Shown: positions 1-64,000 of the stretch, one piece after another | Numbering within the stretch: the stretch's first letter is position 1 | Layout of the letters: every line of letters begins with the position of its first letter | NCBI GenBank assembly: GCA_021735655.1 | Contig: JAIPGM010000002.1 | Location: 256,001-320,000, forward strand | DNA: 64,000 nucleotides | DNA from: Candidatus Omnitrophota bacterium | Lineage (GTDB): Bacteria > Omnitrophota > Gorgyraeia > Duberdicusellales > 4484-171 | Reading direction: 5' to 3' | The notes under the pieces: model-generated | Seen by the model: the letters and a program-made list of their open reading frames with translations, nothing else | Databases searched by the model: none | What the model was told of the DNA's origin: nothing | Program-made: the position numbers and the translations under genes

Positions 1-210
1 AGAAATAACATACTTTTCATATTTTTTTTCAGCAATAGTGTTAAAAAGAGCGCCAACCACCGAAGAAAGAGCTAATAACCATATTGTAATTGCAAGGACT
101 CTACCAAATTTTTTTAGGTTTTCAGAGTCAGTTTTAGATGCTCCTAGCAGTACAAAAAAACTCACAATCACCAAACCAACAGCCTTCATTAGCATTGCAT
201 AACTTTCCAT
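1..210 (-). CDS. Small hypothetical membrane protein, partial (runs off window start); start ATG at 210
   Basis: Seen in sequence: manual reverse-complement translation from ATG at 210..208 gives MESYAMLMKAVGLVIVSFFVLLGASKTDSENLKKFGRVLAITIWLLALSSVVGALFNTIAEKKYEKYVIS... with no stop before the window edge. A GGGAGGTG Shine-Dalgarno lies 5 nt upstream. The translation has two hydrophobic helices. Not in the ORF track because it is truncated. Confidence 0.35.
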   Translation of the reverse strand, partial: MESYAMLMKAVGLVIVSFFVLLGASKTDSENLKKFGRVLAITIWLLALSSVVGALFNTIAEKKYEKYVIS

Positions 211-236
211 ATAAACACCTCCCTTTTTTTAATAAC

Positions 237-1169
237 CTAGGCTTTCGTCCAAATACGTGTATTTAAATTGAGATCTTCGGCTATGCTAACAGCCATACCT
301 AAATCTTCATAGTATTGTTTTATCGGCGCAAAGTCCAAGAGAGTTTTAAATATCCGCGGCTCAAAGAGCCTTCGGGCATAAGGTATTGCGACAAATATTT
401 TTGATTTTACAAATGAAATGTAGATTGCTTTTTTGGTTTTCTTTCTGAAGTCAGCGATTCGTTTCATTAAGCTTGTTGAAAGAATATAGCGAGCCTCGAT
501 CTGGTCACTTCCGTATACTGCAAAAAATTTTTCAAACTCCGGGTCTTCTAACCTTATGGGTTCTCCTCGCATCTTATTCCAGGATTGTAGCATTTTTCCA
601 ATACCACCAAAGAGCCGTTCGGCAATATCTGGCAAAACCACAGTAATACCCTTAAAGGACTTATTAAAATCAGCAATAAAAAATAGTCCATTAAAAATCG
701 GAGTTCGGTTTCTATTTTTGCCGCTACCGGATTCATGCGCGGCGTGCAATTCTGAAAATCTAACCTGGGTTTTATCTATGGTTCCTTGGATATAATCGTC
801 ACCTTTATATCTGTTCGGCCGCAAGTTAAAAATCTTACTTTCAGTAAAATCATCTAAGGATATGTACTTGGTTGGCGAATATTGCAGATTGCCATCAACC
901 GCCTTAATAATTTTCTCAATTATGCTACTTTTGAAATTTTTCCGGTAAGCACTTGAAATTATCTGTGTGGCTACAATACAGCCAACAATGCCGAAAAATA
1001 TAAAGTGAACCACATGGGCTAGAAGGGCTAAGATTATGGCCAAAGGCGTAATGATCGCCACTACTATATAGATTTTTTTTAATACTTGCTTGCGTTGCTG
1101 CTCTAGGATTTTTAATTCTGACCAAAGCACGGTGCTATAGTAATCTTCTAGTTCTCTTATCGTTTTCAT
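237..1169 (-). CDS. DUF3137-family membrane protein (commonly paired with LemA)
   Basis: A 310-aa ORF with an N-terminal TM segment. Overall similarity is to the DUF3137 family, which typically sits next to lemA, and lemA is immediately upstream here. This is an established-knowledge family assignment made from memory, not a search. Confidence 0.55.
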   Translation of the reverse strand: MKTIRELEDYYSTVLWSELKILEQQRKQVLKKIYIVVAIITPLAIILALLAHVVHFIFFGIVGCIVATQIISSAYRKNFKSSIIEKIIKAVDGNLQYSPTKYISLDDFTESKIFNLRPNRYKGDDYIQGTIDKTQVRFSELHAAHESGSGKNRNRTPIFNGLFFIADFNKSFKGITVVLPDIAERLFGGIGKMLQSWNKMRGEPIRLEDPEFEKFFAVYGSDQIEARYILSTSLMKRIADFRKKTKKAIYISFVKSKIFVAIPYARRLFEPRIFKTLLDFAPIKQYYEDLGMAVSIAEDLNLNTRIWTKA

Positions 1170-1191
1170 TAAGGCTTCTTTTTTCTAGAAA

Positions 1192-1752
1192 TTACTTATT
1201 AAAAAGATCCTTTACGCTAACGTTTTTACGTTCTTTTTCAACTATTTCAAATACTTGCTTGCGTTTATAATTCATCATTGAAGCTACTATATTAGTCGGA
1301 AACATTTCAACCGCATTATTGTAATCAGTAACTGAAGCATTGTAGGCTCGGCGAGCTGCCGAAATCTGTTCCTCTACTTCATTTAAAGTCCCCTGAAGCT
1401 GTAGGAAATTCTGATTGGCCTTAAGATCTGGATAATTCTCAACAGCGACCATTATTCCGCCCAAAGCTTTGGTCATTTTATTATCCAGGTCAACCTTTTG
1501 ATCATCAGAAAGTGAACTGGAAACAGCCTTAGCTCTCATCTCAGTTATTTCAGTTAAGGTGCCCCTTTCATGTTGCATGTAAGTTTTAACTGTAGCGATT
1601 AGATTCGGAATAAGGTCATACCTTTTCTTCAGTAAAGTGTCGATACTGGCAAATACATTTTGGACCTGGTTCTTTTTTCCAACCAAGCTATTGTAAAGAA
1701 AAACCGGAATTAAAACCAGTACCCCGAGAATAATAATTGTTGGTAACATCAC
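1192..1752 (-). CDS. lemA: LemA family protein
   Basis: A 186-aa ORF with an N-terminal TM helix (MMLPTIIILGVLVLIPVFL) and LemA-like conserved regions (RYDLIPNL, ERGTLTEITEMRA, AVENYPDLKANQNF). Confidence 0.8.
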   Translation of the reverse strand: MMLPTIIILGVLVLIPVFLYNSLVGKKNQVQNVFASIDTLLKKRYDLIPNLIATVKTYMQHERGTLTEITEMRAKAVSSSLSDDQKVDLDNKMTKALGGIMVAVENYPDLKANQNFLQLQGTLNEVEEQISAARRAYNASVTDYNNAVEMFPTNIVASMMNYKRKQVFEIVEKERKNVSVKDLFNK

Positions 1753-1821
1753 AAACCTCCTTTTTTACCTCTGTATATATTATCATAATTGACTTACTAT
1801 CTCAAGACTGAGACTATTACT

Positions 1822-2994
1822 TTAGCTTAAAAATGTTTTTTTGGCTCGATAAATAGCCTGGTTGCCGAATTTATTTCTTATTGAATCTACTGCCTGATGA
1901 ACCCTTTCTTTCTTTTTATCTTTTTCTCCCTCAAAAAGACTATCTTTGATTTCAGAGTCCATACAGTTCGATGCTTTAACACCTAACAGGCGTACTTCTC
2001 TTTTTTTAAGTTCAAAGTCCGACAAAAGTTTTCTAGCCGTCTTATAGATTGTATCGACAAAGTTAGTAGCGGCAATCAAGGTTAACGATCGAGTGTAGGT
2101 TTTGTAACCTTTAAGACGTATCTTTAAAGTTATCGTCCTTGCCTTTAAACCTTCTGAACGCAGGCGGCGTGAAACCTTCTCTGAAAGCCCAACCAGGGTA
2201 TCTTTAATTAGCTCTTTATCGTTAGTGTCACGCTCGAAAGTAATTTCGTTGCTTATTGATTTTATTTGATCGTTGGCTTCTACTGGACGTTGATCAATTC
2301 CTTTGGCTAGCTCCCACCAGTGTCGACCATTTTCACCAAAAATTTCGATTATCGTTTCTAATTTTTTTTCCGCTAAATCACCGATAGTTTTTATGCCTCG
2401 CTCTTTAAAAACTGCAGTACTTTTTTTACCTAATCCCCAAATTTTATTAATTTCTAAAGGATGAAGAAAGTCACGCAAATTACTTTCGGTAACCATAACT
2501 AAGCCGTCAGGTTTTTCAAGATCAGAAGCAATCTTGGCAGCCATCTTGGTCGGAGCGCAACCAACTGAAGCGGTAAGTCCAGTTGTTTTTTTTATCTGGT
2601 CTTTAAGTGCTTGGCAGGTTTTCTTTGGGCCGCCAAAAAGGTGAAAACTCCCAGTTATATCCAAAAAAGCTTCGTCAATACTAATCGGCTCGACCTTAGG
2701 TGTAAAATTATAAAATATTTTATAGATTTCTTCTGAGGCTTGATGATATTTATCCATATTAACCGGAAGAAAAACGCCCTGAGGACATTTCTTGTAGGCC
2801 AAGGATATCGGCAAGCTTGAATATATCCCAAATTTCCGAGCCTCATAAGAACAAGTTGAAACCACCCCCCTACCATTTCCTTTTTTGGGGTCAGCACCAA
2901 TAATTATTGGTTTACCAGCTAAATTCGGATTATCGCGCTGCTCAACAGCAGCGAAAAAGGCATCCATATCTACATGCAGGATGTACTTTAGCAT
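1822..2994 (-). CDS. dinB: DNA polymerase IV (Y-family translesion polymerase)
   Basis: A 390-aa ORF beginning ILHVDMDAFFAAVEQRDNP and containing SIDEAFLDITGS, with a GLG fingers/thumb region. This is the canonical DinB architecture. Confidence 0.9.
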   Translation of the reverse strand: MLKYILHVDMDAFFAAVEQRDNPNLAGKPIIIGADPKKGNGRGVVSTCSYEARKFGIYSSLPISLAYKKCPQGVFLPVNMDKYHQASEEIYKIFYNFTPKVEPISIDEAFLDITGSFHLFGGPKKTCQALKDQIKKTTGLTASVGCAPTKMAAKIASDLEKPDGLVMVTESNLRDFLHPLEINKIWGLGKKSTAVFKERGIKTIGDLAEKKLETIIEIFGENGRHWWELAKGIDQRPVEANDQIKSISNEITFERDTNDKELIKDTLVGLSEKVSRRLRSEGLKARTITLKIRLKGYKTYTRSLTLIAATNFVDTIYKTARKLLSDFELKKREVRLLGVKASNCMDSEIKDSLFEGEKDKKKERVHQAVDSIRNKFGNQAIYRAKKTFLS

Positions 2995-3119
2995 AATTTT
3001 GGGTTTATTTGGCCTATTTGAAGCCTATCGGTTTTAAATGCCCTAATTATATATATTATTGATATTGTCCAAAATAGAGCTATTTTTGAGCTAAATAGGG
3101 GCATTCTAGGGGGCACTTT

Positions 3120-4358
3120 TTAGGGCATCTTACGAATAGCTTCGACCCGTTTCAATACCGGCGGATGACTATAATCCAAAAATACCTTTAATCGATGCGG
3201 GCTTAAATTAGAAAGATTGTTTACAGTGAGCTTTTTAAGCGCCGAGATAAAGGCCTCCGGATTTTGATAGGTCCTTACCGCATAGCGATCAGCTTCATAT
3301 TCATGTTTTCGCGAAAGCAAATTACCGAATATTGAAAAAATAAAACTAATTGGTGTATAAAGGAAGCTAAAGAATATAAGCCCAGCGTAAACTGATATTT
3401 CATCCATTCTAAAAGCATTGAATAGCCCAGGATTTTTTATAAAAAATGAAAGCAGGTAAAACATCAGACCTTTAGTTAATGCTGAGAGTAAAAGACGTTT
3501 TATAATATGTTTCTTTTTATAGTGGCCAACTTCATGTGCTAAAACAGAAACAATTTCTTCAGTAGTGTGTTTTTGAATTAAAGTGTCAAATAAAGCAATC
3601 CGACGAGATTTGCCTAAACCAGTAAAAAAAGCGTTAGACTTACTTGACCGACGCGACCCATCAATTTTAAAAATACCCTTTATCTTGAACTTTTGCGAAT
3701 TAGCATAATCGCTAACCGCCTTTTTAAGCTCCCCATCTTCTAAGGGGGTAAATTTGTTAAAAAGCGGTAAAATTAACACCGGAGCAATAAAAATAAAAAA
3801 AGTACTTAAGAGAACCGTAGCCAACCAACACCAAAGCCAAGCTCCCTGATCGCTAAACTCGACAAAAAGACGTACAATTAAATAGAAAGCCGGACCGGCA
3901 ATAATTACCAACAATATCCAGTTTTTAATTAGATCAGTAATAAAAGTTTTTACGGTAGTTTTATTGAATCCATACTTCTCTTCAATAACAAAGGTCTGAT
4001 AAATAGAAAAAGGTATCTCAATAATTTGAAGTCCGAAAACAATAATTCCGGCAAAAATTAAACCGCTAAACTCAATATTTGAGCTCAAATCTCGGGAGAT
4101 TCGGTCAACTAAATTGAATCCTCCGCTTAGAATAAAAATGATAACAACTGTCGTAAAGACGGTTTTTTGAATAAGACTAAAGTAAGTATTTTCTTTAAGG
4201 TATTTTTGCGAACGACTATAGTCCTCAGGATTATAATAACCTTCAAATTCTGCAGGTAGACTAAAACCAACTGAGGAAATATTTAACATCTCTACGGTCA
4301 CCCGCAAGACATACTCGCCGATTAAAATAGCTAAAATAATAACTAAATAAGGATTCAT
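3120..4358 (-). CDS. M48 family zinc metallopeptidase (Ste24/HtpX-like), polytopic membrane protein
   Basis: A 412-aa ORF with multiple TM segments, an HEXXH motif (LAHEVGHYKKKH) and a downstream Glu (EYEADRYA). It sits immediately downstream of the GEMM-I riboswitch. Confidence 0.8.
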   Translation of the reverse strand: MNPYLVIILAILIGEYVLRVTVEMLNISSVGFSLPAEFEGYYNPEDYSRSQKYLKENTYFSLIQKTVFTTVVIIFILSGGFNLVDRISRDLSSNIEFSGLIFAGIIVFGLQIIEIPFSIYQTFVIEEKYGFNKTTVKTFITDLIKNWILLVIIAGPAFYLIVRLFVEFSDQGAWLWCWLATVLLSTFFIFIAPVLILPLFNKFTPLEDGELKKAVSDYANSQKFKIKGIFKIDGSRRSSKSNAFFTGLGKSRRIALFDTLIQKHTTEEIVSVLAHEVGHYKKKHIIKRLLLSALTKGLMFYLLSFFIKNPGLFNAFRMDEISVYAGLIFFSFLYTPISFIFSIFGNLLSRKHEYEADRYAVRTYQNPEAFISALKKLTVNNLSNLSPHRLKVFLDYSHPPVLKRVEAIRKMP

Positions 4359-4479
4359 AAAACTATTTATTTTTTGAAGTTGAAACTGACAAGATTAAAA
4401 AAACCGACAAGGGCTTCACGGTGTGTCTACCGGCAACTCAGCCACCATCATAGTCTAAGGCTCATACTCGCAAAGTTGG

Positions 4480-4595
4480 GGAGCGTTGCGTTTTAGGAGA
4501 GCTTGCGAATCATCTCGCCCAAGAACTATCTTAGGTCTGTCAGTTTTGCGCCCCTTACTTTCGTAAGGTTTGCCCTTATCGGCACCTTAATTATA
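4480..4595 (-). promoter_or_regulatory. c-di-GMP-I (GEMM) riboswitch in the leader of the M48 peptidase gene
   Basis: The minus-strand RNA reads GAUAAGGGCAAACCUUACGAAAGUAAGGGGCGCAAAACUGACAGACCUAAGAUAGUUCUUGGGCGAGAUGAUUCGCAAGCUCUCC. It matches the Vc2-type GEMM-I core GGCAAACC-(stem with GAAA tetraloop)-GGGACGCAAAGC-...-CCUAAAC... with two mismatches in the ACGCAAAGC box. It lies in the 290-nt gap between mscS and the M48 gene and is followed by a GC-rich segment and a U7 run at about 4393..4425. Confidence 0.7.
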
Positions 4596-4649
4596 CAATA
4601 TTTTTGGTGCTAATTTCAACCCAATATTCAGAATATATATACAATATCG

Positions 4650-5708
4650 TTACTTTGTCAGATGAACAGTCTGAGTAGGAAAAGCAAATTCAATCTTTTT
4701 CTTCTCAAATTCACCCTTAATGCCCAGGTTTATCTCTTGTTGAATATCCATATATTTATTATAATCACTGCTAAGCACGTAATAGACTACCTCAAAAATA
4801 AGATTAAACTCACCATAAGAAAAGAAATGAGCTCGATCCAAAGTGGCACCCTCAACACCTTCAATTATCTCCCCAATAATCTTAGGTATTTCTTTTAACT
4901 TAGAAAGAGATGTGTCATAAGTAGTACCCAGCTGAAACATCACTCTTCGTTTCTGCATTCGCTTATAATTACGTAAGCGAGAATCCGTCAAATCAGAGTT
5001 AGAAAAAACTAGCTGTTCGCCGCCTAAACTGCGAATTCGAGTAGTTTTAATTCCAATGTTTTCTACTGTTCCCAAAAGATCGCCAACAATAACAAAATCG
5101 CCAACTTCAAAGGGACGGTCAAAAATAATTGAAAAATAACTAAATAAATCCTTTAGAACTGCTTGGGCAGCCAAAGCAATGGCTACACCACCAATACCCA
5201 ACCCGGCAATAACCGTTGATATTTTAAAACCTAAGTTGTCTAAATAGAAAATAATAGCCAGGGCCCAAATAATAAACTTAGTAACCCTCAAAACACCCTC
5301 TAGACTATTCTTTAAAGTTTCACTGCGCCTAGACTTTCGCCAATAAACATCTAAACTATAGGTAATTATACGAATCAATAAACGGACCGTAAAAAAAGTT
5401 ATTAGCGCCATCACTAGAACGCCTAGGCCGCGATTAACCTGTTCACTTAAGGTCAAGGTTTTAAGACTTAAGTAGAAGGCCGCAAGGTAAAAAATCGGAA
5501 TAGCTATTTTCTCAATAATTTCAGCTAAGAAATCATCAATACTAGTAAGCGTCTTTGCAGCTAAACTTCTGAGTTTTTTTAAAATGATGAGCTCGAATAT
5601 CTTTATTACAACACAAGCTAACAGGAATGCACCAATATGAACAATATAATCCTGTAATGAGTTGCCAAGTATAATGTACTCTGAAAATTCTTGCATAGTT
5701 ACCCCCAA
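4650..5708 (-). CDS. Mechanosensitive ion channel, MscS family
   Basis: A 352-aa ORF with N-terminal TM helices and the MscS beta-domain signature (FDRPFEVGDFVIVGDLLGTVENIGIKTTRIRSLGGEQLVFSNSDL). Confidence 0.85.
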   Translation of the reverse strand: MGVTMQEFSEYIILGNSLQDYIVHIGAFLLACVVIKIFELIILKKLRSLAAKTLTSIDDFLAEIIEKIAIPIFYLAAFYLSLKTLTLSEQVNRGLGVLVMALITFFTVRLLIRIITYSLDVYWRKSRRSETLKNSLEGVLRVTKFIIWALAIIFYLDNLGFKISTVIAGLGIGGVAIALAAQAVLKDLFSYFSIIFDRPFEVGDFVIVGDLLGTVENIGIKTTRIRSLGGEQLVFSNSDLTDSRLRNYKRMQKRRVMFQLGTTYDTSLSKLKEIPKIIGEIIEGVEGATLDRAHFFSYGEFNLIFEVVYYVLSSDYNKYMDIQQEINLGIKGEFEKKKIEFAFPTQTVHLTK

Positions 5709-5727
5709 AAAAATATCAGTTAAACTG

Positions 5728-6921
5728 TTAATTTTCCGAAATCGAATACCGAACTTTAGATTTTTGTATTTCCAAAGTGCTAGCCAGTTCGGTTTCAGTT
5801 ACAAACCCGAGTTCTTTTAAAATTTCTCCAAGCATAATTCCTCTTTTCCAATGAATTAAAAGAGCTTCATCGAGCTGATTTTGAGAAATTGCCTTTCGTT
5901 CAATTAATATCTGACCTAAAGGTTTATCATTGGTTGTCTTTCGATGATAGATTTCCGGTGTTGCGTCTTTATTTGTTTTGGTGTCACGACGATCAACCAT
6001 AAATTTGCTCTCAGGGATAGTTTTGAGGTAACGCTTTATTTCGGTAACTTTTTCATTAAGCTGAATCATATTTTCGATACCAGAAGTGTACTCTCGATTG
6101 ACTACGGCAATCGAAATTGTCATCAAAGGTGTATTTGTTAATTTACGAGTTCGATCGCGATTAACCACAAAACCTTGGTTGCGATCTATTTCAGAGTAAT
6201 GAAAAGGAATAATCGTATCGAAACTTTTAATAAAATTGTGGCATATTTGTGCGTATTTATCCATGGTGCTGATAAAAACAAAATCATCTCCTCCAATATG
6301 ACCGATAAAATCATCAGAATTTCCGAATTTTTTTACCGCGTCAATTAACAAGTGAGTTGTATGAAGAATTACTCCGTCACCTTTACGGTAGCCATAGACA
6401 TCATTGAAAGATTTAAAATTATCAATATCTAAATAAGCAAATGAAAATGGTTTTCCAGTTTTAAACTTTTCATTTAAGGCATCCTCAAATATTTTAGCAC
6501 CAGGAAGACCAGTTAAGGAACTCGCATAAATACTGTGTTGGGCGCGTCTTGCAGCCATTTCAATTCGAATACGTAAATCAAGCGGGTCTGGTGGTTTTAT
6601 CAAATAATCATCGACTCCTTGCTTTAGACTTAATAATTGAGCGCGTAATTGCCGCTTATTGATTAAAGTTATGACCGGAGTAAAAGCAGTGGCAAAATTT
6701 TCTTTTAAAAGCCGACACATGGCTAATTGTTCTTTACGGGCTGATTGAATATCAATGACTATGACATCAGGGGAAATTCTTTTTATTTTTTCGATATCTT
6801 GCGGTTGAGTAAATTCACGTAGGAAAACTTCGTATCCCCAACCGTCAAAACAAAAGCGCAGAACCTCTTTTAATTGACTATCCGAAGAGATAATTAAAAT
6901 TTTATGTATAGTATCAATCAT
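5728..6921 (-). CDS. Response-regulator receiver - GGDEF (GGDDF variant) - MshEN/T2SSE_N-like c-di-GMP-binding domain protein
   Basis: The REC domain has the phospho-Asp context VIVIDIQ, T in PVITLI and K in DYLIKP. The GGDEF domain has LDIDNFKSFNDVYGYRKGDGVI and the signature GGDDF in place of GGDEF, and the RxxD I-site is replaced by NSDD. The C-terminal 50 aa, LGEILKELGFVTETELASTLEIQ, fit the MshEN c-di-GMP-binding motif LGxxLLxxGLLxxxxLxxxLxxQ almost exactly. Confidence 0.8.
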   Translation of the reverse strand: MIDTIHKILIISSDSQLKEVLRFCFDGWGYEVFLREFTQPQDIEKIKRISPDVIVIDIQSARKEQLAMCRLLKENFATAFTPVITLINKRQLRAQLLSLKQGVDDYLIKPPDPLDLRIRIEMAARRAQHSIYASSLTGLPGAKIFEDALNEKFKTGKPFSFAYLDIDNFKSFNDVYGYRKGDGVILHTTHLLIDAVKKFGNSDDFIGHIGGDDFVFISTMDKYAQICHNFIKSFDTIIPFHYSEIDRNQGFVVNRDRTRKLTNTPLMTISIAVVNREYTSGIENMIQLNEKVTEIKRYLKTIPESKFMVDRRDTKTNKDATPEIYHRKTTNDKPLGQILIERKAISQNQLDEALLIHWKRGIMLGEILKELGFVTETELASTLEIQKSKVRYSISEN

Positions 6922-6929
6922 TTAAACTA

Positions 6930-9900
6930 TTATACCACTTTCTTCTGTTCCTCAATTATTTTTTGGGCTATTTCCTTTGGTACCTGGGTGTACTTTTTAA
7001 AATGCATTGAGCAACTTGCCCGGCCACTAGATAAAGACCTAAGATTGGTTACGTAACCAAACATTTCCGAAAGTGGAGCCTCAGCCGAAATTAGCTTTTG
7101 GTTACCTTTTGAATCCATACCTAAAATTTTCCCCCGACGCGCACAAAGATAACCAACAATACCACTAGTATGCTCTTCTGGAGTAAGTACTTCCAAGCTC
7201 ATGCAAGGCTCAAGAAGAACCGGACTCGCTTTTAAAAAAGCGTTTTTAAAGCAAGTTCTTGCAGCAATTTTAAACGCTAACTCTGAAGAATCAACTTCAT
7301 GGTATGAACCATCAACGAGCTTTACCTTAACATCGACCACCGGATAACCGGCATAAGAACCTTTTTTCATTGCTTCAATAATACCTTTCTCAACTGCCGG
7401 TATATAGTTTTTAGGTATTGCTCCACCTTTAATGCTATCTTTAAATTCAAAACCAGCAGCTTCTTCATTAGGAGAAAGCTCAATCGCTACGTGGCCGTAT
7501 TGGCCTCTGCCTCCGCTTTGCTTAGCATGTTTATACTCTTCGCTAGTAGACTGAAGGATTGTTTCTTTATAGGCAACTTTAGGCTGACCGGCCTGCGCTG
7601 AAACCTTAAATTCTTCCTTCAAACGTTCAACGATTATTTCAAGATGTAATTCTCCCATACCAGAAAGAATTGTTTCAGAGGTTTCCTCGTCGGTATGAGC
7701 GTTAAAAGTGGGGTCTTCTTCTGCTAGTTTAGCTAAACCCTTGGCCATCCTATCCTGATCGGAACGACTCTCCGGTTTTATGCTGATTGAAACGACTGGC
7801 TCAGAAAATTCAATTGACTCAAGTAATATTGGATTTTGAATGTCAGAGAGTGTATCGCCGGTTAAAGTGGAACTGAGACCGACAATTGCCGCAATATCAC
7901 CGGCAAACACTGCGTCAACATTTTCTCGTTGGTTAGCATGCATTCGAACAATTCTCCCGATACGCTCTTTTTTATTTTTAGTTGCATTTAAAACATAAGT
8001 TCCGGCCCTTAAGCATCCCGAATAGATTCGAGCATAGATCAATTTACCTACATGCTGGTCAGCTTGGACCTTAAAAGCAAGCGCTGAAAAAAATTCATCA
8101 TCTTGAGGCTTACGTTCCAAGCTTTTTTCTTTATCATCGGGGTCAGAACCAATAACTGGCGGAATTTCAGCCGGAGAAGGTAGATAGGCAACAACTGCAT
8201 CAAGCAAGTCTTGAACACCCTTATTTTTTAATGCTGACCCGCAAAAAACCGGAACAATCTTATTTGAAACTGTAGCTTTGCGCAAAGCCTCAGTCAGATC
8301 GTCTTTGCTGATTGACTCCTCTGACTGTAAGTATTTTTCCATTAATTTACCATCATAAGAGGCTACCCGATCAACCAAACTATGGCGGTATCTTTGAGCG
8401 ATTTCTTTATAGCTTTCATGAATATCTTCCGACCTAATATCTTTGCCTAAGGATTCGTCATTATAAAGATGCATTTTCATATTAATAAGATCAATTATGC
8501 CTTTAAAGTCACCTTCCTTACCGATCGGTATCTGTAAGGCAACTGGTTTAGCCCCAATAGTATTTTCGATCTCTTCTAAAACCTTAAAAAAATCAGCCCC
8601 GACCCGATCCATTTTATTTATAAAGGCTATCTTCGGTACATGATATTTATCCGATTGGCGCCATACGGTTTCAGTTTGAGACTCTACTCCTCCCACCGCA
8701 CAAAATACAGCAACTGCCCCATCTAGGACCCTTAACGATCTTTCAACTTCAGCGGTAAAATCAACGTGGCCGGGGGTATCAATAATAGTAATTTGGCAAT
8801 CTTTCCAACTACAAGTGGTTGCAGCTGAAGTTATAGTTATACCTCTTTCCTGTTCTTGTTTCATCCAATCCATCTGAGCTGCCCCGTCATGAACTTCGCC
8901 GATTTTGTGCGACCGGCCGGTATAGAAAAGAACTCTTTCAGTAAGAGTAGTTTTCCCAGCATCAATATGGGCCATAATCCCAATATTACGGATCTTGCCC
9001 AGTTCTATTTTTCTCTCCGGCAGTGGCTCCTCTACTTTTTTTACTGCTTCAGGCTTAGGCTCGGCTTGTATTTCTGGTTCTTGAGCCGATAGCTCCGGAG
9101 TCACTTCTTCACTTGCGGTTTCAGGTTGCCCTTGGGTCAAATCTTTAGTTTCACCTTCCTGCCCTTGGATTAAAGATTCGTCTTCCTTTAGCGATTCTTT
9201 ATCTGAAGGTAACTCTTCAAATTCCTTAGTTTCTGAAATAGGTTCACTTGGCTGCGCCTGAACTAACTCATTCTCAAGATTGGAAGATTCTTTTTGAGAA
9301 TCACCGTCCTCAATTAAAAGAATATCTGCTAACTCATCGTCCTTAATAACGCCGCTTCGTTTAATCTCGCGTAATTTATTAAGAATACGAATCCGCTCCT
9401 GATCAATTTTTTCGATATCTTTACCTTTTAGCTCCAACTCCTTAGATTTAATCTCTAACTCATTTTTTAATTCTTCACTTTGTTCTTCTAAAAGAGAGTA
9501 CTCTTCTTTAGATACCCATTCGCTTTGACGTTGTTTTTCTTTCATTTGAGCAACTTCAGCAGCATGTGCGACAGTTTCTTTAGATAGCTGGTGCATTCTT
9601 TGAGTCTGATCTTTTAGCTCACTTTCCAAAGAAATAATCTTATCTTTCAATTGATTGATATTGACTTCACGAATTTTGATTACTTCTTCAGCTTGATCAA
9701 GTTCTTTTTTAAACTGCACACTCCGGGAAAACTCTTTCTCTAAATCCTTTTCCTTAGTAATCAATTTAACTCTCAAAGCCTCATAGGGACCTTTTCCTTT
9801 TTTCAAAGTAAGCTGCTGACTATTAAGCCATTTTTTATTGCGGTTAATTTCCTCGCCCAATTCTTTAGCCTTGAGGCTAAGCTTTTGATGCTCATCTTGC

Positions 9901-10139
9901 AAGCTGAGATACTCAGCCTGAGTTTTTGTTAAGGCGACAATTTCATTTTTTAATTTTGTTAGTTCCCTTTTTGAAGATTTAAGGTTTTCTGACAAGGCAG
10001 AAATTTTTTGTTGTTGCAAGTCAGGCTTAAGGCCAAACTTTGTACCCAGAGTACCTTTTAAAACTGAATCATCTTCGTTGTTAACTAAATACAGTACTAG
10101 GGCAATCGATACTCCAATTACAACAAAAATTAAAGTCAT
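6930..10139 (-). CDS. Elongation factor G paralog with a ~390-aa N-terminal extension (TM anchor + long coiled coil + acidic linker)
   Basis: The 1069-aa ORF is continuous. Residues 1-22 form a TM helix ([21 protein letters not shown]). Residues ~40-260 form a K/E/L/Q heptad-rich coiled coil. Residues ~260-390 are an acidic E/S/P/Q-rich linker. From [27 protein letters not shown]...[25 protein letters not shown] onward it is a full-length EF-G (G domain through domain V, ~678 aa). The ATG at 10139 has a TGnTATAAT element 6 nt upstream and no SD. There is no in-frame stop between the extension and the EF-G body. Confidence 0.8.
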
Positions 10140-10145
10140 ATTAAA

Positions 10146-10204
10146 ATTATATCATATCTTTGCTATAAACAAAGACTTGAGAGTTAAAATATGCGTGCTA
10201 TAAT
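10146..10204. promoter_or_regulatory. Divergent promoters with -10 hexamers 6 nt from the ATGs (likely leaderless transcripts) for the EF-G fusion (-) and gatB/yqeY (+)
   Basis: Plus strand: TTGAGA(10177..10182), a 16-nt spacer, TATAAT(10199..10204), then 6 nt to the ATG at 10211. Minus strand: an extended -10 TGaTATAAT (TATAAT at 10151..10146), then 6 nt to the ATG at 10139. Neither gene has an SD. Confidence 0.35.
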
Positions 10205-10210
10205 AAGACC

Positions 10211-10657
10211 ATGTTAGAAGAAAAAATTTACCAGGATTTTATAGCTGCCCGCAAAGCCAAAGAAAAGGTGAGTTCTGACCTTCTCGGTATTATTCGCTCA
10301 GAACTCAAAAACAAGGCTATTGATTTAAAAAAAGATAAAGTTGATGATACGGAAGGTTTAACAGGACTCAAAAAACAGCAAAAACGCCTCCTTGATACTA
10401 AAAAAAGTATTGCTCAGTCACAAAGAAACGATTTGATTGCTAACACTAATCAAGAAATCGCCCTTTTAGAAAAATATCTGCCTAAACCGCTTGCTGATGA
10501 TGAATTGATAAAAATTATCGAAATAGCTATTTCGGATGCTAATGCTTCCTCAATTAAAGATATGGGTCGAGTAATGAAAGAAGTGATCGCTAAGGTTGGC
10601 GTTCGGGCTGATTCGAAAAAAGTTAGCCAAATAGTTAAAGAGAAACTTTCAGCTTAA
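10211..10657 (+). CDS. GatB/YqeY domain-containing protein
   Basis: A 148-aa ORF whose pattern of conserved residues (ARKAKEKVSSDLLGIIRSELKN...LEKYLPKPL...IKDMGRVMKEV) is typical of YqeY. Confidence 0.85.
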   Translation: MLEEKIYQDFIAARKAKEKVSSDLLGIIRSELKNKAIDLKKDKVDDTEGLTGLKKQQKRLLDTKKSIAQSQRNDLIANTNQEIALLEKYLPKPLADDELIKIIEIAISDANASSIKDMGRVMKEVIAKVGVRADSKKVSQIVKEKLSA

Positions 10658-10658
10658 T

Positions 10659-10982
10659 TTACCACTCTCCAGACCATTCAACATCGCCACTTTTGCCTAT
10701 GTCTTGAAAAAGCTCCTGAATGAATTCAATAATTGGATGAGTGTTTTTTTGAGCGGCCTTTTTAATTAGATTTTCTAAACGTTGAGGTTTTTCTATTTCC
10801 TCACTAACTTTATCAAAATTAAAATCAACTTCCTTGTCAAAATAGTTTTCTAGATCTTTCATGAAAATTTTTGAATTGTAGTTTTGACGATAATCAGCTA
10901 ACCTAGTTATTTTCTCAGCTCTTTGACGACGAAAAGATTCAAGTCTAGGATCCTCTTTTTCGGGCCTTTTTGAATCACTCAT
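10659..10982 (-). CDS. Hypothetical acidic protein
   Basis: A 107-aa ORF with no recognisable family. It is the last gene of the minus-strand operon. Confidence 0.4.
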   Translation of the reverse strand: MSDSKRPEKEDPRLESFRRQRAEKITRLADYRQNYNSKIFMKDLENYFDKEVDFNFDKVSEEIEKPQRLENLIKKAAQKNTHPIIEFIQELFQDIGKSGDVEWSGEW

Positions 10983-10990
10983 CTTAAATT

Positions 10991-11617
10991 TTAAGGGTTA
11001 ATCTTGTCACGATTCCAAGAATGCCAAGTCCGTTGTTGGTTTTCAATTTTCCAAGAACCATCTTTTTGCTTAACAACTGAAAGATAAATCCCGGCTCCAG
11101 TAGAGCGATTCCATTGATTAGCGACATGCAAGATAGCACGAGTTCTTTGACGGTTAAAACCTACCCGAGAAAGAGTTAAAATTCCTCCTGAACTAGGATA
11201 ACGGTCATAATAACTATCCCAGTGAGGATTATGATCAAAAATATAGTCAATTTCTTTTTGACTAATAATAATGTAATCGACCCGTTGATTTATAAAGCTC
11301 TCTAAAGAATAAGTCCTTACATTCTTGGCCTTAAAATCATTAATAATTTCATCTTCTAGGACAGGCATTTGCTGTCTAACGTAGTCTAGCTCAGTTTCAA
11401 TCGGTCTGCCTAATTGGTAAACGCTGGTATGATCTCGAATCAATATCTCTTTATTTTGCTCATTTGAATACCACTCGTCAACCACCGTTGAGTAAATTAA
11501 ATACTCATCCAGTTCAAAGCCATATTCATTAATACCTAAGGCATTACCTTGGGGTAAAATGATTAAGCAGACAATCACTATGAAGATATAGCGCTTGATT
11601 TCCATTAAAAATATCAC
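10991..11617 (-). CDS. Hypothetical secreted protein (N-terminal signal/TM)
   Basis: A 208-aa ORF with a hydrophobic N-terminus (YIFIVIVCLIILPQGNA). No family recognised. Confidence 0.4.
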   Translation of the reverse strand: MIFLMEIKRYIFIVIVCLIILPQGNALGINEYGFELDEYLIYSTVVDEWYSNEQNKEILIRDHTSVYQLGRPIETELDYVRQQMPVLEDEIINDFKAKNVRTYSLESFINQRVDYIIISQKEIDYIFDHNPHWDSYYDRYPSSGGILTLSRVGFNRQRTRAILHVANQWNRSTGAGIYLSVVKQKDGSWKIENQQRTWHSWNRDKINP

Positions 11618-11639
11618 TAGCTCTAAAGAGGTGAGCTCT

Positions 11640-11873
11640 TTACATCAAAGTTACTGCTTCTTGAATGAATGGTAAGATTGCTTCAGCTTCTTCTTTAGAA
11701 ACTCTTCCTAAACGGGTAAGCCTAAAGTCACCGTTTGAATCCCGATTTTCGCGGGTAATTTGCAACTTCTTAGCACCTTTGTTGTAAGAAAATACCCCGA
11801 CTGTGACTTTTGTTGTTTCTGATTCCCAAGATTTAGAAAAAATCTTCTCGTCTAAATTGCTATCGTATGGCAT
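11640..11873 (-). CDS. Small PC4/YdbC-like putative ssDNA-binding protein
   Basis: A 77-aa ORF. The pattern SKSWESETTKVTVGVFSYNKGAKKLQITRENRD...RLGRVSKEEAEAIL resembles the bacterial PC4-like YdbC fold (W...R/K...ISLSEEE motif). This is a weak, memory-based call. Confidence 0.4.
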   Translation of the reverse strand: MPYDSNLDEKIFSKSWESETTKVTVGVFSYNKGAKKLQITRENRDSNGDFRLTRLGRVSKEEAEAILPFIQEAVTLM

Positions 11874-11922
11874 ATGCCCTCCTTTTTAACCGATTTATTA
11901 TATCACATAATTTACAATTCGA

Positions 11923-12642
11923 CTATTCCTGTGCCGAATGAGTTGTATGTTTTTCAACAAAAAGTACTATTTTTTCTTGAATTTCAGGATTTATGTCATT
12001 AAATTCAAGCCCCATACCGGGAAAATCTTCCGGCTGTATCTCTTGGTCAGAAATCCAGACTATTTTAGCATCAACTTCAAGTGTACCTGGTTCAGGAATT
12101 AGGTGTATTCGAGTATGTAATAAATCACCCATTGAAAATAATTTTTGGGCAGCTACAAAAACTCCATCCCCGCTTAAATTGATAATTTTTCCGCTATAGA
12201 ACTCATCTTGACTAGAAAACTTCTGTCGGTATTCAATACTGGAGTTAAACGGTATTCGTTTAAAGCGTCGACGAAACTGACTGTCTGATGACTCAATGAT
12301 ATTCTTTTCTTCCTTAATCTTCTTTATCGCATGATCTTCGGTAACATGATATTCAAAGATTCGATCTAAACCTACGATTGAAAATAATTTCATTACATGG
12401 GAGGGAACATTGCATAGCTTCATTGCTCCCTGATGATTCGATACATTTTTATAAATTACGGCAATAAGTGATATGCCTACATAATCAATTAAATTAACAC
12501 CTTCAAAATTACAAATGACGTTCTTGGATTTATTACTAAGAACCCAGCCAACAGTTTCAACAAAATTAGAGGCATTGATATCAATATTCCCTTCTAGGTC
12601 CAAAATGGCCATGCCCTCTTTTTCACGAATATCTATCTTCAT
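11923..12642 (-). CDS. STAS (anti-sigma-factor antagonist, SpoIIAA-like) - PilZ fusion protein
   Basis: The N-terminal ~110 aa resemble an anti-anti-sigma STAS domain (MKIDIREKEGMAILDLEGNIDINASNFVETV...). The C-terminal domain carries both canonical PilZ c-di-GMP motifs, RRFKR (RxxxR) and NLSGDG (D/NxSxxG), about 25 aa apart. Confidence 0.7.
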   Translation of the reverse strand: MKIDIREKEGMAILDLEGNIDINASNFVETVGWVLSNKSKNVICNFEGVNLIDYVGISLIAVIYKNVSNHQGAMKLCNVPSHVMKLFSIVGLDRIFEYHVTEDHAIKKIKEEKNIIESSDSQFRRRFKRIPFNSSIEYRQKFSSQDEFYSGKIINLSGDGVFVAAQKLFSMGDLLHTRIHLIPEPGTLEVDAKIVWISDQEIQPEDFPGMGLEFNDINPEIQEKIVLFVEKHTTHSAQE

Positions 12643-12686
12643 TTGTCTCGACGAAATTACCCCTCTAGGGATTTGGTTAAGTTACC

Positions 12687-13421
12687 TTAGACAATTATGC
12701 TCAGAATTGCTACTAAAATACAGTAATAACCAAAAATAGCAAATTTCTCAGATTTTAGCACTTTTTTGACTATTTTCAAAGCTAAAAATCCTGAAGCAAA
12801 TGCGGCCACAAAACCTCCACTAGCAGCCAAAATTGACATATTTAAGTCGGGTAGCTCCTTCATTTTTAGCAAAAATGCCCCTAAGGTAACTGGGATCATC
12901 ATTAAAAACGAGGTCGTAAACGCCTCTTTTGGTTTAAAACCCCTACCGATCAATCCAACGATAGTAATCCCTGAACGAGATATCCCTGGAAATATAGCTA
13001 AGCCCTGCAATAACCCGATAAATAATGATTCTTTTGTGGTAACAGTATCATAATTTCGCTGTCCGAAAACTTTTTTCATACTAAGCAAAATTAGACCATT
13101 TATGATGAGAAGTAAACCAATCCAAAGTTTATTTTCAAAAAAACCAACTAAAAAAGTGTTAATAGCTAGGCCAATTATTGCAGTAACTAGGGTAGTTATC
13201 CCTAATTGAATCAAAATCCTTCTTTTAGACAAAACTGACAATATGTCTCGACGTAAAAAAATAACGACTGCCAACAAAGTTGCTAAATGAAGAAGAACAA
13301 AGAAAGGAAGTAAATTTTGGCTAAAAGACAAAAGTCTTTTTATGATATAAAGATGTCCGGAGCTACTTATTGGAAGGAATTCAGTTAATCCTTGAGTAAT
13401 GCCCAAAGCTATGGTTTTCAC
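12687..13421 (-). CDS. uppP: Undecaprenyl-diphosphate phosphatase (BacA/UppP)
   Basis: A 244-aa polytopic membrane protein with the UppP signatures TEFLPISSSGHL and PGISRSGITI. Confidence 0.9.
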   Translation of the reverse strand: MKTIALGITQGLTEFLPISSSGHLYIIKRLLSFSQNLLPFFVLLHLATLLAVVIFLRRDILSVLSKRRILIQLGITTLVTAIIGLAINTFLVGFFENKLWIGLLLIINGLILLSMKKVFGQRNYDTVTTKESLFIGLLQGLAIFPGISRSGITIVGLIGRGFKPKEAFTTSFLMMIPVTLGAFLLKMKELPDLNMSILAASGGFVAAFASGFLALKIVKKVLKSEKFAIFGYYCILVAILSIIV

Positions 13422-13425
13422 TAAA

Positions 13426-14121
13426 TTAACCCTTTAAAAGAAGATAAAGCAAAGCGCCAAAAATAATTATACCAATAGCCAGTATGGTATATTCAAGAAT
13501 CCCTGCCTTGCTTTTATTAAGTGGGATATCATCTAACACAAATTCCTCTTCAGGTTCGCTAACCGGTGTTTTTTTCGGCTCTGGCTCCGGTTCTGGTTCT
13601 GGCTCGGGAAGAATTTCCTCTTTTTCTGGTTCGGCCAAAGTTTCAGCGGGAACTGGCTCAATATTTTCGGAAGGCTTTCCTTGATTAGACTCTGGTTCCA
13701 AAGAAGCCAAGGCCTCTTCGGTTTTTTCAGGAACAATTTCAGTTATCTCCTCAGAAACAACTGGCGTTTCTTTAATTTCTGGCTCTGGTTCTATAGCTGG
13801 TATCTCTGAAGAAATATCAGCTGCACCAGGCACATATTCCATATCCTCTCTTGGCTCAACCGGCAAAGCCGGTTCAGGAGCTAACTCTGGTTGAATCTCT
13901 GGAACTTCTTTTTCAACTGAAGGTGTTATTACTGGCTCTGGCTGAGCTTCTTCTGATTTTACCGATTCTTCGTCAATAGCCAACTTATCCATGAGTTCGC
14001 CTAAAGTACTCCGACAATCATGGCAAACACAAAGATGCTCTTCAACATTTTTTATTTCATCTTCATTCGCAGTGTGATTAAAATATTTAGGAATTATAAT
14101 TTTAATTTCTTCGCAGTCCAT
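13426..14121 (-). CDS. Putative membrane-anchored zf-HC2 anti-sigma factor with a Pro/Glu-rich repeat linker
   Basis: The N-terminus carries HLCVCHDC, the Hx3Cx2C zinc motif of ChrR/RsrA-type anti-sigma factors. The middle ~130 aa are PE-rich and include PEPEPEPEPEP. The C-terminus has one TM helix (ILAIGIIIFGALLYLLL). No ECF sigma gene is adjacent. Confidence 0.55.
   Translation of the reverse strand: MDCEEIKIIIPKYFNHTANEDEIKNVEEHLCVCHDCRSTLGELMDKLAIDEESVKSEEAQPEPVITPSVEKEVPEIQPELAPEPALPVEPREDMEYVPGAADISSEIPAIEPEPEIKETPVVSEEITEIVPEKTEEALASLEPESNQGKPSENIEPVPAETLAEPEKEEILPEPEPEPEPEPKKTPVSEPEEEFVLDDIPLNKSKAGILEYTILAIGIIIFGALLYLLLKG
13545..13625. repeat. Short tandem GGYTCYGGY-type repeat encoding a (PE)n low-complexity run
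   Basis: Seen in sequence: ggctctggctccggttctggttctggctcggg. It generates the spurious plus-strand ORFs 13484..13684 and 13533..13736. Confidence 0.5.
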
Positions 14122-14160
14122 ACAGCCTCTCCTTTTTTTAAGGATATATGATTTTGTAAT

Positions 14161-14188
14161 ATTATAGCATAGAGAGACCCTATCGCAA
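14161..14188 (-). promoter_or_regulatory. Sigma-70-like promoter for the anti-sigma / uppP / STAS-PilZ operon
   Basis: On the minus strand: TTGCGA (14188..14183), a 16-nt spacer, TATAAT (14166..14161). The SD AAAGGAGAGG precedes the ATG at 14121. Confidence 0.35.
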
Positions 14189-14230
14189 GAAAATATTTTA
14201 ACCAGAGAGGTTATTTAACTTAAAATAGCC

Positions 14231-16201
14231 CTAAAAGCTTACTTTACAACCGGCAAAGAAGTTTCTTTCTGGAGAAGGATAAAGTCCTCGCGTGGTACCG
14301 GTAAGATTAGTTGCAGCGTACTCACTGTAAAGTTCGTTAAATAAATTATTAACACCGGCAAAAAGCTCTAACTTTTTTCCGGTATAACTTAATTTTATAT
14401 TAGTTGTGTTGTAACTTTTTAACTTAGGGCTGATATTATTAAGATCATTAATTAAATAAACTTTATCTCGATAAAGATAATCAGCAAAAAATGAAAAGCG
14501 TTCAAAAAAATCATATTTTACCGAAGCTGTAAGCATAGCCTTAGGAACGAAAGGAACTTCCTTTCCAGCGTAAACACCGCCACGGAATTTCGCATCGATA
14601 AAGCGATAGCCGAGAGTAAACTTTGTATTGTCAAATGGGGTAAGGGTTGTAGTGAGATTCGCACCTTGACGACGAATTTTACTATAATTTTCGTTAGCGA
14701 ACGTCCCTGGGTTGTAGTATATTTCGTTATTAACATTCATTTGAAAATAATCCAAAGATGTGGTTAAAAAGTCAGTTAAACGCATATTGGCCCCCAAACT
14801 TATAGTTTTAGAACGTTGTGGTTTTAAATTTGTATTAATTGCTGCAGCCGGCCAAGTAACTAAGTATTCATCGGTCTTACCGACCCTCAAACCTCGCGAA
14901 AAATTAAGATAAATATTACTTTCGTTATCGATTTTATAGTTAAGTCCAGTTTCATACAAGCCTTCTCGAAAATTCAATCCATCATCAGTGCTTGTAGAAC
15001 CAAAATAATCAAAAGTAAACTTTTCTTTTTGCACCCTAGCCCCTAAATGCCCAGCAAGTTTTTCATTAAAGCTAATTTCATCCTGTAAAAACCAAGCTAG
15101 GCTCTGTCGATCAATGTCAGTAGCCGCGCTTGAGGTATCAGCTGATAAATCCGAACTATAAAATTCAAATCCGGCAATTAGCTCTTGTTGAATTCCTCTA
15201 GTATCAAAAGACAATAATAGTTGTGGCCGCGCTTGAAAATTAGTTATATGTTTGTCAGTAGACATGCTATAAGAAAGTAAATCCTCCAACTCATTTCGGT
15301 TACGATAAAATAAATCAACTGAAGCAATCAGCTCAGGTGAAAACTCGTTTTTAATAGTTAAGCCTAAAGTATTATCCTCTCGTTGATAGTTATTTAAAGG
15401 AGTTGTTGAGTCACGACGTGAAGTTCCAGCTAACCGTTCAGCTTCGGTTATATCATCTGGCAATCCATAGATATATTCGTGATGAGTCAAGTCAGCACTT
15501 ATCTCTAACTGTTCGGTAGGCCTAGAGTTTAGTTCTATTGAGCTGTATTTTGAGCGGTAATGACTATTTTGACGATAACCACTTGTTGAATGGTACTCAG
15601 AAAATGTGCGAAACGATAAAAGGTCTTCTCCACCTGAGGCTGAAATAGACTCTTTGGTCGAGCGGTAACTTCCGGCTTCAAAGTTAACTTCAACTGAAAG
15701 ATCCTTAGCTTGAGGATCTTTTGAAATAATATTAACTATTCCTCCGGCAGCACCCTCTCCATACAGGACAACTCCGCCACCCCGGATTACTTCTATTCGT
15801 TCAACATTTTTTAAGGGCAACTCAGTCCAGTTAACTCCGCTCATATCGATTTCATTAATTTTTCGACCATTCACTAAAACCAGCATGTTTGATGCAGCAT
15901 TATCACCAAAACCCATCATATCAACAGTTGTCTTAACGTTAGTTCCGTAATAATCGCTGACGTGTAACGACGGAACATTTCTTAAGAAATCAATTACTGT
16001 GCTTGATCCGCTAGCCTTGATATGTTTCTCGGTATATACTTTGGTCGCATAAGGAGTTTCAGAAATTGTTGTTTCTTCTACTCCGGCATAAGGAGTTACT
16101 ACTATTTGCTCTAAATCTATTTGTCCTTGCGCCAACAAAGGACTTAATGATCCAAATTGAATAGTCAAAAATAATATTAAAAATACAAAACACCTTTTCA
16201 T
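14231..16201 (-). CDS. TonB-dependent outer-membrane receptor (BtuB-like, downstream of a cobalamin riboswitch)
   Basis: A signal peptide (MKRCFVFLILFLTIQFGSLSPLLAQG) is followed by a plug domain and a 22-strand barrel that ends in a terminal Phe (GCKVSF). The start is taken as the ATG at 16201, which has a GGAGGGGG SD, rather than the upstream GTG used by the ORF track. Confidence 0.85.
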   Translation of the reverse strand: MKRCFVFLILFLTIQFGSLSPLLAQGQIDLEQIVVTPYAGVEETTISETPYATKVYTEKHIKASGSSTVIDFLRNVPSLHVSDYYGTNVKTTVDMMGFGDNAASNMLVLVNGRKINEIDMSGVNWTELPLKNVERIEVIRGGGVVLYGEGAAGGIVNIISKDPQAKDLSVEVNFEAGSYRSTKESISASGGEDLLSFRTFSEYHSTSGYRQNSHYRSKYSSIELNSRPTEQLEISADLTHHEYIYGLPDDITEAERLAGTSRRDSTTPLNNYQREDNTLGLTIKNEFSPELIASVDLFYRNRNELEDLLSYSMSTDKHITNFQARPQLLLSFDTRGIQQELIAGFEFYSSDLSADTSSAATDIDRQSLAWFLQDEISFNEKLAGHLGARVQKEKFTFDYFGSTSTDDGLNFREGLYETGLNYKIDNESNIYLNFSRGLRVGKTDEYLVTWPAAAINTNLKPQRSKTISLGANMRLTDFLTTSLDYFQMNVNNEIYYNPGTFANENYSKIRRQGANLTTTLTPFDNTKFTLGYRFIDAKFRGGVYAGKEVPFVPKAMLTASVKYDFFERFSFFADYLYRDKVYLINDLNNISPKLKSYNTTNIKLSYTGKKLELFAGVNNLFNELYSEYAATNLTGTTRGLYPSPERNFFAGCKVSF

Positions 16202-16227
16202 ACTACCCCCTCCTTTAAAACTAATCT

Positions 16228-16262
16228 TAAAATAAAAAAACCCTATACCTTCTGGTATAGGG
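16228..16262 (-). terminator. Rho-independent terminator / riboswitch expression-platform hairpin upstream of the TonB receptor
   Basis: Minus-strand RNA CCCUAUACC-AGAA-GGUAUAGGG is followed by UUUUUUUAUUUU. It forms a perfect 9-bp stem, lies between the cobalamin aptamer and the receptor start codon, and fits attenuation control. Confidence 0.55.
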
Positions 16263-16329
16263 TGCACCCTGATTTACTTGGCCCTAAAATAAAAAAATTC
16301 AGGTAATGTTTCCACGCAAAACCTAAACT

Positions 16330-16520
16330 TTGCTTCTTACGGCAGGTCTTCTGACTTCCCTACATCTTTTAGCTACCTTCCCACCTGCATTTTAAAACAG
16401 ATAGTGGTTTAAATCGCTAAAAGGGCCCTAAAATTATCTCTAGGGGTCGGGATCACAGCACCGGGAGTGTCTCCGATTCTCACGGAGTTCCCTATTAAGC
16501 TCCTTTTGAGCACCGTAAAA
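16330..16520 (-). promoter_or_regulatory. Cobalamin (AdoCbl) riboswitch
   Basis: The minus-strand RNA contains GGUGCU...UUAAUAGGGAACUCCGUGAGAAUCGGAG...CCCGGUGCUGUGA...ACCACUAUC...GCAGGUGGGAAGGUAGC. It matches the cobalamin aptamer consensus elements AGGGAA, GUGnnAAUC, CCCG-ACUGU-like, a B12-box-like CCACU and a distal GGGAAGG. It lies upstream of the TonB receptor (the classic btuB arrangement), with a consensus promoter upstream and a terminator downstream. Confidence 0.6.
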
Positions 16521-16550
16521 TTAGCTACTTTTATACAAAGAACATCTGTA

Positions 16551-16578
16551 TTATAACTTACAACTTTAACCTGTCAAC
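16551..16578 (-). promoter_or_regulatory. Consensus sigma-70 promoter driving the cobalamin-riboswitch leader
   Basis: On the minus strand: TTGACA (16578..16573), a 16-nt spacer, TATAAT (16556..16551). This is a perfect consensus. Confidence 0.5.
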
Positions 16579-16720
16579 ATAAATAGCTCTTCATTTTCGC
16601 TAATTTCAAGGCTTTAATTTTACTGAAACTACTTTCAGCAAAGTTAAAAACTACCTTGAAATATGCATATAAATATGTTATATTTTCCTGAATCGCTAAT
16701 ATATTTAAATAGCAATAACT

Positions 16721-16873
16721 ATGAAAAAATCATTTACTTTAATCGAACTCATTGTAATTATGATAATCACCGCTCTCCTAACGATCATTATTAAGCCTCG
16801 GGTTTTTATAAGCGCAGAAAAAGCCTATATGGGGCAAAAAAATAAAGCCTTCTTCCTTTCATCTTTCCAATAA
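16721..16873 (+). CDS. Small type IV prepilin-like peptide (50 aa; class III signal-like N-terminus)
   Basis: Manual translation gives MKKSFTLIELIVIMIITALLTIIIKPRVFISAEKAYMGQKNKAFFLSSFQ*. FTLIELIV(I) is the hallmark N-terminal motif of type IV pilins/pseudopilins, with Ser rather than Gly at -1. A TTGAAA-17-TATATT promoter-like element lies at ~16657..16685. It is absent from the ORF track, probably because it is too short. Confidence 0.45.
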   Translation: MKKSFTLIELIVIMIITALLTIIIKPRVFISAEKAYMGQKNKAFFLSSFQ

Positions 16874-16883
16874 AATGACCGAT

Positions 16884-16956
16884 TTTAAAACATGCCCCCA
16901 TCCCGACTCGAACGGGAATTTCAGCCTTAGGAGGGCCGCGCTCTATCCTGTTGAGC
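16884..16956 (-). tRNA. tRNA-Arg (anticodon CCU)
   Basis: The 73-nt sequence is GCCCCTATAGCTCAACAGGATAGAGCGCGGCCCTCCTAAGGCTGAAATTCCCGTTCGAGTCGGGATGGGGGCA. The cloverleaf was checked by hand. The acceptor has 7 bp (one G-U). The D stem is GCTC/GAGC. The anticodon stem has 5 bp around the loop CUCCUAA (U33, CCU, A37). The T stem has 5 bp around the loop TTCGAGT. The discriminator is A and no CCA is encoded. Confidence 0.9.
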
Positions 16957-16974
16957 TATAGGGGCGACGAATGG

Positions 16975-17487
16975 TTAGTATTTGATGAGGGAATAAACTG
17001 GATAGTCTATAATCTTGTCTTTACCTTTAAGGCCAACAAGCTCGATTAAAAAAGCAATACCAACAATCTCGGCCTTGAGTTCTTTTGCTAGATTAACCAT
17101 AGCATTAGCAGTTCCGCCAATTGCCAGTAAATCGTCTAGGATTAAGACCTTAGCTCCTTCAGGGAAAGCATCCTTGTGAATTTCTAAGGAGTCCTCTCCG
17201 TACTCTAAAGCATAAGTATGACTATGAGTCTCAGCCGGAAGCTTTCCCGGTTTTCTGACCGGGACAAAACCACAACCTAATTTATAAGCCAATGCTCCAC
17301 CAAAAATAAAACCGCGAGATTCAGCAGCCACAATATAGTCAAACTGAAGATCTTTAAGTAATTCTGCCAATTGATCAATCGCCAATCTAAAAGCCTCTTT
17401 ATTATTCAATAATGTAGTAATGTCACGAAACAAAATACCTTTCCTAGGGAAGTCAGGAATAGCCCTTATGTATTTGCTAAGTTCCAT
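16975..17487 (-). CDS. apt: Adenine phosphoribosyltransferase
   Basis: A 170-aa ORF with the PRTase motif VLILDDLLAIGGTA and the typical Apt N-terminus (IPDFPRKGILFRDIT). Confidence 0.9.
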   Translation of the reverse strand: MELSKYIRAIPDFPRKGILFRDITTLLNNKEAFRLAIDQLAELLKDLQFDYIVAAESRGFIFGGALAYKLGCGFVPVRKPGKLPAETHSHTYALEYGEDSLEIHKDAFPEGAKVLILDDLLAIGGTANAMVNLAKELKAEIVGIAFLIELVGLKGKDKIIDYPVYSLIKY

Positions 17488-18305
17488 TACTCTACCTCCC
17501 TTTTTCGCTCTTCTTGAGTATACTTACGTAATTTCTTTAAAGCTTCTTGCTCGATTTGTCTTACTCGTTCTCGAGATACATTTAAAACACTCGCCACCTC
17601 GGCTAAAGTATGCGGTCGACCATCAGTTATTCCAAAGCGTAGATCAAGCACCGACTTCTCACGGTCACCAATCGAAGTAAGTAGCTGCTTGACTCTTTCT
17701 TTAGTAAAAGCCATCTCAACGTTAGCTTCGGTGTCGGCATATTCGCTACTCTCGATAAAATCACTTAATTGTGATTCGCCTTCGCTTCCTACCGGGGCCT
17801 CAAGCGAGGATTTTTTCTGAGACCAAAGTTCAATCTCAGAAATTTTATCAACTTTCATCTTTAGCTTTTTAGAAAGCTCAAGTCTAGTTGGTTCGCGACC
17901 ATTTTTTTGACGTAACTGCTCGCAAGCTTTCTTATACTTTGATTGTAGCTCACTCATATATACCGGAATGCGAATAGTTTTACCTTGATCGATTAAAGAT
18001 CTCGTTACGGCTTGGCGTATCCACCAAGCAGCGTAAGTTGAAAAGCGGTAGCCTCTGCGAGTATCGAATTTGTCGATCGCCCGCATAAGACCAATATTTC
18101 CTTCAGCAATTAAATCCATCAAGGTGAGATTAAAGTGACTGTAGTGTTTAGAAATATTTACCACTAATTTTAAATTACAATTAATTACTTTACGACGAGC
18201 ATCTCGGCTGCCTTTTTTTGCCTTTTGAATTAAATCTATCTCTTCTTTTTTAGTAAGCAGCGGTAGATCTTTGATTCTTTCTAAATAGGCTTTAATTGCG
18301 TCCAT
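17487..18305 (-). CDS. RNA polymerase sigma factor, sigma-70 group 1/2 family (compact RpoD/RpoS-like, no region 1.1)
   Basis: Region 2 reads DLIAEGNIGLMRAIDKFDTRRGYRFSTYAAWWIRQAVTRSLIDQGKTIRIPVYM. Region 4 is an HTH (TLAEVASVLNVSRERVRQIEQEALKKLR). The protein is 272 aa. Confidence 0.85.
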   Translation of the reverse strand: MDAIKAYLERIKDLPLLTKKEEIDLIQKAKKGSRDARRKVINCNLKLVVNISKHYSHFNLTLMDLIAEGNIGLMRAIDKFDTRRGYRFSTYAAWWIRQAVTRSLIDQGKTIRIPVYMSELQSKYKKACEQLRQKNGREPTRLELSKKLKMKVDKISEIELWSQKKSSLEAPVGSEGESQLSDFIESSEYADTEANVEMAFTKERVKQLLTSIGDREKSVLDLRFGITDGRPHTLAEVASVLNVSRERVRQIEQEALKKLRKYTQEERKREVE

Positions 18306-18313
18306 AGTATTTT

Positions 18314-21034
18314 TTACTTTTTAGATTTAGTTTTCTTTTTTTGTCCGTTTTCCATTATTACTGCTTGAGCAGCAGCCAATTTGGCAATCGGCACTCGGTA
18401 AGGAGAGCAACTAACATAATTTAATCCGGCCTTGTGACAAAACTTAACTGACTCAGAATCTCCGCCATGCTCTCCACAAATACCACATTTGAGCTTCTCA
18501 TTGGTTGTTCGGCCTAAGCGTACTGCAGTTTTTACAAGTTGCCCGACACCTTCTTGATCAATTGTTTGAAAAGGATCATCAGGTAAAATTTTCTTTTCGA
18601 TGTATTCCGGAAGAAAAACTCCGGCATCATCGCGACTGTACCCGAAAGTCATCTGAGTAAGGTCATTTGTACCAAAAGAGAAAAATTCAGCTTTTTTGGC
18701 AACTCGGTCAGCAGTTAATGCTGCCCGAGGAATTTCAATCATTGTCCCAACCATATACTTTACCTTAGATTGCGATTTAGCAAGAACTTCCTCAGCAGTC
18801 TTACGAACGATTTCTTCTAAATATTCAAATTCATTAGTTGTTCCAATAAGTGGGATCATGATTTCCGGAAGAACTTTTACCCCTTTCTTGGCCATGTTAC
18901 AAGCAGCTTCGATAATCGCTGTTGTTTGCATAACACAAAGTTCAGGATAAGTAATTGATAACCGACAACCACGATGACCAAGCATCGGATTTAACTCGTG
19001 TAATTTTTTAACCAACTCATTTACTTTTGCTGGTGTAATATCCAAGCGTTTTGCCATTTCCTTTTGCCCGGCCTCATCATTAGGTAAAAATTCATGTAAT
19101 GGCGGATCAAGAAGTCGAATTGTTACCGGCAGACCATTCATCTCTTTAAAAATCCCTTCAAAGTCTTTTCTTTGAAAGGGAAGTAATTTCTTGAGTGCTG
19201 CCTCTCGGCCTTTCAAATCTTGAGCTAAAATAAACTCGCGCACAGCCCAAATTCTTTCTCCCTCAAAAAACATATGTTCGGTCCGGGTAAGCCCAATGCC
19301 TTCGGCGCCCAATTTCCGAGCTGCCGCTGAGTCTTTAGGGGTATCAGCATTGGTTCGAACATTAAGCTTTCGATATTGATCAGCCCAAGCCATTACCTGA
19401 ACAAACATTTTGTAAATCGGGCTCTTTTTAGCAATTGGATTGTTCTCAACAACTCCGGCGATTACTGGACTCACCGTAGCTGTTACATCTCCGAGCATAA
19501 CTTCTCCGGTTGATCCGTCCAAGGAAAGACAATCACCCTCGTTAATTATAATATTGCCAACTGATATTTGTTTTTTAGCGTAGTTAATATTTAAAGCGCT
19601 ACATCCAGCAATACAACATTTACCCCAACCTCTAGCAACTACAGCTGCATGGGAAGTCATTCCACCGGTTGAAGTCAATATTCCTTCGGCAGCATGCATT
19701 CCAGCCACATCTTCAGGAGAAGTTTCGTGACGGACAAGTATAACCTTTTTTCCTTTTTTCTTCCAAGCTTCGGCATCTTCAGCGGTAAATACGACTGATC
19801 CGGAAGCAGCCCCTGGTCCAGCCGGAAGGCCTTTAGCCACTCTTTGAGCTTTATTTTTAGCTGCGGGCTCAAAGATTGGAAAAAGAAGCTGATTGAGTTG
19901 GTCACCCTCAATCCGCATGATTGCTTCTTTCGGTGTAATCATTTTTTCTTGTACCATATCATAGGCAATCTTAACTGCCGCAAGCCCAGTACGCTTTCCA
20001 GTACGAGTCTGAAGCATAAATAGTCTGCCTTCCTGTATGGTGAATTCTACATCTTGTATATCTTTGTAGTGTTGTTCGAGTTTTTCCTTAATCGCATAAA
20101 GTTGTTTGTAAATTTTCGGCATTTCTGTTTTAAGGTCCTCTATCGGCTCAGGGGTTCTTATTCCAGCAACCACATCTTCACCTTGAGCATTAATAAGAAA
20201 CTCGCCAAAGAATTTCTTTTCTCCATTTGAAGGATTACGAGTAAAAGCCACTCCAGTTCCCGAAGTATTACCCATATTTCCAAAAACCATAGCTTGAACA
20301 TTAACTGCTGTTCCCAAGAGTCCGGTGATTTTATTTATTCTTCGATAAATTACGGCTCGCTCAATATTCCAGGAAGCAAATACGGCATTAACTGCCGCCA
20401 TTAATTGATCTTTTGCGTCAGTTGGAAATGCCTTCTTTACATGTTTTTTATACACATCTTTATACTCCGCAACCAACTCTTTAAGCTGTGCGGCGGTAAG
20501 ATCATTGTCCTGCTTTGCTTTATATTTTTTCTTAATCAAGGTTAGTTTTTCTTCAAAATGTTCATGGTCAACACCCATAACTACATTTCCAAACATATCA
20601 ATAAAACGTCGGTAAGCATCCCAAGCAAGACGTTCGTTACCAGTTTTCTTTGCTAGACCGATTACCGCAGCATCATTTAAGCCTAGATTAAGAACTGTAT
20701 CCATCATTCCCGGCATTGAAACCGCGGCACCGCTGCGTACTGAAACTAACAAAGGGTTATTAGAATCACCCAATTTTGCCTGCATGCTTTTTTCTAAATT
20801 GCTAATGTTAGCATCGATTTGTCTTTGCAAATCAGCTGGATATTTTTTTCCGTGTTTATTATAATAGTCGCAAACTTCAGTCGAAATCGTAAACCCCGGC
20901 GGCACCGGTACTCCGATGCTACACATTTCAGCCAAATTTGCACCTTTTCCACCAAGAATATTCTTCATTTTTGCATTACCATCAGATTTTTCCTTGCTGA
21001 AAAAATATACGTACTTTTTCTTCTTGTCAGCCAT
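18314..21034 (-). CDS. ppdK: Pyruvate, phosphate dikinase
   Basis: A 906-aa ORF with the N-terminal ATP-grasp [10 protein letters not shown], the central phospho-His domain ([18 protein letters not shown]) and the C-terminal PEP-utilising TIM barrel. Confidence 0.95.
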
Positions 21035-21060
21035 TTTTAGCCTCTCCTTATTTTGCTGCT

Positions 21061-22392
21061 TTAACCTATTTTTGAAGTAATAAATCCAAGCAATTTATCA
21101 ATTGAAAGTCTTTCCTGCTTCATGGTGTCGCGATCTCGAACTGTAACACACTTATCAGTTAGACTATCAACGTCAACGGTTATACAAAACGGTGTACCAA
21201 TCTCATCCTGCCTCCGGTAAAGTTTCCCGATCGCGCCGGTATCATCGTAGGTAGCAGGAACCTTATCTTTTATATCATAAAAAATATTTTTTGCAAGTTC
21301 AACTAGCTCGGCTTTATTCTTCAATAAAGGAAATATCGCCGCTGCATATGGGGAAAGCTTCGGCTTTATCTTTAGAACCGTTCTAAGCTTACCTTTCACC
21401 TCTTCTTCATGGTAAGCATCGGAAATTATGGCGAAAAAGGTCCGATCCACTCCAGCTGAAGGCTCAATCACAAAAGGAACTACCTTTTCTTTACTTAGTG
21501 GATCAAAAAAAGACAGTTCTTTTTTACTTACCCGAGCATGTTCAGATAAATCAAAATCACCCCGGTTAGCTATACCTTCCAATTCGCTCCAACCAAAGGG
21601 AAAATTAAACTCAATATCGGTGCAAGCTTTAGCATAGTGAGCCAACTCATCCTTTGCGTGCTCACGTAACCTTAAACTATCTTTTCTTAAGCCAATTTTA
21701 TCAGTATAAAAACTCAAGCGATCGCTTACCCAATTTTTATATGAATTATTAGCATCCTTGGGATAAACGAAATACTCTATTTCCATTTGTTCGAATTCTT
21801 TCATTCGAAAAATAAAACTACCGGTTGTAACCTCGTTACGAAAAGCCTTTCCGATTTGGGCAATACCTAAAGGGAGCTTTTTATGGGTAGTGTTTAAAAC
21901 GTTAGCAAAGTTAACAAATATTCCTTGAGCAGTTTCCGGACGAAGATAGCCATAGTAAGGATCGTCTTCGGTTGCGCTCATATTTGTTTTAAACATAAGA
22001 TTAAAACTACGCGGTTTATTTTTAGTAGTATCTATCTTTTCGCTGCATTCAGGACAAATATACAGATCCTCTTTACTCTTCTCCATTTTATCAATTCGGA
22101 AGCGTTTTTTACAACCTGGGCAATCGACCAAAGAATCAGTAAAACCTTCAAGATGGCCAGAGGCCCTAAACACATCCTCATGCATAATAATGCTGGAATC
22201 GAGACCAACAATATCTTCGCGGGAGTCAACATAGGTTTTCCACCAAATGTCTTTTATCTTTTTTTTAAGACGAGCTCCCAATGGTCCATAGTCCCAAACA
22301 CTGGAAAGCCCTCCATAGAGCTCAGAACCGCCAAAGATAAAGCCCCGGCGCTTACATAAAGAAACTATCTTAGATAAACGATCTTCAGCCAT
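21061..22392 (-). CDS. glyQS: Glycine--tRNA ligase (dimeric alpha2 type)
   Basis: A 443-aa ORF with class II aaRS motifs, a zinc-ribbon-like insertion (CPGC...CPEC) and a C-terminal anticodon-binding domain. Confidence 0.9.
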
Positions 22393-22460
22393 AAGGGTAC
22401 AATTATACCTTAAAAATTGATTTTTTTAAGCATTATTTTGAAGTTCTAAAAGATGGGTTT

Positions 22461-23000
22461 TTACTTCTGCTTCCAGATATATTGGCCATTTTCCGGAACC
22501 TGAAACCACCAACCACTAGAGGCTCGATCGTAATCATCTTCCAAGAACACCTTTCTTGTCTCGGAAATGCTAACCGAATTTCTGGTAGCGGTGTAGGTAT
22601 ATACAGCCTCACGGTCGAAATTCTCCTGAGCGATTAACTCAGCTGCATCAGCCGGAGCGCCCTTGCGTGTCTCAAGCAAAGCGTTCTGATTTTCGCCAAT
22701 AAATCCTTGATTAAAATAGCTCTCAACCTTTTGAGCCCTAGCTCTTCTTCTATCAATAATTGCCTGAATGTCGGCCGATAAATCAGAAGCATAGGCTTCA
22801 GCAAAGTTAAAAAGAGCATTAAATTTCTTTTCTTTATTACCATAAATCTGATCGTTGATTGATTCAGCATCTTTAGCAACATGTTGATAAACATCAATTC
22901 GCATATTTATGTCGACTTTAATCGGATTTTTAGTCTCAACGCTTACCTTAGCGCAACCGAACACAACTAAAGCTAACAAAATTAAACCAAGTTTCCTCAT
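22461..23000 (-). CDS. Lipoprotein, DUF1318/YdbL-like (tentative)
   Basis: A lipobox (LVVFGCA) and the motif QGFIGENQNALLETR, which is reminiscent of YdbL. Weak call. Confidence 0.35.
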   Translation of the reverse strand: MRKLGLILLALVVFGCAKVSVETKNPIKVDINMRIDVYQHVAKDAESINDQIYGNKEKKFNALFNFAEAYASDLSADIQAIIDRRRARAQKVESYFNQGFIGENQNALLETRKGAPADAAELIAQENFDREAVYTYTATRNSVSISETRKVFLEDDYDRASSGWWFQVPENGQYIWKQK

Positions 23001-23764
23001 TGAACACCTCCACCTTTTAATTCCTTCAATTTAGAACTTATATTTTTTATCCTCTGATCACTGTTTGGATGTGAACTTAGATAAAAAGGTGGCCTGGCCA
23101 TCCCTTTATTTGCCTCCTTAAGCTTTTCGAATAAACTAATCGCTGCCCTAGGATCATACCCAGCATCTGAAACATAGTTAAAAGCTAAATTGTCAGCTTG
23201 TAACTCATCGCTTCTAGAATAGCCTTTTGCCACAAGACCAAACAACTGATTAACTAACTGTTTTGCTTGAGCCTGATCAGGACTCCTTAAAAGGGTAGTC
23301 GCCAAGATGCTAAAGCCCAAAGTTGCCCCTAGTTTTTTCAAACTGTGTCGAGCAGAAATATGACCAATTTCATGAGCTAAAACAAAAGCTAACTCTGAGT
23401 CATCAACCGTATCTAATAAACCTTTATATATAAAGACATGCCCTCCGGGAATAGCCAAAGCATTCATTTGATCCTGATCAATGATATAAAACTTATAGTT
23501 AAGGTTGCTGCGATGACTCACCTTTGCTAAAGACACACCGATATCTTTAATATAATTGATTCGCTTCTGATCATCAAGAAGTTTATTTTCTTTAATAAAT
23601 TCATTAGCCATGGCGTCGCCCCAGGAAATCTCTCCTTTTTCATCAAAAAGATACCATTCCTTTTTACCGGTTACCGGATTATAAACTGAGACACATCCAG
23701 TTGAGAAAATAATAAAAGTTAAAAAACCAAACCAACTAATCTTAATCCAAAATTTGTATCTCAT
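22997..23764 (-). CDS. M48 family periplasmic/lipoprotein metalloprotease (LoiP/BepA-like)
   Basis: A signal + Cys lipobox (FSTGC) and an HEXXH motif (VLAHEIGHISARH). The protein is 255 aa. Confidence 0.7.
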   Translation of the reverse strand: MRYKFWIKISWFGFLTFIIFSTGCVSVYNPVTGKKEWYLFDEKGEISWGDAMANEFIKENKLLDDQKRINYIKDIGVSLAKVSHRSNLNYKFYIIDQDQMNALAIPGGHVFIYKGLLDTVDDSELAFVLAHEIGHISARHSLKKLGATLGFSILATTLLRSPDQAQAKQLVNQLFGLVAKGYSRSDELQADNLAFNYVSDAGYDPRAAISLFEKLKEANKGMARPPFYLSSHPNSDQRIKNISSKLKELKGGGVQ

Positions 23765-24503
23765 AAGGGGTATTCACAATAATTTCCGGACCATTATACT
23801 CTCTAATTCGGCCGGAAACTTCAACTATTTTATTTCGATAAAAAGTTATAGGATCTATCTTCTGTTGAGTAAACGCACTAAAAGCGTTGTTAAAAATAAC
23901 TACAGTGAAATCATGCTTATAGTCACCGCCGAAATTTAAGAATAGACACTTAGACGATTTGTAGGTACTGAGAACTCTTCCCCGAACAGTCCTTATTTGA
24001 CCAATATATTTATAAGCCTGTTCCTGGTCTATAACTTCGTAGCTTTCCCAAAGCCCTTGTTTTTTTGCCCGGGCTTGCTTTTGTAAGCTAACAAATTTAT
24101 CGACATATTTTACATTAGGTGGATAGGTGTAAAGCACCGCCAACCCTTCTTGAATCAATTTAGCATTAACGAAAGTATCTCCGATAAAGCAATAGCCTAG
24201 TAGTCGACCGTACTTATCCTGTTTTTCTAAATCAAACTCTATTCTTACAGCCTTTCCCTCTACTAATTTTCGGTTATATTCTGTAGCTTCTAACGAAAAA
24301 GGTTGAGGATCGTAGATAAATTTTCCATCTTTTTTGCTTCGTACTTCAGGAGTATCAAGTCCGATATAACGCAAAAGTTTCCCGTTAGAAAGCTTGATCG
24401 TATCACCATCAATAACTTTTGAAACAAAGATTTGTGAATAATCCGTAGGAATTCCCGTGCAGGCAATTAAAAAAAGGGCTAAAAAAAGAAGTTTTTTCTT
24501 CAC
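23742..24503 (-). CDS. Thermonuclease (SNase-like) family protein with a C-terminal extra domain
   Basis: A signal peptide followed by the SNase core (VIDGDTIKL...RYIGLDTPE...YGRLLGY...). Confidence 0.75.
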   Translation of the reverse strand: MKKKLLFLALFLIACTGIPTDYSQIFVSKVIDGDTIKLSNGKLLRYIGLDTPEVRSKKDGKFIYDPQPFSLEATEYNRKLVEGKAVRIEFDLEKQDKYGRLLGYCFIGDTFVNAKLIQEGLAVLYTYPPNVKYVDKFVSLQKQARAKKQGLWESYEVIDQEQAYKYIGQIRTVRGRVLSTYKSSKCLFLNFGGDYKHDFTVVIFNNAFSAFTQQKIDPITFYRNKIVEVSGRIREYNGPEIIVNTPYEIQILD

Positions 24504-24871
24504 TATAAGTCTTCAACAATCTTAAAAAAGACTTTTTGTGCAAGCTGTGGCTTAGGAAGGAAATTTCTTCGAGCAGAAACCTTTAAGCGTTGACTCTCAG
24601 GAGTAAGCGTATTTATCTTTATCACTACGCTGTGATCAGAAACTTTAGCCTTAATCATCCCCTTAGATTCATTAACAACTAATATTTCTGCCTCCATCAC
24701 CTCTAGGGTATCTAAACAAATATCCCAAAGTATCCGGTATTCACTTTTTACAGTACCATTGGCTGAATCATTGCTTATGCCATAACCGGTAACTACTCCG
24801 GCAGCAATCAAGGCCGGTACGCATCCGGCTAACAACAATATACCCACCATTAGGGAAATTATATTTTTCAT
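24503..24871 (-). CDS. Hypothetical lipoprotein
   Basis: A 122-aa ORF with a signal peptide and Cys lipobox (LLAGC). Confidence 0.4.
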   Translation of the reverse strand: MKNIISLMVGILLLAGCVPALIAAGVVTGYGISNDSANGTVKSEYRILWDICLDTLEVMEAEILVVNESKGMIKAKVSDHSVVIKINTLTPESQRLKVSARRNFLPKPQLAQKVFFKIVEDL

Positions 24872-24944
24872 AATTTATTCTCTTTCGTATTTACTATACC
24901 AAATATTTTTTTCTTTTGCAAGCTATAATCATAAAATATCTCAC

Positions 24945-25580
24945 TCATTCGATGATGACCTTTAAATGCTTAAGGCTTTTAATAAGTTGCTGATGATTTT
25001 CAAATTGAATACAGTTAAGTCCAAGTTTGCTTGCCTCAATTATTAAATCCTGACGATCGTCAATATAGATTATGTCTGAAAACCGGGCCCCAGAGATATT
25101 GCTTAAAGTCTGATAGATCTTAAGTTCTGGTTTAACTGATTTAACTTCATAAGACAAAATCAACCGATCAAAAAGAGAAAATACCTGTTTGTATTCTTGG
25201 TAAAGATATTCAAAATGAAGCTGATTAATATTAGAAATTAGATATAAAGGATATTGACCTTTAAGTAACTTAACTAATTCAATAGTCTCAGTAATCGGTG
25301 AAAATATTTTACACCAAACATCAACAAATTCAGAATAAGAAAAATTAATACCGAATTCATCACAAAAGTTCTTATGGAACTGCTCGCCGGAAACTAGACC
25401 TTTTTCAAAAGGAATAGTAAAGTTTTTATCATAAAGCGAATAAATAACCTCTGAAATAGACAACTTCATCCTGTCTTTAATCTTATTCAGAGCTAAAGTA
25501 TAGTCAAACTTAAAAAGAACATTGCCGAGGTCAAAAGCTAAAATTTTACTTTTATTTTCCATAGTACAGTTTTTCAGCAC
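24945..25580 (-). CDS. HAD-superfamily hydrolase (tentative)
   Basis: An N-terminal FDLGNVLF (motif I-like) and a C-terminal YIDDRQD (motif IV-like). Confidence 0.45.
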   Translation of the reverse strand: MLKNCTMENKSKILAFDLGNVLFKFDYTLALNKIKDRMKLSISEVIYSLYDKNFTIPFEKGLVSGEQFHKNFCDEFGINFSYSEFVDVWCKIFSPITETIELVKLLKGQYPLYLISNINQLHFEYLYQEYKQVFSLFDRLILSYEVKSVKPELKIYQTLSNISGARFSDIIYIDDRQDLIIEASKLGLNCIQFENHQQLIKSLKHLKVIIE

Positions 25581-26484
25581 TGATAATAAGACTTTTTTTG
25601 GCCTCGAAATGAGGCTTAAATCCTAAAGATTCTATCCTTTTTAAGCTGTATATTCGATCTTTCAAAAAAAAGCTAATTTTTTTACCTATACCTGGTAAAT
25701 TAAGCAATAAAAGTTCGGTTAATTTAAAAAGCCTGCCCGGAGGTTTTGCGCCTATCCCCTTTGCCAAGGCTTTGAAGATATCTTTAACCCTTAGGGCTTC
25801 TTTATCGGCAACAAAAAAAGAACCTTTTAAGAATTCATCACTCTCTAAGCAAAACAGCATCGCCGAAACAACATTTTCAACATAAGCAAGATGAAGTATA
25901 TTTTCTCCTTGATTAATTAAAGGCAGAAGCCTTGCCTTAAGCAACTTGAGTAGAAATTTTAAAGCATGGGGCTCATCCTCGCCATAAACTATTGGCGGTC
26001 GGAGTATGGTTATGGCTAAGCCTTTATTTCGAAATTCCAAAGCAACTTTTTCAGCCTCAATTTTAGACTCACCATAAGCATTAGTAGCTGCGAAAGGTAA
26101 ATCTTCCCTCAAGGGAAGTTCAGTATTTCCGCTAATAACGGCAACCGAGCTCAAGTATACCAACCTCGACACTCGATGCTCTAGGCAAATATCACAAACA
26201 TTCCTTGTGCCTTGAACATTAACCTGGTGCAGTTTTTTAATATTTTTATTCTCAACATAGGCTGCACAATGAAAAGCAAGGTCAATCTTATACCCTTTAA
26301 GCTTAGCTAACGACTTTTTATCGGTGATATCGCCATAAATAAGCTGAGCCCCTAACCCTTCAAGTAATTTTGCTTTTTTCGGATTACGAACAAAACAAAA
26401 AACATCATATTTTTTATGATGTAGCAACTCACGTACTAGATGTCGCCCGATAAATCCAGTTGCCCCAGTAACTAATACATTCAT
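25552..26484 (-). CDS. NAD-dependent epimerase/dehydratase (extended SDR)
   Basis: A Rossmann-fold VLVTGATGFIGRHL and a YxxxK-type catalytic region. The protein is 310 aa. Confidence 0.8.
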   Translation of the reverse strand: MNVLVTGATGFIGRHLVRELLHHKKYDVFCFVRNPKKAKLLEGLGAQLIYGDITDKKSLAKLKGYKIDLAFHCAAYVENKNIKKLHQVNVQGTRNVCDICLEHRVSRLVYLSSVAVISGNTELPLREDLPFAATNAYGESKIEAEKVALEFRNKGLAITILRPPIVYGEDEPHALKFLLKLLKARLLPLINQGENILHLAYVENVVSAMLFCLESDEFLKGSFFVADKEALRVKDIFKALAKGIGAKPPGRLFKLTELLLLNLPGIGKKISFFLKDRIYSLKRIESLGFKPHFEAKKSLIISAEKLYYGK

Positions 26485-27449
26485 AGCCCCTCTATTTCTC
26501 CTTGACGTTGGGTAAGAATTTTATTTATTTTCTGCATATCAACTTCAGATATTGTCCAACCTAAGCCACCTAAGTTATCTTTAACTTGTTCTAAGTTCCG
26601 CATACCAACGATAGTTGAAGTAACCCCCTTCTGGCTAAAATTCCAATTTATCGCTAGTTGAGTTAATGTCTTTTTGTAATTAACGGCAATGGTTTTTAAC
26701 TGACTAAGTGCTTCTTTATTTATCGAAAAAAGCGGTTCTCGCAAATGTCTTTTTTTCATTTTTCTATTAGTATCATTAGGAATTGAAACCTTATCGAAAA
26801 AAAACTTACCAGTTAATAAACCACTATAAAGCGGTGCGTAAGCTATTACCGCTATATTATTTTTTAGACAAAATGGAATGATCTCCTCTTCGATACCACG
26901 ATTAAACATGCTGTATTCGGGTTGTAAACAATGTAGTGGTGCATATTTCATAAATTCGCGCATTTGAGCAACTGAATGATTACTTACACCAATGGATTTG
27001 ATAATTCTCCGTTGATATAATTCATAGATCACCTCGGCGGTTTCGCCAATCGGTATATTAGAATCAGGCCAATGGACTTGGTAAAGATCAAAATAATCAG
27101 TTTCAAGACGTTTACGTGATATATCTACCTCTTCTAAAATCCTTTTTTTACTAAGATTATGTAAAATCTTTGGCCCTTCCCAGGAAAGACCGACTTTAGT
27201 AGCCAAAACTACCCTTTCACGAAGTTTCCTTTTTCTAATAAAAGCTCCGATGATCCTTTCTGAACGACCCTTACCATATATCGGCGCAGTATCAATAAGC
27301 GTAATGCCACTAGAAATAGCTTTATCTAAAACCGCTACTGAGTTAGCATCTTCCTGAGGCCCCCACCAACTATCGCCGCCAAAAGACCAAGTGCCTAAAG
27401 ATATTGGTAAAATAGCTTGATCCAATCCTTTTATTTTTCGATAATCCAT
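26481..27449 (-). CDS. Aldo/keto reductase
   Basis: AKR signatures LIDTAPIYGKGRSERIIG and IGVSNHS. Confidence 0.85.
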   Translation of the reverse strand: MDYRKIKGLDQAILPISLGTWSFGGDSWWGPQEDANSVAVLDKAISSGITLIDTAPIYGKGRSERIIGAFIRKRKLRERVVLATKVGLSWEGPKILHNLSKKRILEEVDISRKRLETDYFDLYQVHWPDSNIPIGETAEVIYELYQRRIIKSIGVSNHSVAQMREFMKYAPLHCLQPEYSMFNRGIEEEIIPFCLKNNIAVIAYAPLYSGLLTGKFFFDKVSIPNDTNRKMKKRHLREPLFSINKEALSQLKTIAVNYKKTLTQLAINWNFSQKGVTSTIVGMRNLEQVKDNLGGLGWTISEVDMQKINKILTQRQGEIEGL

Positions 27450-27463
27450 ATTTATTTTTTAAT

Positions 27464-28384
27464 TTAAATTTTTATCTTAATGCCGTCGGCAATAACTGTT
27501 GGTTTTAAAAAAACAAAATCCAAATGAGACGGGCAACTTACACGGCCACCAAAAGATTTATTATTGCCAAAGGCAATGTGAGCAGTGCCCAAACTCTTCT
27601 CATCTTCAAGAATGCTTCCAGTTACCTTCGCCTTAGGATTAAGACCAATGCCCAATTCAGCGACGTTAAGAATCTTTCTACCGTATAAATGCACTAAAGG
27701 CCTCATCTTTGCTATCGGAACATTCTCAGCATAACCATTTTTTATTTTTATTTTAAGCGACTTTTTTAATTTACCAAGAAATGGAGCACTGCCATCAATA
27801 ACTAACTGCCCATTAGCAGTTCCCTCTAGAGGACTAATACAAGCCTCACCGGCCGGTAAATTTCCGAAAGCACCGGATTTTATATATAAGCCGTTATCAC
27901 TAAAACCGCGCCGACCCTTAACTGACATTGTTAAATGAGTTCCGGCTTCAGTGTAGACTTCAATCTTTTTTGCTTTAGTCAAAGAATTGGCTAACTTTGT
28001 TGTTTTTTTTGCCAAATTTGAATAATTAAGACAAATAGCGCGATTAAGCATCGCCAGAGTTACCCCCGGAAGACTCCCAATGCGCGTCCCATACTTTTTA
28101 GAAGCAATTTTACGAGCCTTAGTGTGAGAAAGGGACATCGAAGTAAATAACAATGCGGCATCGGCTTTCTTTAAGGCTTCAGCGACCACAGCCGGAGGTT
28201 CTTGGCCGTGCATTTGGCGAGGTTTAATCAAAAAACAACTGCTTTCTATCCCTTGTGACTGCGCTAAACGATAGAACTCATAAGCAAGTTTACAAAGCTT
28301 ATCATCACACACAATCAAAAGCTCTTCTGATTTTCTCAAACCAAGACATTTTCTCGTTATGGTTTTGACGATTTGCTTTTTCAC
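27464..28384 (-). CDS. M29-family aminopeptidase (aminopeptidase T/AmpS-like), start uncertain
   Basis: Conserved M29-like blocks (GQEPP, HIAFGNN...GGRVSCPSHLDFVF). The ORF-track start at 28462 would overlap a well-formed small ORF in another frame, so the start is probably the GTG at 28384 or an internal codon. Confidence 0.45.
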   Translation of the reverse strand: MKKQIVKTITRKCLGLRKSEELLIVCDDKLCKLAYEFYRLAQSQGIESSCFLIKPRQMHGQEPPAVVAEALKKADAALLFTSMSLSHTKARKIASKKYGTRIGSLPGVTLAMLNRAICLNYSNLAKKTTKLANSLTKAKKIEVYTEAGTHLTMSVKGRRGFSDNGLYIKSGAFGNLPAGEACISPLEGTANGQLVIDGSAPFLGKLKKSLKIKIKNGYAENVPIAKMRPLVHLYGRKILNVAELGIGLNPKAKVTGSILEDEKSLGTAHIAFGNNKSFGGRVSCPSHLDFVFLKPTVIADGIKIKI

Positions 28385-28395
28385 TAAATTTAGTG

Positions 28396-28518
28396 TTAGT
28401 CGAAGGCTTGAGAAATGCCGTAGGCTGCAGCAGCTGAGATGCCGGCTCCGATAAGAGCGCAACCCTGCATAAGCGGTAATAATACTAAAATTGAAATGAT
28501 AACAATTCTTTTAATCAT
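28396..28518 (-). CDS. Small (40 aa) secreted/lipoprotein-like glycine-zipper peptide (entericidin-like)
   Basis: Manual translation gives MIKRIVIISILVLLPLMQGCALIGAGISAAAAYGISQAFD*, preceded by the SD GGAGGAAAAGAGG and a TGaTATAAT extended -10. It has a signal-like N-terminus, a Cys and a GxxxGxxxA glycine zipper. It is not in the ORF track. Confidence 0.4.
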   Translation of the reverse strand: MIKRIVIISILVLLPLMQGCALIGAGISAAAAYGISQAFD

Positions 28519-28559
28519 CCTCTTTTCCTCCTTTAAATAATTATATCACAAGATATGCT

Positions 28560-30056
28560 CTAGAAAAAGAGATCTCTTTCGCCTTCTTTAATCCTTCGAT
28601 AATAACTCATGAATTGGTCAAAAACCTGAGGGATGTTTTTGCGGACTTCCTCTATTTCTTTCGTGATTACTTTCTCAGCTATATTTTTAGTTTCCTCGCT
28701 GGCAAAATCATCTAACCATTCACGAAAAGTTAAAACAGCATTTAATTTACAAAATTTACCTTCTTGACCAGTTTTAAGTAACTCCATAATGCATTCACCC
28801 GTTCTGCCGCAGCGATAACCAGCAGTACAAAAAGAACTGATTACCCCCATTGAGGCAAACTCTCTAATCATCTCATCTAGGCTACGAGTATCAGCCAAAA
28901 TAAATTGCTGTCGGGGGCTGTCTTGAGTTTTACTCTGATCGCTGTATGAACCAATTCCTATTTTGGTAGAAGCATCAGTTTGAGTTATTCCTAGCCTGAT
29001 TGAATCTCTCTTCATCTGAGGGGTTTCCCGACAAGTAATAATTAGACCAGTATGAGGCACAGCCAGTCTAAGCACAGTAATTAACTTTTTAAACTGCTGA
29101 TCCGAAACCTTATATTTTAAATTATCATTAAAAGGCGTGTTTTCTGCCGGTTCAAGGCGTGGAAAAGATATCGTATGAGCTCCGACACCAAATTTATCCT
29201 CTAATTCACGATTATGCGCAACCAAGCTCATTAGCTCAAACTTCCAATCGTAAAGCCCAAATAAAACACCCAAGCCAACATCATCAACCCCAGCCTCAAA
29301 GGCACGATGCATCGCATAAAGTCGCCAGAAGTAATTTCCTTTTATTGTAGTTGGCGGATGAATAGTTTTATAGGTGGTCTTATGGTAAGTCTCTTGGAAA
29401 ACTTGATAGGTACCAATTCCGACATCTTTTAGACGACCCAATTCCTCTATCGATAAGGGCGGAGCATTCACATTTACCCGACGAATCTGACCAACGCCAT
29501 TTTTGGTTTTCTCCCGAACATTATAAATAGTACGAATTGAATCAACCATGTAATTTATATCATTCGAAGGATGCTCTCCATAAACGACAATTAAACGTTT
29601 ATGACCAATCTTACCAGCCAAAACAGCGGTTTCCTTCTCAACCTGCTTTAAGCTTAAGACTCGGCGTTCACTCTTTGTGTTAGATCGTCTGAAACCACAA
29701 TAAAGACAATCATTAACACAATAATTCCCAAGATAAAGCGGAGCAAAGGTGACGATTCGATTGTCATAAACCTTTCGCTTCACCCTTAAGGCGCATTCCT
29801 TCATCAATTCTAATGTTTTAGAATCAGTTACCCTTAAAAGGGTTGCCGTCTCATCAAGAGTTAAAGTTTTAATCGCTAAGGATTTATTTAAAATGTCTTC
29901 GACTTCTTTGGAATCAGGCTCCTGAGTGCATGATAATTTCGTAAAGATTTCTTTCTGAGGAATAAAATCCTTACCCTCAATCATATAACGCTCAATTTGG
30001 TCGCGCTTTATACGTTGAGACTCCCAACTCTGAAATTTATTAGTCTTAATTAACAT
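28560..30056 (-). CDS. hydG: HydG-family radical SAM tyrosine lyase ([FeFe]-hydrogenase maturase homolog)
   Basis: A 498-aa ORF with the motif CVNDCLYC (Cx3Cx2C) inside FAPLYLGNYCVNDCLYCGFR. Further HydG-diagnostic blocks are GHKRLIVVYGEHP, RRVNVNAPP, GIGTYQVFQETYH, DDVGLGVLFGLYDWKFE and FGVGAHTISFPRLEPA. The C-terminal auxiliary-cluster region FCTAGYRCGRTGEC...(x)...C aligns with the HydG CxxCx22C motif CTACYR-GRTG...C. The second Cys is replaced by Gly, and extra Cys residues sit at +6 and +12. Confidence 0.8.
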   Translation of the reverse strand: MLIKTNKFQSWESQRIKRDQIERYMIEGKDFIPQKEIFTKLSCTQEPDSKEVEDILNKSLAIKTLTLDETATLLRVTDSKTLELMKECALRVKRKVYDNRIVTFAPLYLGNYCVNDCLYCGFRRSNTKSERRVLSLKQVEKETAVLAGKIGHKRLIVVYGEHPSNDINYMVDSIRTIYNVREKTKNGVGQIRRVNVNAPPLSIEELGRLKDVGIGTYQVFQETYHKTTYKTIHPPTTIKGNYFWRLYAMHRAFEAGVDDVGLGVLFGLYDWKFELMSLVAHNRELEDKFGVGAHTISFPRLEPAENTPFNDNLKYKVSDQQFKKLITVLRLAVPHTGLIITCRETPQMKRDSIRLGITQTDASTKIGIGSYSDQSKTQDSPRQQFILADTRSLDEMIREFASMGVISSFCTAGYRCGRTGECIMELLKTGQEGKFCKLNAVLTFREWLDDFASEETKNIAEKVITKEIEEVRKNIPQVFDQFMSYYRRIKEGERDLFF

Positions 30057-30698
30057 CTAACTTCCCTGCTTTACAAAAAATATTAAACTCTCTAACTCAC
30101 AAGCCATATCAACGTTAGAAACAAATATATTATCAGGAACTTTCAAGGCAATTGGAGCGAAGTTAAGTATTCCCTTAATATTTGAATCGATTAACTGGTT
30201 AGCTATGTCTTGAGCTACTTCAGGCGGCGTAGCTATTATTGCTATTTTTATTCCATCTTTTTTAATCATTTCACTCAAATTATCAATAGCCTGAACTACG
30301 ATACCTTTTTTTGTTTTACCAATCTTTTTCTGATCATTATCAAAAATTGCAGTAATTTTTATATTAAACTTTGAAAAACCATCGAACCCCAACAAGGCCC
30401 CACCGACTCTACCTAGGCCTACCAAAGCAATATTCCAATCAATATGGGTTCCGACTATTTTTTGGATTTGTCCAATTAAAAAATCTACGTTATAGCCCAC
30501 ACCGCGCTTGCCAAATTCACCAAAATAAGACAAATCCTTTCTAAACTGAGACGGAGTTACGTTTAAAAACTTAGTTATTTTATCCGAAGAAATAACTTCA
30601 ACTCCCTGCTTTTTTATTTTTCGTAAGTTACGTAAATACAGAGTAAGCCTTCTGATCGTTTCCAAAGAAAAATGTTTCTTGTCTTTACTGTTTTTCAT
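30057..30698 (-). CDS. rex: Redox-sensing transcriptional repressor Rex
   Basis: A 213-aa ORF with a winged helix (ITKFLNVTPSQFRKDLSYFGEFGKRGVGYNV) and an NADH-binding Rossmann fold (IALVGLGRVGGALLGF). Confidence 0.85.
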   Translation of the reverse strand: MKNSKDKKHFSLETIRRLTLYLRNLRKIKKQGVEVISSDKITKFLNVTPSQFRKDLSYFGEFGKRGVGYNVDFLIGQIQKIVGTHIDWNIALVGLGRVGGALLGFDGFSKFNIKITAIFDNDQKKIGKTKKGIVVQAIDNLSEMIKKDGIKIAIIATPPEVAQDIANQLIDSNIKGILNFAPIALKVPDNIFVSNVDMACELESLIFFVKQGS

Positions 30699-32016
30699 CA
30701 GATACTCTAGTATCCCGAGCTATACCTAAATCGGTAGGCGCCCGGCCTAAAGATTTAAGTAAATTAATAGTCTCAGTAATCTGATCATTAATCTCCGCTT
30801 CGCCATAGGCCTTATTAGGATAAATTGCATAATACTTTCGATATTTACGCGGAGTTAAATTGAGCATTACCGAATTTCCACCCGAAGACAATCCTTTCTT
30901 GCGTGCCTCTAAAGATAAGGTCTCAAAGGCTGTGGTTATAAGAATTTTAGCCGCTTCTGGATCGATTAAACGAGCCAAAGCAAGGTTTTTTAAAACTTCT
31001 TCTTCAGAAGGAGCTTTGCAATTGGCCAAGAGACTATTCGGGTGAGGCAAAAATGGCCCAAATGAGTACATCTCAGAGCCCAAAGCCTTAGTTAGATAAA
31101 TATCATTTATCGTATCTTGATTAGTTTGACCAGGCAAACCAATCAAGGCACCAGTCATAACTAAATACCCTAATTCATGGGCTTTTTTTAGATGATCCAG
31201 GCGACTATCTAAAGTTTGGCCAGGATGTAATTTCTCATAGATTTTAGGATTTGAAGTTTCAAAACGCATCAACAATGCTCTTGCCCCAGCCTGATAAAGC
31301 TTAAGCAATCCATCAAGCCCGACTTCACCAAAGCTTATACAAATCAAAACTGGAACCGTTTCTTTAATTTTTCTTATAATTTCCGCTAGATCATCTATGC
31401 TATAGTGTGGGTCTTCTCCCGATTGCAAAACTAAAGCCTGGAAACCATACTCTTTAACGGCACCAACTGCCGTCTCAATGATTTCCGCCGCTGACATTCG
31501 ATAACGCATAAGATTCTGGTTGTCAGCTGAAATACCACAATATTGACAACTCTGCTTACAAAAATTAGATATTTCGATTATCCCATGAATACAACATGAA
31601 TTTTTATGGTACTTTTGACGCAAAAAGTTAGCGGTTCGATAAAGAATATCTTGAGCCTCAGGCTTATCTAACTTAAGTAAATAAAATAACTCTTCTTTAC
31701 TCAATTGAATATTTTCTAAAGCTTTATCTAAAATAAGACTTAGCTGCCTGTCGATATTTTTTTTGCTAAGATCCAAGCGAGACAATCGTAAGTCCATATC
31801 CTGAAGTTCGAAAAAAAGCTCATTCCAAGCTGCCAAGGTCTCCTCAGCCTCCTTTGGGGAAACTTTTTTAATTACAAACCCGCCTTGAGCCGACACATAA
31901 TCACCGGGTTTGATATCATAAAACTCATTGATTGCTTTTTTTTCTTCACCAAAGTAATCAACCAGAACGGTTTTCCCAACTATTTCTTTTACCTTGCCAG
32001 GTATTGCATAACACAT
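30685..32016 (-). CDS. HypC/HupF-like domain fused to a HydE-family radical SAM enzyme
   Basis: The N-terminal ~75 aa begin MCYAIPGKVKEIVGK...GDYVSAQGGFVI...EAEETLAAWNELF, which carries the HypC signature (MC-x-IP, essential Cys2). The start is taken as the second Met so that Cys is residue 2. The remainder is a radical SAM with CKQSCQYC and HydE-like blocks (IIEISNFC, YRMSAAEI, LVLQSGEDP, GLPGQT, GPFLPHP, YAIYPNK). Confidence 0.8.
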   Translation of the reverse strand: MCYAIPGKVKEIVGKTVLVDYFGEEKKAINEFYDIKPGDYVSAQGGFVIKKVSPKEAEETLAAWNELFFELQDMDLRLSRLDLSKKNIDRQLSLILDKALENIQLSKEELFYLLKLDKPEAQDILYRTANFLRQKYHKNSCCIHGIIEISNFCKQSCQYCGISADNQNLMRYRMSAAEIIETAVGAVKEYGFQALVLQSGEDPHYSIDDLAEIIRKIKETVPVLICISFGEVGLDGLLKLYQAGARALLMRFETSNPKIYEKLHPGQTLDSRLDHLKKAHELGYLVMTGALIGLPGQTNQDTINDIYLTKALGSEMYSFGPFLPHPNSLLANCKAPSEEEVLKNLALARLIDPEAAKILITTAFETLSLEARKKGLSSGGNSVMLNLTPRKYRKYYAIYPNKAYGEAEINDQITETINLLKSLGRAPTDLGIARDTRVSDEKQ

Positions 32017-32030
32017 AACAAACTCCAATT

Positions 32031-32273
32031 TTACTCTACATCAAACGATAGCACCTGTATCACTGTTCCCGGGAAAAAAGTTAGCTCTAGCTCAGCCTTA
32101 GCACAAGGAGTCCCCTCAGCTAAAATTTTAAAGGTTTCTCTAAATGAATCCTCCTTGATCCCGTTCAGCTCACCGATTTTTATATGTATCTTAGACACTA
32201 CCTTTGAGCCTTCTTTTTCAGCGTGTTCACAAATTCCTTTAATCAATGGTTTTATGATATGGGTTTCGTGCAT
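32031..32273 (-). CDS. hypA: HypA-like nickel metallochaperone lacking the zinc-finger domain
   Basis: An 80-aa ORF starting with MHE, the HypA Ni-binding N-terminus, and ending in the HypA-like VIQVLSFDVE. The two CxxC pairs of canonical ~113-aa HypA are absent. Confidence 0.55.
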   Translation of the reverse strand: MHETHIIKPLIKGICEHAEKEGSKVVSKIHIKIGELNGIKEDSFRETFKILAEGTPCAKAELELTFFPGTVIQVLSFDVE

Positions 32274-32728
32274 GTTTTTACCTCAATAATTAAATTAGTT
32301 AATTCCTTTAATGTTTTAGCAACACTTTGTGAAATCTCATCACCAAACTCAAGAGTTTTCGGTTGCACCCCTAAAAGAAAAATATCAGCTTCGGTTTCTT
32401 TACCCAAAAAATCTAAAAACATCCTTGGTGATAAATCATGAGTAGTGAATCCCGATTTCACGATATCTTCCTTAACTAAAATCTCATAATCTCCTGGCTC
32501 TTTACCAAGATCAACAACATCAACTATTAAAATCGTATTTGGACGTTCTTTGGTTATTTTGCCAATATAGTTTTCTGGTGCTGAACCAACATCAATACAG
32601 GTTGCATCCACTTTCTGGTAAACAGTCTCAATGAACTTAGGACCGAAAGCATCGTCACCACGCATAATATTTCCTACCCCAACGATAACGACTTTCCCTT
32701 TAAAAACATTCCGAAAAATATTATTCAT
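32252..32728 (-). CDS. hycI: Hydrogenase maturation endopeptidase (HycI-type)
   Basis: A 158-aa ORF with VVIVGVGNIMRGDDAFGP and a conserved His/Asp pattern. Its short length fits the HycI subtype that serves group-4 hydrogenases. Confidence 0.8.
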   Translation of the reverse strand: MNNIFRNVFKGKVVIVGVGNIMRGDDAFGPKFIETVYQKVDATCIDVGSAPENYIGKITKERPNTILIVDVVDLGKEPGDYEILVKEDIVKSGFTTHDLSPRMFLDFLGKETEADIFLLGVQPKTLEFGDEISQSVAKTLKELTNLIIEVKTCTKPIS

Positions 32729-32768
32729 AGTGTAAAATAAAATTTAAATGAAACTGTCTTAGTTGATA

Positions 32769-33380
32769 TTACTCAGCAGTAAGGGTGGTTTCACGTCGAC
32801 AGCGGGCGCATAGAATCTTAACTCGATCAGAACGCCCATCATCCCTTAAAGCTGAAACAATATTTTCATCTACAATACCAAGACTTTTAAGATGGGAAAG
32901 ATAAAGCGTAGGACTTGAGTAGGTAAGCTCACCTAATTTTTGAGAAATCCATTTAAGGTGATCTTTGCAGGCTATTACATCGCCGCAAACTTCACAAAGT
33001 TGTAGTTCTTTTTCTATTTGTTCTTGGGCTTGAGCGCGGTCAAAAAATGATAACTCCCAATCAGTAGATAACTTAATACCTTGCTTATCAGCCAAACAGG
33101 CTGCTTCACACTGTCCACAAAAAATACAAGTATCAGTATAATGAATCATCAGCCGCTTAGGATCATCTTTATTTTCAGTAATATCCTTATGAGAAATCGC
33201 TTCAACTGGGCAAACCTCTTCACAACCGCAACAACCAACACATTTTTGATCATTAAACTTCGGCTGACCGCGAAAGTTAGGATGAGCCACATGGGCCTCT
33301 TTAGGGAACTTTGACGTGTAAGGCCCCTTAATCAATGCCTTGATTGCTTCAACCAACTCTCTTAATTTTGGCAACTTCAT
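32769..33380 (-). CDS. 2x[4Fe-4S] ferredoxin subunit of group-4 hydrogenase (NuoI/HycF/MbhN-like) with a Cys-rich C-terminal extension
   Basis: CVGCCGCEEVCP and CIFCGQCEAAC are followed by a ~90-aa tail containing CEVCG...C and CARC. Confidence 0.8.
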   Translation of the reverse strand: MKLPKLRELVEAIKALIKGPYTSKFPKEAHVAHPNFRGQPKFNDQKCVGCCGCEEVCPVEAISHKDITENKDDPKRLMIHYTDTCIFCGQCEAACLADKQGIKLSTDWELSFFDRAQAQEQIEKELQLCEVCGDVIACKDHLKWISQKLGELTYSSPTLYLSHLKSLGIVDENIVSALRDDGRSDRVKILCARCRRETTLTAE

Positions 33381-33391
33381 AAATTTATCTT

Positions 33392-33474
33392 AAAAAAGAA
33401 GCGTAAAACGTAGTCTAGACTCAATATTCTTGAATCACCCGTGGCTAAAACTTTTCGTCTACGTTTACGCTTCT
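33392..33474 (-). terminator. Large hairpin + U6 between mrpG and the NuoI-like ferredoxin gene (intra-operon terminator/attenuator candidate)
   Basis: In the minus-strand RNA, GAAGCGUAAACGUAG, then ~45 nt, then CUACGUUUUACGCUUC, followed by UUUUUU. This is a ~15-bp stem with one bulge. The 5' arm overlaps the last codons of mrpG, and the downstream ferredoxin gene has no SD. Confidence 0.4.
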
Positions 33475-33803
33475 CCTTCCTTATCCTCTTTATATTTATC
33501 AATTACACTACCTTCCCAAAGTTTAACCCCGGCCCGATGGGCTCCTCTGGCTACAGCATGGGCAGCTACCGGCGAGGTTAACAAAAGAAAAACCGCACAA
33601 AGAAGCGCCTTAAAGCCCGCGGCAATAAAGCCAACAATTAAAAATGTTCCAAAAAGAATACTACAAGTTCCTAAAGTAACACACTTGGTGGCTGCTTGAA
33701 GACGATTATATACATCCGGAAGTCTTACCAAACCTAAGCAACCAACTATATCAAAAGCTAACCCACCGGAAATGAATATCAAACCAATAATATCACTCAT
33801 CAA
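33465..33803 (-). CDS. Mrp-type cation/H+ antiporter subunit G-like hydrogenase membrane subunit
   Basis: A 112-aa ORF with 3 TM helices and an MnhG/PhaG-like pattern. Confidence 0.75.
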   Translation of the reverse strand: MMSDIIGLIFISGGLAFDIVGCLGLVRLPDVYNRLQAATKCVTLGTCSILFGTFLIVGFIAAGFKALLCAVFLLLTSPVAAHAVARGAHRAGVKLWEGSVIDKYKEDKEGEA

Positions 33804-34188
33804 ACCCTCTTCCCTCTAAATATTTCGAAAGAGCTAAGGTGCTAATAAAACTTTGAAGCGCCCAAGCAATTCCAATATCCAGATACCAAGATCTTCCAGT
33901 CGAAATAGTTAAAACTGCACAAAGCCCCACAATCATAATCCCTAAAATATCAATCGCTACAATTCTGTCGGCTCCGGTAGGACCTTTAGCAATACGATAA
34001 AGCGCCAGTACACATCCTAGAATTAGAATGTAAAGTGCCCTCCCAACAAGACCACTATAGACGAGATTTTCAGGAAAAAGAAAACCAAAAGGCCTAAAAA
34101 TAATTAAGCCTAAAACAATACTAAGGGTAGTTGCTCCAAACAGCCAATTTAACATCTTTTTGCTTTCAGCTTTTTTCTTTTTAGCCAT
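33793..34188 (-). CDS. Mrp subunit F-like
   Basis: GPTGADRIVAIDIL is a MnhF hallmark. Confidence 0.75.
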   Translation of the reverse strand: MAKKKKAESKKMLNWLFGATTLSIVLGLIIFRPFGFLFPENLVYSGLVGRALYILILGCVLALYRIAKGPTGADRIVAIDILGIMIVGLCAVLTISTGRSWYLDIGIAWALQSFISTLALSKYLEGRGFDE

Positions 34189-34193
34189 AGTAA

Positions 34194-34691
34194 TTATTCA
34201 AATATTTTTCTTAATATTTTCTCAAACCGCTCAATAATAACTTTGGTAGCAGCTTCAGTCTGAGTTTCCTTCACGTCAATCCAATGTACATATAAAACAC
34301 CATCATCCTTGTCAATATCTACAGTTAAAGTTCCTGGAGTAAGTGTTATTGAATTCGCTAAAAATGTAAGCGCTGTATCTGTCTTAAGCGTAGTTTTCAC
34401 CTTAACAATGCCAGGTTTTATCGGTAAATTAGGATGTAGAATCCTGTAGGCAACATCAATATTTGCTTTAAAACACTCCCATAGAAATCTCGGAAGATAA
34501 TAAACAAAAAAATACCAGTATCTCAAAGGGTGCTTAAGGACATGAGGACGTTTTACAAACAAATCTCCGGTTAAAAAAGCACAAAGAGCGGCTGCGAATA
34601 CACCAATAGCTAGATGCTGCCAATCCGGTACCCAGTTCAATAAGCACCATACAACAAAGGCAACTAAAAATAAAACTATTTTTCTTTTCAT
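34194..34691 (-). CDS. Mrp subunit E-like
   Basis: The SITLTPGTL motif and two N-terminal TM helices. Confidence 0.75.
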   Translation of the reverse strand: MKRKIVLFLVAFVVWCLLNWVPDWQHLAIGVFAAALCAFLTGDLFVKRPHVLKHPLRYWYFFVYYLPRFLWECFKANIDVAYRILHPNLPIKPGIVKVKTTLKTDTALTFLANSITLTPGTLTVDIDKDDGVLYVHWIDVKETQTEAATKVIIERFEKILRKIFE

Positions 34692-36187
34692 TGGACTGCT
34701 CTGATAATATTTATTGTGTAGTTTTTTGTGCCAAGCAAAACCCCAGAGGCTTTAAGCAGGAATTGTTCTCTTATCCCCGGAAAAAATAAAAACCCACCTA
34801 AAAGGCAAACTAAAACTAAGATAATCATCGAAGCCTTCATGAAAGCAGGCACTTCAGTAATATTTTCCCACTGTTTCCTAAGATTTCCAAAAAATGCATA
34901 CTTCATAACCTTGGTAAAAGAAGCAAGGGTCAAAATACTAGCCAACACTGCCCAAAAACCATACCAATACTGGTTGGCCTGAACACAAGCAATAATAATA
35001 ATTAACTTGCTCCAAAAACCATTAAACGGCGGAATTCCAGCGATTGACATAGAAGCTCCAAAAGCAGTAGCTGAGGTAACTGGCATTCTTTGACTTAATC
35101 CCCCCATTTTTTTTAAATCTCTGGTTCCGGTTGTGTATTCAACAGCACCAGAATTTAAAAAAAGAAGAGATTTGAATATTGAGTGATTGAACAAATGGAA
35201 TAAGCCTCCGATTATACCTAAAGGAGTGCCCAAACCTATCCCCAAAATAACATAACCAATCTGGCTTATTGAATGATAGGCAAGCAAACGTTTCAAATCC
35301 CACTGTCCGATAGCCAAAAATACACCAACCACCATTGAGAGCGCACCGAGCGCCATCAAAATCATTGAAAGCTGACTATTCACACCTAAAATATTAAAGA
35401 ATATACGGCAAAGAGTGTATACTCCTAATGATTTAATCAATACCCCAGAAAGCATAGCTGATATTGGAGCTGGTGCTGAAGGATGAGCATCAGGAAGCCA
35501 GGCATGAAACGGCACCAAAGCTGCTTTTAAACCAAAACCCATAAGAAACAATACACTTACTAATATTAAAACATTTGGGCAGTCGGCTTGAGACAAAACT
35601 AAACCCATATCAGCCATATTTAGGGTTGAAGTGCAACTATATAGAAATACAATACCTAAAAGAATAAATAATGACCCTACGGTACTCATCAGGGCATATT
35701 TAAAGGCGGCTTCAAGCTCATGGCGTTCAGTTCCAAAAGCAACCAGAGCATAACTAGCAACAGAGGCAATCTCTAAAAAAACAAAAAGGTTAAATATGTC
35801 GCCAGTTATCAAAACCCCGTTCATCCCTCCCAACATCAATAGAAATAAGGTGTAAAATTTCCATTTAGCGGTGAACTTTTCCATGTAGTTAATTGAAAAA
35901 AGAGCTACACAAAAAGCAACTAAATTAACCGTAACTAACATAAAACTAGTTAGACCGTCTAAGACAAAAGTTATCCCGATTGGCGGCTTCCAAGATCCAG
36001 CAGCATAAACCAACACTCCATGCTCAGCCACAAGTTTTACACTGTAAAGCGACAAAAATAAAAGAGCTGTTGTGCATAAATTACCAATTAAATCCGGCAG
36101 CCATTTACTTTTTTTACCAAACAAAACAGTTAAAAAGGCACCCGAAAGACAAACTACAACAAAAATTGGTATAATATTAGAACTCAT
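34688..36187 (-). CDS. Mrp subunit D / NuoN-like proton-pumping membrane subunit (second copy)
   Basis: A 499-aa ORF with ~14 TM helices and the NuoL/M/N family core. Confidence 0.8.
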   Translation of the reverse strand: MSSNIIPIFVVVCLSGAFLTVLFGKKSKWLPDLIGNLCTTALLFLSLYSVKLVAEHGVLVYAAGSWKPPIGITFVLDGLTSFMLVTVNLVAFCVALFSINYMEKFTAKWKFYTLFLLMLGGMNGVLITGDIFNLFVFLEIASVASYALVAFGTERHELEAAFKYALMSTVGSLFILLGIVFLYSCTSTLNMADMGLVLSQADCPNVLILVSVLFLMGFGLKAALVPFHAWLPDAHPSAPAPISAMLSGVLIKSLGVYTLCRIFFNILGVNSQLSMILMALGALSMVVGVFLAIGQWDLKRLLAYHSISQIGYVILGIGLGTPLGIIGGLFHLFNHSIFKSLLFLNSGAVEYTTGTRDLKKMGGLSQRMPVTSATAFGASMSIAGIPPFNGFWSKLIIIIACVQANQYWYGFWAVLASILTLASFTKVMKYAFFGNLRKQWENITEVPAFMKASMIILVLVCLLGGFLFFPGIREQFLLKASGVLLGTKNYTINIIRAVQ

Positions 36188-36189
36188 AT

Positions 36190-36525
36190 CTATCCCCGCA
36201 ACTCTCTAATTTTAGTAATATCAAATGTTTGATACTTTTCATAAATTCGCATAGCGATTGCAATAAGCAAAGCTGTTGATGCCAAACCAATAACAATTGA
36301 AGTCAAAACTACTGCCTGAGGTAAGGCATCGACCATATTATTAATTGTTGTGTCTGGTGAATATATCGGAGAACGCCCCTTTATCCGATAAGCAACTAAG
36401 ATAAATAAAAGATTTACTGCATATTCAGCGATGATAACACCAATAATAATCTTAATTATATTACGTTTACGTAAAATACAATAAAGACCAACACAAAAAA
36501 GCACCAAACAAAGCAAGTAGATCAT
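36190..36525 (-). CDS. Mrp subunit C / NuoK-like
   Basis: A 111-aa ORF with 3 TM helices and VDALPQAVVLTSIVIGLA. Confidence 0.8.
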   Translation of the reverse strand: MIYLLCLVLFCVGLYCILRKRNIIKIIIGVIIAEYAVNLLFILVAYRIKGRSPIYSPDTTINNMVDALPQAVVLTSIVIGLASTALLIAIAMRIYEKYQTFDITKIRELRG

Positions 36526-36977
36526 TTTCCTTCGGTTCCTCCATCAAATTTAAGCAAAGTAAGGGCAATAAATATAGCAAACAAACCGGCCCCGACCTTT
36601 AAACTAATTGCAATATTACAAAGTGGAATAATCCCAGCTGAAAAAAGTCTAAACGGCTCCCCCTTAGGAAGAAAGTTTAAAAAGAAATACCCACCAGTAA
36701 ACCCCAAAAGGGCAATTGCTAAAAACATTATTGCTCCAAAACCTTCAAAAAAAGAAATAGCTTTCTTAGGCATTCTTTTTAAAGCCGCGTCTTTACCATA
36801 AGCAAGCATTAAATGAATAAAGCTGAGTGCAATAATTACCCCTCCGGCAAATCCTCCACCGGGGGAAACATGACCATGAGAAAGAATATAAATACCAAAA
36901 AGAAGTATTATGCCCACGGTAAGACGAGTAATTGTCTTAACGATTACCGACATTCCCTTTTCATGCTCTTTGCTCAT
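36522..36977 (-). CDS. Mrp subunit B-like (MnhB domain)
   Basis: The HGHVSPGGGFAGG MnhB motif. Confidence 0.8.
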   Translation of the reverse strand: MSKEHEKGMSVIVKTITRLTVGIILLFGIYILSHGHVSPGGGFAGGVIIALSFIHLMLAYGKDAALKRMPKKAISFFEGFGAIMFLAIALLGFTGGYFFLNFLPKGEPFRLFSAGIIPLCNIAISLKVGAGLFAIFIALTLLKFDGGTEGK

Positions 36978-37526
36978 TTATTCATCCTCTGGGTCTACTT
37001 TCTCATTAATTTTTTTACGCCCGACCCTGCGCACTAGGGTTAAAACACCTATTACTGCGGTAAATAAAACTGTAGCTTCACCTAAGGTGTCATAGGCTCG
37101 ATAATCAAGAATAACTGAAGCAACAATATTAGTTGCTCCGGTCTTAGCTAAGCCTTGCTTAAGATAAGTATCGGCCACCCGCATAATTGGATAACCAAAA
37201 CGTGGCAAATCACCAATTGCCTTATAGGCTGCAAATAAAAATAAACTAACAAAGCCTAAAATAATTGAGGTATTAAGTAACCATCGACCACTAGTTGAAA
37301 AAGGTAAATCTTTTTTTAAAGTTGCCCGAATCAAAATGATTAAACATAATATCTCAACTACTAATTGAGTAATTGCAACATCGGGAGCTTTGAGAATAAT
37401 AAACGTTATCGAAAGCCCTAGCCCTACGGCACCGACGGCAATAACTGAGGAAAGCAGATCTTTAAGCTCAACGGCGACAATTGCCCCAACAATCATAAAA
37501 ATTAATAAAATATATAGCTCAAACAT
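36978..37526 (-). CDS. MnhB-related membrane subunit (MbhD/E-like)
   Basis: A 182-aa polytopic ORF resembling the N-terminal MrpB/DUF4040 portion. Confidence 0.55.
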   Translation of the reverse strand: MFELYILLIFMIVGAIVAVELKDLLSSVIAVGAVGLGLSITFIILKAPDVAITQLVVEILCLIILIRATLKKDLPFSTSGRWLLNTSIILGFVSLFLFAAYKAIGDLPRFGYPIMRVADTYLKQGLAKTGATNIVASVILDYRAYDTLGEATVLFTAVIGVLTLVRRVGRKKINEKVDPEDE

Positions 37527-37533
37527 ATTTAAG

Positions 37534-39192
37534 TTACTTTAAAAGTATATAAAAAAGTATCCCCATACCTAAAAGACACCAGGACAAATAAGTAGATAAA
37601 ATGCCATTATGCAAATAACGCAAAATACTGTTAAAGCCAAAAGTAATTTTACTACCGACTTCATAAATATCGAATAATTTCTTATTAGCTAAACTATAGA
37701 TAACCTTTAACAGGCCCAACTCTTTGATTGTGTTATAAAAATCAGTTCCTGAAACTCTCATCTCGGGATATTTTTCAGTGCTTTCTCCGCCCATAAAAAT
37801 ATTAACCTGGCGACTCTTTGAAACTGTGCCCAAAAGATAAACTATTAGACCAATGACCATGCCAGCAAGAATCAAAGCCGTAGCTAAACTTGCATTCCAG
37901 ACTCCGGAAAACTCTACTGGCTGCCAAATAACCGGAAAGATAAAAAACTTAAGCGGAAGCCGGTAAGCAAATACACCAAAAACTACACATAGTAAGGCTA
38001 AAATTGCTCCCGGTATCCACATCGCTAGCCCAACCTCTTTTTTCTGATCTTTACTGAGTGCTTTTACGGTTGTGCTTTCTTGACCCAAAAATACAGCATG
38101 AACAAGTTTCATGAAACTTGCCAAAGTTAAGGCACTTCCAAACATGGCTGAAACTAACCAAACGACCCATAACCCACCACTGTTTTTAGCCGTCTCAATG
38201 ATACCCTGGTAGATCATCCATTTAGAAACAAAACCATTAAATGGCGGAACCCCAGAGATAGCAAATGAAGCAATCAAAAAAGTAATAAAAGTAATCGGCA
38301 TATATTTAGCAAGACCGCCAAGTTTATCTAAATTAGTAGTTTTGGTCCTTTTTTCTACAGAGCCACTGGTTAAAAATAAACAAGACTTATAAATCGCATT
38401 ATTCAGCATATGAAATAGTCCACCGGCAATACCGATAATTGTACCCGTACCAATACCTAAAATCATATAACCAACTTGACTTACCGCATGATAACCAAGG
38501 AGTCTCTTTAAGTCATGTTGGACTAAAGCCATCATAACCGCAGCTATAATAGTAAAGCTACCGATAAACATCAAAAATGTATTCATGCTTAAACCTAAAC
38601 GAAACATTTCCAAGGAAATTCTAATTAAAAGATATATTCCCAAAAGTTTGTCCAAAGAAGCAGGCAAATAAGCCGCAACCGGAGTTGGTGAGTCTTCAGC
38701 TGCGTCAGGAACCCAGGTATGAAAAGGCATAGCCCCGGCTTTAGCAAAAGCTCCGACCGCCAAACAAAGATAGGCAAAAGTAGCCACCTTAGAAGTCAAT
38801 GGTATTGATATTAAATCCATCTCGAATAAACCGGTAAGTTTCCAAATTAAGGCAACTCCCAAAAGCATTAAAGCATCGGTTCCACCAATTATAATAAATG
38901 CTTTCTTTGCCGTAGCTGAGCTATTATCCTTTTTACCAAAGCCAATTAAAAGATAAAGAAGCAACCCCAAGAATCCCCAGAAAACCATGAACAGAATTAA
39001 ATTATTGGCAAAAACCACACCCAAAGAAGCAATCAAAGTAAAAAAGATATAAAGGTAGTAACGTGAAATTCCACGTTGGGCACGCATGTACCCCATCGAA
39101 TATACAGTTACCAAAATAGAAAAAAACCAAATAAATATTCCGACAAATATCGACAAAGCATCAAATCTAAAATAATTCGCTAAAAAATTCAT
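37534..39192 (-). CDS. Mrp subunit D / NuoL-like antiporter membrane subunit (MbhH-like)
   Basis: A 552-aa ORF with the NuoL/M/N family core. Confidence 0.8.
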   Translation of the reverse strand: MNFLANYFRFDALSIFVGIFIWFFSILVTVYSMGYMRAQRGISRYYLYIFFTLIASLGVVFANNLILFMVFWGFLGLLLYLLIGFGKKDNSSATAKKAFIIIGGTDALMLLGVALIWKLTGLFEMDLISIPLTSKVATFAYLCLAVGAFAKAGAMPFHTWVPDAAEDSPTPVAAYLPASLDKLLGIYLLIRISLEMFRLGLSMNTFLMFIGSFTIIAAVMMALVQHDLKRLLGYHAVSQVGYMILGIGTGTIIGIAGGLFHMLNNAIYKSCLFLTSGSVEKRTKTTNLDKLGGLAKYMPITFITFLIASFAISGVPPFNGFVSKWMIYQGIIETAKNSGGLWVVWLVSAMFGSALTLASFMKLVHAVFLGQESTTVKALSKDQKKEVGLAMWIPGAILALLCVVFGVFAYRLPLKFFIFPVIWQPVEFSGVWNASLATALILAGMVIGLIVYLLGTVSKSRQVNIFMGGESTEKYPEMRVSGTDFYNTIKELGLLKVIYSLANKKLFDIYEVGSKITFGFNSILRYLHNGILSTYLSWCLLGMGILFYILLK

Positions 39193-40376
39193 TTTATGCC
39201 TAGTTTACTTTTTATCTTTTCGGTTTTACTTTGTGAAAGGCGAACTAAATCCTCACCGTTATATATTTTTTTACCCTTAGTGTTACGTACCGCCACTCTC
39301 TCAGTACAACAATAACAAGGATCAATGGACGCTAAAATTATCGTTGCATCAGAAATCGTCTCGCCAACCACAGTTGCCTTATAGGTCGGTAAATTCATAA
39401 AAGTAGGTGCTCTTACTTTGTGACGAGCCGGTCGATTGGTCCCATCGCTTTTCACATAATGAAAACATTCACCCCGCGGCGCCTCAATATGACCGATACC
39501 TTCACCTGAAGGAATACTTTTAATCTTAGCATCAATTTCTGTATCCGGAAGGTTTAAAAGGCAATACTTAACCATATCTATCGATTCAAAAGTCTCTAAA
39601 ATTCTTACTACCGCTTTATCGAAAACATCGCCATTTTTAGTCACAATCATATTCCAGTTAAACTGATCATATGCCCCATAAGGAGAATTTTTACGTAGAT
39701 CTCTGGCCACCCCCGAAGCCCGAGATACCGGACCGAGAGCACAAAAGTTAATTGCCTCATCCTTAGTGAGGATACCTATTCCTTTAGTCCTAGCATGTAA
39801 CACCGGGTCATCGATTACTGCCTTTTTAAGCATTTCAAGAGTCGGGATAATCGAATCTATCTTTTTTATCGCAAAAGGTATATCTTCTTTTTTTATGTCT
39901 CGCCGAACCCCTCCCGGCTTAAACATAGCATAGTTGTTGCGATTTCCCGAAAGTGCCTCCATAACATCAAGGATTTCCTCACGCAACTTCCAAGCCCACA
40001 TATAAACAGTATTGTAACCTAAAAAATGTCCGGCAAGACCCAACCATAAAAGATGTGAATGAATACGTTCTCCCTCAGCGATAATTGTTCGGATATATTT
40101 AGCCCTCATTGGCACTTCTAGAGGGATAACATCCTCAACTGCCCGAGTATAAGCATAAGGATGACTGGTTGAACAAATACCACAGATTCTCTCAATTACA
40201 AAAGTAGATTGGTCGAAGGTTTTTCGCTCAGAAAGCTTTTCAATGCCGCGATGGTTATAACCAATCTGAACATCGATATCAACAACTGTCTCCCCATCTA
40301 CAGTTAAGCTGAAAAACTCAGGCTCTTCCTGTAAAGGGTGATATGGTCCGATTGGAACTATAGTTCGTTTTCCCAT
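39189..40376 (-). CDS. [NiFe] hydrogenase large (catalytic) subunit, group 4 (NuoD/EchE/MbhL-like)
   Basis: The L1 motif RICGICSTSH (RxCGxCxxxH) is near the N-terminus. The L2 motif DPCYCCTER (DPCxxCxxR, the Arg form typical of group 4) is near the C-terminus. A ~30-aa tail follows, as expected for a HycI-processed precursor. Confidence 0.9.
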   Translation of the reverse strand: MGKRTIVPIGPYHPLQEEPEFFSLTVDGETVVDIDVQIGYNHRGIEKLSERKTFDQSTFVIERICGICSTSHPYAYTRAVEDVIPLEVPMRAKYIRTIIAEGERIHSHLLWLGLAGHFLGYNTVYMWAWKLREEILDVMEALSGNRNNYAMFKPGGVRRDIKKEDIPFAIKKIDSIIPTLEMLKKAVIDDPVLHARTKGIGILTKDEAINFCALGPVSRASGVARDLRKNSPYGAYDQFNWNMIVTKNGDVFDKAVVRILETFESIDMVKYCLLNLPDTEIDAKIKSIPSGEGIGHIEAPRGECFHYVKSDGTNRPARHKVRAPTFMNLPTYKATVVGETISDATIILASIDPCYCCTERVAVRNTKGKKIYNGEDLVRLSQSKTEKIKSKLGIK

Positions 40377-40849
40377 TATAATCCTCGATCTCTAATTGAT
40401 GAGTCGTCCCACTCTTGATAATCGCGTCTCAAAGGATATACACCTTGTGGCCACTCATCGGGCAAAAGCAACCGCTTCAACTCTGGATGACCGCGAAAAT
40501 TGACTCCTAACATTTCAGCTATCTCACGTTCAATCCAATTAGCACCTTCAAATATTGGGGCTAATGAATCTATTTCTAATTTGCTCTTATCCAACTTAAC
40601 CCGGAAAGAAACTACTAAATTTATATCTTCAAAGGTAAAATGATAAAGAATTTCTATATGTTTAAATGTATCTACTCCCGAAGCAATATTGAATCTGGCC
40701 CCCAAATTTTTAAAAACATAGGTCGCAACCTTAACAATCGCCTGAGGTTTAATCTCAATATAGACCCGAGTTAAGGTCTTATCGAAAATATCTAAAATAT
40801 CTTCGTCGAATCTTTTCTTTAAATCTTTAATAACTTCGCTTCTGGTCAT
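40376..40849 (-). CDS. NuoC-like (30-kDa) hydrogenase subunit
   Basis: A 157-aa ORF with a NuoC/HycE-N domain pattern. Confidence 0.75.
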   Translation of the reverse strand: MTRSEVIKDLKKRFDEDILDIFDKTLTRVYIEIKPQAIVKVATYVFKNLGARFNIASGVDTFKHIEILYHFTFEDINLVVSFRVKLDKSKLEIDSLAPIFEGANWIEREIAEMLGVNFRGHPELKRLLLPDEWPQGVYPLRRDYQEWDDSSIRDRGL

Positions 40850-41286
40850 TTTGCTTGAGGGTTTCCAGCCCCACTTAATTTATCGATTAACTTAACAACC
40901 CCGGCAATAATCGCCTCTGGTTTCGGCGGGCACCCAGGTATATATACGTCTACCGGAATAATTTTATCAACTGGCAAAGGACAGTTATAGCTATGAATAA
41001 ACATACCTCGCGACAAAGAGCACTCACCAACAGCCACTACTACACAAGGCTTCGGCATCTGCTCATATACTTCTTTAATCCGAGGAATGCACTTTCGATT
41101 AGCAGAACCAGTTACTAAAAGCACGTCAGCATGTTTTATGCTTCCGGCTAAAAGCATGCCAAACCTTTCGATATCAAAGCGTGGGGTTAAACAATCCAAT
41201 ATTTCAATATCGCAATTATTGCAACTACCAGTTGAAAGATGAAAAACCCATGGTGACTTGAGTAATGCTTTAAGTTTTATGCTCAT
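40846..41286 (-). CDS. NuoB-like [NiFe] hydrogenase small subunit (proximal 4Fe-4S)
   Basis: GSCNNCDIE ... VGECS ... PGCPPKPEA. The start is trimmed to the Met of MSIKLKALL to avoid overlap with the upstream gene. Confidence 0.85.
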   Translation of the reverse strand: MSIKLKALLKSPWVFHLSTGSCNNCDIEILDCLTPRFDIERFGMLLAGSIKHADVLLVTGSANRKCIPRIKEVYEQMPKPCVVVAVGECSLSRGMFIHSYNCPLPVDKIIPVDVYIPGCPPKPEAIIAGVVKLIDKLSGAGNPQAK

Positions 41287-42206
41287 AAACCCTTTAAGGC
41301 TAAAATAACTGCGATTATAGCAATAATCAACATTGGCCCCCAAAAAAATCTTATTGCCTGATCAATTCTAACTCTAGGATTAGTATTACGAATAACGGTG
41401 ATCAAGGCAACCAAACCAACATACCTCAACACCCCGTATATAAGATTTAAGCCGTTTAGTCTTAACCCACCAATAAAAGTAATCATTATAAAGAAAGGCA
41501 AGACAAAGAACAACATATTTTTCATAAGTTTGTATACCGCAAGCGGGGCTCCCGAATACTCAACTAACGGTCCACCAATAATTTCGGTCTCAGCTTCAGG
41601 AATATCAAAAGGCACTAAGGCTAGTTTTGCCTGTACACACATAATAATTACAATAAAAGCCAAAAACCCCGACCAGCTTCCTAAGATTACGCCATTTTGA
41701 GCCTGATAAGTGATAATTTCACCTAAACGCAAGCTAAACCCGCTTTGAATAACCGGAACTAAAACCGCTAGAATAAATGGCAATTCATAACTTAAAACTA
41801 ATTTCATTTCTCGTGATGCACCAATACTAGCTAAAGGATTGCCTGAAGCAAAGCCTCCGATAATTATGCTTATTGAAGGAATAGCCAATAAATAAACTAC
41901 AACAACAATATCACCAACAAAGGTCCTCAGCGGATTAAAATTATTAAACCAAAGCACCGTAGACACAACAATAACACTCCCTAAACCAATAATCGGAGCG
42001 CTCAAAAAACTAAACTGAGAAGCGCCTTTAGGAACCAAAGTCTCTTTTCCAAGAAGCTTCACCAAATCAATAAGCGGCTGTAGGATTGGCGGCCCAACGC
42101 GATACTGAACTCGAGCGGTAACTTTACGGTCAACCCAGCTAGTTAACAAACCAATAATGGCGGTTAACAAGAATCCGAAAATAAAAAGATAAACTAAATA
42201 AATCAT
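41283..42206 (-). CDS. NuoH/HycD/EchB-like integral membrane hydrogenase subunit
   Basis: DRKVTARVQYRVGPP is the NuoH motif. The ORF has 8 TM helices. Confidence 0.85.
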   Translation of the reverse strand: MIYLVYLFIFGFLLTAIIGLLTSWVDRKVTARVQYRVGPPILQPLIDLVKLLGKETLVPKGASQFSFLSAPIIGLGSVIVVSTVLWFNNFNPLRTFVGDIVVVVYLLAIPSISIIIGGFASGNPLASIGASREMKLVLSYELPFILAVLVPVIQSGFSLRLGEIITYQAQNGVILGSWSGFLAFIVIIMCVQAKLALVPFDIPEAETEIIGGPLVEYSGAPLAVYKLMKNMLFFVLPFFIMITFIGGLRLNGLNLIYGVLRYVGLVALITVIRNTNPRVRIDQAIRFFWGPMLIIAIIAVILALKGL

Positions 42207-42769
42207 ACTTTTTCTCTATCCCAATGAGTAGAATGTACTATTAAATTGTCACCAACTAAAAATGAATCTTTGGTTAATAAATCATCCGAATTTACTAATT
42301 TTAATGCTCCGTATGGGCATGATTTTATGCAAAGCGGTTCATTTTTTTTATCTCTTCGATCAAAACAAAAATCACAATTATGAATTAAATAAGGCACATG
42401 CTCAGGATAAATGGTTCCGTAAGGGCAAGCATGAGAACAAGTTTTGCAACTTACGCAACGCATATTATGCCTAATCAAAAGGTTGTCTTTTTCGGTTTGT
42501 TGTTCCAAAGCCTCAAATGGGCAAGCATTAACACAGTGAGGTTCTTGGCATCTACGACAAACCAAAGCATAAGTTGCCAATTCAGCTACTGAAACTATTC
42601 CATTATTTATCGGATCTTGAGTGTGGTAAAAATAGCTGCACTCTAACTTACATTTTTTGCATTCTCCGGCCGCACAAATATCAAGATCAACAAAAAGCCG
42701 TTGACCACTATCAGATTTAGCTTCGGTATTTAATTTTCCTTGATGTAGTTGTTCGGCACTTGTATCCAT
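42203..42769 (-). CDS. Poly-[4Fe-4S] ferredoxin-like electron-transfer subunit (HycB-like)
   Basis: Four Cys clusters (C..C..C...C patterns). The protein is 188 aa. Confidence 0.7.
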   Translation of the reverse strand: MDTSAEQLHQGKLNTEAKSDSGQRLFVDLDICAAGECKKCKLECSYFYHTQDPINNGIVSVAELATYALVCRRCQEPHCVNACPFEALEQQTEKDNLLIRHNMRCVSCKTCSHACPYGTIYPEHVPYLIHNCDFCFDRRDKKNEPLCIKSCPYGALKLVNSDDLLTKDSFLVGDNLIVHSTHWDREKV

Positions 42770-42776
42770 AATAGCT

Positions 42777-43601
42777 CTAATCCCAAATATTAGGAAAATT
42801 CTTTATTTTGTCGTAAGTAAACACTGGTCCATCTTTGCAGGCATAATAAGTCCCTAGCCGACAATGACCGCATTTACCAATTCCACAAGACATATTTTTT
42901 TCCATTGAAAGATAGATATTCTTCTCCTTAAAACCCAACTCAAGCAATTTTTTAGTAGAAAACTTCATGGCGATTGGCGGCCCGCAAACAATAGCTATTG
43001 CCTCAGGGCAATTCATATCTAAATCATCCAAAATTGTAGTAACAACACCTACGTTACCTTTCCAATCAGGGCTAGCTTTATCAACAGTAAGTCTTAAATT
43101 TAAATCATCTCGCTTTGCCCAGCCGGCTATCTCAGTTTTATAGAGTAGCTCCTGTGAGGTTTTACAGCCACCCCGAAAAGACAGCTTCTTAAACTCCCCG
43201 CTTCGGGCAAAAAACTCATACATCAAACTACGCAAAGGAGCAAATCCACATCCACCACCGACGACAACGATTTCCTTACCTTTAAATTCATCAATCGGGT
43301 AACCAGTCCCAAAAGGGCCTCTCACTCCAATCAAATCGCCTTTTTTAAGCTGATGAACTTTATCGGTAACCTTGCCAACTTTCATTACCGTGACTTCCAT
43401 TACATCTCTCACTGATGGCCTCGATGAAGGTGTAAATGGCGCCTCACCCACGCCGGGAACAGTTAATTCGATAAATTGACCGGTCTCAAAACCCAAAGGC
43501 TCTTTAGGACGAAAACGTATGGTTTTAATCGTTGGCGTTTCGGTTATTACATCAAGAACTTCGGCCTCAATCGATCTGTAAGGATTCTCGATTTTATGCA
43601 T
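42777..43601 (-). CDS. FAD/NAD(P)-binding oxidoreductase with a C-terminal [2Fe-2S] (sulfhydrogenase gamma / PyrK / AsrB-like)
   Basis: A ferredoxin-NADP reductase-like fold (RFRPK, GQFIEL, VVVGGGCGFAPL) and a C-terminal CGIGKCGHCRLG...C. Confidence 0.75.
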   Translation of the reverse strand: MHKIENPYRSIEAEVLDVITETPTIKTIRFRPKEPLGFETGQFIELTVPGVGEAPFTPSSRPSVRDVMEVTVMKVGKVTDKVHQLKKGDLIGVRGPFGTGYPIDEFKGKEIVVVGGGCGFAPLRSLMYEFFARSGEFKKLSFRGGCKTSQELLYKTEIAGWAKRDDLNLRLTVDKASPDWKGNVGVVTTILDDLDMNCPEAIAIVCGPPIAMKFSTKKLLELGFKEKNIYLSMEKNMSCGIGKCGHCRLGTYYACKDGPVFTYDKIKNFPNIWD

Positions 43602-44619
43602 TATCCACCAACTTCTTTAAGACTTTTCGAATATCAATTTTAGCCGGGCAAGCTGTTATACAACGGCCACAGCCGGTACAAGCATACTCAGCGGCCACCT
43701 TGGGAAAAAAATCAAATTTTTTCTCAAACCTATTACGCAATCTCATCCAAAGCCTCTCTCGAGGATTGGCTCCGCCAGCAACCCGAGCAAAATCTTTTAT
43801 CATACAAGAATCCCAAATGCGTAAACGCTCCATCTTGTCTTTATCTTTTTGATCATACAAAAGAAAACAATGGCAGGTTGGGCAAATTGCATTACAGGCT
43901 CCACATTCAACGCAAGTTTTTGCTTCGTCTTCCCAAATTTTAGACTCATAGTTTTTCTGAACCACATCTTTGAAGCTGCTTTGGTCAGGAACGGTATTTT
44001 TACTTAGGTTAGCGTTAGCTTCTCCAGTTATTTTTTCACGCTTCTTATCTCTGGTAACAACTAGATCTTCTCGAGTTTGACGAAAAAGAAGAGTATATTG
44101 CTTCAGAATACTCTCACCTTTATCGGATCCGCTTTCAACAACAAAGCCATCATCAACCACAGAAAGATTTAGATCAAAATTATCTTTAGGATACGGTTTT
44201 AGACCTAAAGCCGCACAAAAGCAAGTATCAATTACGCAAGTGCAATCAGCTGAAATAATAAGGCTATCCTGACGTAACTTTAAATAAAAAGGATCCTGAT
44301 AATCGGGATTATCAAAAACATAGTCTTGAATTTTAAAACCTTTCAGATCACAAGCCTTGACTCCGACAATAGCAAAAGGCTTACTCGGAGACTGCGGAAG
44401 ATCCGGACTAAAACCAGAAGCTACCTTCTGACGAGCCTTCAAAAAAAATGATTTTACCGGCTCAAAAGCCCTTACCTCGCCAACAACGAATTCACTAGTC
44501 GAGCTATCGAACTTATCGTAAAACCGCTGCTGACCTTTTTTGACCGGAACAAATACCTGATAATCTTTATTTAGGTTTTCAAGAAATTTAGAAAAATTAT
44601 CGGAAGAGATATAATACAT
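43594..44619 (-). CDS. [4Fe-4S]-binding sulfhydrogenase beta / AsrA-like subunit
   Basis: CVECGACNAICPTCHC and CTGCGRCITACP. The ~340-aa length is typical of HydB/AsrA. Confidence 0.7.
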   Translation of the reverse strand: MYYISSDNFSKFLENLNKDYQVFVPVKKGQQRFYDKFDSSTSEFVVGEVRAFEPVKSFFLKARQKVASGFSPDLPQSPSKPFAIVGVKACDLKGFKIQDYVFDNPDYQDPFYLKLRQDSLIISADCTCVIDTCFCAALGLKPYPKDNFDLNLSVVDDGFVVESGSDKGESILKQYTLLFRQTREDLVVTRDKKREKITGEANANLSKNTVPDQSSFKDVVQKNYESKIWEDEAKTCVECGACNAICPTCHCFLLYDQKDKDKMERLRIWDSCMIKDFARVAGGANPRERLWMRLRNRFEKKFDFFPKVAAEYACTGCGRCITACPAKIDIRKVLKKLVDNA

Positions 44620-44663
44620 CAGAAGTCCTTGTTCTGTTTATGATTGATACTTAAATTAACCAT

Positions 44664-44688
44664 ACTTTGTGATTTTATTCACAAAGTA
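44664..44688. promoter_or_regulatory. Rex operator (TTGTGAtTTTATTCACAA) upstream of the hydrogenase operon
   Basis: A perfect palindrome ACTTTGTGA-TTTTAT-TCACAAAGT. The 18-bp core TTGTGATTTTATTCACAA matches the Rex consensus TTGTGAAnnnnTTCACAA at 17 of 18 positions. It lies 45-65 bp upstream of the first hydrogenase-operon gene, and rex is encoded in the same operon. Confidence 0.6.
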
Positions 44689-44748
44689 TTAAAGGCTAAA
44701 TTAACATAAATGCTATAATCTGTCAAATATTTTTTATCTAATCGTTGA

Positions 44749-45042
44749 TTAGGTAGGTTTTTTAATATCTACATAATTCGTTAGGGTCGGGTTAAACTTA
44801 GCCAGAAAAAGCATTATCCCCCAAATTATAATCGTAGCTAAAGCAATAACTACCCCCAACAGCAAATCTCTGCCTATATTTTCAGTAACCAGAAATAGTT
44901 CACGATTCCAAAGGTGATCGATAAAACCAAATAAGGCACCACCGTAAAACAATAGGGTTAACCACCAAATTTTTACATTTTTACTTTTATACCAAGCTAA
45001 CGATGTTGCGGCAGCGCCCAGTAAAGATACAGCATAACACAT
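44749..45042 (-). CDS. Small hypothetical membrane protein
   Basis: A 97-aa ORF with 3 predicted TM helices and a GGAGGTG SD. Confidence 0.4.
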   Translation of the reverse strand: MCYAVSLLGAAATSLAWYKSKNVKIWWLTLLFYGGALFGFIDHLWNRELFLVTENIGRDLLLGVVIALATIIIWGIMLFLAKFNPTLTNYVDIKKPT

Positions 45043-45137
45043 TTAAACACCTCCGTAGTAAAATTAACCTTTTTATAATTAAACTAACGAAACTTTACCA
45101 GATTCGAGTCTCATCAAAAATAGTCACTTATCATACC

Positions 45138-46169
45138 CTAAGTTTTATTTAAAATCAAGAGCGATTTTTCAACTACTTCTTGAGGGGTAATTTTTCCAAG
45201 GCAAATAAAATCTTCTTTACAATTATGAGCAAAACAAACCGAACAACCAGAATCCTTATGAAGGTAAGTTGAATTTTCTCCTAAAGGTTTCCAGCGTTTT
45301 GGAGAAAGACCAGAATCCTTTCGACCAAAGATAGAAATTACTGGTGTATTAACGCTAGCGGCAATGTGTACTGGTCCAGAATCATTAGAAATAAAAAGAC
45401 TTGCCCGTTGCAGAATGGCCCCAATTTCAGAAATATTAAGTCTTCCACGAAAATCAATAACCTTATTTTGCTTAGTAATCTTTTGCGCAAAGCTGGCTTC
45501 TTTTTTCGAAGTTATAACTACCACCTTAATCTTTAGTTTATCCTGTAGAATTTTGATAACTTCTGAAAAATAATCTTGCGGCCAACGCTTAGAAGGACAC
45601 GACGCTGAAGGATGAATTACAATAAACTCATCCTCTACTCCCAAATCGGCTTCTTTAAGTAATTTATCTACCCTCTTTTTCGCCTCAACAGATACTGGAA
45701 AAAACAACTCCTTATCTTTTACCGGTATCTTTAAATAACGCAAAATATCTAAGGTGTATTCTAACTCATGCTTCTGGCCTTCTTGTTTAGTATGCGGTAA
45801 CCTTTCACTAAGTGACCAATCCATATTTTTGGCCCAACCAATACGTCTAGGAATAGCAGCAAAAAAAGACACCAGATGCATTCGATTCGTCGGATGCAAA
45901 ATTAAAGCTAAATCAAATTTCTTTTTTTTCAGCTCCCAAGCAAATTTTATCGTTCCCCAAATACTTTTATGCTTACCATATTTATCATAAACAATAATTT
46001 CATCCAGATAAGGATTTCCGATCAAAACTTCTTGCGTGTAGGGACGGCAGATAAAAGCAATGTGCGCCTTCGGATAGTAAAGACGTAAGTTTTTAATTAC
46101 TGGAGTCGAAAGAATAACATCACCCAATCGATCGGTTCTTGCGATTAGTATCTTTTTGGGTATACCCAT
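45138..46169 (-). CDS. GT9 glycosyltransferase (ADP-heptose:LPS heptosyltransferase family)
   Basis: An N-terminal ILIARTDRLGDVILSTP and a C-terminal GPVHIAAS-type motif. Confidence 0.8.
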   Translation of the reverse strand: MGIPKKILIARTDRLGDVILSTPVIKNLRLYYPKAHIAFICRPYTQEVLIGNPYLDEIIVYDKYGKHKSIWGTIKFAWELKKKKFDLALILHPTNRMHLVSFFAAIPRRIGWAKNMDWSLSERLPHTKQEGQKHELEYTLDILRYLKIPVKDKELFFPVSVEAKKRVDKLLKEADLGVEDEFIVIHPSASCPSKRWPQDYFSEVIKILQDKLKIKVVVITSKKEASFAQKITKQNKVIDFRGRLNISEIGAILQRASLFISNDSGPVHIAASVNTPVISIFGRKDSGLSPKRWKPLGENSTYLHKDSGCSVCFAHNCKEDFICLGKITPQEVVEKSLLILNKT

Positions 46170-46172
46170 TAG

Positions 46173-47102
46173 CTATTTTCCGATTGTTTTTTCTATTGCC
46201 TTAAGCACCTGCTCGGGCTCTATCTCCATCCGCTTGAGCAAAACTTGATAATTCTGTTTTCTCTGCGCTGACGAAGGCGCCATATATTTATTTTTTTGCA
46301 AAACCGAATATTTAGCAGACCAGGGTCCGTATCGAACTGGATCACTGTGCCCAAAAAGAGCAACTATCGGCAAGTCGAGATAACTAGCCAAATGCATAAT
46401 GCTTGAATCAACACAAAGAAGCAAATCAACATAATTTTTGAGTAAGAAATAAACCTCGTTCATTTCAGTTTTGCCAACAAGATCAATCACCCCCGGAAAA
46501 TATAAAATATCCTTATAAAAATCCCGGTCCTTAGCCACACCAAGAATGGCCACTGAATGCTTAGCAATTAATTCGCTAACTACCACTTTTAAATATTCGT
46601 AAGGATATTGTTTGAGTTTTTCTCTGGAAGAACAAGCAATAAACACGGATTTTTTTAACTTTAAACTCTCTAAATTTTTCTTTTTGGACTCCTCAAGGAT
46701 AAGCTCACTTTTCAATCTCGCTTCTTTAGGGGCAACTTTAGCAATCAGACTTAAAACTTCATCTTTTGCATGCATTCCTTTAGGGAATTTGCGCACGAAT
46801 GATGTGCTTTTTCGAACCCCTAAAGCAACCGGAAGAAAAGTGTTTTTTAAATCAATCATTAAATCATATTTTCCACGAAGATCTAAAACGAACTTCAATT
46901 TTTGACCCCAAGGCCAAAGTTTATTGTAAAGAATAACTTCGTCAATAAAATTATTCTCAAGAAGAAAAGTTTTTGTTTTTAAAGACGCAATTGCGGTTAT
47001 TTTTGAATCAGGGTAATTAGTCTTCAAGCGATCGAGTGCCGGCAAGCTGACAATCGTATCGCCAAGATTACTAAGAAAATTTATCAGTATACTTTTAACC
47101 AC
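46173..47102 (-). CDS. GT9 glycosyltransferase (heptosyltransferase-like, shorter)
   Basis: An N-terminal SNLGDTIVSLP and an overall GT9 fold pattern. Confidence 0.65.
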   Translation of the reverse strand: MVKSILINFLSNLGDTIVSLPALDRLKTNYPDSKITAIASLKTKTFLLENNFIDEVILYNKLWPWGQKLKFVLDLRGKYDLMIDLKNTFLPVALGVRKSTSFVRKFPKGMHAKDEVLSLIAKVAPKEARLKSELILEESKKKNLESLKLKKSVFIACSSREKLKQYPYEYLKVVVSELIAKHSVAILGVAKDRDFYKDILYFPGVIDLVGKTEMNEVYFLLKNYVDLLLCVDSSIMHLASYLDLPIVALFGHSDPVRYGPWSAKYSVLQKNKYMAPSSAQRKQNYQVLLKRMEIEPEQVLKAIEKTIGK

Positions 47103-48105
47103 AGGACAATTGTTTGGCCGCAGCAGCTGCGACCTCTTCTACGGTTATATTGCTCATACATTTATTATTTAAACAATTAAGATCATAACAAGGAATTTTA
47201 CAGTCAAAATCTTTTTGGATTATAATAACTTTTCTGCCACGGGGAGCTGTTAATTCCCTTGCTGTGGGTCCAAAAAGAGCTATCGTTGTAACACCCAAAG
47301 AAGCGGCTAAATGCGCCGGACCAGAGTCATTAGAAATAAAAAGTTCACTATTTTTTATTAAAGCACCTAACTCCTTAAGGCTGGTTTTACCGCAAAAATC
47401 ATAAGCCTTAAACTCCATATTTTTTATAACTTCATCGACAATCGACCTCTGATCTTTGGCTCCGATAAAAATTATCGCTGCCCTATGCTTCTTGATTAAA
47501 AAATCCGCAAGCCTGGAAAAATTTTTGGCTGGCCAACGCTTCAGCTTCCAATTTGCCGAAGGATTAATCCCAACAATTAAGCTATGTTTTTGTTTTAAAA
47601 CCTGCAAGGATACGTCTACCTGTTGCTGTGTTTTACGGTCAATAAAAAAAGTAGGTATTTTTTCGTTAATTACTATATCCTGACTCTCAAAAAGATTCAA
47701 ATAGTAATCCTGTCGATGAAGAAAACCTTGAGGCACTGAAACCGTTTTAGTTAAGAAAAATAAATTTTTGAGTCGCTTGTAACCAATTCGCAAGCTAATA
47801 CCAGACAACCAGCAAATAATGGCCTTAGTTGCTGAGCGATGTATAAGAAACGCCGTATCAAACTTTTTTTCTTTTAAAAACTTAATAAACCGTAACTTAG
47901 CGATCAATCCCTTCTGATTATTTTTCTCATCAAAAACAATAACTTCGTCAATAAATGGATTATCATCAAAAACGCCTCGCACTCGCTCAGGAACCATTAC
48001 CCCTAAATAAGAAGAAGGAAATTGGTCCTTAATCGCCTTAAAAACCGGGGTAGTCATTAACGCGTCACCTAACCAATTAACCGTAACTATCAGTATTCTT
48101 TCCAT
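47095..48105 (-). CDS. GT9 glycosyltransferase (heptosyltransferase family)
   Basis: VNWLGDALMTTP and a C-terminal SGPAHLAAS. Confidence 0.8.
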   Translation of the reverse strand: MERILIVTVNWLGDALMTTPVFKAIKDQFPSSYLGVMVPERVRGVFDDNPFIDEVIVFDEKNNQKGLIAKLRFIKFLKEKKFDTAFLIHRSATKAIICWLSGISLRIGYKRLKNLFFLTKTVSVPQGFLHRQDYYLNLFESQDIVINEKIPTFFIDRKTQQQVDVSLQVLKQKHSLIVGINPSANWKLKRWPAKNFSRLADFLIKKHRAAIIFIGAKDQRSIVDEVIKNMEFKAYDFCGKTSLKELGALIKNSELFISNDSGPAHLAASLGVTTIALFGPTARELTAPRGRKVIIIQKDFDCKIPCYDLNCLNNKCMSNITVEEVAAAAAKQLSCG

Positions 48106-48116
48106 TATTGCAATAC

Positions 48117-48881
48117 TTAATAAGGATGCTTGGGTTTTCTAAAAATATCATAAAAACCGCTTAATTTAGCCCAAAGCCTTACTCCGCGATCGCGATCAGT
48201 GATTTTAATCCTTCGAAGAGTGAACGGAGTTAACTTTTTAGAAAAACCACGATTGGTAGTGCAAGCACATAAATAACCTGCCAATTCAACCTCTTTTAAT
48301 GTTTGCCGATTATACCCACCAATCGTATAAGAAAAAAATTTAATCGTTTTCGAAAACAGATCCTCTAAGGCTGCCTTTGAATTTCTAATTTCATAGCTAA
48401 GCTCATTCGGCCCTAAACTCGGCAAATAAGCCTCGCTTACTGTATGAGAACCAATAGTTATTTTAGGATTCTCTAAGGCCTGGGCGATATCAACTCTTGA
48501 TAGATAGCTCGGACTATTTAACTTATCGACAATAATAAAAAATGTAGCCGGAAAATTAAATCTTTTCAATACCTCAAAAGCAACCAGATTATCTTTATGC
48601 CCGTCGTCAAAAGTTATAACCAATGACTTTTTAGGAACTGGTGCTCCGGCTCGGCGCAAGCGACAATATTCATCAAGCTCAATCACCCGATAACCATGTC
48701 TGTCGATATACTCCATCTGCTTAATAAAATTATCCGGAGCAACAGCCGCATAGTTATCTATCCTTTCTGGGTCAAGTGAATGATACATAAAAATCGGAGT
48801 TTCGTAGTTACGATTAAGATACCAAAAAAACGAAAAGAAGATAATCCATACAATTAACAAAGGAATAAAAATCTTTTTCAT
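48117..48881 (-). CDS. Polysaccharide deacetylase (NodB homology domain)
   Basis: TFDDGHKDN and downstream His motifs, with an N-terminal TM. Confidence 0.75.
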   Translation of the reverse strand: MKKIFIPLLIVWIIFFSFFWYLNRNYETPIFMYHSLDPERIDNYAAVAPDNFIKQMEYIDRHGYRVIELDEYCRLRRAGAPVPKKSLVITFDDGHKDNLVAFEVLKRFNFPATFFIIVDKLNSPSYLSRVDIAQALENPKITIGSHTVSEAYLPSLGPNELSYEIRNSKAALEDLFSKTIKFFSYTIGGYNRQTLKEVELAGYLCACTTNRGFSKKLTPFTLRRIKITDRDRGVRLWAKLSGFYDIFRKPKHPY

Positions 48882-49951
48882 TGCCCAGCCTCCTGATATA
48901 CTTTTACGGTTTCAGAAACCATACGTTGCAAGGAAAAATTAAAAACGTCCCTATAGGCCTGTTCAACGATTCTCTCTCTCAATTCTTTACCCGAAATAAC
49001 TTCCTCAATCGCCGAAGCTAAAGCAAAAGGTTTATAGTCATAAAATAAAATTCCATTTTCACCGTTCCTAATAATTTCTGATATTCCTCCAGTATTGTAG
49101 CCAACTACCGGAACCTTTTTAGCAAAAGCTTCAACCACTGAATAACCAAAACCTTCTTTTATCGAAGGAGCAATCAATAAATCTACCAGGTCAAGAAACT
49201 CCTCGGAAGTAGTTTGAATAAACTTTACATTGCGATTAAGCTCACTAGCCTCTATCGCCTCTTTTAATTCGTCTTTTAATTTACCTTCACCAGACACTAA
49301 AAGATAGGCATCCTTATGCCGGGGAAGTAATTTTTTCATTGCTTCAAGAGCTAAAAAATGTCCTTTCTCTTGAGATATTCTACCAAGAATCCCAATTAGA
49401 TAATCTCCGGATCCAAACCCATACTGCTTACGATTGATAACCTTAGGAGAAAACTCTTCGGCGTCAATACCATTATAAACCACCCGAATCTTTTTTTCAC
49501 TAATCCCTAAATCATCAACTAAGTGATGCTTTACTTTTTTACTAACAGCAATTGACAGAACTCCCGAAAACGAAAATAATTTTCGAAACAACCCCGGCTT
49601 ATAGAACCCGTGGAATGCACAAATGTAAGGAACCTGATATCTTTTCTGAATCAAAGCTCCAAGGCTTTGAGTCGCCCGAGTATTAGCATGAATTAGATCA
49701 ATTTTAGTTTTACGGATTAATCTTTTCAAAACAAAACAAGAAAACAATATTTTAAAACTAAAAATAGCCTTTGTTTTTATTGGAATATATTTATGTACTA
49801 TGCCAACTTTCACTAATTCCGGAACCCAACTCCCACCGCTTGAAGCCACGAAAACCGTATGTCCTTGTTTAACCAATCCTTTAGCTAAATTTAAAACATA
49901 GCGAGAAACTCCACCGGGATTTAGATGGGTCGCTAAAATCAGAATATTCAT
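48878..49951 (-). CDS. GT4 family glycosyltransferase
   Basis: A C-terminal EGFGYSVVEAFAKKVPVV (EX7E). Confidence 0.8.
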   Translation of the reverse strand: MNILILATHLNPGGVSRYVLNLAKGLVKQGHTVFVASSGGSWVPELVKVGIVHKYIPIKTKAIFSFKILFSCFVLKRLIRKTKIDLIHANTRATQSLGALIQKRYQVPYICAFHGFYKPGLFRKLFSFSGVLSIAVSKKVKHHLVDDLGISEKKIRVVYNGIDAEEFSPKVINRKQYGFGSGDYLIGILGRISQEKGHFLALEAMKKLLPRHKDAYLLVSGEGKLKDELKEAIEASELNRNVKFIQTTSEEFLDLVDLLIAPSIKEGFGYSVVEAFAKKVPVVGYNTGGISEIIRNGENGILFYDYKPFALASAIEEVISGKELRERIVEQAYRDVFNFSLQRMVSETVKVYQEAGQ

Positions 49952-52005
49952 TACTTAAACAAGCTCCTAAGCTTATTAAATACTTCCTGCGGTGTTATTT
50001 TTTCTAAACAAAGTGAACTTTCAGAAAATTTACATTTTGGTTTATAGCAAAAGGAACAAGGTAATTTTTGACAGAAAGTACTAAGGTTACTAGCCTCCAC
50101 AGTATGCCGACTAGGGTCAGTTGGTCCAAAAAGAGCAACCACTGGTATTCCGATAGCCATCGCTAGATGAAGAGTTGCTGTGTCGGGGGTGATAAAGACT
50201 TTAAGCCTACGCAAGGCTTGAGCTAAACCGCCAAGAGTAGTTTTGCCGCAAAGGCTGATTGGCGGAATTTTCAAAGCAGCTTCAATCTCGGTGGCTAGTT
50301 TCTTAGACTGTTCTTCACCGAAAAGCAGAACTTTAGTTCCTGGTAAATTTTTTTGAATCAATTCAATTAACCTAACAATATGTCTAGCCGGCCAATTCTT
50401 TGAAACCCAACGTGAAGAGGCCGCTATATTGATTCCAATAAGATTAGCCTCGGGTAAATTAACCTCAGCTCGATTGTTAGTTTCCCAAAAAATTAACTTT
50501 TTTTCTTTAAGCCTTACGCCCAATAATTCTAAAATTGACTCTTGAGAGCTAAGCGGATCTAAGTTACGTTTACAAGTTATTCGATTGGAGAGCAACTTAC
50601 CCCAACGAAGACTATAGCCAAATGAGTAGCGTCCAAAACTTAAAAAAGAAATTAAATGCGAAGCATGATTATTCTGAAAATCAATTATATAATCAAAACT
50701 CTCGCGACGTAAATTCTTTGAAAGCTTACAAAGATTAGTAAATTTCTTATAATTATCCTCCACGGTAATAATCTTATCGACATAAGGGCACCCGTCTAAT
50801 AAGGAATAATACTTCCTTGAAGTCAAAAGAGAAATTTTAGCCTTCGGGTAGGCTTGACGAATCGCTTTAAGCGAAGGGAAACTTAAAATAAGATCACCCA
50901 AAGAAGAAATTTTAACTACTAAAATATTTAAACCGCTAATCGTGGACTCATAAACTTTTTTGGTCTCATCTAAACATTGCTCTGAAGCATAAAACCGTTC
51001 TACCTTCCTGCGTGCGCACTCAGTAAGCCTTTGGGCATATTGCGGATCCTTCACTAGTTGTAAAATAGCTTGGCCTATTGCTTCAGAGTTTTTAGGTTCA
51101 ACCAAAATACCATCTTTACCCTGTTCAATTATCTCCTTGAATCCTCCAAGGTTGCTTGCAATTACCGGAACTCCACAAGCAAAAGCCTCAATCACCACCC
51201 GGCCAAATGACTCCTCAATTACTGAAGGTGCAATCAGGACTCGTGCTTTACTCAAAGCATCTTCGATATCTTTCTTAAAACCAATAAACTCAACATTGTA
51301 ATTTAAAGAAAAACGGCTTACCAAACTTTTCAAATAATCCAAATATCTTAGCTTAGATTTATCGGCCGAACCTATTATTTTTAACTTAAAATAAGGATTA
51401 AATCGCACCACTCGCCTAAAACCCTCTATCAAATATTCATAACCCTTAGTCGATGAAATACGCCCAATACTAACAATCAAATTACTTTGAGCTCTACTCT
51501 GATAATCACAAAAGTTAAACTTAGCTAAATCTACCCAACGTGGTATAACTTTAATCTTCTCGTCACTAACCCCAAACTGTTCCTTCATATGGCGAGCAAC
51601 TACTTTGGAAGGACAAATAACATATTTACCCCAGCCCATAACATCACTAGACAAAGGGCTTTTGTAAACACCGTGAGCCGTGGTAATAAAGTGGGTCTGA
51701 GTTGTCCGTGTTGCAAAAAAGCTTATCCAGGCTGGCACGCGGCTTCGAGCATGAACAATATCAATATTTTCTTTACGAATAATCTCTCTTAATTTTCGTA
51801 TATAGAGCAAACTAAAGATAGATTTCCTATGCACTGGTAGTTTATAGTGAGTAATACCTTGCTTTTCTAGCTCCTCAACGAGTCTCCCTCCGGAGCTAAC
51901 CACAATATTGTCCACCCCGCGGTCCTTAAAATATTTTACTAAATCGATCACTCCCCGCTCGATACCACCAATATTCATAGCTGGAAGAATCTGCATTATG
52001 CGCAT
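49951..52005 (-). CDS. Bifunctional GT4 - GT9 fusion glycosyltransferase
   Basis: Residues 1-~350 are GT4 (ESFGRVVIEAFACGVPVIAS). Residues ~355-684 are GT9 (ISSLGDLILSFPSLKAIRQAYP ... TPDTATLHLAMAIG). Confidence 0.8.
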   Translation of the reverse strand: MRIMQILPAMNIGGIERGVIDLVKYFKDRGVDNIVVSSGGRLVEELEKQGITHYKLPVHRKSIFSLLYIRKLREIIRKENIDIVHARSRVPAWISFFATRTTQTHFITTAHGVYKSPLSSDVMGWGKYVICPSKVVARHMKEQFGVSDEKIKVIPRWVDLAKFNFCDYQSRAQSNLIVSIGRISSTKGYEYLIEGFRRVVRFNPYFKLKIIGSADKSKLRYLDYLKSLVSRFSLNYNVEFIGFKKDIEDALSKARVLIAPSVIEESFGRVVIEAFACGVPVIASNLGGFKEIIEQGKDGILVEPKNSEAIGQAILQLVKDPQYAQRLTECARRKVERFYASEQCLDETKKVYESTISGLNILVVKISSLGDLILSFPSLKAIRQAYPKAKISLLTSRKYYSLLDGCPYVDKIITVEDNYKKFTNLCKLSKNLRRESFDYIIDFQNNHASHLISFLSFGRYSFGYSLRWGKLLSNRITCKRNLDPLSSQESILELLGVRLKEKKLIFWETNNRAEVNLPEANLIGINIAASSRWVSKNWPARHIVRLIELIQKNLPGTKVLLFGEEQSKKLATEIEAALKIPPISLCGKTTLGGLAQALRRLKVFITPDTATLHLAMAIGIPVVALFGPTDPSRHTVEASNLSTFCQKLPCSFCYKPKCKFSESSLCLEKITPQEVFNKLRSLFK

Positions 52006-53810
52006 TAAATTAACTCCTTTAAAGCAAAGGCTAGCTTCTCTTTATTCTTTAAAAACATATTCGAAGAGCGCAAGGTTATTGATTCTAAGTCATAGGGTGG
52101 CTTGAGAAAATTAATCTCATCCTTTATCGAATCTAAAAACACTTTATGCTTATCATCTTCAATGCCCAGCCAAACACAAACAGTAAACGGATTAATTGAA
52201 ACACTTTCTGATATCATTGAAATACTATCATTGGATACAAAAGCAATATCCGCTAAAGCATTAAAACCTTCAAAAACAAAATCGAAATTAGCTTGACTTG
52301 CCCTGACCCAAGCCTCGGTGTGAGAAAAATGATTAAACTCTTGCTGTAGATATTCCTCAACCTCCTTAGGCGTACGCCGTGAGCTACTTAAAATGATTTT
52401 ATAATTATTTTTCTCAGCAAATATTTTCAATCCAAACACGAAAGACCTTAAGTTTGTAAAAAACTCTTTTCCGTCTAACAATGGTCCACCGACAAAAAAA
52501 GAAATCTTTTTTTCTTCACTTAGTTGAAAAATACTTTTACATTTATTAATTTTATCAGTTAAATTTTCAGGATAGCAAAGTGCTCCTTTAATTGACACTG
52601 CTTGTGGGCTACGAATTCGATCATGTTCAGGAATAACTGCTAAATCAAATTTTCGCAATGGCACGTTGGGACGTAAAATAACCGCTGACCTTGCACCTAG
52701 ATATGAAGCCAGTAACTTATTAACTGGAGCAACAATGCTTCCAGTGCTTATTACAATATCCATGCAAACGCTATCTAAAGCCTGCCAGCTCTTTTTATCA
52801 ACCAACAACGAAAGCAACCTTCCGGCAAAAACCATATTTGATCCGATACAAGTTGCTAAGATATCGGCAATAAATCTATGCACTTGGCTACGGTAAGTAA
52901 TTTTAATCACTTGGCTACGTACCGGGTTTTCTCCTTCTTCCAATATTTTAAGTAAAGCTTTGGACTGCTTAAGGTGACCAATCTTACCATCGCTTAAAAT
53001 TACAACATCGCGATTTATCTTGCGCTTGAAGCGTTTATAATACCAAAAATATTCCCAGGGGTACTTTCTCAAATAATTTTCATAAATCTTATATAAAGAT
53101 CTCAGAACTTCCTTATCGTCCCTACCAACAACATCAATCGGCTTTCCAATCTCGCTTACATGATAAAAACGTTCCTTGCGATAACAAAAATCAGGAAATA
53201 TTTTTTTATTAAACTTTTTAGCTAAATATACCGACCCCCTCGGGGTAGGAACTAAATGAGAAAAAAACTCAACTACCGGTGCATCTTTTTCAGCGCCATG
53301 ATCAATAACTATGCCGATTAAATTCTTCTGCTTTAAATAGCGAATTAATTCCTTTAGGGAAAAAACTACATTGATTTTACCGTCCTGACGTACTTCATTT
53401 AAAAAACGGTCCAGCTCTTTATTTTTTTGTTGCTTGGCGAAAACAGCAAAAGTATGCTTATGAGCGAACAAAGATATTGCTGTCTCCCAATTTCCGGCAT
53501 GGATTCCGACAAAGATACCACCATCAGCAGTAAGGTTTTCCTCTCCTTTTATCGTCACATAAGGATATATCCTAGAAGCAATAAGATTTTCAATAACATC
53601 TAAAGCTAAATAACAAAAACTCCGCTTAAGAATTGAATGTACCTCTGAATAAGATTTCTCAGGAAAGGCTAATTTTATGTTTCTAAAAGCTACCCGCCGC
53701 TTGCGTGGATGGTAATAAAACCCAAGTCCGATCGTTTTTCCTAAAAACCAAATAATCCAAAGTGGCGTTTTTAATAATATTTTTTGCAGCTGCTTACAAA
53801 AACGATACAT
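52005..53810 (-). CDS. Lipid A late acyltransferase (LpxL/LpxM family) fused to an ELM1/DUF1022-like domain
   Basis: The N-terminal domain has HAGNWE (an HX4D-type acyltransferase). The C-terminal ~330 aa have ILSDGKIGHLKQSKAL and SSRRTP, the Elm1 family hallmarks. Confidence 0.7.
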   Translation of the reverse strand: MYRFCKQLQKILLKTPLWIIWFLGKTIGLGFYYHPRKRRVAFRNIKLAFPEKSYSEVHSILKRSFCYLALDVIENLIASRIYPYVTIKGEENLTADGGIFVGIHAGNWETAISLFAHKHTFAVFAKQQKNKELDRFLNEVRQDGKINVVFSLKELIRYLKQKNLIGIVIDHGAEKDAPVVEFFSHLVPTPRGSVYLAKKFNKKIFPDFCYRKERFYHVSEIGKPIDVVGRDDKEVLRSLYKIYENYLRKYPWEYFWYYKRFKRKINRDVVILSDGKIGHLKQSKALLKILEEGENPVRSQVIKITYRSQVHRFIADILATCIGSNMVFAGRLLSLLVDKKSWQALDSVCMDIVISTGSIVAPVNKLLASYLGARSAVILRPNVPLRKFDLAVIPEHDRIRSPQAVSIKGALCYPENLTDKINKCKSIFQLSEEKKISFFVGGPLLDGKEFFTNLRSFVFGLKIFAEKNNYKIILSSSRRTPKEVEEYLQQEFNHFSHTEAWVRASQANFDFVFEGFNALADIAFVSNDSISMISESVSINPFTVCVWLGIEDDKHKVFLDSIKDEINFLKPPYDLESITLRSSNMFLKNKEKLAFALKELI

Positions 53811-53812
53811 AA

Positions 53813-54832
53813 CTACTCACCCTTGCCAATAACCTTCGACCTTACCTCAGCCAAAAATTCAAGTTCATTCTCAATTTGCAGTTCTATTTCCATAACAATA
53901 ATATTAAGCTTACAACTCATAGCCGGAAGATGATATCTATCCTTACTGGTAATTATTAAGTCATGAATATCTTGCGACAATAAATCAGTTTCAATCTTTT
54001 TATATTCTAAATCCGAAAGCTCATGATGATCCGGATAGATAATTTCAGATACAAGATTCAACCCCGACTCTTTTAACTTATTAAGAAAACCTTGTGGATA
54101 TCCAATCGCCGTAAAAACTGCTACCCTTTTATTTTGAAGTTTTTTAGTCTCAATTACTTTCGAACTTAAATCGATAAATTGCCCGAGTCTATAATTAGAA
54201 AAATACAAAGAACTGTTACCTGTCAACCGCTTGATTTCTGATATAATTTTGTCGCGATCGGAAATCTCATCCGCATAGTTAATAAGCACCAAATCTGCTC
54301 TCTTTAGGGAACTCCAAGGTTCCCTAAAAAAATCTGCTGGGATTAGCTGCCGGCTTCGTGAAAACTCCCTGGCCCCGATAACAACAAGATTAAGCTCCCT
54401 TTTTAATCTACGATACTGAAATCCATCATCAAGGATCAGAATCTCAAATCGAGAACCTAACTCTTTTGCTAGGCGACACCTGTCGGGGCTTGAGTATACA
54501 TTTTGAGATATCTCTTTGAGCAGCAACTCTTCGTCCCGACCGTAGCCGCGACGCAATATCGCAACTTTAAATTCAACCGATAGTCTTTCGTTCAGCCAAA
54601 TCGCTAAAGAAGTTTTTCCTGAACCTGCCCAAGAAATATTACCGATACTAATAACTTTTGCCTGCGACCGATAAGAACTAAACATATTGTGGTCGTAGAA
54701 AAAATTACGTAAGCCTACTACAGCTCCATAAACCCAAGAAAGTATCTCCAAAAACCAATGAAAAACTATTTCCGCTGCGTTTTTTTTATCTTTTTCTAAA
54801 AAGCTCAAATAAAGCTGTTTTAATTTAAACAT
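53813..54832 (-). CDS. lpxK: Tetraacyldisaccharide 4'-kinase
   Basis: A P-loop GNISWAGSGKTS and the typical LpxK length. It lies between waaA and lpxL. Confidence 0.85.
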   Translation of the reverse strand: MFKLKQLYLSFLEKDKKNAAEIVFHWFLEILSWVYGAVVGLRNFFYDHNMFSSYRSQAKVISIGNISWAGSGKTSLAIWLNERLSVEFKVAILRRGYGRDEELLLKEISQNVYSSPDRCRLAKELGSRFEILILDDGFQYRRLKRELNLVVIGAREFSRSRQLIPADFFREPWSSLKRADLVLINYADEISDRDKIISEIKRLTGNSSLYFSNYRLGQFIDLSSKVIETKKLQNKRVAVFTAIGYPQGFLNKLKESGLNLVSEIIYPDHHELSDLEYKKIETDLLSQDIHDLIITSKDRYHLPAMSCKLNIIVMEIELQIENELEFLAEVRSKVIGKGE

Positions 54833-56129
54833 TGCCTTTATTTAGTGCTAACGACTGTAAAACTATTTTTAAATTTTTATCTAAGCTTTGTCGCTCTTGC
54901 TGAAAAACCTCATGACAACGACTGCTTAAATTCTTACGTAATGCTTCATCCTTAACTAACCTTAAGAGAACCTGTCTTAATTGCTCCTTATCCTCTACTT
55001 TAATTCCAGCCCCCTTTTCCAAAACAACTTCTTCAACATCGAGAAAGTTATCCATATGACAGCCAAAGATAGTCGGCTTCTCGAGGTAAATCGGCTCCAG
55101 GATATTGTGTCCTCCATCGGGAGATAAACTCCCGCCAACAAAACAAATATCAGCAAGACCGTAAAAATAAAATAGTTCACCTATTGTATCTAGAATAAAA
55201 ACTGGATTTTTGCTCTTGTTTGCGCCCTGCAAAAAGCAATTAGAGATTTGACTTACCTTGAAGGGTTCAAAACCTTTAAAACGAGCCAACTTTTCAACAG
55301 CTGCCACTCGTTCAGGATGCCGCGGAGCAATCAAAAACCGGAAATTACCCGACGGCTCAACAACATCTTTATATACCTCTAACAAAATCTCTTCTTCCCC
55401 GGGATGAGTACAACCAGCAACAAAAAGAAGTTTATCACTGCCCTTGAGAATTGGCTCATAAACTTTTTTGATGTTGGCGGAAACCTTTTGATCAATCGAA
55501 ATGCTTTCAAATTTCATATTTCCACTAACCACTATCTTACCTTCATCGGCTCCCAAAAAACAAAAACGCTCTTTATACATTTCATTTTGAACCGCTATGT
55601 AACTACACTTATTAATTACCACCTTAAGTACCGACCGAATTAGCTTATAGCGCTTAAAGGCCTTATCGGAAATCCTCCCGTTAATAATCAGAATTGGTAT
55701 TTTACGAGCTGCCAGCTGAAAAAAAAGGTTTGGCCAAATTTCAGTTTCAACGGCAATAAAAACCTTTGGCCGGAACACCTTTATGAAATGCTTAATAACA
55801 ATAGAAAGGTCTAAAGGAAAAAAGACTACTTGAGCGCAATCAGAATATTTATTTTTCGCTATTCTGTTTCCGGTTAAGGTCGTAGTTGATATGATAATTT
55901 GATTATCGTAATATTCCCTTATTTTTTGAATTAAACTTCCAATTACATTTGCCTCGCCAACACTAACTACCTGTATCCAGATAGCTTCTCCGGAAGCTAA
56001 ATTCTTTACTAATCCAAATTTCTGGCAAAAAGCTGAAAAATTTATTTTCTTACGCCAAATATAAACCGGAAGATAAATAATAAAACCTAGAAAAAAAATA
56101 CAATCATAAAGTAAAAGTAGTACCTTCAT
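54825..56129 (-). CDS. waaA: 3-deoxy-D-manno-octulosonic acid (Kdo) transferase
   Basis: A 434-aa ORF with QVVSVGEANV (the HAASVGE-type motif) and a GT30 fold. Confidence 0.9.
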   Translation of the reverse strand: MKVLLLLYDCIFFLGFIIYLPVYIWRKKINFSAFCQKFGLVKNLASGEAIWIQVVSVGEANVIGSLIQKIREYYDNQIIISTTTLTGNRIAKNKYSDCAQVVFFPLDLSIVIKHFIKVFRPKVFIAVETEIWPNLFFQLAARKIPILIINGRISDKAFKRYKLIRSVLKVVINKCSYIAVQNEMYKERFCFLGADEGKIVVSGNMKFESISIDQKVSANIKKVYEPILKGSDKLLFVAGCTHPGEEEILLEVYKDVVEPSGNFRFLIAPRHPERVAAVEKLARFKGFEPFKVSQISNCFLQGANKSKNPVFILDTIGELFYFYGLADICFVGGSLSPDGGHNILEPIYLEKPTIFGCHMDNFLDVEEVVLEKGAGIKVEDKEQLRQVLLRLVKDEALRKNLSSRCHEVFQQERQSLDKNLKIVLQSLALNKGNV

Positions 56130-57007
56130 CGTGCTCGTGGGTGCGCTTTTTGGTAAACGTTTTTTAAAGAATCTATCGTAAGATGGGTATATATTTGAGT
56201 AGTAGCTATTGTTGAATGACCTAAAAGCTCTTGGACACTTCGCAAATCAGCCCCTCGGTTAAGAAGATGGGTTGCGAAAGAATGCCGAAAAGTATGTGGT
56301 GACACATGTAAATTAAGCGCAGCTTTTTTTATATACTTAGAAATAATTAACCTAACTCCGCGATCGCTTAGAGGGCCGTTTCTTCGATTCACGAATAAAG
56401 CCTTAGTGTCATCCAGACGGGCATCTACGTATTGCTTAATACTAACCACTGCCGGTTCCCCCAAAGGAAGAAGTCGTTCCTTGCGCCCTTTTCCCTTAAC
56501 TTTGACAATTCCTCCAATAAGATCTACCTCATCTATTTTTAAGGCGGTCATTTCAGAAACTCGGGCCCCAGTTGAATAGAGAAACTCTAAAATTGCCTTA
56601 TCGCGAAGAACTAAAACACCATCTCCTTTAGGGAGATTCAAAACCAGGCCAACTTCTTTTTCAGTTAAAAATTTAGGTAACGGCTTATCAAGACGGGGGT
56701 AAATTAACGAAGCTGCCGGATTATTCTTCATAATACCTTCGCGTAGAATAAATTTAAAAAAACTTTTAAGAGTAGATATCTTGCGCGATATGGTTCGCTT
56801 ATCCAATCTCTTTTCACTCAAAACCCCCAGGAACTTACGTAGCAAAAAGTAATCAATGCTTTTAATATCCCTGCAGTTACGTGAGTCCAAAAATTCGGAA
56901 AACTCGTTTAAGTCCCGTTGATAATTAATAGCCGTATGCTGGGAATAATTTTTCTCAATAGTTAGATAATTAATAAATTTATCGATATAGTATGAAAAAG
57001 AGTTCAT
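56126..57007 (-). CDS. Tyrosine site-specific recombinase, XerC/XerD family
   Basis: The R..HxxR..Y catalytic set (HTFRHSFATHLL, LLGHSTIATTQIYTHL). The context is housekeeping (topA, dprA), not a mobile element. Confidence 0.85.
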   Translation of the reverse strand: MNSFSYYIDKFINYLTIEKNYSQHTAINYQRDLNEFSEFLDSRNCRDIKSIDYFLLRKFLGVLSEKRLDKRTISRKISTLKSFFKFILREGIMKNNPAASLIYPRLDKPLPKFLTEKEVGLVLNLPKGDGVLVLRDKAILEFLYSTGARVSEMTALKIDEVDLIGGIVKVKGKGRKERLLPLGEPAVVSIKQYVDARLDDTKALFVNRRNGPLSDRGVRLIISKYIKKAALNLHVSPHTFRHSFATHLLNRGADLRSVQELLGHSTIATTQIYTHLTIDSLKNVYQKAHPRAR

Positions 57008-58980
57008 TAGTTAACTATAGTTTGTTCTTCTTCTCCTGGCGACTTATCATCAGGAAGACTACGGTTAGTATAAGTACACTTTGGAAAAGAACTGCAACCA
57101 AAGAATATTTGACCACGCCGGTTTCTACGCTCAACCAACTCTCCCTGTTTACACTCCGGACAAACTATTCCAGTGGTAATACTTTCAGCATACTTACATT
57201 TAGGAAAATGCTCGCAACTCAAGAAACGACCCTTTCTTGACCATTTAATTATCATTCGGCCATCACACTTGGTGCAATTTTTATCCGAATATTCAATTTC
57301 TTTTTTCGCTAAAATTAATGACCTGTCCACTCGTTCCTTAAACTGCGGATAAAAATCCTTCAAAATCTTATGCCACTCTATTTTGCCACGCTCAACTTCA
57401 TCTAGCTTTTCTTCCATCGAAGCGGTGAACCCTTCATCCATAATCTTAGGAAAAAACTCTACTAAAAGTTTAATTACCTTTGCCCCTAAATCAGTCGGAA
57501 TAAAAGCACGTTTTTCTCGACGGGCATAATTCCTTCTAATCAAAGTAAATATAGTCGGCGCGTAAGTGGATGGCCTACCGATACCTTTTTCTTCAAGCAA
57601 GCGCACCAAAGATGCATCGTTATAGCGCGGTGGGGGCTTAGTTACGTGTTCAATCACGTTAAATTCCCCAGCCTCTAAATCTTGCCCTTTTTTAAGGTCG
57701 GGCAAAGGGTTATCTTCAGCTCCCGAATCAAGAACTTTAAGATATCCCGGAAAAACTACCCGCCTCCCATCGGCGGCAAATTCACTGTCCTTTGACAAAA
57801 TTATTGCTTTTTTTTGCTCCAACAAAGCCTCTTTCATAACTGTCGAGAGAAATCTTCGCCAAATTAGTTCATACAGCCGTAGTTCATCATCAGAAAGAGA
57901 AGAGGCTAAATCCTCAGGTCTACGATATACGCTAGTCGGTCGTATGGCTTCATGGGCAAGCTGAGCCCCCTTTTTCTTTTTGTAGCGATACTCTTTATCG
58001 GCAATATAATCCTGACCAAAGGTTTCACCAACGAACTCTTTAGCTTCATTTTTAGCTTTTGAGCTTACATGAAAAGAATCAGTACGCATATACGTGATCA
58101 GACCGACGCTTTCATCATTAATTTGGATACCTTCGTATAGCTTCTGGGCAATCATCATTGTTTTTTGAGCCGAGAAATGTAATTTGTTAAAAGCTTCTTG
58201 CTGTAAAAGTGAAGTAATATGTGGCGAAGGTGGTTTTCTCGTAGAGTTTTTCTTTATTATATCTTTTACCGAAAAATCTTGATCTTTAACTATCGCTATA
58301 CACTGATCGGCATCGGTTATTTTAGTAAATATTCCTTTTTTACTTCTGTACTTATTAAGTTTGGCCTTAAAAGTTAAATCCTGAGTCTTAAATTGAGCTT
58401 CAACTGAATAAGTAGTTTGTGGTTTAAATTTTTCTATTTCTTTTTCACGCTCAACGATAAACTTTAAAGCTATCGACTGTACTCTTCCGGCTGAAAGACC
58501 GCGAACTATCTTTTTCCACAAAAGCGGTGAAAGACTATAACCAACAACTCGGTCTAAAACTCTTCGGGCAATCTGTGAATTAACCCTATTAACATCTAGC
58601 TTACTCGGATGCTTAAAAGCCTCAATTAAAGCCTCCTTAGTAATTTCATGAAAGGTCACCCGACTGAACTTCGTTGTTACTTCTGATAGCTGTTCTTTTA
58701 TATGCCAACTTATCGCCTCCCCTTCTCGATCCGGGTCAGTAGCCAAATAAACTACCTTTTTCTTTTTGGCTTTTTTCTTTAACTGCTTTACTGCTTTTTC
58801 TTTTCCCGAAATAATCTTATAGTTTGGTTCAAAATTATTTTCGATGTCTATTGAAATTTTATTGACCGGTAAATCTACTAAATGCCCCATTGAAGAGACA
58901 ACTTCGTAATCTTTTCCTAAAATCGAGCCAATGGTCTTTGCTTTTGTCGGCGATTCAACTATAACTAAATACTTACTCAT
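57007..58980 (-). CDS. topA: DNA topoisomerase I
   Basis: A TOPRIM N-terminus (LVIVESPTKAKTI), catalytic Tyr region and C-terminal Cys4 zinc ribbons. The protein is 657 aa. Confidence 0.95.
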   Translation of the reverse strand: MSKYLVIVESPTKAKTIGSILGKDYEVVSSMGHLVDLPVNKISIDIENNFEPNYKIISGKEKAVKQLKKKAKKKKVVYLATDPDREGEAISWHIKEQLSEVTTKFSRVTFHEITKEALIEAFKHPSKLDVNRVNSQIARRVLDRVVGYSLSPLLWKKIVRGLSAGRVQSIALKFIVEREKEIEKFKPQTTYSVEAQFKTQDLTFKAKLNKYRSKKGIFTKITDADQCIAIVKDQDFSVKDIIKKNSTRKPPSPHITSLLQQEAFNKLHFSAQKTMMIAQKLYEGIQINDESVGLITYMRTDSFHVSSKAKNEAKEFVGETFGQDYIADKEYRYKKKKGAQLAHEAIRPTSVYRRPEDLASSLSDDELRLYELIWRRFLSTVMKEALLEQKKAIILSKDSEFAADGRRVVFPGYLKVLDSGAEDNPLPDLKKGQDLEAGEFNVIEHVTKPPPRYNDASLVRLLEEKGIGRPSTYAPTIFTLIRRNYARREKRAFIPTDLGAKVIKLLVEFFPKIMDEGFTASMEEKLDEVERGKIEWHKILKDFYPQFKERVDRSLILAKKEIEYSDKNCTKCDGRMIIKWSRKGRFLSCEHFPKCKYAESITTGIVCPECKQGELVERRNRRGQIFFGCSSFPKCTYTNRSLPDDKSPGEEEQTIVN

Positions 58981-58985
58981 AATTA

Positions 58986-59900
58986 CTAATTACTCTCCAG
59001 TTTTACTAAATTTTCCTCTTTATCTTTAAATTTATCAAAATTAATATTTAATTCATCTAAAATATCCTCTAAAGTCTCAACTAATTTTGCTCCATCTTTG
59101 ATTAAAAAATGCGGCCCTTTGCTCAAAAGAGAATTGACTGGCCCCGGAATAGCGAACACTTCACGATTCTGTTCGCAAGCTAACCGAGCAGTAATTAAGG
59201 CGCCGCTTCTTTTGGCTGCCTCAACAACTAATACCCCACATGAAAGACCGCTAACAATTCGGTTACGTCGCGGAAAATTTTCCGGTAAAGGCGGGGTATT
59301 AAGCGGAAACTCGCTAATAACCACTCCCTTTGCGGTAATTTTTTCAAAAAGAGCCTGATTTTCCCGAGGATAAACATTAAGCAAACCACTACCTAAAACC
59401 GCAACCGTCTCACCGGTCTCTATTGCTCCTTTGTGAGCTGCGGTATCAACCCCCCTAGCTAAACCAGAAATAATAACAATACCTAAAGAAGAAAGCTTAA
59501 CAGCATAATCGTGAGCCAAAGAAATTCCATAATTAGTCGCATTTCTACTTCCAACGATAGCAAATAAGGGCTTATTCAAAACAGTTAAATCACCCTCCAG
59601 ATAAAGAAGTAGCGGCGCTGAATCGATTTCTCTTAATAGGCTCGGATAACCAGGGTCAAAAATATCCAGACAAATAACTTTATTCTTTTCAATCAAACGT
59701 AGTTCATCATCGAAAACTTTAGAATTTCGAAACTTTAAAATTTTTTCGATATCATTATTAGTTAAAGAAGAAATCTCCCTTAACTCAGCAACATTTACTC
59801 TCAATAGTGAATCTAAATCCGAAAAACTAGCGACTAAGTCTTTTATCTTCTTAGGTGAAAGATTTATAAGATTAAGTAAAATTGAACTTTTTTTAGCCAT
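58986..59900 (-). CDS. dprA: DNA processing protein DprA (Smf)
   Basis: The Rossmann-like DprA core (AIVGSRNAT...GLARGVDTAAH...AVLGSGL). Confidence 0.9.
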   Translation of the reverse strand: MAKKSSILLNLINLSPKKIKDLVASFSDLDSLLRVNVAELREISSLTNNDIEKILKFRNSKVFDDELRLIEKNKVICLDIFDPGYPSLLREIDSAPLLLYLEGDLTVLNKPLFAIVGSRNATNYGISLAHDYAVKLSSLGIVIISGLARGVDTAAHKGAIETGETVAVLGSGLLNVYPRENQALFEKITAKGVVISEFPLNTPPLPENFPRRNRIVSGLSCGVLVVEAAKRSGALITARLACEQNREVFAIPGPVNSLLSKGPHFLIKDGAKLVETLEDILDELNINFDKFKDKEENLVKLESN

Positions 59901-60405
59901 TAGTTAACTTTAACAACTCGATAATTTTATAAACTACTCCCTCTGGGTCTAGTTTATCAGTGTCAACTGTATAGTCAGCCTGTTCATAGTATGGTTTTCG
60001 AGCAACAAGTAACCTTTCGATTACCGCCAAAGGATCCTTAGTGTTTAGCAACGGTCGGTGAATCTTATGCTTAGTTCTTTCATGAATTGTTGAAGCCTTT
60101 GCCGAAAGAGAGACCACTACTCCGCTTTCTTTTAAAATACCTAGATTATCTTCATTACAGATAAGCCCACCGCCACAGCTAATCACTAAATCACTTTTTG
60201 CTGACAATTCCCTAAGTAATTCTTGCTCGAGACGACGAAAATGGGCTTCGCCCGAATCGGCAAAAATGTTCGTAATCGACTTGCCTTGGTCTTCTTCAAT
60301 GGCTACATCCATATCAACAAAGCCACGATTTAACTTCTTAGCCAAAAAACTAGCAACCGTCGTCTTACCGGTTCCCATAAACCCTACGATATATATATTA
60401 TTCAT
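59893..60405 (-). CDS. aroK: Shikimate kinase
   Basis: A P-loop GFMGTGKTT and a typical 170-aa length with a lid region. Confidence 0.9.
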   Translation of the reverse strand: MNNIYIVGFMGTGKTTVASFLAKKLNRGFVDMDVAIEEDQGKSITNIFADSGEAHFRRLEQELLRELSAKSDLVISCGGGLICNEDNLGILKESGVVVSLSAKASTIHERTKHKIHRPLLNTKDPLAVIERLLVARKPYYEQADYTVDTDKLDPEGVVYKIIELLKLTNG

Positions 60406-60500
60406 AAAAATAAAATGGTTTCTTGTGTGCTATATAGGTAAGTAGTATTATCAACAGATTTATGAAAAAAGTCAAGCTGGAGATTAAAAAGACAGTAAAT

Positions 60501-60545
60501 TATAAAAAATAAAACCCTAACCGATTGATTAACAGTCAGTTAGGG
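60501..60545 (-). terminator. Rho-independent terminator downstream of the acyl-CoA dehydrogenase gene
   Basis: Minus-strand RNA CCCUAAC-(17 nt)-GUUAGGG is followed by UUUUAUUUUUU. Confidence 0.5.
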
Positions 60546-60579
60546 TTAGTAAACCGATATCTGGTTTCTTTAGGCTCGT

Positions 60580-61749
60580 TTACTTACCGTATTTCTTTAT
60601 CAGTTCAAGAGCAATAATATTCCTCTGAATTTGGTTTGTGCCTTCATAAATTTGAGTAATTTTGGCATCGCGCATAAATTTCTCAATCGGATAGTCACGC
60701 ATATAGCCATAGCCACCATAGATTTGAACAGCATTGGTAGTAACCTCCATGGCCACATCTGAAGCAAACATCTTAGCGGCAGCCGAAGCTACCCCAACAT
60801 CCTTTGACCCCCGATCAACCATCGAAGCGCAAGCATAAACTAGGCTTCGAGCAGCCTCAATCTTAGTAGCCATATCCGCCAACATCCATTGTATACCCTG
60901 AAATGAGCTTATCGGTTTGCCAAACTGTATACGTTCATGTGCATATTTGGTTGCAAGTTCTAAAGCTCCTTGAGCAATACCAACAGCCTGAGCAGCTACC
61001 CCCGGACGAGATTGATCAAAAGTCCTCATAGTAGCAATAAAACCTAATCCTTCACGGCCACCAAGTAGATTTTCCTGAGGAACCTTAACATCATTAAAAA
61101 CAAGTTCTCCAGTAGAAGAAGCTCTTATGCCTAATTTTTCTTCCTTTTTACCAAAAGTAAATCCCTCAGCCCCTTTCTCGACTATAAACGCTGAAACTCC
61201 TCGCGGCCCCCTGGATTTATTGGTTACTGCAACAACCGTATAAACTTGAGCATCACCAGCATTAGTAATAAAATGCTTAGTGCCATTTAAAATATAATAA
61301 TCACCGTCTTTTTTAGCAGTTGTTTTTACCGCTGCGGCATCTGATCCGGCCTCTGGTTCAGTTAAACCAAAAGCAGTCAAATGTTTGCCGGAAGCAATGT
61401 CCGGTAAATATTTCTTTTTTTGATCTTCAGTTCCATGTAGTAAAATTGGAAACATACCCAAAAATGATGCTGCATAAGAAGTTGCCACGCCTCCGTCAAC
61501 ACGAGATATCTCTTCAGTTGCAATACACAGCTCAGCTAGCCCCGAACCCATTCCGCCATAGGCCTCTGGGATACAAAGTGAAAAAAGATCCGATTGAGCA
61601 AGGATTTGCATAATATCTTTAGGAAATTCCTCCTTCTCATCGAGTTCCCTGGACTGAGGACGAATCTTTTCCTCAGCAATTTGGCGACATAGCTCCCGTA
61701 ACATTTTTTGATCTTCAGTTAGATTATGATCAACAATAAACATAATCAA
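60580..61749 (-). CDS. Acyl-CoA dehydrogenase (short-chain/butyryl-CoA type)
   Basis: A 389-aa ORF with ACAD N, M and C domains (YGGMGSG, TEPEAGSD, a C-terminal catalytic Glu region YEGTNQIQR). Confidence 0.9.
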   Translation of the reverse strand: MIMFIVDHNLTEDQKMLRELCRQIAEEKIRPQSRELDEKEEFPKDIMQILAQSDLFSLCIPEAYGGMGSGLAELCIATEEISRVDGGVATSYAASFLGMFPILLHGTEDQKKKYLPDIASGKHLTAFGLTEPEAGSDAAAVKTTAKKDGDYYILNGTKHFITNAGDAQVYTVVAVTNKSRGPRGVSAFIVEKGAEGFTFGKKEEKLGIRASSTGELVFNDVKVPQENLLGGREGLGFIATMRTFDQSRPGVAAQAVGIAQGALELATKYAHERIQFGKPISSFQGIQWMLADMATKIEAARSLVYACASMVDRGSKDVGVASAAAKMFASDVAMEVTTNAVQIYGGYGYMRDYPIEKFMRDAKITQIYEGTNQIQRNIIALELIKKYGK

Positions 61750-61759
61750 TCCTCCTAGA

Positions 61760-62221
61760 TTATTTACCCTTTAATTTTAAAATTACCGCCTCCTCAGAAC
61801 AATTAGGAAAACTCATACAATGTATGCAGTCACTCCAAATTTTATGCGGTAACTTCTTACGAGATATTTTTTTAAAACCTAACTTTTTAAAAAACTGAGG
61901 AACAAAGGTTAATGCAAAAATATTACTTACCTCTAACCTTCTAGCTTCCTCTAAACATTTTAAAACTAGTTTTTTTCCAATGCCGCGGCCTTGAAAACTC
62001 TTAGCAATGGCTAAAGACTTTACTTCACCGAGATCTTGCCAACCGACAACGCTAAGAGCGCAACAGCCAATTATTCGTTTACCCTGGGTATAAACCCAAA
62101 AATCACGTATATGCTCATAGATATAATTTAAAGAACGCTCTAAAACTCTGCCCTCTTTGGCCCAAGCATTAATAAGAGCTTGAATTTTTTTACTATCAGT
62201 TAGAGTAGCTTTTCTTATCAT
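61760..62221 (-). CDS. GNAT family N-acetyltransferase
   Basis: QGRGIGKKLV acetyl-CoA binding motif. Confidence 0.75.
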   Translation of the reverse strand: MIRKATLTDSKKIQALINAWAKEGRVLERSLNYIYEHIRDFWVYTQGKRIIGCCALSVVGWQDLGEVKSLAIAKSFQGRGIGKKLVLKCLEEARRLEVSNIFALTFVPQFFKKLGFKKISRKKLPHKIWSDCIHCMSFPNCSEEAVILKLKGK

Positions 62222-62853
62222 TCAAAAAAGAATGTGATGCCAGCTAAATACATTTTTGCATCTATACCTTTGTTCGGATGTTTTATGCTGGCATTAGAAA
62301 GGTGGCGGTGACGATATTCACAACTAAAAGCAATATTATCCTTCAAGCTCCAATGAAACCCAACCGACCCCTGAGGTAAAAAATTCCACTGTGTTCCCTG
62401 CTCTTTCGTCTCCTGAGACATATAAATTAAACCAAGACCGCCTTTAATATAAGGTTGGAACCAATCAGTAAGCGGAAAATCATATTCAACTAGAAAATTC
62501 GAACCTACCTCAAACTCATCGCTGGGACTGGTAATAACATTAAAAAATGGTTCGAGTACAAAATCTAGGTAACCTTTAGTGCTAATGCCAACTTTTGAAA
62601 AAAAAGGCCTTGCATCGTAACCCAAAGAAACCAAAAGAGATACGCCTCGATTATCATGCTCGTGCTTCATTCGCTCGTCTAAAAACCCGGTAAAGATTCC
62701 AATTTTACGCAAGCCTCCTTCTTTGGCGGTTGGGACTTCAGTAGCAACTTTAGCCTGGCCTTTACCTTCAATGCTATCTAAAGTGTCGCTAATACCGGCA
62801 TAAGTAAAACCTGGAATAAAAAGAAAAACTAAAACAACTACTATCTTTTTCAT
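62218..62853 (-). CDS. Outer-membrane beta-barrel, PagL-like lipid A deacylase family (tentative)
   Basis: A signal peptide, alternating beta-strand pattern, an HxSN motif (HLSNAS) and a terminal aromatic residue (FFFE). It sits beside LPS genes. Confidence 0.45.
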   Translation of the reverse strand: MKKIVVVLVFLFIPGFTYAGISDTLDSIEGKGQAKVATEVPTAKEGGLRKIGIFTGFLDERMKHEHDNRGVSLLVSLGYDARPFFSKVGISTKGYLDFVLEPFFNVITSPSDEFEVGSNFLVEYDFPLTDWFQPYIKGGLGLIYMSQETKEQGTQWNFLPQGSVGFHWSLKDNIAFSCEYRHRHLSNASIKHPNKGIDAKMYLAGITFFFE

Positions 62854-62892
62854 CGTTATATTGTAGCAAAAATACTTACTATTGCAACTTTT

Positions 62893-64000
62893 TTATTGCA
62901 CTAATAAGGGAATGATTTCAGAAAGGGTAGGATGAATAAAAAGGCATTTCTTTAAATCATTCAAATTTAATTGATTCTTTATGCAAAGCGAAAAAATACT
63001 GATTAGCTCGCCAGCATGCTTTGAAATTATCCCGGCACCAATTATCTTCCCCTGGTCATCGATCAAAACCTTCATAAATCCGTCGCTATCGTCATAGACA
63101 TGAGCCGAAGAAAACTTTAAAAAGTTTGACTTTATAACTTTAAAATTAATTCCTTCTAACTTAGCCTCAGCTTCTAAAATACCAACCTTAGCTAGCTGGG
63201 GTTGAGAAAATACACATTCCGGTAATCCACTATAATCTTCAAGAATATTTTTACCGCTTATATTGTCAACCGCAAGACGCCCTTGATATTCCGCCACATA
63301 GGCCAGAAGGCGTTTTCCAATCACGTCGCCACAAGCATAAATATTATCCTGAGAAGTTTTAAGGTAATTGTCTGTTTTAATCCAGCCATTACCGTCAACT
63401 AAAACAGCAGCATTTTCTAATTTTAAGCCTTCCAAGCTCGGGCTTCGGCCAACTGCTTGGACGATCATAGAAAACTTACTGAAATCATACTTATTAGCAT
63501 CGACTCCGGTTTCCAGCTCAACCCCCTGCCGCTTGAGAATTACTTCTAAACGCGAGCTAAGTTGGCTATCAAAACTAGGTAAAATCTGATTTTCTTTTTC
63601 AATCAGAAGTACTTTTTTACCGAATTTGTGTAAAAGCGAAGATAATTCTACCCCCACATAGCCGGCTCCAATAATTAAAATATTATCAGCTAAAATTTTT
63701 TGATCAAGAACCGATTCAACTGAAATAGTTTTTGATGATTTAAAAATATCTTTGGAAAGAGACCCTGAAGCGATAATAATATTTTTAGCTAAGACTTTTT
63801 CTCCGTTTACAGCTAAAGTATTTTTATCGACAAAAGAAGCTTCCCCGAAAATAATATCTAACCCTTGCTTCTTTAGAGAACCGATTATCGGTAACTTAAT
63901 TTTTTCAATCAGAGCTTGCTTTAATACCAATAAGTCAGACCAAGATTTACTTGAGTTAGAATTTTGAATAAAAAATTTGGTAGGAATGCAACCTTGATTC
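62893..64000 (-). CDS. Pyridine nucleotide-disulfide oxidoreductase (dihydrolipoyl dehydrogenase family), 5' end beyond the window
   Basis: Reading the same frame past the ORF-track start gives ...GCIPTK..., the redox-active disulfide motif, and there is no in-frame stop up to position 64000. The remainder has an NAD-binding GAGYVGVE and a C-terminal dimerisation domain. The track start at 63930 is a TTG inside the gene. Confidence 0.8.
   Translation of the reverse strand, partial: NQGCIPTKFFIQNSNSSKSWSDLLVLKQALIEKIKLPIIGSLKKQGLDIIFGEASFVDKNTLAVNGEKVLAKNIIIASGSLSKDIFKSSKTISVESVLDQKILADNILIIGAGYVGVELSSLLHKFGKKVLLIEKENQILPSFDSQLSSRLEVILKRQGVELETGVDANKYDFSKFSMIVQAVGRSPSLEGLKLENAAVLVDGNGWIKTDNYLKTSQDNIYACGDVIGKRLLAYVAEYQGRLAVDNISGKNILEDYSGLPECVFSQPQLAKVGILEAEAKLEGINFKVIKSNFLKFSSAHVYDDSDGFMKVLIDDQGKIIGAGIISKHAGELISIFSLCIKNQLNLNDLKKCLFIHPTLSEIIPLLVQ

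Follow-up and report, generated by a model that had tools for sequence, protein, structure and literature searches.

The 64-kb window analysed here (64,000 nucleotides of Candidatus Omnitrophota DNA) encodes a genuine two-domain protein of 239 amino acids, a predicted c-di-GMP receptor judging from its sequence and structural model, whose output domain is a STAS domain of the SpoIIAA type. Throughout the phylum, this STAS-PilZ fusion is encoded in a conserved operon behind a membrane-tethered zinc-finger protein, which suggests, without proving, the existence of a second-messenger-controlled, phosphorylation-free protein switch in Omnitrophota.

According to the ORF list, positions 11923-14121 are filled exactly by three minus-strand genes: the zf-HC2 gene, first in the operon (14121..13426, encoding a tail-anchored ZAS-like protein of 231 aa); uppP (bacA; 13421..12687, an undecaprenyl-diphosphate phosphatase of 244 aa with a GTG start); and the STAS-PilZ fusion gene (12642..11923, recognised by Pfam, NCBIfam and AlphaFold2 (AF2)). 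The intergenic gaps are 4 nt (zf-HC2 stop to uppP GTG) and 44 nt (uppP to STAS-PilZ), and these coordinates agree with an earlier note on this DNA, which had placed uppP between the other two genes. The middle gene product matches the BacA profile (Pfam PF02673; E = 3.8e-61, 207.5 bits against 33.4) over positions 2-257 of 257, and TIGR00753 of NCBIfam (E = 1.6e-42) with a score below the equivalog cut-off (146 against 217.5), as a divergent phylum would be expected to show. Its translation shows LTEFLPISSSGH and PGISRSGITI, and the conserved catalytic motifs (EFLPISSSGH and PGISRSGITI) are present. A sigma-70-type promoter-like site (TTGCGA-16 nt-TATAAT with a TG before the -10; 14161..14188, minus strand) precedes the zf-HC2 start codon by 40 nt, and about half of 40 related loci carry a similar site (TTGtaa/TTGCGA-N16/17-TGnTATAAT) upstream of this gene. 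Such matches are no more frequent in the window region than in shuffled sequences, so the site carries little weight on its own; it is sigma-70-like and not ECF-like, which counts against the sigma switch proposed below.

Both halves of the fusion score above the curated Pfam cut-offs: STAS (PF01740) at residues 3-103 (12334..12636, minus strand; E = 1.4e-14, 54.1 bits, cut-off 22.6) and PilZ (PF07238) at residues 124-230 (11953..12273, minus strand; E = 4.1e-16, 59.6 bits, cut-off 22.5), the PilZ match spanning positions 2-101 of the 102 in the profile. The NCBIfam model for anti-sigma factor antagonists, TIGR00377, is also passed (56.2 bits, cut-off 53.45), in keeping with a STAS domain of the SpoIIAA/RsbV type. 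The earlier note had read this gene as a STAS-PilZ fusion, and the domain searches that it proposed confirm both domains, including the C-terminal one against the PilZ profile. In the AF2 model (mean pLDDT 86.8) both domains are confidently folded; the interdomain linker has a pLDDT of ~58-60 and the pTM is 0.49, so that the relative orientation of STAS and PilZ is undefined. The PilZ part consists of strands at residues 135-214 followed by a helix at 219-238 (pLDDT ~85-93), and AF2 and Foldseek agree on the six-stranded beta-barrel with a C-terminal helix typical of PilZ. Foldseek superposed the STAS domain on SpoIIAA, RsbV and TM1442 (1TH8, 6M36, 1VC1) with target-normalised TM-scores of 0.83-0.88, and matched the PilZ domain to c-di-GMP-bound Alg44 (4RT0), MapZ (5XLY), MotI (5VX6) and YcgR (5Y6F), the PilZ domain of BcsA being also among the matches.

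The residues expected to contact c-di-GMP can be read directly from the DNA, and the RxxxR and NxSxxG motifs are as intact as the earlier note had stated. The stretch R124-R125-R126-F-K-R129 (12273..12256, minus strand), in the flexible interdomain linker, contains the RxxxR motif (R125..R129) preceded by an extra arginine, and N155-L-S157-G-D-G160 (12180..12163, minus strand) is the [D/N]hSxxG motif of the PilZ domain as defined in 10.1101/814665. None of R124, R125, R129, S157 and G160 varies among 35 homologues, whose identity goes down to 52%; R125, R129 and G160 are still invariant in a distant set reaching down to about 20% identity.

The STAS domain deserves its description as SpoIIAA-like in profile and fold, but not as a canonical module of that kind. 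Tyr54 (12483..12481) stands where SpoIIAA has its phospho-serine, and the HMMER alignment to the SpoIIAA structures 1TH8, 1TID and 1AUZ sets 'DSSG' opposite 'DYVG'; the phosphorylatable Ser/Thr following the conserved Asp (S58 in SpoIIAA) is therefore absent. D53, Y54, G56 and S58 of the STAS domain are invariant in the 35 homologues, while rare STAS-PilZ fusions elsewhere (P0223, P0256, P0233) retain the canonical D-S-S/Q-G site. With a tyrosine in place of the phospho-serine and neither kinase nor phosphatase genes in the vicinity, this STAS domain has, in our reading, given up phosphorylation control.

The protein heading the operon matches zf-HC2 marginally (Pfam PF13490, residues 3-37; E = 3.8e-5, 24.1 bits, cut-off 22.2) and shows a weak anti-sigma match in NCBIfam (E = 0.019); a homologue is annotated as 'anti-sigma-YlaC factor YlaD' in one metagenome source. 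Its 40 orthologues (87-454 aa) share a common layout and differ in length in the linker. A zinc-finger domain of 46 conserved residues (13984..14121, minus strand), delimited by the invariant columns of the 40 orthologues and by AF2, is followed by a Glu/Pro-rich low-complexity linker (residues 47-205, 13507..13983, minus strand; 28% E, 19% P; AF2 pLDDT ~45-65) and by a C-terminal transmembrane helix (residues 206-230, 13432..13506, minus strand; AF2 pLDDT 96-98). Just 'KG' follows this helix, so there is no extracytoplasmic domain, and a hydrophobic C-terminus ending in K-G is conserved among the orthologues. The putative zinc ligands C3, H29, C33 and C36 are invariant in the 40 orthologues, as are Y13, H16 and C31. 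Their pattern, C-x25-H-x3-C-x2-C, is in register with the sequence of RsiW (PDB 5WUQ), whose aligned residues are its zinc ligands. AF2 models three confident helices (pLDDT 91-95 for residues 1-50) and then disorder up to the transmembrane helix, with no conserved fourth helix among the orthologues. All nine Foldseek matches of the finger in the PDB (9/9) are anti-sigma domains bound to ECF sigmas, at non-significant values (best E = 0.73); no single PDB match to an anti-sigma domain, by sequence or by fold, reaches significance (E about 0.7-1.4).

The STAS-PilZ family comprises more than 147 clusters at 90% identity, and all its named members belong to Omnitrophota. Of the 44 genome loci that could be assessed, 41 have the zf-HC2 gene directly upstream, in the same orientation. 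In a reciprocal scan starting from the zinc finger, 36 of the 42 metagenome loci that could be assessed carried STAS-PilZ downstream. The commonest neighbour of STAS-PilZ is zf-HC2 (38 loci), followed by uppP (29) and by any other gene in at most 18. The phosphatase gene separates the pair in about 30 of the 41 genome loci; at least five lineages have lost it from the operon and have kept zf-HC2 and STAS-PilZ side by side. Where uppP is absent, the distance between the two genes is -4 to +79 nt, and their start and stop codons overlap (ATGA) in two loci (L016, L036). Divergent loci such as L011, L021, L026-28 and L036-41 have kept the pair with both flanks changed. Exceptions occur in both directions. 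A deep STAS-PilZ clade (L042, L044, L045) has no adjacent zf-HC2 gene and keeps the invariant STAS face (ETVGW, DY.G.S, YK..NH), and four lineages have a zf-HC2 protein with a fully conserved finger and no STAS-PilZ: in L063, L066 and L073/L081 STAS-PilZ is lost and zf-HC2 and uppP are still together, and L086 has zf-HC2 with neither. Neither protein, thus, strictly requires the other, and the conservation of the finger in lineages devoid of STAS-PilZ fits an anti-sigma factor with an optional antagonist. A distance-matrix co-variation test gave a result that was not specific.

The zf-HC2 protein is an orphan, as the earlier note had recognised from the lack of an adjacent cognate ECF sigma gene: when every ORF of 110 aa or more was scanned against Pfam, no ECF sigma, HATPase-type anti-sigma (HATPase_c_2) or PP2C/SpoIIE protein was detected in the 64 kb. 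The wider search for a kinase or sigma that it recommended gave similar results in the related loci; a tblastn search, which used two ECF queries and no profile, was negative for ECF sigmas over 846 kb, and inspection without profile searches revealed no apparent kinase-type anti-sigma or PP2C among the recurrent neighbours of 46 loci. Two zf-HC2 loci outside the family (L102, L103), from the scan that started from the zinc finger, do carry an overlapping ECF sigma gene. The sole sigma factor of the window is an RpoD-like protein of 272 aa (18305..17487). The STAS-PilZ gene is indeed the third c-di-GMP-related element of the window, the others being a c-di-GMP-I riboswitch (4584..4429, 60.8 bits) and a REC-GGDEF-type gene (6921..5728, window Pfam scans). 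Further stand-alone PilZ genes are found close by in related loci.

Our preferred reading, held tentatively and as a real possibility, is that c-di-GMP bound at the interdomain linker gates the binding of the STAS domain to the tethered finger and so modulates the cargo of the latter, probably a distant sigma factor. The nucleotide would be clamped between R125xxxR129 of the linker and N155-L-S-x-x-G160 on the PilZ barrel; the arginine ahead of the RxxxR motif makes an intercalated dimer its probable form. Binding would order the flexible linker and alter the presentation of the STAS partner face (D53-Y54-x-G56-x-S58, Y64-K-N and P80-x-H82), whose most likely partner would be the cytoplasmic three-helix zinc finger of the ZAS-like protein heading the same operon. 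This finger probably tethers a further protein to the membrane, the most plausible candidate being a sigma factor from another locus, and STAS-PilZ would compete for it in a c-di-GMP-dependent manner; uppP would be a co-transcribed envelope gene and not a core part of the switch. The more specific version, in which a STAS antagonist gated by c-di-GMP acts, independently of phosphorylation, on a zinc-finger anti-sigma that is tethered to the membrane and may be redox-sensitive, so that a sigma factor is set free or captured, is doubtful. If the Rsb system of Chlamydia, for which control of the primary sigma has been proposed, is taken as a model, the target might even be the conserved RpoD-like factor, whose gene lies a few genes upstream. 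The c-di-GMP-gated partner switch of the earlier note gains support from the phylum-wide gene pair and the invariant c-di-GMP residues, but not in the canonical SpoIIAA-type form. We know of no STAS antagonist of a zf-HC2-type anti-sigma, and our literature search found no paper on such an antagonist and none describing a STAS-PilZ fusion.

Other readings of the same data have to be weighed. The STAS domain could have another target, the product of a gene at another locus, such as an enzyme, a transporter or an anti-sigma that is not a kinase; the zf-HC2 protein would then be co-expressed only and would have a function of its own. We regard this as rather unlikely, given the adjacency of the pair in the genome and metagenome loci counted above, at times with translational overlap, and its persistence although uppP was lost independently at least five times and both flanks changed; in its favour are the deep clade retaining the STAS face with no nearby zf-HC2 gene, the four lineages with a fully conserved finger and no fusion, and the variety of partners of known STAS proteins. 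HsbA binds the non-kinase anti-sigma FlgM as well as HsbD, and MlaB pairs with MlaF. SiaC, grouped with the STAS proteins in PMC9239204, has SiaD as its partner (PMC8457831). The repeated departure of uppP from the operon, with zf-HC2 and STAS-PilZ still adjacent, also speaks against an envelope module devoid of any sigma, in which both proteins would regulate UppP or another Und-P-dependent step (peptidoglycan, LPS or exopolysaccharide) post-translationally according to c-di-GMP levels, much as SypA-like STAS proteins control polysaccharides. The frequent position of uppP between the two genes, its association with zf-HC2 in the loci that have lost STAS-PilZ (L063, L066, L073/L081) and the status of polysaccharide and envelope outputs as classic c-di-GMP targets speak for this idea, and STAS regulation of polysaccharide layers is described for SypA (PMC10120452) and for an Anabaena module (bioRxiv 10.64898/2026.04.08.717354). 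We nevertheless judge it unlikely, since L086 has a zf-HC2 gene with neither uppP nor STAS-PilZ, and the sequence and fold of the finger resemble only sigma-binding anti-sigma domains.

The gene order itself might be an inheritance. The neighbourhood is made of housekeeping genes (rpoD-like, apt, rpsU, uppP, yqeY, fusA-like) and is broadly syntenic across Omnitrophota (PPDK, rpoD-like, apt, rpsU, then orf77, orf208, orf107, yqeY and a long EF-G), so some of the adjacency could reflect inherited order, and the stand-alone PilZ genes near related loci would be compatible with STAS-PilZ being one PilZ receptor among many, not functionally coupled to its neighbour. The retention of the pair in many divergent loci with both flanks changed, the prevalence of zf-HC2 over any other neighbour and the ATGA overlaps make this improbable. 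A classical phospho-switch, with a distant RsbW/SpoIIAB-type kinase and a PP2C acting on the STAS domain and PilZ as a secondary input, is very improbable: in its favour, the domain scores above the TIGR00377 cut-off, its fold superposes on those of SpoIIAA and RsbV, and the rare fusions elsewhere have a canonical phospho-site, but the acceptor position is an invariant Tyr across the Omnitrophota family, and neither the window scans nor inspection of the neighbours in related loci revealed HATPase_c_2 or SpoIIE proteins.

The proposed switch, in which c-di-GMP gates the STAS-finger contact, shares features with several known systems. STAS-PilZ has the fold and family of SpoIIAA/RsbV of Bacillus and retains the conserved Asp-x-x-Gly loop at the partner face; it differs in the invariant Tyr replacing the phospho-serine, the absence of a nearby HATPase-type kinase or PP2C, the PilZ fusion, and an adjacent candidate partner that is a ZAS-like zinc-finger protein and not a kinase. 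In the general stress switch of Alphaproteobacteria (PhyR-NepR-sigma(EcfG)), PhyR combines a sigma-like domain with a phospho-receiver. As proposed for STAS-PilZ, an anti-anti-sigma partner-binding domain is fused to a signal-receiving domain, and the signal exposes or hides the binding face; NepR, however, is no zinc-finger protein, and STAS-PilZ pairs STAS with PilZ and would respond to a nucleotide. The zf-HC2 protein resembles RsiW, RslA, ChrR, RsrA and YlaD, the last a minimal membrane-bound representative, in its C-x25-H-x3-C-x2-C pattern and in an N-terminal helical domain followed by a transmembrane segment, but its gene has no adjacent or overlapping ECF sigma gene, and the protein has three helices in ~46 conserved residues, a transmembrane helix at the very end of the chain and no part beyond the membrane; C31 and H16 are additional invariant residues, and the acidic linker varies widely. 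Like YcgR, MotI/DgrA, PlzA and MrkH, STAS-PilZ ends in a canonical PilZ domain whose RxxxR motif lies in the linker between the domains, and by analogy c-di-GMP would be expected to re-orient its N-terminal domain. In those two-domain receptors c-di-GMP binds at the interdomain linker, and their N-terminal half is a barrel resembling PilZ (PilZN and the like) and not STAS, which is not mentioned in the text of the PilZ survey (10.1101/814665). In Streptomyces, c-di-GMP arms the anti-sigma RsiG against sigma(WhiG) (PMC7005675, PMC8325347), a direct nucleotide control of a sigma/anti-sigma switch that dispenses with phosphorylation, as in our proposal. RsiG is a helical anti-sigma with no STAS or PilZ that itself binds c-di-GMP at the sigma interface, whereas in the STAS-PilZ proposal the nucleotide would act one level up, on the antagonist. 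HsbA and SiaC of Pseudomonas are likewise STAS-type switch proteins wired into c-di-GMP signalling (PMC8457831; bioRxiv 10.1101/2024.11.25.625174). They act upstream of c-di-GMP, activating diguanylate cyclases under phosphorylation control, whereas STAS-PilZ would act downstream of it and its canonical site is not phosphorylatable.

The receptors are the least complete part of c-di-GMP signalling, and to our knowledge RsiG-WhiG is the only characterised c-di-GMP-controlled sigma/anti-sigma switch. The switch hypothesis is directly testable with three small recombinant proteins and no culturing, because the family is phylum-wide and the candidate partner is encoded adjacently. The minimal tail-anchored ZAS-like proteins with no adjacent sigma gene flagged here form a distinct class. 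If true, the proposal would open a new path from c-di-GMP to global transcription, with the first case of a STAS protein antagonising an anti-sigma of the ZAS type; it would be a second, mechanistically different route from c-di-GMP to partner switching, in which the nucleotide replaces the kinase/phosphatase pair.

The interval 11923-14121 holds exactly three minus-strand ORFs, in agreement with the three-gene operon and the gene order proposed in the earlier note: a zf-HC2 gene (14121..13426, minus strand, 231 aa; Pfam zf-HC2 at residues 3-37, E=3.8e-5, 24.1 bits against a gathering threshold of 22.2), a uppP gene (13421..12687, minus strand, 244 aa, GTG start; full-length Pfam BacA/UppP match, E=3.8e-61) and a gene (12642..11923, minus strand, 239 aa) encoding a STAS domain (residues 3-103, E=1.4e-14) fused to a PilZ domain (residues 124-230, E=4.1e-16). 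The spacing between these genes is 4 nt (zf-HC2/uppP) and 44 nt (uppP/STAS-PilZ). Both halves of the proposed fusion were recovered by the Pfam search, and the c-di-GMP motifs described as intact RxxxR and NxSxxG are legible in the DNA: R124-R125-R126-F-K-R129 (12273..12256, minus strand) and N155-L-S-G-D-G160 (12180..12163, minus strand), the latter matching the refined [D/N]hSxxG motif (10.1101/814665). The fusion also passes the NCBIfam model TIGR00377, 'anti-sigma factor antagonist' (56.2 bits, cut-off 53.45), which is presumably why public records carry that name. The STAS-PilZ operon observation is thereby confirmed, far beyond chance.

The homologue search yielded an identical protein (P0001) and, clustered at 90% identity, over 147 homologous clusters; all carry both domains in about 239 aa, and each named homologue belongs to Candidatus Omnitrophica/Omnitrophota. 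The full HMMER search covered 1.84 billion representatives and returned 31 matches at E<=1e-30, plus weaker full-length matches; the aligned matches split into three sequence groups: the Omnitrophota group, with a D-Y-x-G loop; a second group, whose loops resemble S-S-S-G and whose PilZ motifs are partly degenerate, and of which one member (locus L048) lies in an unrelated gene context without zf-HC2 or uppP; and a rare third group with a canonical D-S-S/Q-G site and intact PilZ motifs (two full-length clusters found). Judged from these alignments, the fusion exists in at least three sequence groups, the Omnitrophota family being by far the largest. One Omnitrophota locus, L025, carries two tandem paralogues (217-927 and 1018-1767; 58% and 44% identical to the window protein). 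No paper describing a STAS-PilZ protein was found in full-text searches (STAS with PilZ, PilZ architectures, Omnitrophota c-di-GMP or sigma factors), and the word STAS is absent from the entire text of the main survey on PilZ domains and their fusions (10.1101/814665).

Across 35 homologues sharing 52-84% identity with the window protein (column identity averages 67%), the residues for c-di-GMP, R124, R125, R129, S157 and G160, are invariant, as are the STAS surface residues E29, G32, D53, Y54, G56, S58, Y64, K65, N66, N69, P80 and H82. A degenerate PilZ domain is ruled out by the invariant motifs. An Arg preceding RxxxR, as in PP4397, favours the binding of a c-di-GMP dimer. The description of the STAS domain as SpoIIAA-like holds for fold and family (TIGR00377, SpoIIAA/RsbV structures) and fails for the phospho-acceptor: in HMMER alignments with solved SpoIIAA structures, the SpoIIAA 'D-S-S-G' aligns to 'D-Y-V-G'. 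The structure 1TID has D-A-S-G at this site and is, we presume, a SpoIIAA phospho-site mutant, identifying the residue after the Asp as the phospho-acceptor; here an invariant Tyr54 takes that place. The Omnitrophota STAS-PilZ family as a whole thus lacks the canonical phosphorylation switch.

AlphaFold2 modelled both domains confidently (mean pLDDT 86.8); the RRRFKR linker has a pLDDT of about 58-60 and the pTM is 0.49, so the relative orientation of the two domains is undefined. Foldseek searches against the PDB matched the STAS half to SpoIIAA, RsbV and TM1442 (target-normalised TM-score 0.83-0.88) and the PilZ half to the c-di-GMP-bound PilZ domains of Alg44, MapZ, MotI, YcgR and BcsA; no single solved chain in the PDB spanned both halves. 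Other two-domain PilZ receptors bind c-di-GMP where the linker between the domains leads into the canonical PilZ domain (10.1101/814665).

The zf-HC2 protein was compared across 40 orthologues, whose length runs from 87 to 454 aa with a median of about 100. Common to them are an invariant N-terminus (M-x-C3 ... Y13 .. H16 ... E-E-H29-L-C31-x-C33-x-x-C36-R), a Glu/Pro/Lys-rich linker of highly variable length and a hydrophobic helix that forms the C-terminal end of the protein; the AlphaFold2 model of the window protein shows three confidently predicted helices at 3-14, 20-32 and 34-56, followed by disorder and a TM helix at 206-230. Profile comparison with the PDB gave weak matches to RsiW, RslA and ChrR (E 0.7-1.4), all four zinc-finger ligands aligning in register with those of RsiW in what is itself a weak match, and all nine Foldseek matches, likewise weak (best E 0.73), were anti-sigma domains bound to ECF sigmas. 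A zinc-binding anti-sigma domain (ZAS) is very probably the origin of the finger, and the protein is a minimal, tail-anchored form without an outside sensor. Beyond the four canonical ZAS ligands, the finger (13984-14121, minus strand) and its 40 orthologues carry an extra invariant C31 (H-L-C-x-C-x-x-C), His16 and Tyr13; on this residue pattern, the four Cys and two His could form a second metal site, an Fe-S cluster or a redox switch.

The gene neighbourhood was analysed in 46 loci obtained by scanning species-representative genomes. All of them appear to be Omnitrophota, the titles 'uncultured Planctomycetia' and Methanosarcinales being taken as mislabelling or mis-binning. The zf-HC2 gene lies directly upstream of the STAS-PilZ gene on the same strand in 41 of the 44 assessable loci (tblastn and motif inspection; L025 and L032 left out), the three others (L042, L044 and L045) forming the most divergent clade (36-38% identity). 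Unsupervised clustering of neighbouring ORFs ranked zf-HC2 first (38 loci) and uppP second (29), any other gene reaching at most 18. The uppP gene sits between the pair in about 30 loci and is missing in 11, where the distance from the zf-HC2 stop to the STAS-PilZ start is -4 to +79 nt; the neighbour-joining tree of STAS-PilZ places the uppP-less state in at least five separate lineages, indicating that uppP came and went while the zf-HC2/STAS-PilZ pair stayed.

A reciprocal scan of metagenome contigs with a DNA pattern of the zinc-finger motif gave 52 family loci: STAS-PilZ is downstream of the finger in 36, ten end at a contig edge, and six (four lineages) have zf-HC2, usually with uppP, and no STAS-PilZ. 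In all, at least 57 distinct zf-HC2/STAS-PilZ gene pairs were collected. Three of the 36 copies are remnants with frameshifts and internal deletions, and so is that of Candidatus Susulua stagnicola (L047). In these Susulua remnants (L047 1283-1665; L054 5965-6347; L056; L057), residues 8-71 and 172-235 are joined in different frames with no ORF left, and about 100 residues, including both c-di-GMP motifs, have been deleted; zf-HC2 and uppP are intact. The finger is fully conserved in lineages without STAS-PilZ, including one also without uppP, which suggests that its main constraint is some third partner. In mirror-tree/partial Mantel analyses, zinc-finger distances track those of STAS (partial r 0.32 when uppP is controlled for and 0.57 when PilZ is) and do not follow those of PilZ; as uppP distances also track STAS better than PilZ, STAS is probably just the cleaner phylogenetic marker.

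The lack of an ECF sigma gene beside zf-HC2 was borne out by scanning all window ORFs of 110 aa or more with Pfam, which revealed neither an ECF sigma, nor an RsbW/SpoIIAB-type kinase, nor a PP2C/SpoIIE phosphatase; the sole sigma factor in the window is a 272-aa RpoD-like protein (18305..17487). Two non-family zf-HC2 genes from the same metagenome scan (L102 and L103) are each preceded by an overlapping ECF sigma gene, and are a positive control for the classical layout; family loci totalling 846 kb gave no ECF sigma in tblastn with these two sigmas. Upstream of the zf-HC2 gene there is a promoter-like site of sigma-70 type (14188..14161, minus strand) with an extended -10. Promoter- and terminator-like matches are no commoner than in shuffles; similar sites precede zf-HC2 in about half of 40 related loci, and this cross-locus conservation alone lends some support to a candidate upstream promoter. 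No ECF-like promoter was seen. With no ECF sigma found and a sigma-70-like promoter, an ECF-type autoregulated operon was rejected.

No terminator-like site was seen between the three genes, nor between STAS-PilZ and a 77-aa ORF directly downstream (orf77, 11640-11873, minus strand), so the transcript may run further and orf77 may be co-transcribed with STAS-PilZ. This ORF is 57-86% identical across Omnitrophota, without a match in Pfam, NCBIfam or the PDB. In 39 related loci rpsU (ribosomal protein S21) lies 4-450 nt upstream of zf-HC2 (for example at L009 7448-7606, L021 7532-7684 and L081 3841-3996), often behind an RpoD-like sigma gene and apt. It was not found in the window, in whose lineage a BtuB-like TonB-dependent receptor (14231-16267, minus strand) takes its position; this receptor probably starts at the Met of residue 23 and not at the listed GTG (16267). 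The receptor is controlled by a cobalamin riboswitch (16532..16324, minus strand, 81.7 bits), which has a promoter matching TTGACA-16-TATAAT perfectly (16577..16550) and a hairpin resembling a terminator (16263..16240).

The fusion had been counted as the third c-di-GMP element in the window, and the other two are indeed present. A c-di-GMP-I riboswitch (RF01051, 4584..4429, minus strand, 60.8 bits) precedes the gene of a membrane peptidase of M48/CAAX-prenyl-protease type (3120-4358, minus strand), an unusual gene class under such control. The second is a REC-GGDEF-type protein (6921..5728, minus strand; signature GGDDF, GGDEF profile positions 5-90 of 161), whose C-terminus, as read from the sequence, has two LGxxL...L...L..Q/H repeats similar to the MshEN (T2SSE_N) motif, which binds c-di-GMP. 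Homologues of it lie behind a long EF-G gene in nine related loci; the window EF-G homologue (6930-10139, minus strand, 1069 aa) has an N-terminal extension of about 380 residues, with a hydrophobic start followed by long charged, coiled-coil-like, Glu/Pro-rich sequence, and the extended form is kept in many Omnitrophota loci (36-75% identity over tblastn-aligned segments). A stand-alone PilZ protein with RxxxR and DxSxxG/NxSxxG is encoded a few kb downstream, on the opposite strand, in six to seven related loci (for example L019 13265-13642 and L028 6224-6568, both minus strand); PilZ receptors thus seem abundant in these small genomes. Two further fusions occur in the LPS core/lipid A cluster of the window: a 601-aa lipid A acyltransferase (PF03279) with an ELM1-like domain (PF06258) (52005-53810, minus strand), and a 684-aa GT4 with GT9 heptosyltransferase (49951-52005).

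The STAS-PilZ protein combines a canonical PilZ domain with invariant ligand-binding residues, a flexible linker and a SpoIIAA-type STAS domain that lacks the phospho-acceptor and keeps an invariant partner face; its gene shows close and persistent linkage to that of a ZAS-like, tail-anchored zinc finger, with no kinase, phosphatase or ECF sigma nearby. We propose that c-di-GMP binding at the linker would replace phosphorylation as the input for the STAS face to engage its partner, that this partner would be the zinc finger, and that the finger would keep a sigma factor or some other protein at the membrane. As a whole this mechanism is advanced tentatively, falling somewhat short of probable. 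Its logic resembles that of PhyR-NepR, in which an anti-anti-sigma has its partner binding gated by the signal domain to which it is fused, and its outcome that of RsiG-WhiG (PMC7005675).

The persistence of the pair has to be set beside the lineages in which zf-HC2 and STAS-PilZ each occur alone, which favour a different STAS partner and a zf-HC2 that is simply co-expressed; we consider this unlikely, and the foremost of the alternatives. Less likely still is a sigma-free envelope or Und-P module, for which the zf-HC2/uppP linkage speaks; uppP is missing from 11 of the pairs. Inherited synteny without any functional link between the two genes would account for their adjacency, and seems improbable. 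A classical phospho-switch served by enzymes encoded far off is, with Tyr54 at the acceptor position, very improbable indeed.

STAS and PilZ are both familiar domains, and that c-di-GMP can act on sigma/anti-sigma pairs is likewise established. What is new is the STAS-PilZ architecture as a conserved family, without classical partner-switching enzymes nearby (by Pfam scan in the window and by inspection among recurrent neighbours in related loci), the loss of its phospho-site, and the pairing, throughout the phylum, with a minimal ZAS-like protein that is itself an orphan.

What the first reader, a model, noticed from the sequence alone, without database searches (positions are those of the whole stretch)
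28560..32728. HypC-HydE fusion gene, plus HydG, inside a [NiFe] hydrogenase maturation block
The block hycI - hypA(short) - [HypC domain fused to HydE radical SAM] - rex - hydG sits directly downstream of a group-4 [NiFe] hydrogenase structural operon.

HypC is the Cys2 scaffold that carries the Fe(CN)2CO unit during [NiFe] maturation. HydE and HydG are the radical SAM enzymes that build Fe(CO)x(CN) synthons from tyrosine for [FeFe] hydrogenases.

I do not know of a described architecture with HypC covalently fused to HydE and paired with an adjacent HydG next to a NiFe enzyme. No hydA, hydF or hypDEF is visible in this 64 kb.

The arrangement suggests a hybrid maturation route in which tyrosine-derived CO/CN- is delivered to a HypC scaffold for the [NiFe] site. 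That would also address the unknown anaerobic CO source. The HydG homolog has an altered auxiliary-cluster motif (CTAG... instead of CxxC).
Basis: partly seen in the sequence, partly recalled or inferred. Interest (0 to 1): 0.88.

Follow-up and report, generated by a model that had tools for sequence, protein, structure and literature searches.

The report
HypC fused to HydE-like maturase
A nickel-iron hydrogenase operon ends with a gene fusing the iron-carrier HypC to a distinct paralogue of the radical-SAM enzyme HydE, followed by HydG; the fusion occurs in at least 431 species, including a phylum reported to have no iron-only hydrogenase, so some anaerobes may take CO and cyanide for the nickel-iron site from tyrosine.

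Summary
On the minus strand, tightly packed genes encode HycI, an 80-aa HypA, a HypC+HydE-like fusion, Rex and HydG. They sit directly after a group-4 Mrp-Mbh [NiFe] hydrogenase.

The fusion is a family, not a one-off. A scan of species-representative genomes found it in 431, across at least 8 phylum-level labels. In 82 neighbourhoods it usually follows a [NiFe] large subunit (63), a maturation protease (58) and a short HypA (37).

The fused HydE domains form one clade, only about 35% identical to canonical HydE. Two Omnitrophota contigs carry both the fusion and a separate canonical HydE plus HydF beside an [FeFe] hydrogenase.

Saganbacteria carry the fusion, including a closed 1.67-Mb genome. 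Published surveys report no [FeFe] hydrogenase in them. So HydE/HydG serving only [FeFe] enzymes is unlikely.

A role in [NiFe] cofactor assembly is the best reading (about 0.6). Genome-wide absence of HypD/E/F could not be tested. None lies within 10 kb in 86 loci, but E. coli's hyb operon also keeps them elsewhere.

The altered HydG motif is real and clade-conserved. Its C-x5-C-x19-C spacing has a reported Clostridium precedent.

No paper in the searched library describes the fusion.

The parts
44668..44683 (.). Rex-operator-like perfect palindrome TGTGATTTTATTCACA, 49 nt upstream of the first gene of the hydrogenase operon
   Evidence: It is the only perfect TGTGA-N6-TCACA match in the 64 kb and lies inside an 11-bp-stem inverted repeat. 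Its function is inferred from the known Rex operator consensus, which I recalled from memory.
32769..44619 (-). Structural operon of a group-4 Mrp-Mbh type [NiFe] hydrogenase. It encodes Fer4_22, FAD/NAD-binding and Fer4_11 proteins, NuoH-like, small subunit, 30-kDa and large subunits, Mrp-like membrane subunits and a NuoI-like FeS subunit.
   Evidence: Pfam on window ORFs. Precomputed Pfam of syntenic relatives L001 and L004.
39189..40376 (-). [NiFe] hydrogenase large subunit (395 aa) with a C-terminal extension to be cleaved
   Evidence: RICGICSTSH and DPCYCCTER followed by 33 residues. Relatives carry PF00374/PF00346.
32252..32728 (-). HycI-type hydrogenase maturation endopeptidase
   Evidence: PF01750 64 bits; TIGR00072 103 bits.
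32031..32273 (-). Short HypA (80 aa): the nickel-binding N-terminal domain with the MHE start, and no zinc-finger domain
   Evidence: PF01155 matches profile positions 1-70 of 112. A conserved 80-aa form occurs in 37 of 82 loci.
30685..32016 (-). HypC + HydE-like fusion protein (443 aa from ATG 32016; the ORF runs up to TTG 32028)
31777..32016 (-). HypC domain (aa 1-80): MCYAIPGKV N-terminus (Cys2, Pro6), an OB-fold and a long helix
   Evidence: PF01455 55.9 bits. Matches T. kodakarensis HypC 2Z1C. The AF2 model has strands at 7-52 and a helix at 54-79.
30733..31731 (-). HydE-like radical-SAM TIM barrel (aa 96-428), with CX3CX2C at Cys153/157/160
   Evidence: 220 bits to T. maritima HydE. The model superposes at 1.5-1.6 A rmsd over 336 columns. 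Catalytic residues are conserved, but R54 becomes H144 and R155 becomes G/A247.
30057..30698 (-). Rex, the redox-sensing (NADH/NAD+) transcriptional repressor, embedded between the two radical-SAM genes
   Evidence: NF003995 258 bits. Present downstream of the fusion in 37 of 82 loci.
28560..30056 (-). HydG (498 aa), a radical-SAM tyrosine lyase / Fe(CO)2(CN) synthon synthase homologue
   Evidence: TIGR03955 448.5 bits. 431 bits to T. italicus HydG 4WCX, with the dangler-Fe histidine aligned.
28749..28829 (-). Variant auxiliary-cluster motif of HydG: C410-x5-C416-x5-C422-x13-C436, replacing C-x2-C-x22-C
   Evidence: The C-x5-C-x19-C spacing is also reported for a Clostridium HydG.

Best explanation
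The block is the maturation tail of the [NiFe] hydrogenase operon, and the fusion plus HydG act on the [NiFe] enzyme rather than on an [FeFe] enzyme.

Proposed mechanism:
1. HydG cleaves tyrosine and builds an Fe(Cys)(CO)2(CN)-type unit on its C-terminal cluster. This is established for canonical HydG and inferred here.
2. The HydE-like domain takes that unit and uses a 5'-deoxyadenosyl radical to strip the cysteine, giving a mononuclear Fe-CO/CN fragment. This is established for T. maritima HydE and inferred here from conserved catalytic residues.
3. The fragment is not dimerised and passed to HydF. It is captured by Cys2 of the covalently attached HypC domain. This step is inferred.
4. HypC inserts it into the apo large subunit. 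The short HypA then delivers nickel, and HycI cuts the C-terminal tail. These are established roles of those families.
5. Rex, with an operator-like palindrome at the operon start, ties expression to the NADH/NAD+ ratio. This is inferred.

Whether this route replaces HypD/E/F or works alongside them (for example as the CO donor) is open. How an Fe(CN)2(CO) stoichiometry would be reached is also open.
For: 1. Family and synteny. The fusion is encoded in 431 species-representative genomes. The best 80 carry Omnitrophota, Margulisiibacteriota/Saganbacteria, Atribacterota (Caldatribacterium), Spirochaetota, Elusimicrobia, Auribacterota and Deltaproteobacteria/Syntrophales labels. In 82 non-redundant loci it follows a [NiFe] large subunit in 63 (4g-type or 3b), a maturation protease in 58 and a short HypA in 37. 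Rex is present in 37, and a true HydG lies within 10 kb in at least 36 of 80. Downstream genes differ between relatives, so the unit ends at HydG.

2. Paralogy. Fused HydE domains are monophyletic. They average 59% identity to each other and 35% (maximum 41%) to canonical HydEs. Omnitrophota canonical HydEs are closer to Thermotoga HydE (43-49%) than to the fused domains. The window's domain scores just below the HydE equivalog cut-off, while an unfused Omnitrophota HydE scores 312.

3. Both paralogues on one contig. L087 has the fusion ... Rex-HydF-...-HydA-NuoE-HydE. L091 has the fusion C-terminus-Rex-...-HydA-...-HydG-HydE-HydF.

4. A phylum without [FeFe] hydrogenase. [quoted passage not shown] Yet RX5A (closed, 1,668,697 bp, = L082), RX3C (L046, with HydG), RX6A (L060) and RX4A (L071: 3b large subunit, HycI, HypA, fusion) carry the fusion. 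Other Saganbacteria MAGs have 3b-HycI-HypA-fusion-HydG.

5. A 906-aa HypC+HydE+HydG triple fusion exists (P0147).

6. HydE catalytic residues (C63/67/70, Q107, E161, M224, T268, T269, M291, Y306, K/R309) are conserved, so the substrate class is probably the same. HypC sits at the N-terminus, as a functional Cys2 requires.

7. No HypD/E/F/B in 1.30 Mb around 86 loci, and HydF only in L087's separate [FeFe] cluster. One locus has an 85-aa HydF C-terminal remnant right after HydG.
Against: - Genome-wide absence of HypD/E/F was not tested. The layout protease - HypA-like - HypC-like at the end of a structural operon also occurs in E. coli hyb (hybD, hybF, hybG), where HypD/E/F are encoded elsewhere. 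I state this from my own knowledge. Local absence is therefore weak evidence.
- Some Omnitrophota genomes do encode HypC/D/E (and HypF) (Seymour supplement).
- Every characterised [NiFe] site has Fe(CN)2(CO), whereas HydG yields Fe(CO)2(CN).
- In 6 loci an [FeFe] hydrogenase operon lies directly downstream of fusion-Rex. In the Omnitrophota 'FCAACYR' clade, fusion-adjacent HydGs group with HydGs of canonical hydGEF clusters. HydG is therefore not always a dedicated paralogue.
- Some loci (L082, L074) have no hydrogenase or HydG within 10 kb.
- No expression or biochemical data exist.
Confidence: 0.6

Rival explanations
1. Two unrelated jobs in one polypeptide. HypC serves the [NiFe] enzyme through an ordinary HypD/E/F set encoded elsewhere. 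HydE and HydG serve an [FeFe] hydrogenase encoded elsewhere. The fusion arose only because hypC (end of a NiFe operon) and hydE (start of an FeFe/maturase cluster) were neighbours.
For: Six loci have fusion-Rex followed directly by an A3-type [FeFe] hydrogenase operon. Some 4g-carrying Omnitrophota also have A3 [FeFe] hydrogenases. L088 shows FeFe + hydGEF immediately upstream of a window-type group-4 operon. Fusion-adjacent HydGs of one Omnitrophota clade group with hydGEF-cluster HydGs.
Against: Genomes with [FeFe] hydrogenase have their own canonical, unfused HydE next to HydF (L087, L088, L089, L091). The fused domain would then be redundant. Fused domains form a separate old clade. Saganbacteria carry the fusion, often with HydG, but are reported to have no [FeFe] hydrogenase, including the closed genome RX5A. 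HydF is absent from all fusion neighbourhoods except L087's FeFe cluster. Ace Lake Omnitrophota MAGs with a 4g enzyme were reported to have no other hydrogenase, although I did not show that those MAGs carry the fusion.
Confidence: 0.13
2. The same enzymes act on the [NiFe] pathway only as an accessory. A normal HypC/D/E/F machinery encoded elsewhere makes the cyanides, and HydG plus the HydE-like domain supply the CO (or a pre-carbonylated Fe). This would be an anaerobic counterpart of HypX. It is a sub-case of the best explanation and differs only in whether HypD/E/F are dispensable.
For: It would resolve the (CN)2(CO) versus (CO)2(CN) mismatch. The anaerobic CO source is unresolved (review). 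Hyp genes exist in some Omnitrophota. The hyb-like layout makes HypD/E/F elsewhere plausible.
Against: HydG makes cyanide as well, so keeping HypE/F would be partly redundant. No HypD/E/F lies within 10 kb in any of 86 loci from many phyla. HypC His51 (E. coli numbering, recalled from memory) is replaced by an invariant Gln44, which may mean altered scaffold chemistry.
Confidence: 0.3
3. The HydE-like domain does different radical-SAM chemistry unrelated to an Fe-CO/CN unit, for example sulfur or carbon chemistry on a small molecule or on the large subunit. HypC would merely tether it to the hydrogenase precursor.
For: The domain falls just below the HydE equivalog cut-off. Two residues invariant in the four canonical HydEs compared differ: R54 becomes His and R155 becomes Gly/Ala. 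The bottom S3 anion site of the HydE cavity is functionally important. Placing R54 and R155 in that site is my recollection, not a verified fact.
Against: All residues highlighted for complex-B processing are conserved, including M224, K/R309, T268/T269, Q107, E161 and Y306. The model superposes on complex-B-bound HydE at about 2.5 A or better. HydG, the only known source of the HydE substrate, is the recurrent neighbour and is even fused in P0147.
Confidence: 0.08

Closest known systems
HypC/HybG/HupF chaperones of the canonical HypCDEF [NiFe] maturation pathway (e.g. E. coli HypC/HybG, T. kodakarensis HypC, PDB 2Z1C)
   Same: N-terminal Met-Cys-x-x-x-Pro. A small OB-fold followed by a helix. 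Encoded after the protease and a HypA-type gene at the end of a hydrogenase operon, as with hybD-hybF-hybG.
   Different: It is covalently joined through a roughly 30-residue helix and linker to a 340-residue radical-SAM barrel. No HypD lies nearby. The His conserved in many HypC proteins is an invariant Gln. It scores below the TIGR00074 cut-off (43.3 against 48).
HydE, the [FeFe]-hydrogenase H-cluster radical-SAM maturase (T. maritima HydE, PDB 3IIZ, 7O1O)
   Same: Same fold (rmsd 1.5-1.6 A). Same CX3CX2C motif. Same residues around the Fe(Cys)(CO)2(CN) substrate, including M224 and K/R309.
   Different: It is a separate clade, about 35% identical to canonical HydEs. It coexists with a canonical HydE in the same contigs. 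It is found in a phylum reported to lack [FeFe] hydrogenase. It has no HydF partner nearby. R54 becomes His and R155 becomes Gly/Ala. It has no second-cluster cysteines.
HydG, the tyrosine lyase / Fe(CO)2(CN) synthon synthase (T. italicus HydG, PDB 4WCX)
   Same: About 50% identical over the full length. Radical-SAM motif and dangler-Fe histidine are retained. 105 invariant positions are shared with canonical HydGs. It scores above the equivalog cut-off.
   Different: It sits in a [NiFe] operon with no HydF or HydA in 64 kb. In the window's clade the auxiliary motif is C-x5-C-x5-C-x13-C instead of C-x2-C-x22-C. A C-x5-C-x19-C form is also reported for Clostridium autoethanogenum.
HypX, the aerobic CO donor for [NiFe] maturation
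   Same: It would be an accessory enzyme that supplies a diatomic ligand to the HypC-bound iron.
   Different: The fold and chemistry are unrelated: HypX uses formyl-THF/formyl-CoA decarbonylation, not radical-SAM tyrosine cleavage. HypX works under oxic conditions; these organisms are anaerobes.
HcgA/HmdB-type radical-SAM enzymes of [Fe]-hydrogenase cofactor synthesis
   Same: They are BioB/HydE-like radical-SAM enzymes recruited to a hydrogenase type other than [FeFe].
   Different: Only weak similarity: HmdB model 64 bits against a cut-off of 321. Different cofactor and different organisms.

Membership tests
HypC/HybG/HupF (PF01455, TIGR00074) | Profile match above the curated threshold | tested here: met
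   PF01455 55.9 bits against 28.5. The stricter TIGR00074 gives 43.3 against a cut-off of 48, so that one is not met.
HypC/HybG/HupF (PF01455, TIGR00074) | Essential N-terminal cysteine (Cys2) in an MCxxxP motif at the very start of the protein | tested here: met
   MCYAIPGKV from ATG 32016. M1, C2, I5 and P6 are invariant in 63 homologues.
HypC/HybG/HupF (PF01455, TIGR00074) | Small OB-fold beta barrel with a C-terminal helix | tested here: met
   The AF2 model has five strands at 7-52 and a helix at 54-79, with pLDDT 73-89. Sequence match to PDB 2Z1C/3VYR HypC.
HypC/HybG/HupF (PF01455, TIGR00074) | Works in a complex with HypD | not testable with these tools
   No HypD within 10 kb in 86 loci. 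Whole genomes could not be searched.
HydE (TIGR03956 equivalog) | Score above the equivalog cut-off | tested here: not met
   248.9 against 254.6. An unfused Omnitrophota HydE scores 311.9.
HydE (TIGR03956 equivalog) | Radical-SAM CX3CX2C motif, full TIM-barrel fold and the substrate-site residues | tested here: met
   C153/157/160. rmsd 1.5-1.6 A to TmHydE. Q107, E161, M224, T268, T269, M291, Y306 and K/R309 are conserved.
HydE (TIGR03956 equivalog) | Groups with canonical HydEs and co-occurs with HydF and HydA | tested here: not met
   It forms a separate clade at 35% identity. There is no HydF or HydA in the window. It is present in Saganbacteria, which are reported to lack [FeFe] hydrogenase.
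HydG (TIGR03955 equivalog) | Score above the equivalog cut-off; radical-SAM motif | tested here: met
   448.5 against 312.15. CVNDCLYCGF aligned to TiHydG.
HydG (TIGR03955 equivalog) | C-terminal C-x2-C-x22-C auxiliary-cluster motif | tested here: not met
   C410-x5-C416-x5-C422-x13-C436; the second Cys is replaced by Gly413. Variability of this motif is documented.
HydG (TIGR03955 equivalog) | Histidine ligand of the dangler Fe | tested here: met
   His aligned with the TiHydG histidine in ...LYHANH.... The residue assignment (His265) is from my memory of the structure paper.
Group 4 membrane-bound [NiFe] hydrogenase (Mrp-Mbh type) | Large-subunit L1/L2 cysteine motifs, complex-I-like subunits and Mrp antiporter-like subunits | tested here: met
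   RICGIC and DPCYCC. PF00374/PF00346, Oxidored_q6, Complex1_30kDa, NADHdh, MnhB/E, MrpF, PhaG and Proton_antipo_M in syntenic relatives. The subgroup '4g' is taken from the literature on relatives and was not classified here.
HypA nickel metallochaperone | N-terminal MHE nickel site plus a zinc-binding CxxC...CxxC domain | tested here: not met
   The MHE start is present. The protein ends at residue 80 and matches only profile positions 1-70 of 112, so there is no zinc domain.

The most novel reading that the evidence does not exclude
In these lineages the HypC-HydE-like fusion plus HydG fully replace HypD, HypE and HypF. The Fe-carbonyl-cyanide unit of a [NiFe] hydrogenase would then be built from tyrosine by radical-SAM chemistry borrowed from the [FeFe] pathway and handed directly to HypC. 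That would be a second, independent biosynthetic route to the [NiFe] cofactor, possibly giving a non-canonical ligand set.
Probability: 0.3. Interest if true: 0.92.

Novelty: new variant of a known kind. Interest (0 to 1): 0.8.

Why it matters
[quoted passage not shown] This family links the [NiFe] iron carrier physically to the enzymes that make CO and cyanide for [FeFe] hydrogenases. It does so in hundreds of species, and in organisms reported to have no [FeFe] enzyme. If the link is functional, there are two consequences:
- At least some anaerobes obtain [NiFe] CO, and perhaps CN, from tyrosine.
- The two maturation systems, thought to be separate, share parts.

The idea is directly testable. 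Two carrier genomes are closed, and Caldatribacterium strains are now in culture. HydG/HydE in vitro assays and synthetic syn-B also exist.

There is a practical point for annotation. HydE or HydG hits in genomes without HydA should not be read as evidence of [FeFe] hydrogenase maturation.

Tried and rejected
- Exact-sequence look-ups of the window's fusion (TTG and ATG starts) found nothing. The source genome is not in that collection.
- Nine literature searches found no paper describing a HypC-radical-SAM fusion or HydE/HydG acting on [NiFe] enzymes (one search was a syntax error). The 2025 [NiFe] review, the 2024 Cell hydrogenase paper and the Omnitrophota, Saganbacteria and Caldatribacterium papers do not mention it.
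- I tried to get genome-level Hyp/Hyd presence from the Seymour 2023 source data. The stored tables are truncated to a few genomes, and no genome has both its KO and its TIGRFAM/Pfam list stored in full. They only show that some Omnitrophota have HypCDE(F) and some have HydEFG. The Saganbacteria KO tables contain no Hyp rows at all. The Williams 2021 supplement has none either, and no Caldatribacterium supplement is held.
- I used the 'longest_contig' value as a fingerprint to match HydA hits to fusion contigs. It gave two small overlaps (14134, 18325). None involved the large 4g-type contigs, but only 120 hits are listed, so this is inconclusive.
- My last homology search used a 116-aa large-subunit fragment to reach the 3' end of the L088 operon. 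It returned only fragments, so the search was wasted. A blastn link from L088 to known loci also failed; the best match was 67%.
- I considered using gene counts from PMC12727194 as a base rate for hyp genes near large subunits. I rejected this because the maturation genes were themselves used as queries there.
- A 'PRIC*' HypE-like hit in L071 is a chance match in a non-coding frame.
- A 20-nt Rex box pattern with 3 mismatches was at chance level. The 16-nt core pattern gave one perfect site.
- The promoter and terminator scans were at shuffle level.
- The afdb50 fold library was unavailable.
- I first read the HydG motif change as a sign of a new function. I dropped that once canonical motifs turned up in most other fusion-adjacent HydGs and a Clostridium precedent was found.

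Full report
**1. What is in the window**

All genes in 28.5-44.7 kb lie on the minus strand. From 44619 down to 32769 they encode a membrane-bound group-4 [NiFe] hydrogenase of the Mrp-Mbh type. The operon has:
- three electron-input proteins (Fer4_22, FAD/NAD-binding, Fer4_11);
- NuoH-like, small subunit, 30-kDa subunit and large subunit;
- Mrp-like membrane subunits;
- a NuoI-like ferredoxin subunit.

The large subunit has RICGICSTSH and DPCYCCTER followed by 33 residues. It therefore needs a C-terminal protease.

Five genes then follow:
- HycI, 32252-32728.
- An 80-aa HypA, 32031-32273, which keeps the MHE nickel site and lacks the zinc domain.
- The fusion, 30685-32016.
- Rex, 30057-30698.
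- HydG, 28560-30056.

The genes overlap or abut (22-nt and 14-nt overlaps, one zero gap). This fits a single transcript.

A perfect Rex-type palindrome, TGTGATTTTATTCACA, sits 49 nt upstream of the first operon gene. It is the only perfect match in the window.

The other ORFs scanned encode LPS-core, housekeeping and other unrelated functions. Motif scans, tblastn and Pfam find no HypB/D/E/F, HydA, HydF or second HydE.

**2. The fusion protein**

From ATG 32016 it starts MCYAIPGKV, the HypC signature with Cys2.
- Residues 1-80 match HupF_HypC (55.9 bits) and solved HypC structures.
- Residues 96-428 match T. maritima HydE (220 bits, about 38-44% identity).

An AlphaFold model built on 63 homologues has mean pLDDT 88 and pTM 0.87. 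It shows an OB-fold (residues 7-52), a long helix (54-79), a short less-confident linker, and a TIM barrel. The barrel superposes on HydE crystal structures at 1.5-1.6 A. No solved chain has the two-domain architecture.

Residues that process the Fe(Cys)(CO)2(CN) substrate are conserved. These are the three cluster cysteines, Q107, E161, M224, T268, T269, M291, Y306 and K/R309; the roles of M224 and K309 are taken from PMC11826987.

Two residues invariant in the four canonical HydEs compared are changed throughout the fused clade: R54 to His and R155 to Gly/Ala. From memory, these line the lower anion site of the cavity. I could not verify that. A review only says that the S3 site matters for function.

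**3. It is a large family**

A search of 5.8 billion proteins gave more than 120 clusters at 58-80% identity. Nearly all have both domains, and most of those with a source name are labelled Omnitrophota.

A scan of one genome per species found 431 genomes that encode it. The best 80 all span the HypC domain and the radical-SAM cysteine motif. They carry Omnitrophota, Margulisiibacteriota/WOR-1/Saganbacteria, Caldatribacterium (Atribacterota), Spirochaetota, Elusimicrobia, Auribacterota and Deltaproteobacteria/Syntrophales labels. They include two closed genomes.

A 50%-identity representative search found eight further full-length fusion representatives. It also found one 906-aa protein with HypC + HydE + HydG in a single chain.

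**4. Neighbourhoods**

I analysed 82 non-redundant loci, out of 86 fetched at that stage (1.30 Mb). Around the fusion they show:
- a [NiFe] large subunit, 63 loci;
- a maturation protease, 58 loci;
- the short HypA, 37 loci;
- Rex, 37 loci;
- a true HydG within 10 kb, at least 36 of 80 loci.

The hydrogenase is either the window's group-4 type or a four-subunit group-3b (sulfhydrogenase-like) enzyme.

Six loci have an A3-type [FeFe] hydrogenase operon downstream of Rex.

No HypD, HypE, HypF or HypB was found, either in called ORFs or in raw six-frame translations. One apparent PRIC* hit is spurious. HydF appears only in L087, inside a separate [FeFe] cluster.

**5. Do HydE and HydG serve an [FeFe] enzyme elsewhere?**

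Three results argue against this.

*(a) Two HydE paralogues on one contig.*
- On an 868-kb Omnitrophota contig (L087) the fusion lies about 12 kb from a canonical, unfused HydE (312 bits). That HydE sits beside HydA, with HydF (516 bits) in the same cluster.
- In L091 the order is fusion C-terminus - Rex - [FeFe] operon - HydG - HydE - HydF.
- L088 and L089 show the same canonical hydG-hydE-hydF clusters.

So where an [FeFe] enzyme exists, it has its own HydE.

*(b) Separate clade.* A neighbour-joining tree puts all fused HydE domains from all phyla in one clade. They average 59% identity to each other and 35% to canonical HydEs. Canonical Omnitrophota HydEs are closer to the Thermotoga enzyme than to the fused domains.

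[quoted passage not shown] Their table lists only group 3b, group 4 and Ehr complexes. Their genome table maps my loci as follows:
- RIFOXYB2_FULL_45_9 is RX5A, a single 1,668,697-bp scaffold = L082.
- RIFOXYB2_FULL_46_45 is RX3C = L046.
- RIFOXYB2_FULL_48_7 is RX6A = L060.
- RIFOXYB2_FULL_42_35 is RX4A = L071.

All four carry the fusion. L071 shows 3b large subunit, HycI, HypA, fusion. L046 and other Saganbacteria MAGs have HydG nearby.

One further hint: one Omnitrophota locus has only an 85-aa remnant of the HydF C-terminus right after HydG.

**6. HydG**

The window's HydG is a good HydG. It scores 448 bits, is about 50% identical to T. italicus HydG, and has the dangler-Fe histidine aligned.

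Its auxiliary motif is changed to C410-x5-C416-x5-C422-x13-C436. This variant defines a monophyletic 24-member clade that shares 105 invariant positions with other HydGs. The clade is sister to the Saganbacteria/Margulisiibacteriota fusion-adjacent HydGs.

Three facts limit its significance:
- Most other fusion-adjacent HydGs have canonical C-x2-C-x22-C motifs.
- The triple fusion also has a canonical motif.
- A C-x5-C-x19-C form is reported for the predicted HydG of Clostridium autoethanogenum.

I therefore read the change as a tolerated variant of cluster ligation, not as evidence for a new product.

In one Omnitrophota clade, fusion-adjacent HydGs group with HydGs from hydGEF clusters. In genomes with both hydrogenase types, a single HydG may feed both pathways.

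**7. Most likely mechanism**

*Shown:*
- the domain composition;
- conservation of catalytic residues;
- the fixed N-terminal position of HypC;
- the recurrent operon position after the [NiFe] structural genes, protease and HypA;
- the recurrent HydG neighbour;
- paralogy with canonical HydE;
- presence in lineages reported to lack [FeFe] hydrogenase.

*Inferred:*
- HydG makes an Fe(Cys)(CO)2(CN) unit.
- The HydE-like domain removes the cysteine backbone.
- The attached HypC Cys2 captures the mononuclear Fe-CO/CN fragment, so it is not dimerised for HydF.
- HypC delivers the fragment to the large subunit, after which HypA and HycI finish maturation.
- Rex couples expression to redox state.

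I put 0.6 on this general role. Within it, about 0.3 goes to full replacement of HypD/E/F and about 0.3 to an accessory role beside HypD/E/F encoded elsewhere.

The main caveats:
- Absence of hypDEF from a hydrogenase operon is normal. In E. coli, hybD-hybF-hybG sit apart from hypBCDE and hypF (my own knowledge).
- Whole genomes could not be searched here.
- The known [NiFe] ligand set is (CN)2(CO), while the HydG product is (CO)2(CN).

**8. Comparison with known systems, and novelty**

Each part belongs to, or sits at the edge of, a known family: HypC, HydE, HydG, HycI, HypA and Rex.
- The HydE-like domain fails two membership tests for canonical HydE (equivalog score, and clade plus partners) while keeping the fold and active site.
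- The HypA lacks its zinc domain.
- The HydG lacks the textbook auxiliary motif.

NCBI already labels members variously as a HypC-family chaperone, a radical SAM protein or HydE, so the sequences are public. No paper in the searched library describes or interprets the architecture. This covers nine searches and the recent [NiFe] maturation review.

I rate it a new variant of a known kind, with high interest. It makes an open question, the source of diatomic ligands for [NiFe] sites in anaerobes, directly testable in organisms that now include cultured strains.

Noticed in passing
window 44668-44683: A perfect TGTGA-N6-TCACA palindrome (Rex-operator-like) lies 49 nt upstream of the first hydrogenase gene and is the only perfect match in 64 kb. 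With rex inside the operon, this suggests autoregulated, NADH-responsive expression of the hydrogenase and its maturases.
   Followed up: partly
window 32031-32273; also 37 of 82 related loci: HypA is only 80 aa. It keeps the MHE nickel-binding N-terminus and lacks the whole zinc-finger domain. No HypB lies nearby. This may be a minimal nickel-insertion module.
   Followed up: partly
protein P0147 (906 aa, from the representative library): A single polypeptide carries HypC + HydE-like + HydG domains, with a canonical HydG auxiliary motif. Its contig could not be inspected, so a read-through or assembly artefact is not excluded.
   Followed up: partly
L058 12757-13014: An 85-aa ORF directly after the fusion-adjacent HydG is 47-49% identical to the last ~70 residues of HydF, with SCWGC in place of HCGGC. 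It looks like a remnant of a lost hydF and was seen in only this one species.
   Followed up: yes
window 42203-44619: The Mrp-Mbh type hydrogenase operon begins with three genes for Fer4_22, FAD/NAD(P)-binding (DHOD-B/sulfhydrogenase-gamma-like) and Fer4_11 proteins. This suggests a pyridine-nucleotide-linked input module on a membrane-bound group-4 enzyme. The same three genes open the operon in L088.
   Followed up: no
window 6930-10139: An EF-G-like protein of 1069 aa: the GTPase domain starts only at residue 382, and the G domain spans 274 residues against a 188-position profile. So it has a long N-terminal extension and an insertion.
   Followed up: no
L001-L003, about 9511-9885 in L001: In the closest relatives (79% identical fusion), a 124-aa Pro_CA_2 (PF20393) gene is inserted between HypA and the fusion. 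It is absent from the window.
   Followed up: no
L087 1383-3563: A 726-aa radical-SAM protein with an HxsC-like C-terminal half lies between the fusion and Rex-HydF on the 868-kb Omnitrophota contig. Its function is unknown.
   Followed up: no
L082 (Saganbacteria RX5A, closed genome) and L074 (2.05-Mb Spirochaetota contig): Here the fusion stands alone, with no hydrogenase, protease, HypA or HydG within 10 kb. Operon linkage is therefore not universal.
   Followed up: no
window 27464-28462: The ORF just downstream of HydG is a weak M29-peptidase-like protein (27.7 bits). Relatives have an aldo-keto reductase or an RHS protein at this position, which marks the 3' boundary of the conserved unit.
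   Followed up: partly

What the first reader, a model, noticed from the sequence alone, without database searches (positions are those of the whole stretch)
32031..32273. HypA homolog missing its zinc-finger domain
Canonical HypA has an N-terminal MHE nickel site plus a structural Zn(Cys)4 site from two CxxC pairs. This 80-aa ORF keeps MHE and the C-terminal beta-strand (VIQVLSFDVE) but has no CxxC pairs at all. Either it is a minimal Ni chaperone that works without the HypB-docking Zn domain, or it is a degenerate gene. It overlaps hycI by 22 nt and abuts the HypC-HydE gene.
Basis: partly seen in the sequence, partly recalled or inferred. Interest (0 to 1): 0.5.

Follow-up and report, generated by a model that had tools for sequence, protein, structure and literature searches.

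The report
Mini HypA lacking its zinc finger
This is a real, strongly conserved 80-residue version of the nickel chaperone HypA, which loads nickel into [NiFe] hydrogenases; it has cleanly lost its zinc-finger domain, and similar versions occur in many uncultivated bacteria, although reviews state that every HypA has this zinc site.

Summary
Window 32031..32273 (-) encodes an 80-aa protein that starts with MHE and has no CxxC. It overlaps hycI by 22 nt and ends 14 nt before a HypC::HydE-like gene.

It is a HypA nickel-binding domain with the ~33-residue zinc ribbon removed in frame. Pfam HypA scores 54.8 bits (cut-off 28.9). The AF2 model has pLDDT 90.6, and Foldseek gives TM 0.90 to T. kodakarensis HypA.

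It is neither a frameshift nor a decaying gene:
- No CxxC occurs in any of the six frames.
- More than 150 protein clusters and 80 GTDB species (mostly Omnitrophota/Auribacterota) keep almost exactly 80 aa.
- dN/dS is about 0.10-0.15, and 17 residues are invariant, including M1, H2, E3 and H5.

The order MbhN-HycI-HypA80, behind a group-4 Mbh/Mrp hydrogenase, is almost universal. No hypB lies within 10 kb in any of the 80 loci. Some genomes also carry a full-length zinc-finger HypA beside an Ech-type hydrogenase.

At least 46 further 50%-identity clusters are also zinc-less. One of them, in Spirochaetota MAGs, sits directly upstream of hypB.

Best reading: a functional, hydrogenase-specific mini nickel chaperone, that is, a new variant of a known kind.

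A side observation may matter more. In this lineage HydG plus HypC::HydE occupy the slot that HypF-C-D-E holds in sister lineages.

The parts
32031..32273 (-). Mini-HypA: 80 aa, the Ni-binding domain only. It has the N-terminal MHETH motif and no Zn(Cys)4 ribbon.
   Evidence: ORF. Pfam HypA 54.8 bits against a cut-off of 28.9. AF2 pLDDT 90.6. Foldseek 3a43_B TM 0.90. Clean 33-column gap against full-length HypAs. dN/dS about 0.1.
32280..32284 (-). Shine-Dalgarno sequence GAGGT, 6 nt upstream of the hypA ATG and inside the 3' end of hycI. This suggests translational coupling.
   Evidence: Read directly from the sequence.
32252..32728 (-). HycI-type hydrogenase maturation endopeptidase. It overlaps hypA by 22 nt. 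Together with hypA it forms the constant partner module.
   Evidence: Pfam HycI 64.3 bits. TIGR00072 103 bits against a cut-off of 47.45. Found upstream of hypA80 in 78 of 80 related loci.
39189..40376 (-). [NiFe] large subunit of the Mbh/Mrp-type group-4 hydrogenase, the presumed nickel recipient. It carries CGIC near the N-terminus, and DPCYCCTER followed by a 35-residue C-terminal extension.
   Evidence: Translation. Pfam Complex1_49kDa plus NiFeSe_Hases.
32769..33380 (-). MbhN-like 2x[4Fe-4S] subunit, immediately upstream of hycI. It has a C-terminal extension with an extra conserved CxxC...CxxC.
   Evidence: Pfam Fer4 families. C129, C132, C191 and C194 are 100% conserved in 75 homologues.
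30685..32016 (-). HypC domain (residues 1-~76) fused to a HydE-like radical SAM enzyme. It starts 14 nt after the hypA stop codon.
   Evidence: Pfam HupF_HypC plus Radical_SAM. TIGR03956 HydE 248.9 bits against a cut-off of 254.6, and TIGR00074 HypC 43.3 bits. tblastn with HypC hits 32016-31816.
30057..30698 (-). Rex-type redox-sensing repressor, lying between the two radical SAM genes.
   Evidence: Pfam Put_DNA-bind_N plus CoA_binding. The same position is kept in many related loci.
28560..30056 (-). HydG-type radical SAM enzyme, the last gene of the maturation block.
   Evidence: TIGR03955 rSAM_HydG 448.5 bits against a cut-off of 312.15.

Best explanation
The ORF encodes a functional 'mini-HypA': the nickel-binding domain of the [NiFe]-hydrogenase nickel metallochaperone, from which the inserted Zn(Cys)4 ribbon has been excised in frame. 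It is the dedicated nickel-insertion factor for the adjacent Mbh/Mrp-type group-4 hydrogenase.

Proposed mechanism (the mechanism is inferred; the anatomy is shown):
1. Ni(II) is bound at the N-terminus by the Met1 amine, the His2 amide and imidazole, and Glu3.
2. The family-invariant His5 (MHETH) is the likely extra ligand. It would replace the histidine that canonical HypA borrows from its Zn-domain region (T. kodakarensis His98).
3. The small alpha/beta domain docks on the N-terminal tail of the immature large subunit and delivers Ni once the Fe(CN)2CO unit is in place.
4. HycI, which appears translationally coupled to hypA, then removes the 35-residue C-terminal extension.

The Zn domain is therefore dispensable for this hydrogenase. 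The chaperone may work without a dedicated HypB, or with one encoded elsewhere.
For: Shown here:
- Pfam HypA scores above its cut-off.
- The AF2 model is confident (pLDDT 90.6; helix 4-21, strand 26-34, helix 41-52, strands 61-67 and 72-79). It superposes on T. kodakarensis HypA across the gap left by the Zn domain (TM 0.90, rmsd 1.8), and the top 14 PDB hits are all HypA.
- The deletion is clean and in frame, and the C-terminal strand is retained.
- Invariant residues are M1 H2 E3 H5 I7 P9 H17 E21 K32 G34 S43 F48 L51 T55 F67 S76 F77. No Cys is conserved.
- dN/dS is 0.10-0.15 in every dS bin.
- The gene has a Shine-Dalgarno sequence and a 22-nt overlap with hycI.
- The order MbhN-HycI-HypA80 is kept in 78 of 80 GTDB species loci, whatever follows downstream.
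- The large subunit has intact CGIC and DPCYCC motifs plus a cleavable extension, so Ni insertion and HycI processing are needed.
- In L020, L027 and L031 a full-length 111-113-aa HypA with two CxxC pairs sits beside an Ech-type hydrogenase. This points to paralogues specialised per hydrogenase.
- His5 is present in 21 of 46 Zn-less cluster representatives against 5 of 58 full-length ones (Fisher p = 2e-5).

From the literature:
- The nM Ni site of T. kodakarensis HypAB uses the N-terminal amine, His2 and His98.
Against: - There is no biochemical evidence that this protein binds nickel or delivers it.
- It fails the NCBIfam HypA equivalog cut-off (47.3 against 88.1 bits).
- In H. pylori, mutating the Zn-site cysteines cuts hydrogenase activity to 9-60% of wild type, and a 2026 paper calls the Zn site essential for partner interactions. 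Loss of the domain might therefore be expected to be harmful.
- The role proposed for His5 rests on a correlation. The listed hits were ranked by a profile that itself contains His5, and the clusters are not phylogenetically independent.
- Absence of HypB was shown only for the 64-kb window and for +-10 kb around 80 loci, not for whole genomes.
- A few relatives have lost the MHE motif (P0122, P0125, P0129), so the fold can persist without the Ni motif.
Confidence: 0.7

Rival explanations
1. The gene is a degenerate remnant of hypA, on its way to being lost after the Zn finger was deleted.
For: It lacks a domain that reviews describe as universal. It also falls below the NCBIfam equivalog cut-off.
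Against: The 80-aa length is kept in more than 150 90%-identity clusters and 80 GTDB species. Seventeen columns are invariant. dN/dS is about 0.10-0.15 with synonymous sites near saturation. The Shine-Dalgarno sequence is intact and the gene overlaps hycI.
Confidence: 0.03
2. The short ORF is an artefact: a sequencing or assembly frameshift, or an internal deletion, truncates a normal hypA.
For: The window comes from a metagenome-assembled genome.
Against: No CxxC occurs in any of the six frames over 31940-32340. Only 14 nt separate the stop codon from the next gene. The C-terminal strand is in frame. The same 80-aa architecture appears in hundreds of independent assemblies from NCBI, JGI, ENA and Logan.
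Confidence: 0.01
3. The protein keeps the HypA fold but no longer carries nickel. [quoted passage not shown] Nickel would arrive by another route or unassisted.
For: The gene is tightly coupled to hycI rather than to any NTPase. No hypB lies nearby. Some relatives have lost MHE (P0122 MYKVD, P0125 MSDTA, P0129 MSDHL). In E. coli HypA is described as a scaffold on the large subunit. High nickel can bypass HypAB in the laboratory.
Against: M1, H2 and E3 are invariant and T4 and H5 are invariant or nearly so in 36 of 36 diverse family members. This is hard to explain unless the N-terminal metal site is under selection.
Confidence: 0.12
4. The system is split. The function of the lost Zn ribbon is supplied in trans, for example by the conserved CxxC...CxxC extension at the C-terminus of the MbhN-like subunit encoded just upstream, or by another small Zn-ribbon protein.
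For: The MbhN-like protein has C129xxC132 and C191xxC194, 100% conserved in 75 homologues, in addition to the eight Cys of its two [4Fe-4S] clusters. Its gene directly precedes hycI-hypA.
Against: The spacing (CxxC-x58-CxxC) is unlike the HypA ribbon, where the two pairs are roughly 12-20 residues apart. No similarity between the two was detected. Zn-less HypAs also occur next to Hox-type hydrogenases, which have no MbhN. The extra cysteines may simply bind a further Fe-S cluster.
Confidence: 0.05

Closest known systems
HypA of Thermococcus kodakarensis (PDB 3A43/3A44; complexes 5AUN with HypB-AT and 5YXY/5YY0 with HyhL)
   Same: Both have the N-terminal MHE motif and the same Ni-domain fold: two helices packed on a three-stranded sheet that includes the C-terminal strand. 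Foldseek gives TM 0.90 normalised to the query. phmmer gives E = 2e-4 over residues 1-64. Both are encoded with a group-4 or group-3 [NiFe] hydrogenase maturation set.
   Different: The T. kodakarensis protein has 139 aa, with a Zn(Cys)4 domain inserted between strand 2 and the last strand. Its nM Ni site in the HypAB complex uses His98, which by residue numbering lies in the part missing here (the numbering argument is my inference). The window protein has no Cys4 site, and carries His5 instead as a family-invariant extra histidine.
E. coli HypA / HybF paralogue pair
   Same: Paralogous HypAs are dedicated to different hydrogenases in one cell. Here, some genomes carry a short HypA beside the Mbh/Mrp enzyme and a full-length HypA beside an Ech-type enzyme.
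   Different: Both E. coli paralogues keep the Zn finger and work with HypB and SlyD. The Mbh-linked paralogue here has lost the Zn finger, and no hypB is nearby.
Zn-less 80-aa HypA of Spirochaetota MAGs (P0152 clade, loci L006/L007)
   Same: Same 80-aa architecture: MHE start, no CxxC, C-terminal strand retained.
   Different: It is only about 36% identical to the window protein, has Ser rather than His at position 5, and sits in a canonical hypA-hypB-hypF-hypC-hypD-hypE cluster next to hoxFUYH. The window clade is tied to HycI and an Mbh/Mrp enzyme, with no hypB nearby.
Naturally truncated HypF (Ralstonia eutropha HypF1, recalled from memory, not checked here)
   Same: It is a precedent for a Hyp maturase working after losing 'canonical' N-terminal Zn-finger domains. 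Sister lineages of the window organism encode a 356-aa HypF that matches only positions 390-740 of TIGR00143.
   Different: It is a different protein with a different chemistry. It is cited only as an analogy for domain-minimised maturation factors.

Membership tests
HypA (Pfam PF01155) | Score above the Pfam gathering threshold | tested here: met
   54.8 bits against a cut-off of 28.9, but only profile positions 1-70 of 112 are matched.
HypA (NCBIfam TIGR00100 equivalog) | Score above the curated equivalog cut-off | tested here: not met
   47.3 bits against a cut-off of 88.1, covering profile positions 1-68 of 116. The other HypA equivalog models score 26-30 bits against cut-offs of 112-146.
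HypA | N-terminal Met-His-Glu nickel-binding motif at residues 1-3 | tested here: met
   The sequence starts MHE. M1, H2 and E3 are invariant in 36 diverse family members.
HypA | Structural Zn(Cys)4 site formed by two CxxC motifs | tested here: not met
   No CxxC is present, and the two Cys are not conserved. A 33-column gap replaces the whole ribbon. No CxxC occurs in any of six frames.
HypA | Ni-domain fold: two helices on a three-stranded sheet completed by the C-terminal strand | tested here: met
   AF2 pLDDT 90.6, pTM 0.76. Foldseek 3a43_B TM 0.90, rmsd 1.8, and the top 14 PDB hits are all HypA.
HypA | Encoded with a [NiFe] hydrogenase and its maturation genes | tested here: met
   The gene lies in an operon behind the Mbh/Mrp hydrogenase, overlaps hycI, and is followed by a gene containing HypC. 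HycI lies upstream in 78 of 80 related loci.
HypA | Works with a HypB-type NTPase (G3E GTPase or Mrp/MinD ATPase) | tested here: inconclusive
   No HypB lies in the 64-kb window or within +-10 kb of the 80 loci. No conserved P-loop gene lies there either. The rest of these genomes could not be searched. A different Zn-less clade is adjacent to hypB.
HypA | Binds Ni(II) and delivers it to the large-subunit precursor | not testable with these tools
   This needs biochemistry: ITC or XAS, transfer assays, and complementation.

The most novel reading that the evidence does not exclude
Mini-HypA is a self-sufficient nickel chaperone that needs neither zinc nor HypB, and whose M-H-E-x-H N-terminus forms a high-affinity Ni site on its own. 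Together with HycI it would be the constant core of a streamlined [NiFe] maturation system. In the window's lineage that system has also replaced HypF-C-D-E with radical SAM chemistry (HydG plus a HypC::HydE fusion) to build the Fe(CN)2CO unit. This would be a hybrid of the [NiFe] and [FeFe] maturation pathways.
Probability: 0.2. Interest if true: 0.85.

Novelty: new variant of a known kind. Interest (0 to 1): 0.5.

Why it matters
Reviews and a 2026 primary paper describe HypA as always having two metal sites, and call the Zn site stabilising and essential for partner interactions. This gene belongs to a widespread natural class that does without the Zn site:
- 80 GTDB species in this clade alone;
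- at least 46 further clusters at 50% identity;
- Omnitrophota, Auribacterota and Spirochaetota MAGs, plus MAGs labelled as several other phyla in their records.

The class is under strong purifying selection. It therefore offers a ready-made natural experiment on three questions: what the Zn domain is for, what the minimal nickel-delivery unit is, and whether an N-terminal His5 can replace the Zn-domain histidine.

The 80-residue domain would also be a simple part for heterologous hydrogenase maturation.

Finally, the context shows that the nickel branch (HycI plus mini-HypA) stays constant while the Fe-ligand branch is swapped between HypFCDE and HydG/HypC::HydE. That swap bears on the open question of where the CO ligand of anaerobic [NiFe] hydrogenases comes from.

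Tried and rejected
- **Frameshift or hidden extension.** I translated all six frames of 31940-32340 and found no CxxC anywhere. Rejected.
- **Second hypA or hypB/D/E/F in the window.** Pfam scans of essentially all ORFs of 90 aa or more, plus tblastn with HypA-full, HypB, HypC, HypD, HypE and HypF queries, found only the one hypA and the one HypC domain.
- **Exact-sequence look-up of the window protein's own contig.** It is not on record, so the rest of the 322-kb source contig could not be read.
- **Whole-genome search of the complete Omnitrophota chromosomes** (CP070655.1, CP070797.1, CP070684.1, CP070780.1).
- **Organism names for the other Zn-less clades.** The listing of cluster members gave none. 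A profile search named only Spirochaetota MAGs for one clade.
- **AFDB fold search for named UniProt relatives.** The library was not available.
- **Primary structural papers** (PMC6142260, PMC4485131, PMC3307304). Not held, so the domain-contact statements rest on reviews and, where marked, on memory.
- **Literature searches** for a Zn-less or truncated HypA and for a HypC-HydE fusion. Nothing relevant was found.
- **Locus L088 (P0134 clade).** The gene lies at a contig end, so the context is uninformative.
- **Homology between the MbhN C-terminal Cys4 extension and the HypA ribbon.** Considered and rejected because of the spacing.

Full report
**1. Observation**

Window 32031..32273 (-) is an 80-codon ORF encoding MHETHIIKPL...VIQVLSFDVE.
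- It has two cysteines (C15, C57) and no CxxC.
- It overlaps the upstream hycI gene (32252..32728) by 22 nt.
- A GAGGT Shine-Dalgarno sequence lies 6 nt before its ATG.
- It ends 14 nt before the ATG (32016) of a gene whose product starts MCYAIPGK, the HypC signature, and continues into a radical SAM domain.

**2. What the protein is**

- Pfam HypA (PF01155) matches at 54.8 bits against a gathering cut-off of 28.9, but only over profile positions 1-70 of 112.
- The stricter NCBIfam equivalog TIGR00100 scores 47.3 bits, below its cut-off of 88.1.
- phmmer against PDB sequences finds T. kodakarensis HypA over residues 1-64 (E = 2e-4) and H. pylori HypA.
- An AlphaFold2 model built on 36 family members is confident (pLDDT 90.6). 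Its topology is helix 4-21, strand 26-34, helix 41-52, strands 61-67 and 72-79.
- Foldseek against the PDB returns HypA chains as the top 14 hits. The best is 3a43_B, with TM 0.90 normalised to the query and rmsd 1.8 over an alignment that bridges the Zn domain.
- In a MAFFT alignment with full-length HypAs, a single gap of about 33 columns removes both CxxC pairs and the strands between them. This leaves a Pro68-Gly69 junction, and the last strand aligns with the canonical C-terminal strand.

The protein is therefore the HypA nickel-binding domain with the inserted zinc ribbon excised in frame.

**3. Not an artefact and not decaying**

- No CxxC occurs in any of the six frames of 31940-32340, and there is no spare DNA before the next gene.
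- The word-indexed search of 5.8 billion proteins found 152 clusters. Nearly all are exactly 80 aa at 59-100% identity, from NCBI, JGI, ENA and Logan assemblies. They are named HypA in MAGs of Candidatus Omnitrophota and Aureabacteria.
- A scan of GTDB species representatives found the gene in 80 species. Most are labelled Omnitrophota. One is Auribacterota, and several carry other phylum labels on the MAG record.
- Seventeen columns are invariant: M1 H2 E3 H5 I7 P9 H17 E21 K32 G34 S43 F48 L51 T55 F67 S76 F77. Neither cysteine is conserved.
- Nei-Gojobori dN/dS over 68 orthologues is 0.10-0.15 in every dS bin, with a maximum of 0.31.

**4. Genomic context**

In the window the gene lies at the end of a group-4 Mbh/Mrp-type [NiFe] hydrogenase operon. 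A study of Auribacterota MAGs, one of which carries this mini-HypA (L011), classed their Mbh/Mrp enzyme as group 4g. The window operon comprises:
- an NAD(P)/FAD-type module and a ferredoxin-like gene;
- NuoH-like, 20-kDa, 30-kDa and 49-kDa subunits;
- seven Mrp-like subunits;
- an MbhN-like subunit.

The large subunit has CGIC near the N-terminus, and DPCYCCTER followed by a 35-residue extension. It is therefore a true nickel enzyme that needs nickel insertion and proteolytic processing.

Across the 80 GTDB loci, the order MbhN-HycI-HypA80 is almost universal: HycI is present in 78 of 80 and MbhN in 75 of 80. What follows varies:
- 42 loci have a truncated HypF (only the Kae1-like C-terminal domain, TIGR00143 positions 390-740) followed by HypC-HypD-HypE.
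- 23 loci, like the window, have HypC::HydE-like (with or without Rex) plus HydG.
- 15 loci have neither; five of them have less than 1.5 kb of sequence downstream.

HycI plus mini-HypA is thus the constant nickel and processing module, whichever way the iron unit is made.

No HypB was found in any of the 80 loci, and no conserved MinD/Mrp-type or G3E P-loop gene either. The 64-kb window has none.

Three loci (L020, L027, L031) also encode a full-length 111-113-aa HypA with two CxxC pairs (in L020 the mechanical ORF is 150 aa, with the MHE start at residue 38). In L031 and L020 it sits at the end of an Ech-type hydrogenase cluster, six genes long in L031; in L027 only the large-subunit gene fits on the contig. 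This looks like the HypA/HybF situation, with paralogues specialised for different hydrogenases.

**5. A wider class**

An exhaustive HMMER search of 1.84 billion cluster representatives with the family profile gave 1974 hits. Among the 150 listed:
- about 46 distinct 50%-identity representatives are complete proteins of 77-91 aa that start with MHE, lack CxxC and end with the C-terminal strand;
- 58 are canonical proteins of 105 aa or more with two CxxC pairs.

One such clade (P0152), named from Spirochaetota MAGs, lies in hypA80-hypB-hypF-hypC-hypD-hypE next to hoxFUYH. Its HypB scores 259 bits on TIGR00073. Another clade (P0139) lies in HycI-Rex-HypA80.

A Zn-less HypA can therefore be the direct operon partner of HypB. 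This argues against the Zn domain being an obligatory HypB dock.

**6. Likely mechanism**

*Established background.* HypA binds Ni(II) through the N-terminal amine, His2 and Glu3. The N-terminal tail of the immature large subunit contacts the Ni site of HypA. E. coli HypA binds HycE without HypB or SlyD. In the T. kodakarensis HypAB complex, a nM site forms when His98 joins the N-terminus. By residue numbering, His98 lies inside the segment missing here (my inference).

*Inferred model.* Mini-HypA binds nickel at MHE. The invariant His5 would be the extra ligand. It docks on the Mbh large-subunit precursor and hands over nickel, after which HycI cuts the extension.

*Support and caveats for His5.* His5 occurs in 21 of 46 Zn-less representatives against 5 of 58 full-length ones (odds ratio 8.9, p = 2e-5). 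However, the hit list was ranked by a profile containing His5, and the clusters are not independent.

*Unexplained residues.* The invariant H17 and E21 lie four residues apart on helix 1, away from the N-terminus. They may mark a partner surface or a second metal site.

*HypB.* Whether a HypB acts from elsewhere in the genome is unknown.

**7. Comparison with the known**

The protein works like HypA and shares the HypA Ni-domain fold, motif and context. It fails one defining feature, the Zn(Cys)4 site, and it fails the NCBIfam equivalog cut-off. It is best filed as a domain-minimised variant of HypA rather than as a canonical member.

[quoted passage not shown] A 2026 paper calls the Zn site stabilising and essential for partner interactions. 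Searches of the held literature found no description of a Zn-less HypA. All named examples come from MAGs.

**8. Verdict**

The 'minimal chaperone' reading is supported and the 'degenerate gene' reading is rejected. The 'HypB-docking Zn domain' premise is not supported.

Novelty: a new variant of a known kind. It is annotated automatically as HypA but apparently not described or studied. Interest is moderate (0.5).

The most striking thing in the neighbourhood is not the HypA itself. It is the mutually exclusive occupation of the downstream slot by HypF-C-D-E or by HydG plus HypC::HydE. I followed this only partly, and it deserves its own analysis.

**9. Limits**

- There is no biochemistry.
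- Genomes were visible only within +-10 kb of the gene.
- Statements about which HypA domain contacts which partner rest on reviews and, where marked, on memory.
- The His5 statistic is biased by how the hits were collected.

Noticed in passing
window 28560..32016 (-); loci L008-L087: Across 80 related loci, the slot downstream of hycI-hypA80 holds one of two gene sets. 42 loci have truncated HypF-HypC-HypD-HypE. 23 loci, including the window, have a HypC::HydE-like radical SAM fusion (TIGR03956, 248.9 bits against a cut-off of 254.6), with or without Rex, plus a HydG that passes its equivalog cut-off (TIGR03955, 448.5 against 312). The two sets never occur together within 10 kb. The window has no HydA, HydF or HypD/E/F. 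This suggests that a HydG/HydE-type route replaces HypCDEF in making the Fe(CN)2CO of a [NiFe] hydrogenase. No literature on this was found.
   Followed up: partly
window 28560..30056 (-), C-terminal region of HydG: All 21 HydG homologues in these loci share the C-terminal motif FCTAGYRCGRTGxCIM...FCKLNA (Cys-x5-Cys-x5-Cys-x15-Cys). In the canonical HydG auxiliary-cluster motif, recalled from memory as CTACYR...FC, the second Cys sits three residues earlier. This may be a distinct HydG subfamily.
   Followed up: partly
window 32769..33380 (-): The MbhN-like 2x[4Fe-4S] subunit has a C-terminal extension of about 100 residues with C129xxC132 (plus C138) and C191xxC194. These are 100% conserved (C138 97%) in 75 homologues. 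The extension has no Pfam match. It could be an extra Zn ribbon or an Fe-S site, and it lies directly upstream of hycI-hypA.
   Followed up: partly
L001 10255-11325 and 41 other loci: The HypF in sister lineages is only about 356 aa. It matches just positions 390-740 of TIGR00143 (the Kae1-like domain) and lacks the acylphosphatase, Zn-finger and YrdC-like domains. This is another domain-minimised maturase in the same operon.
   Followed up: partly
L031 10968-11303 (-), L027 2178-2519 (-), L020 18186-18638 (-): These loci carry a second, full-length HypA of 111-113 aa with two CxxC pairs (150-aa mechanical ORF in L020); it also starts MHESH. It lies at the end of an Ech-type hydrogenase cluster (six genes in L031) in genomes that also carry the mini-HypA.
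   Followed up: yes
proteins P0122, P0125, P0129: These are 80-81-aa relatives of the mini-HypA family whose N-terminus is MYKVD, MSDTA or MSDHL instead of MHE. The fold appears to be kept while the nickel motif is lost.
   Followed up: no
L016 10247-13012: A single 921-aa ORF follows hypA80 in a complete Omnitrophota chromosome (CP070797.1). It matches both the HydE-like and the HydG queries and may be a HydE-HydG fusion.
   Followed up: no
L004 10245-10619; L001 2557-3165: The operon has lineage-specific insertions. A 124-aa Pro_CA_2 (carbonic-anhydrase-like) gene lies between hypA80 and HypC::HydE in close relatives of the window organism. A 202-aa PhoU-domain gene lies between the large subunit and the Mrp genes in others. 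Both are absent from the window.
   Followed up: no
window 42777..44619 (-): The hydrogenase operon begins with a Fer4_22 protein and a protein carrying FAD/NAD-binding and DHODB-type Fe-S domains, followed by a Fer4_11 protein. This looks like a pyridine-nucleotide-linked electron input module attached to an Mbh/Mrp hydrogenase.
   Followed up: no
window 6930..10139 (-): This is an EF-G-like protein of 1069 aa. Its GTP_EFTU domain starts only at residue 382, so it carries an N-terminal extension of about 380 residues with no Pfam match.
   Followed up: no
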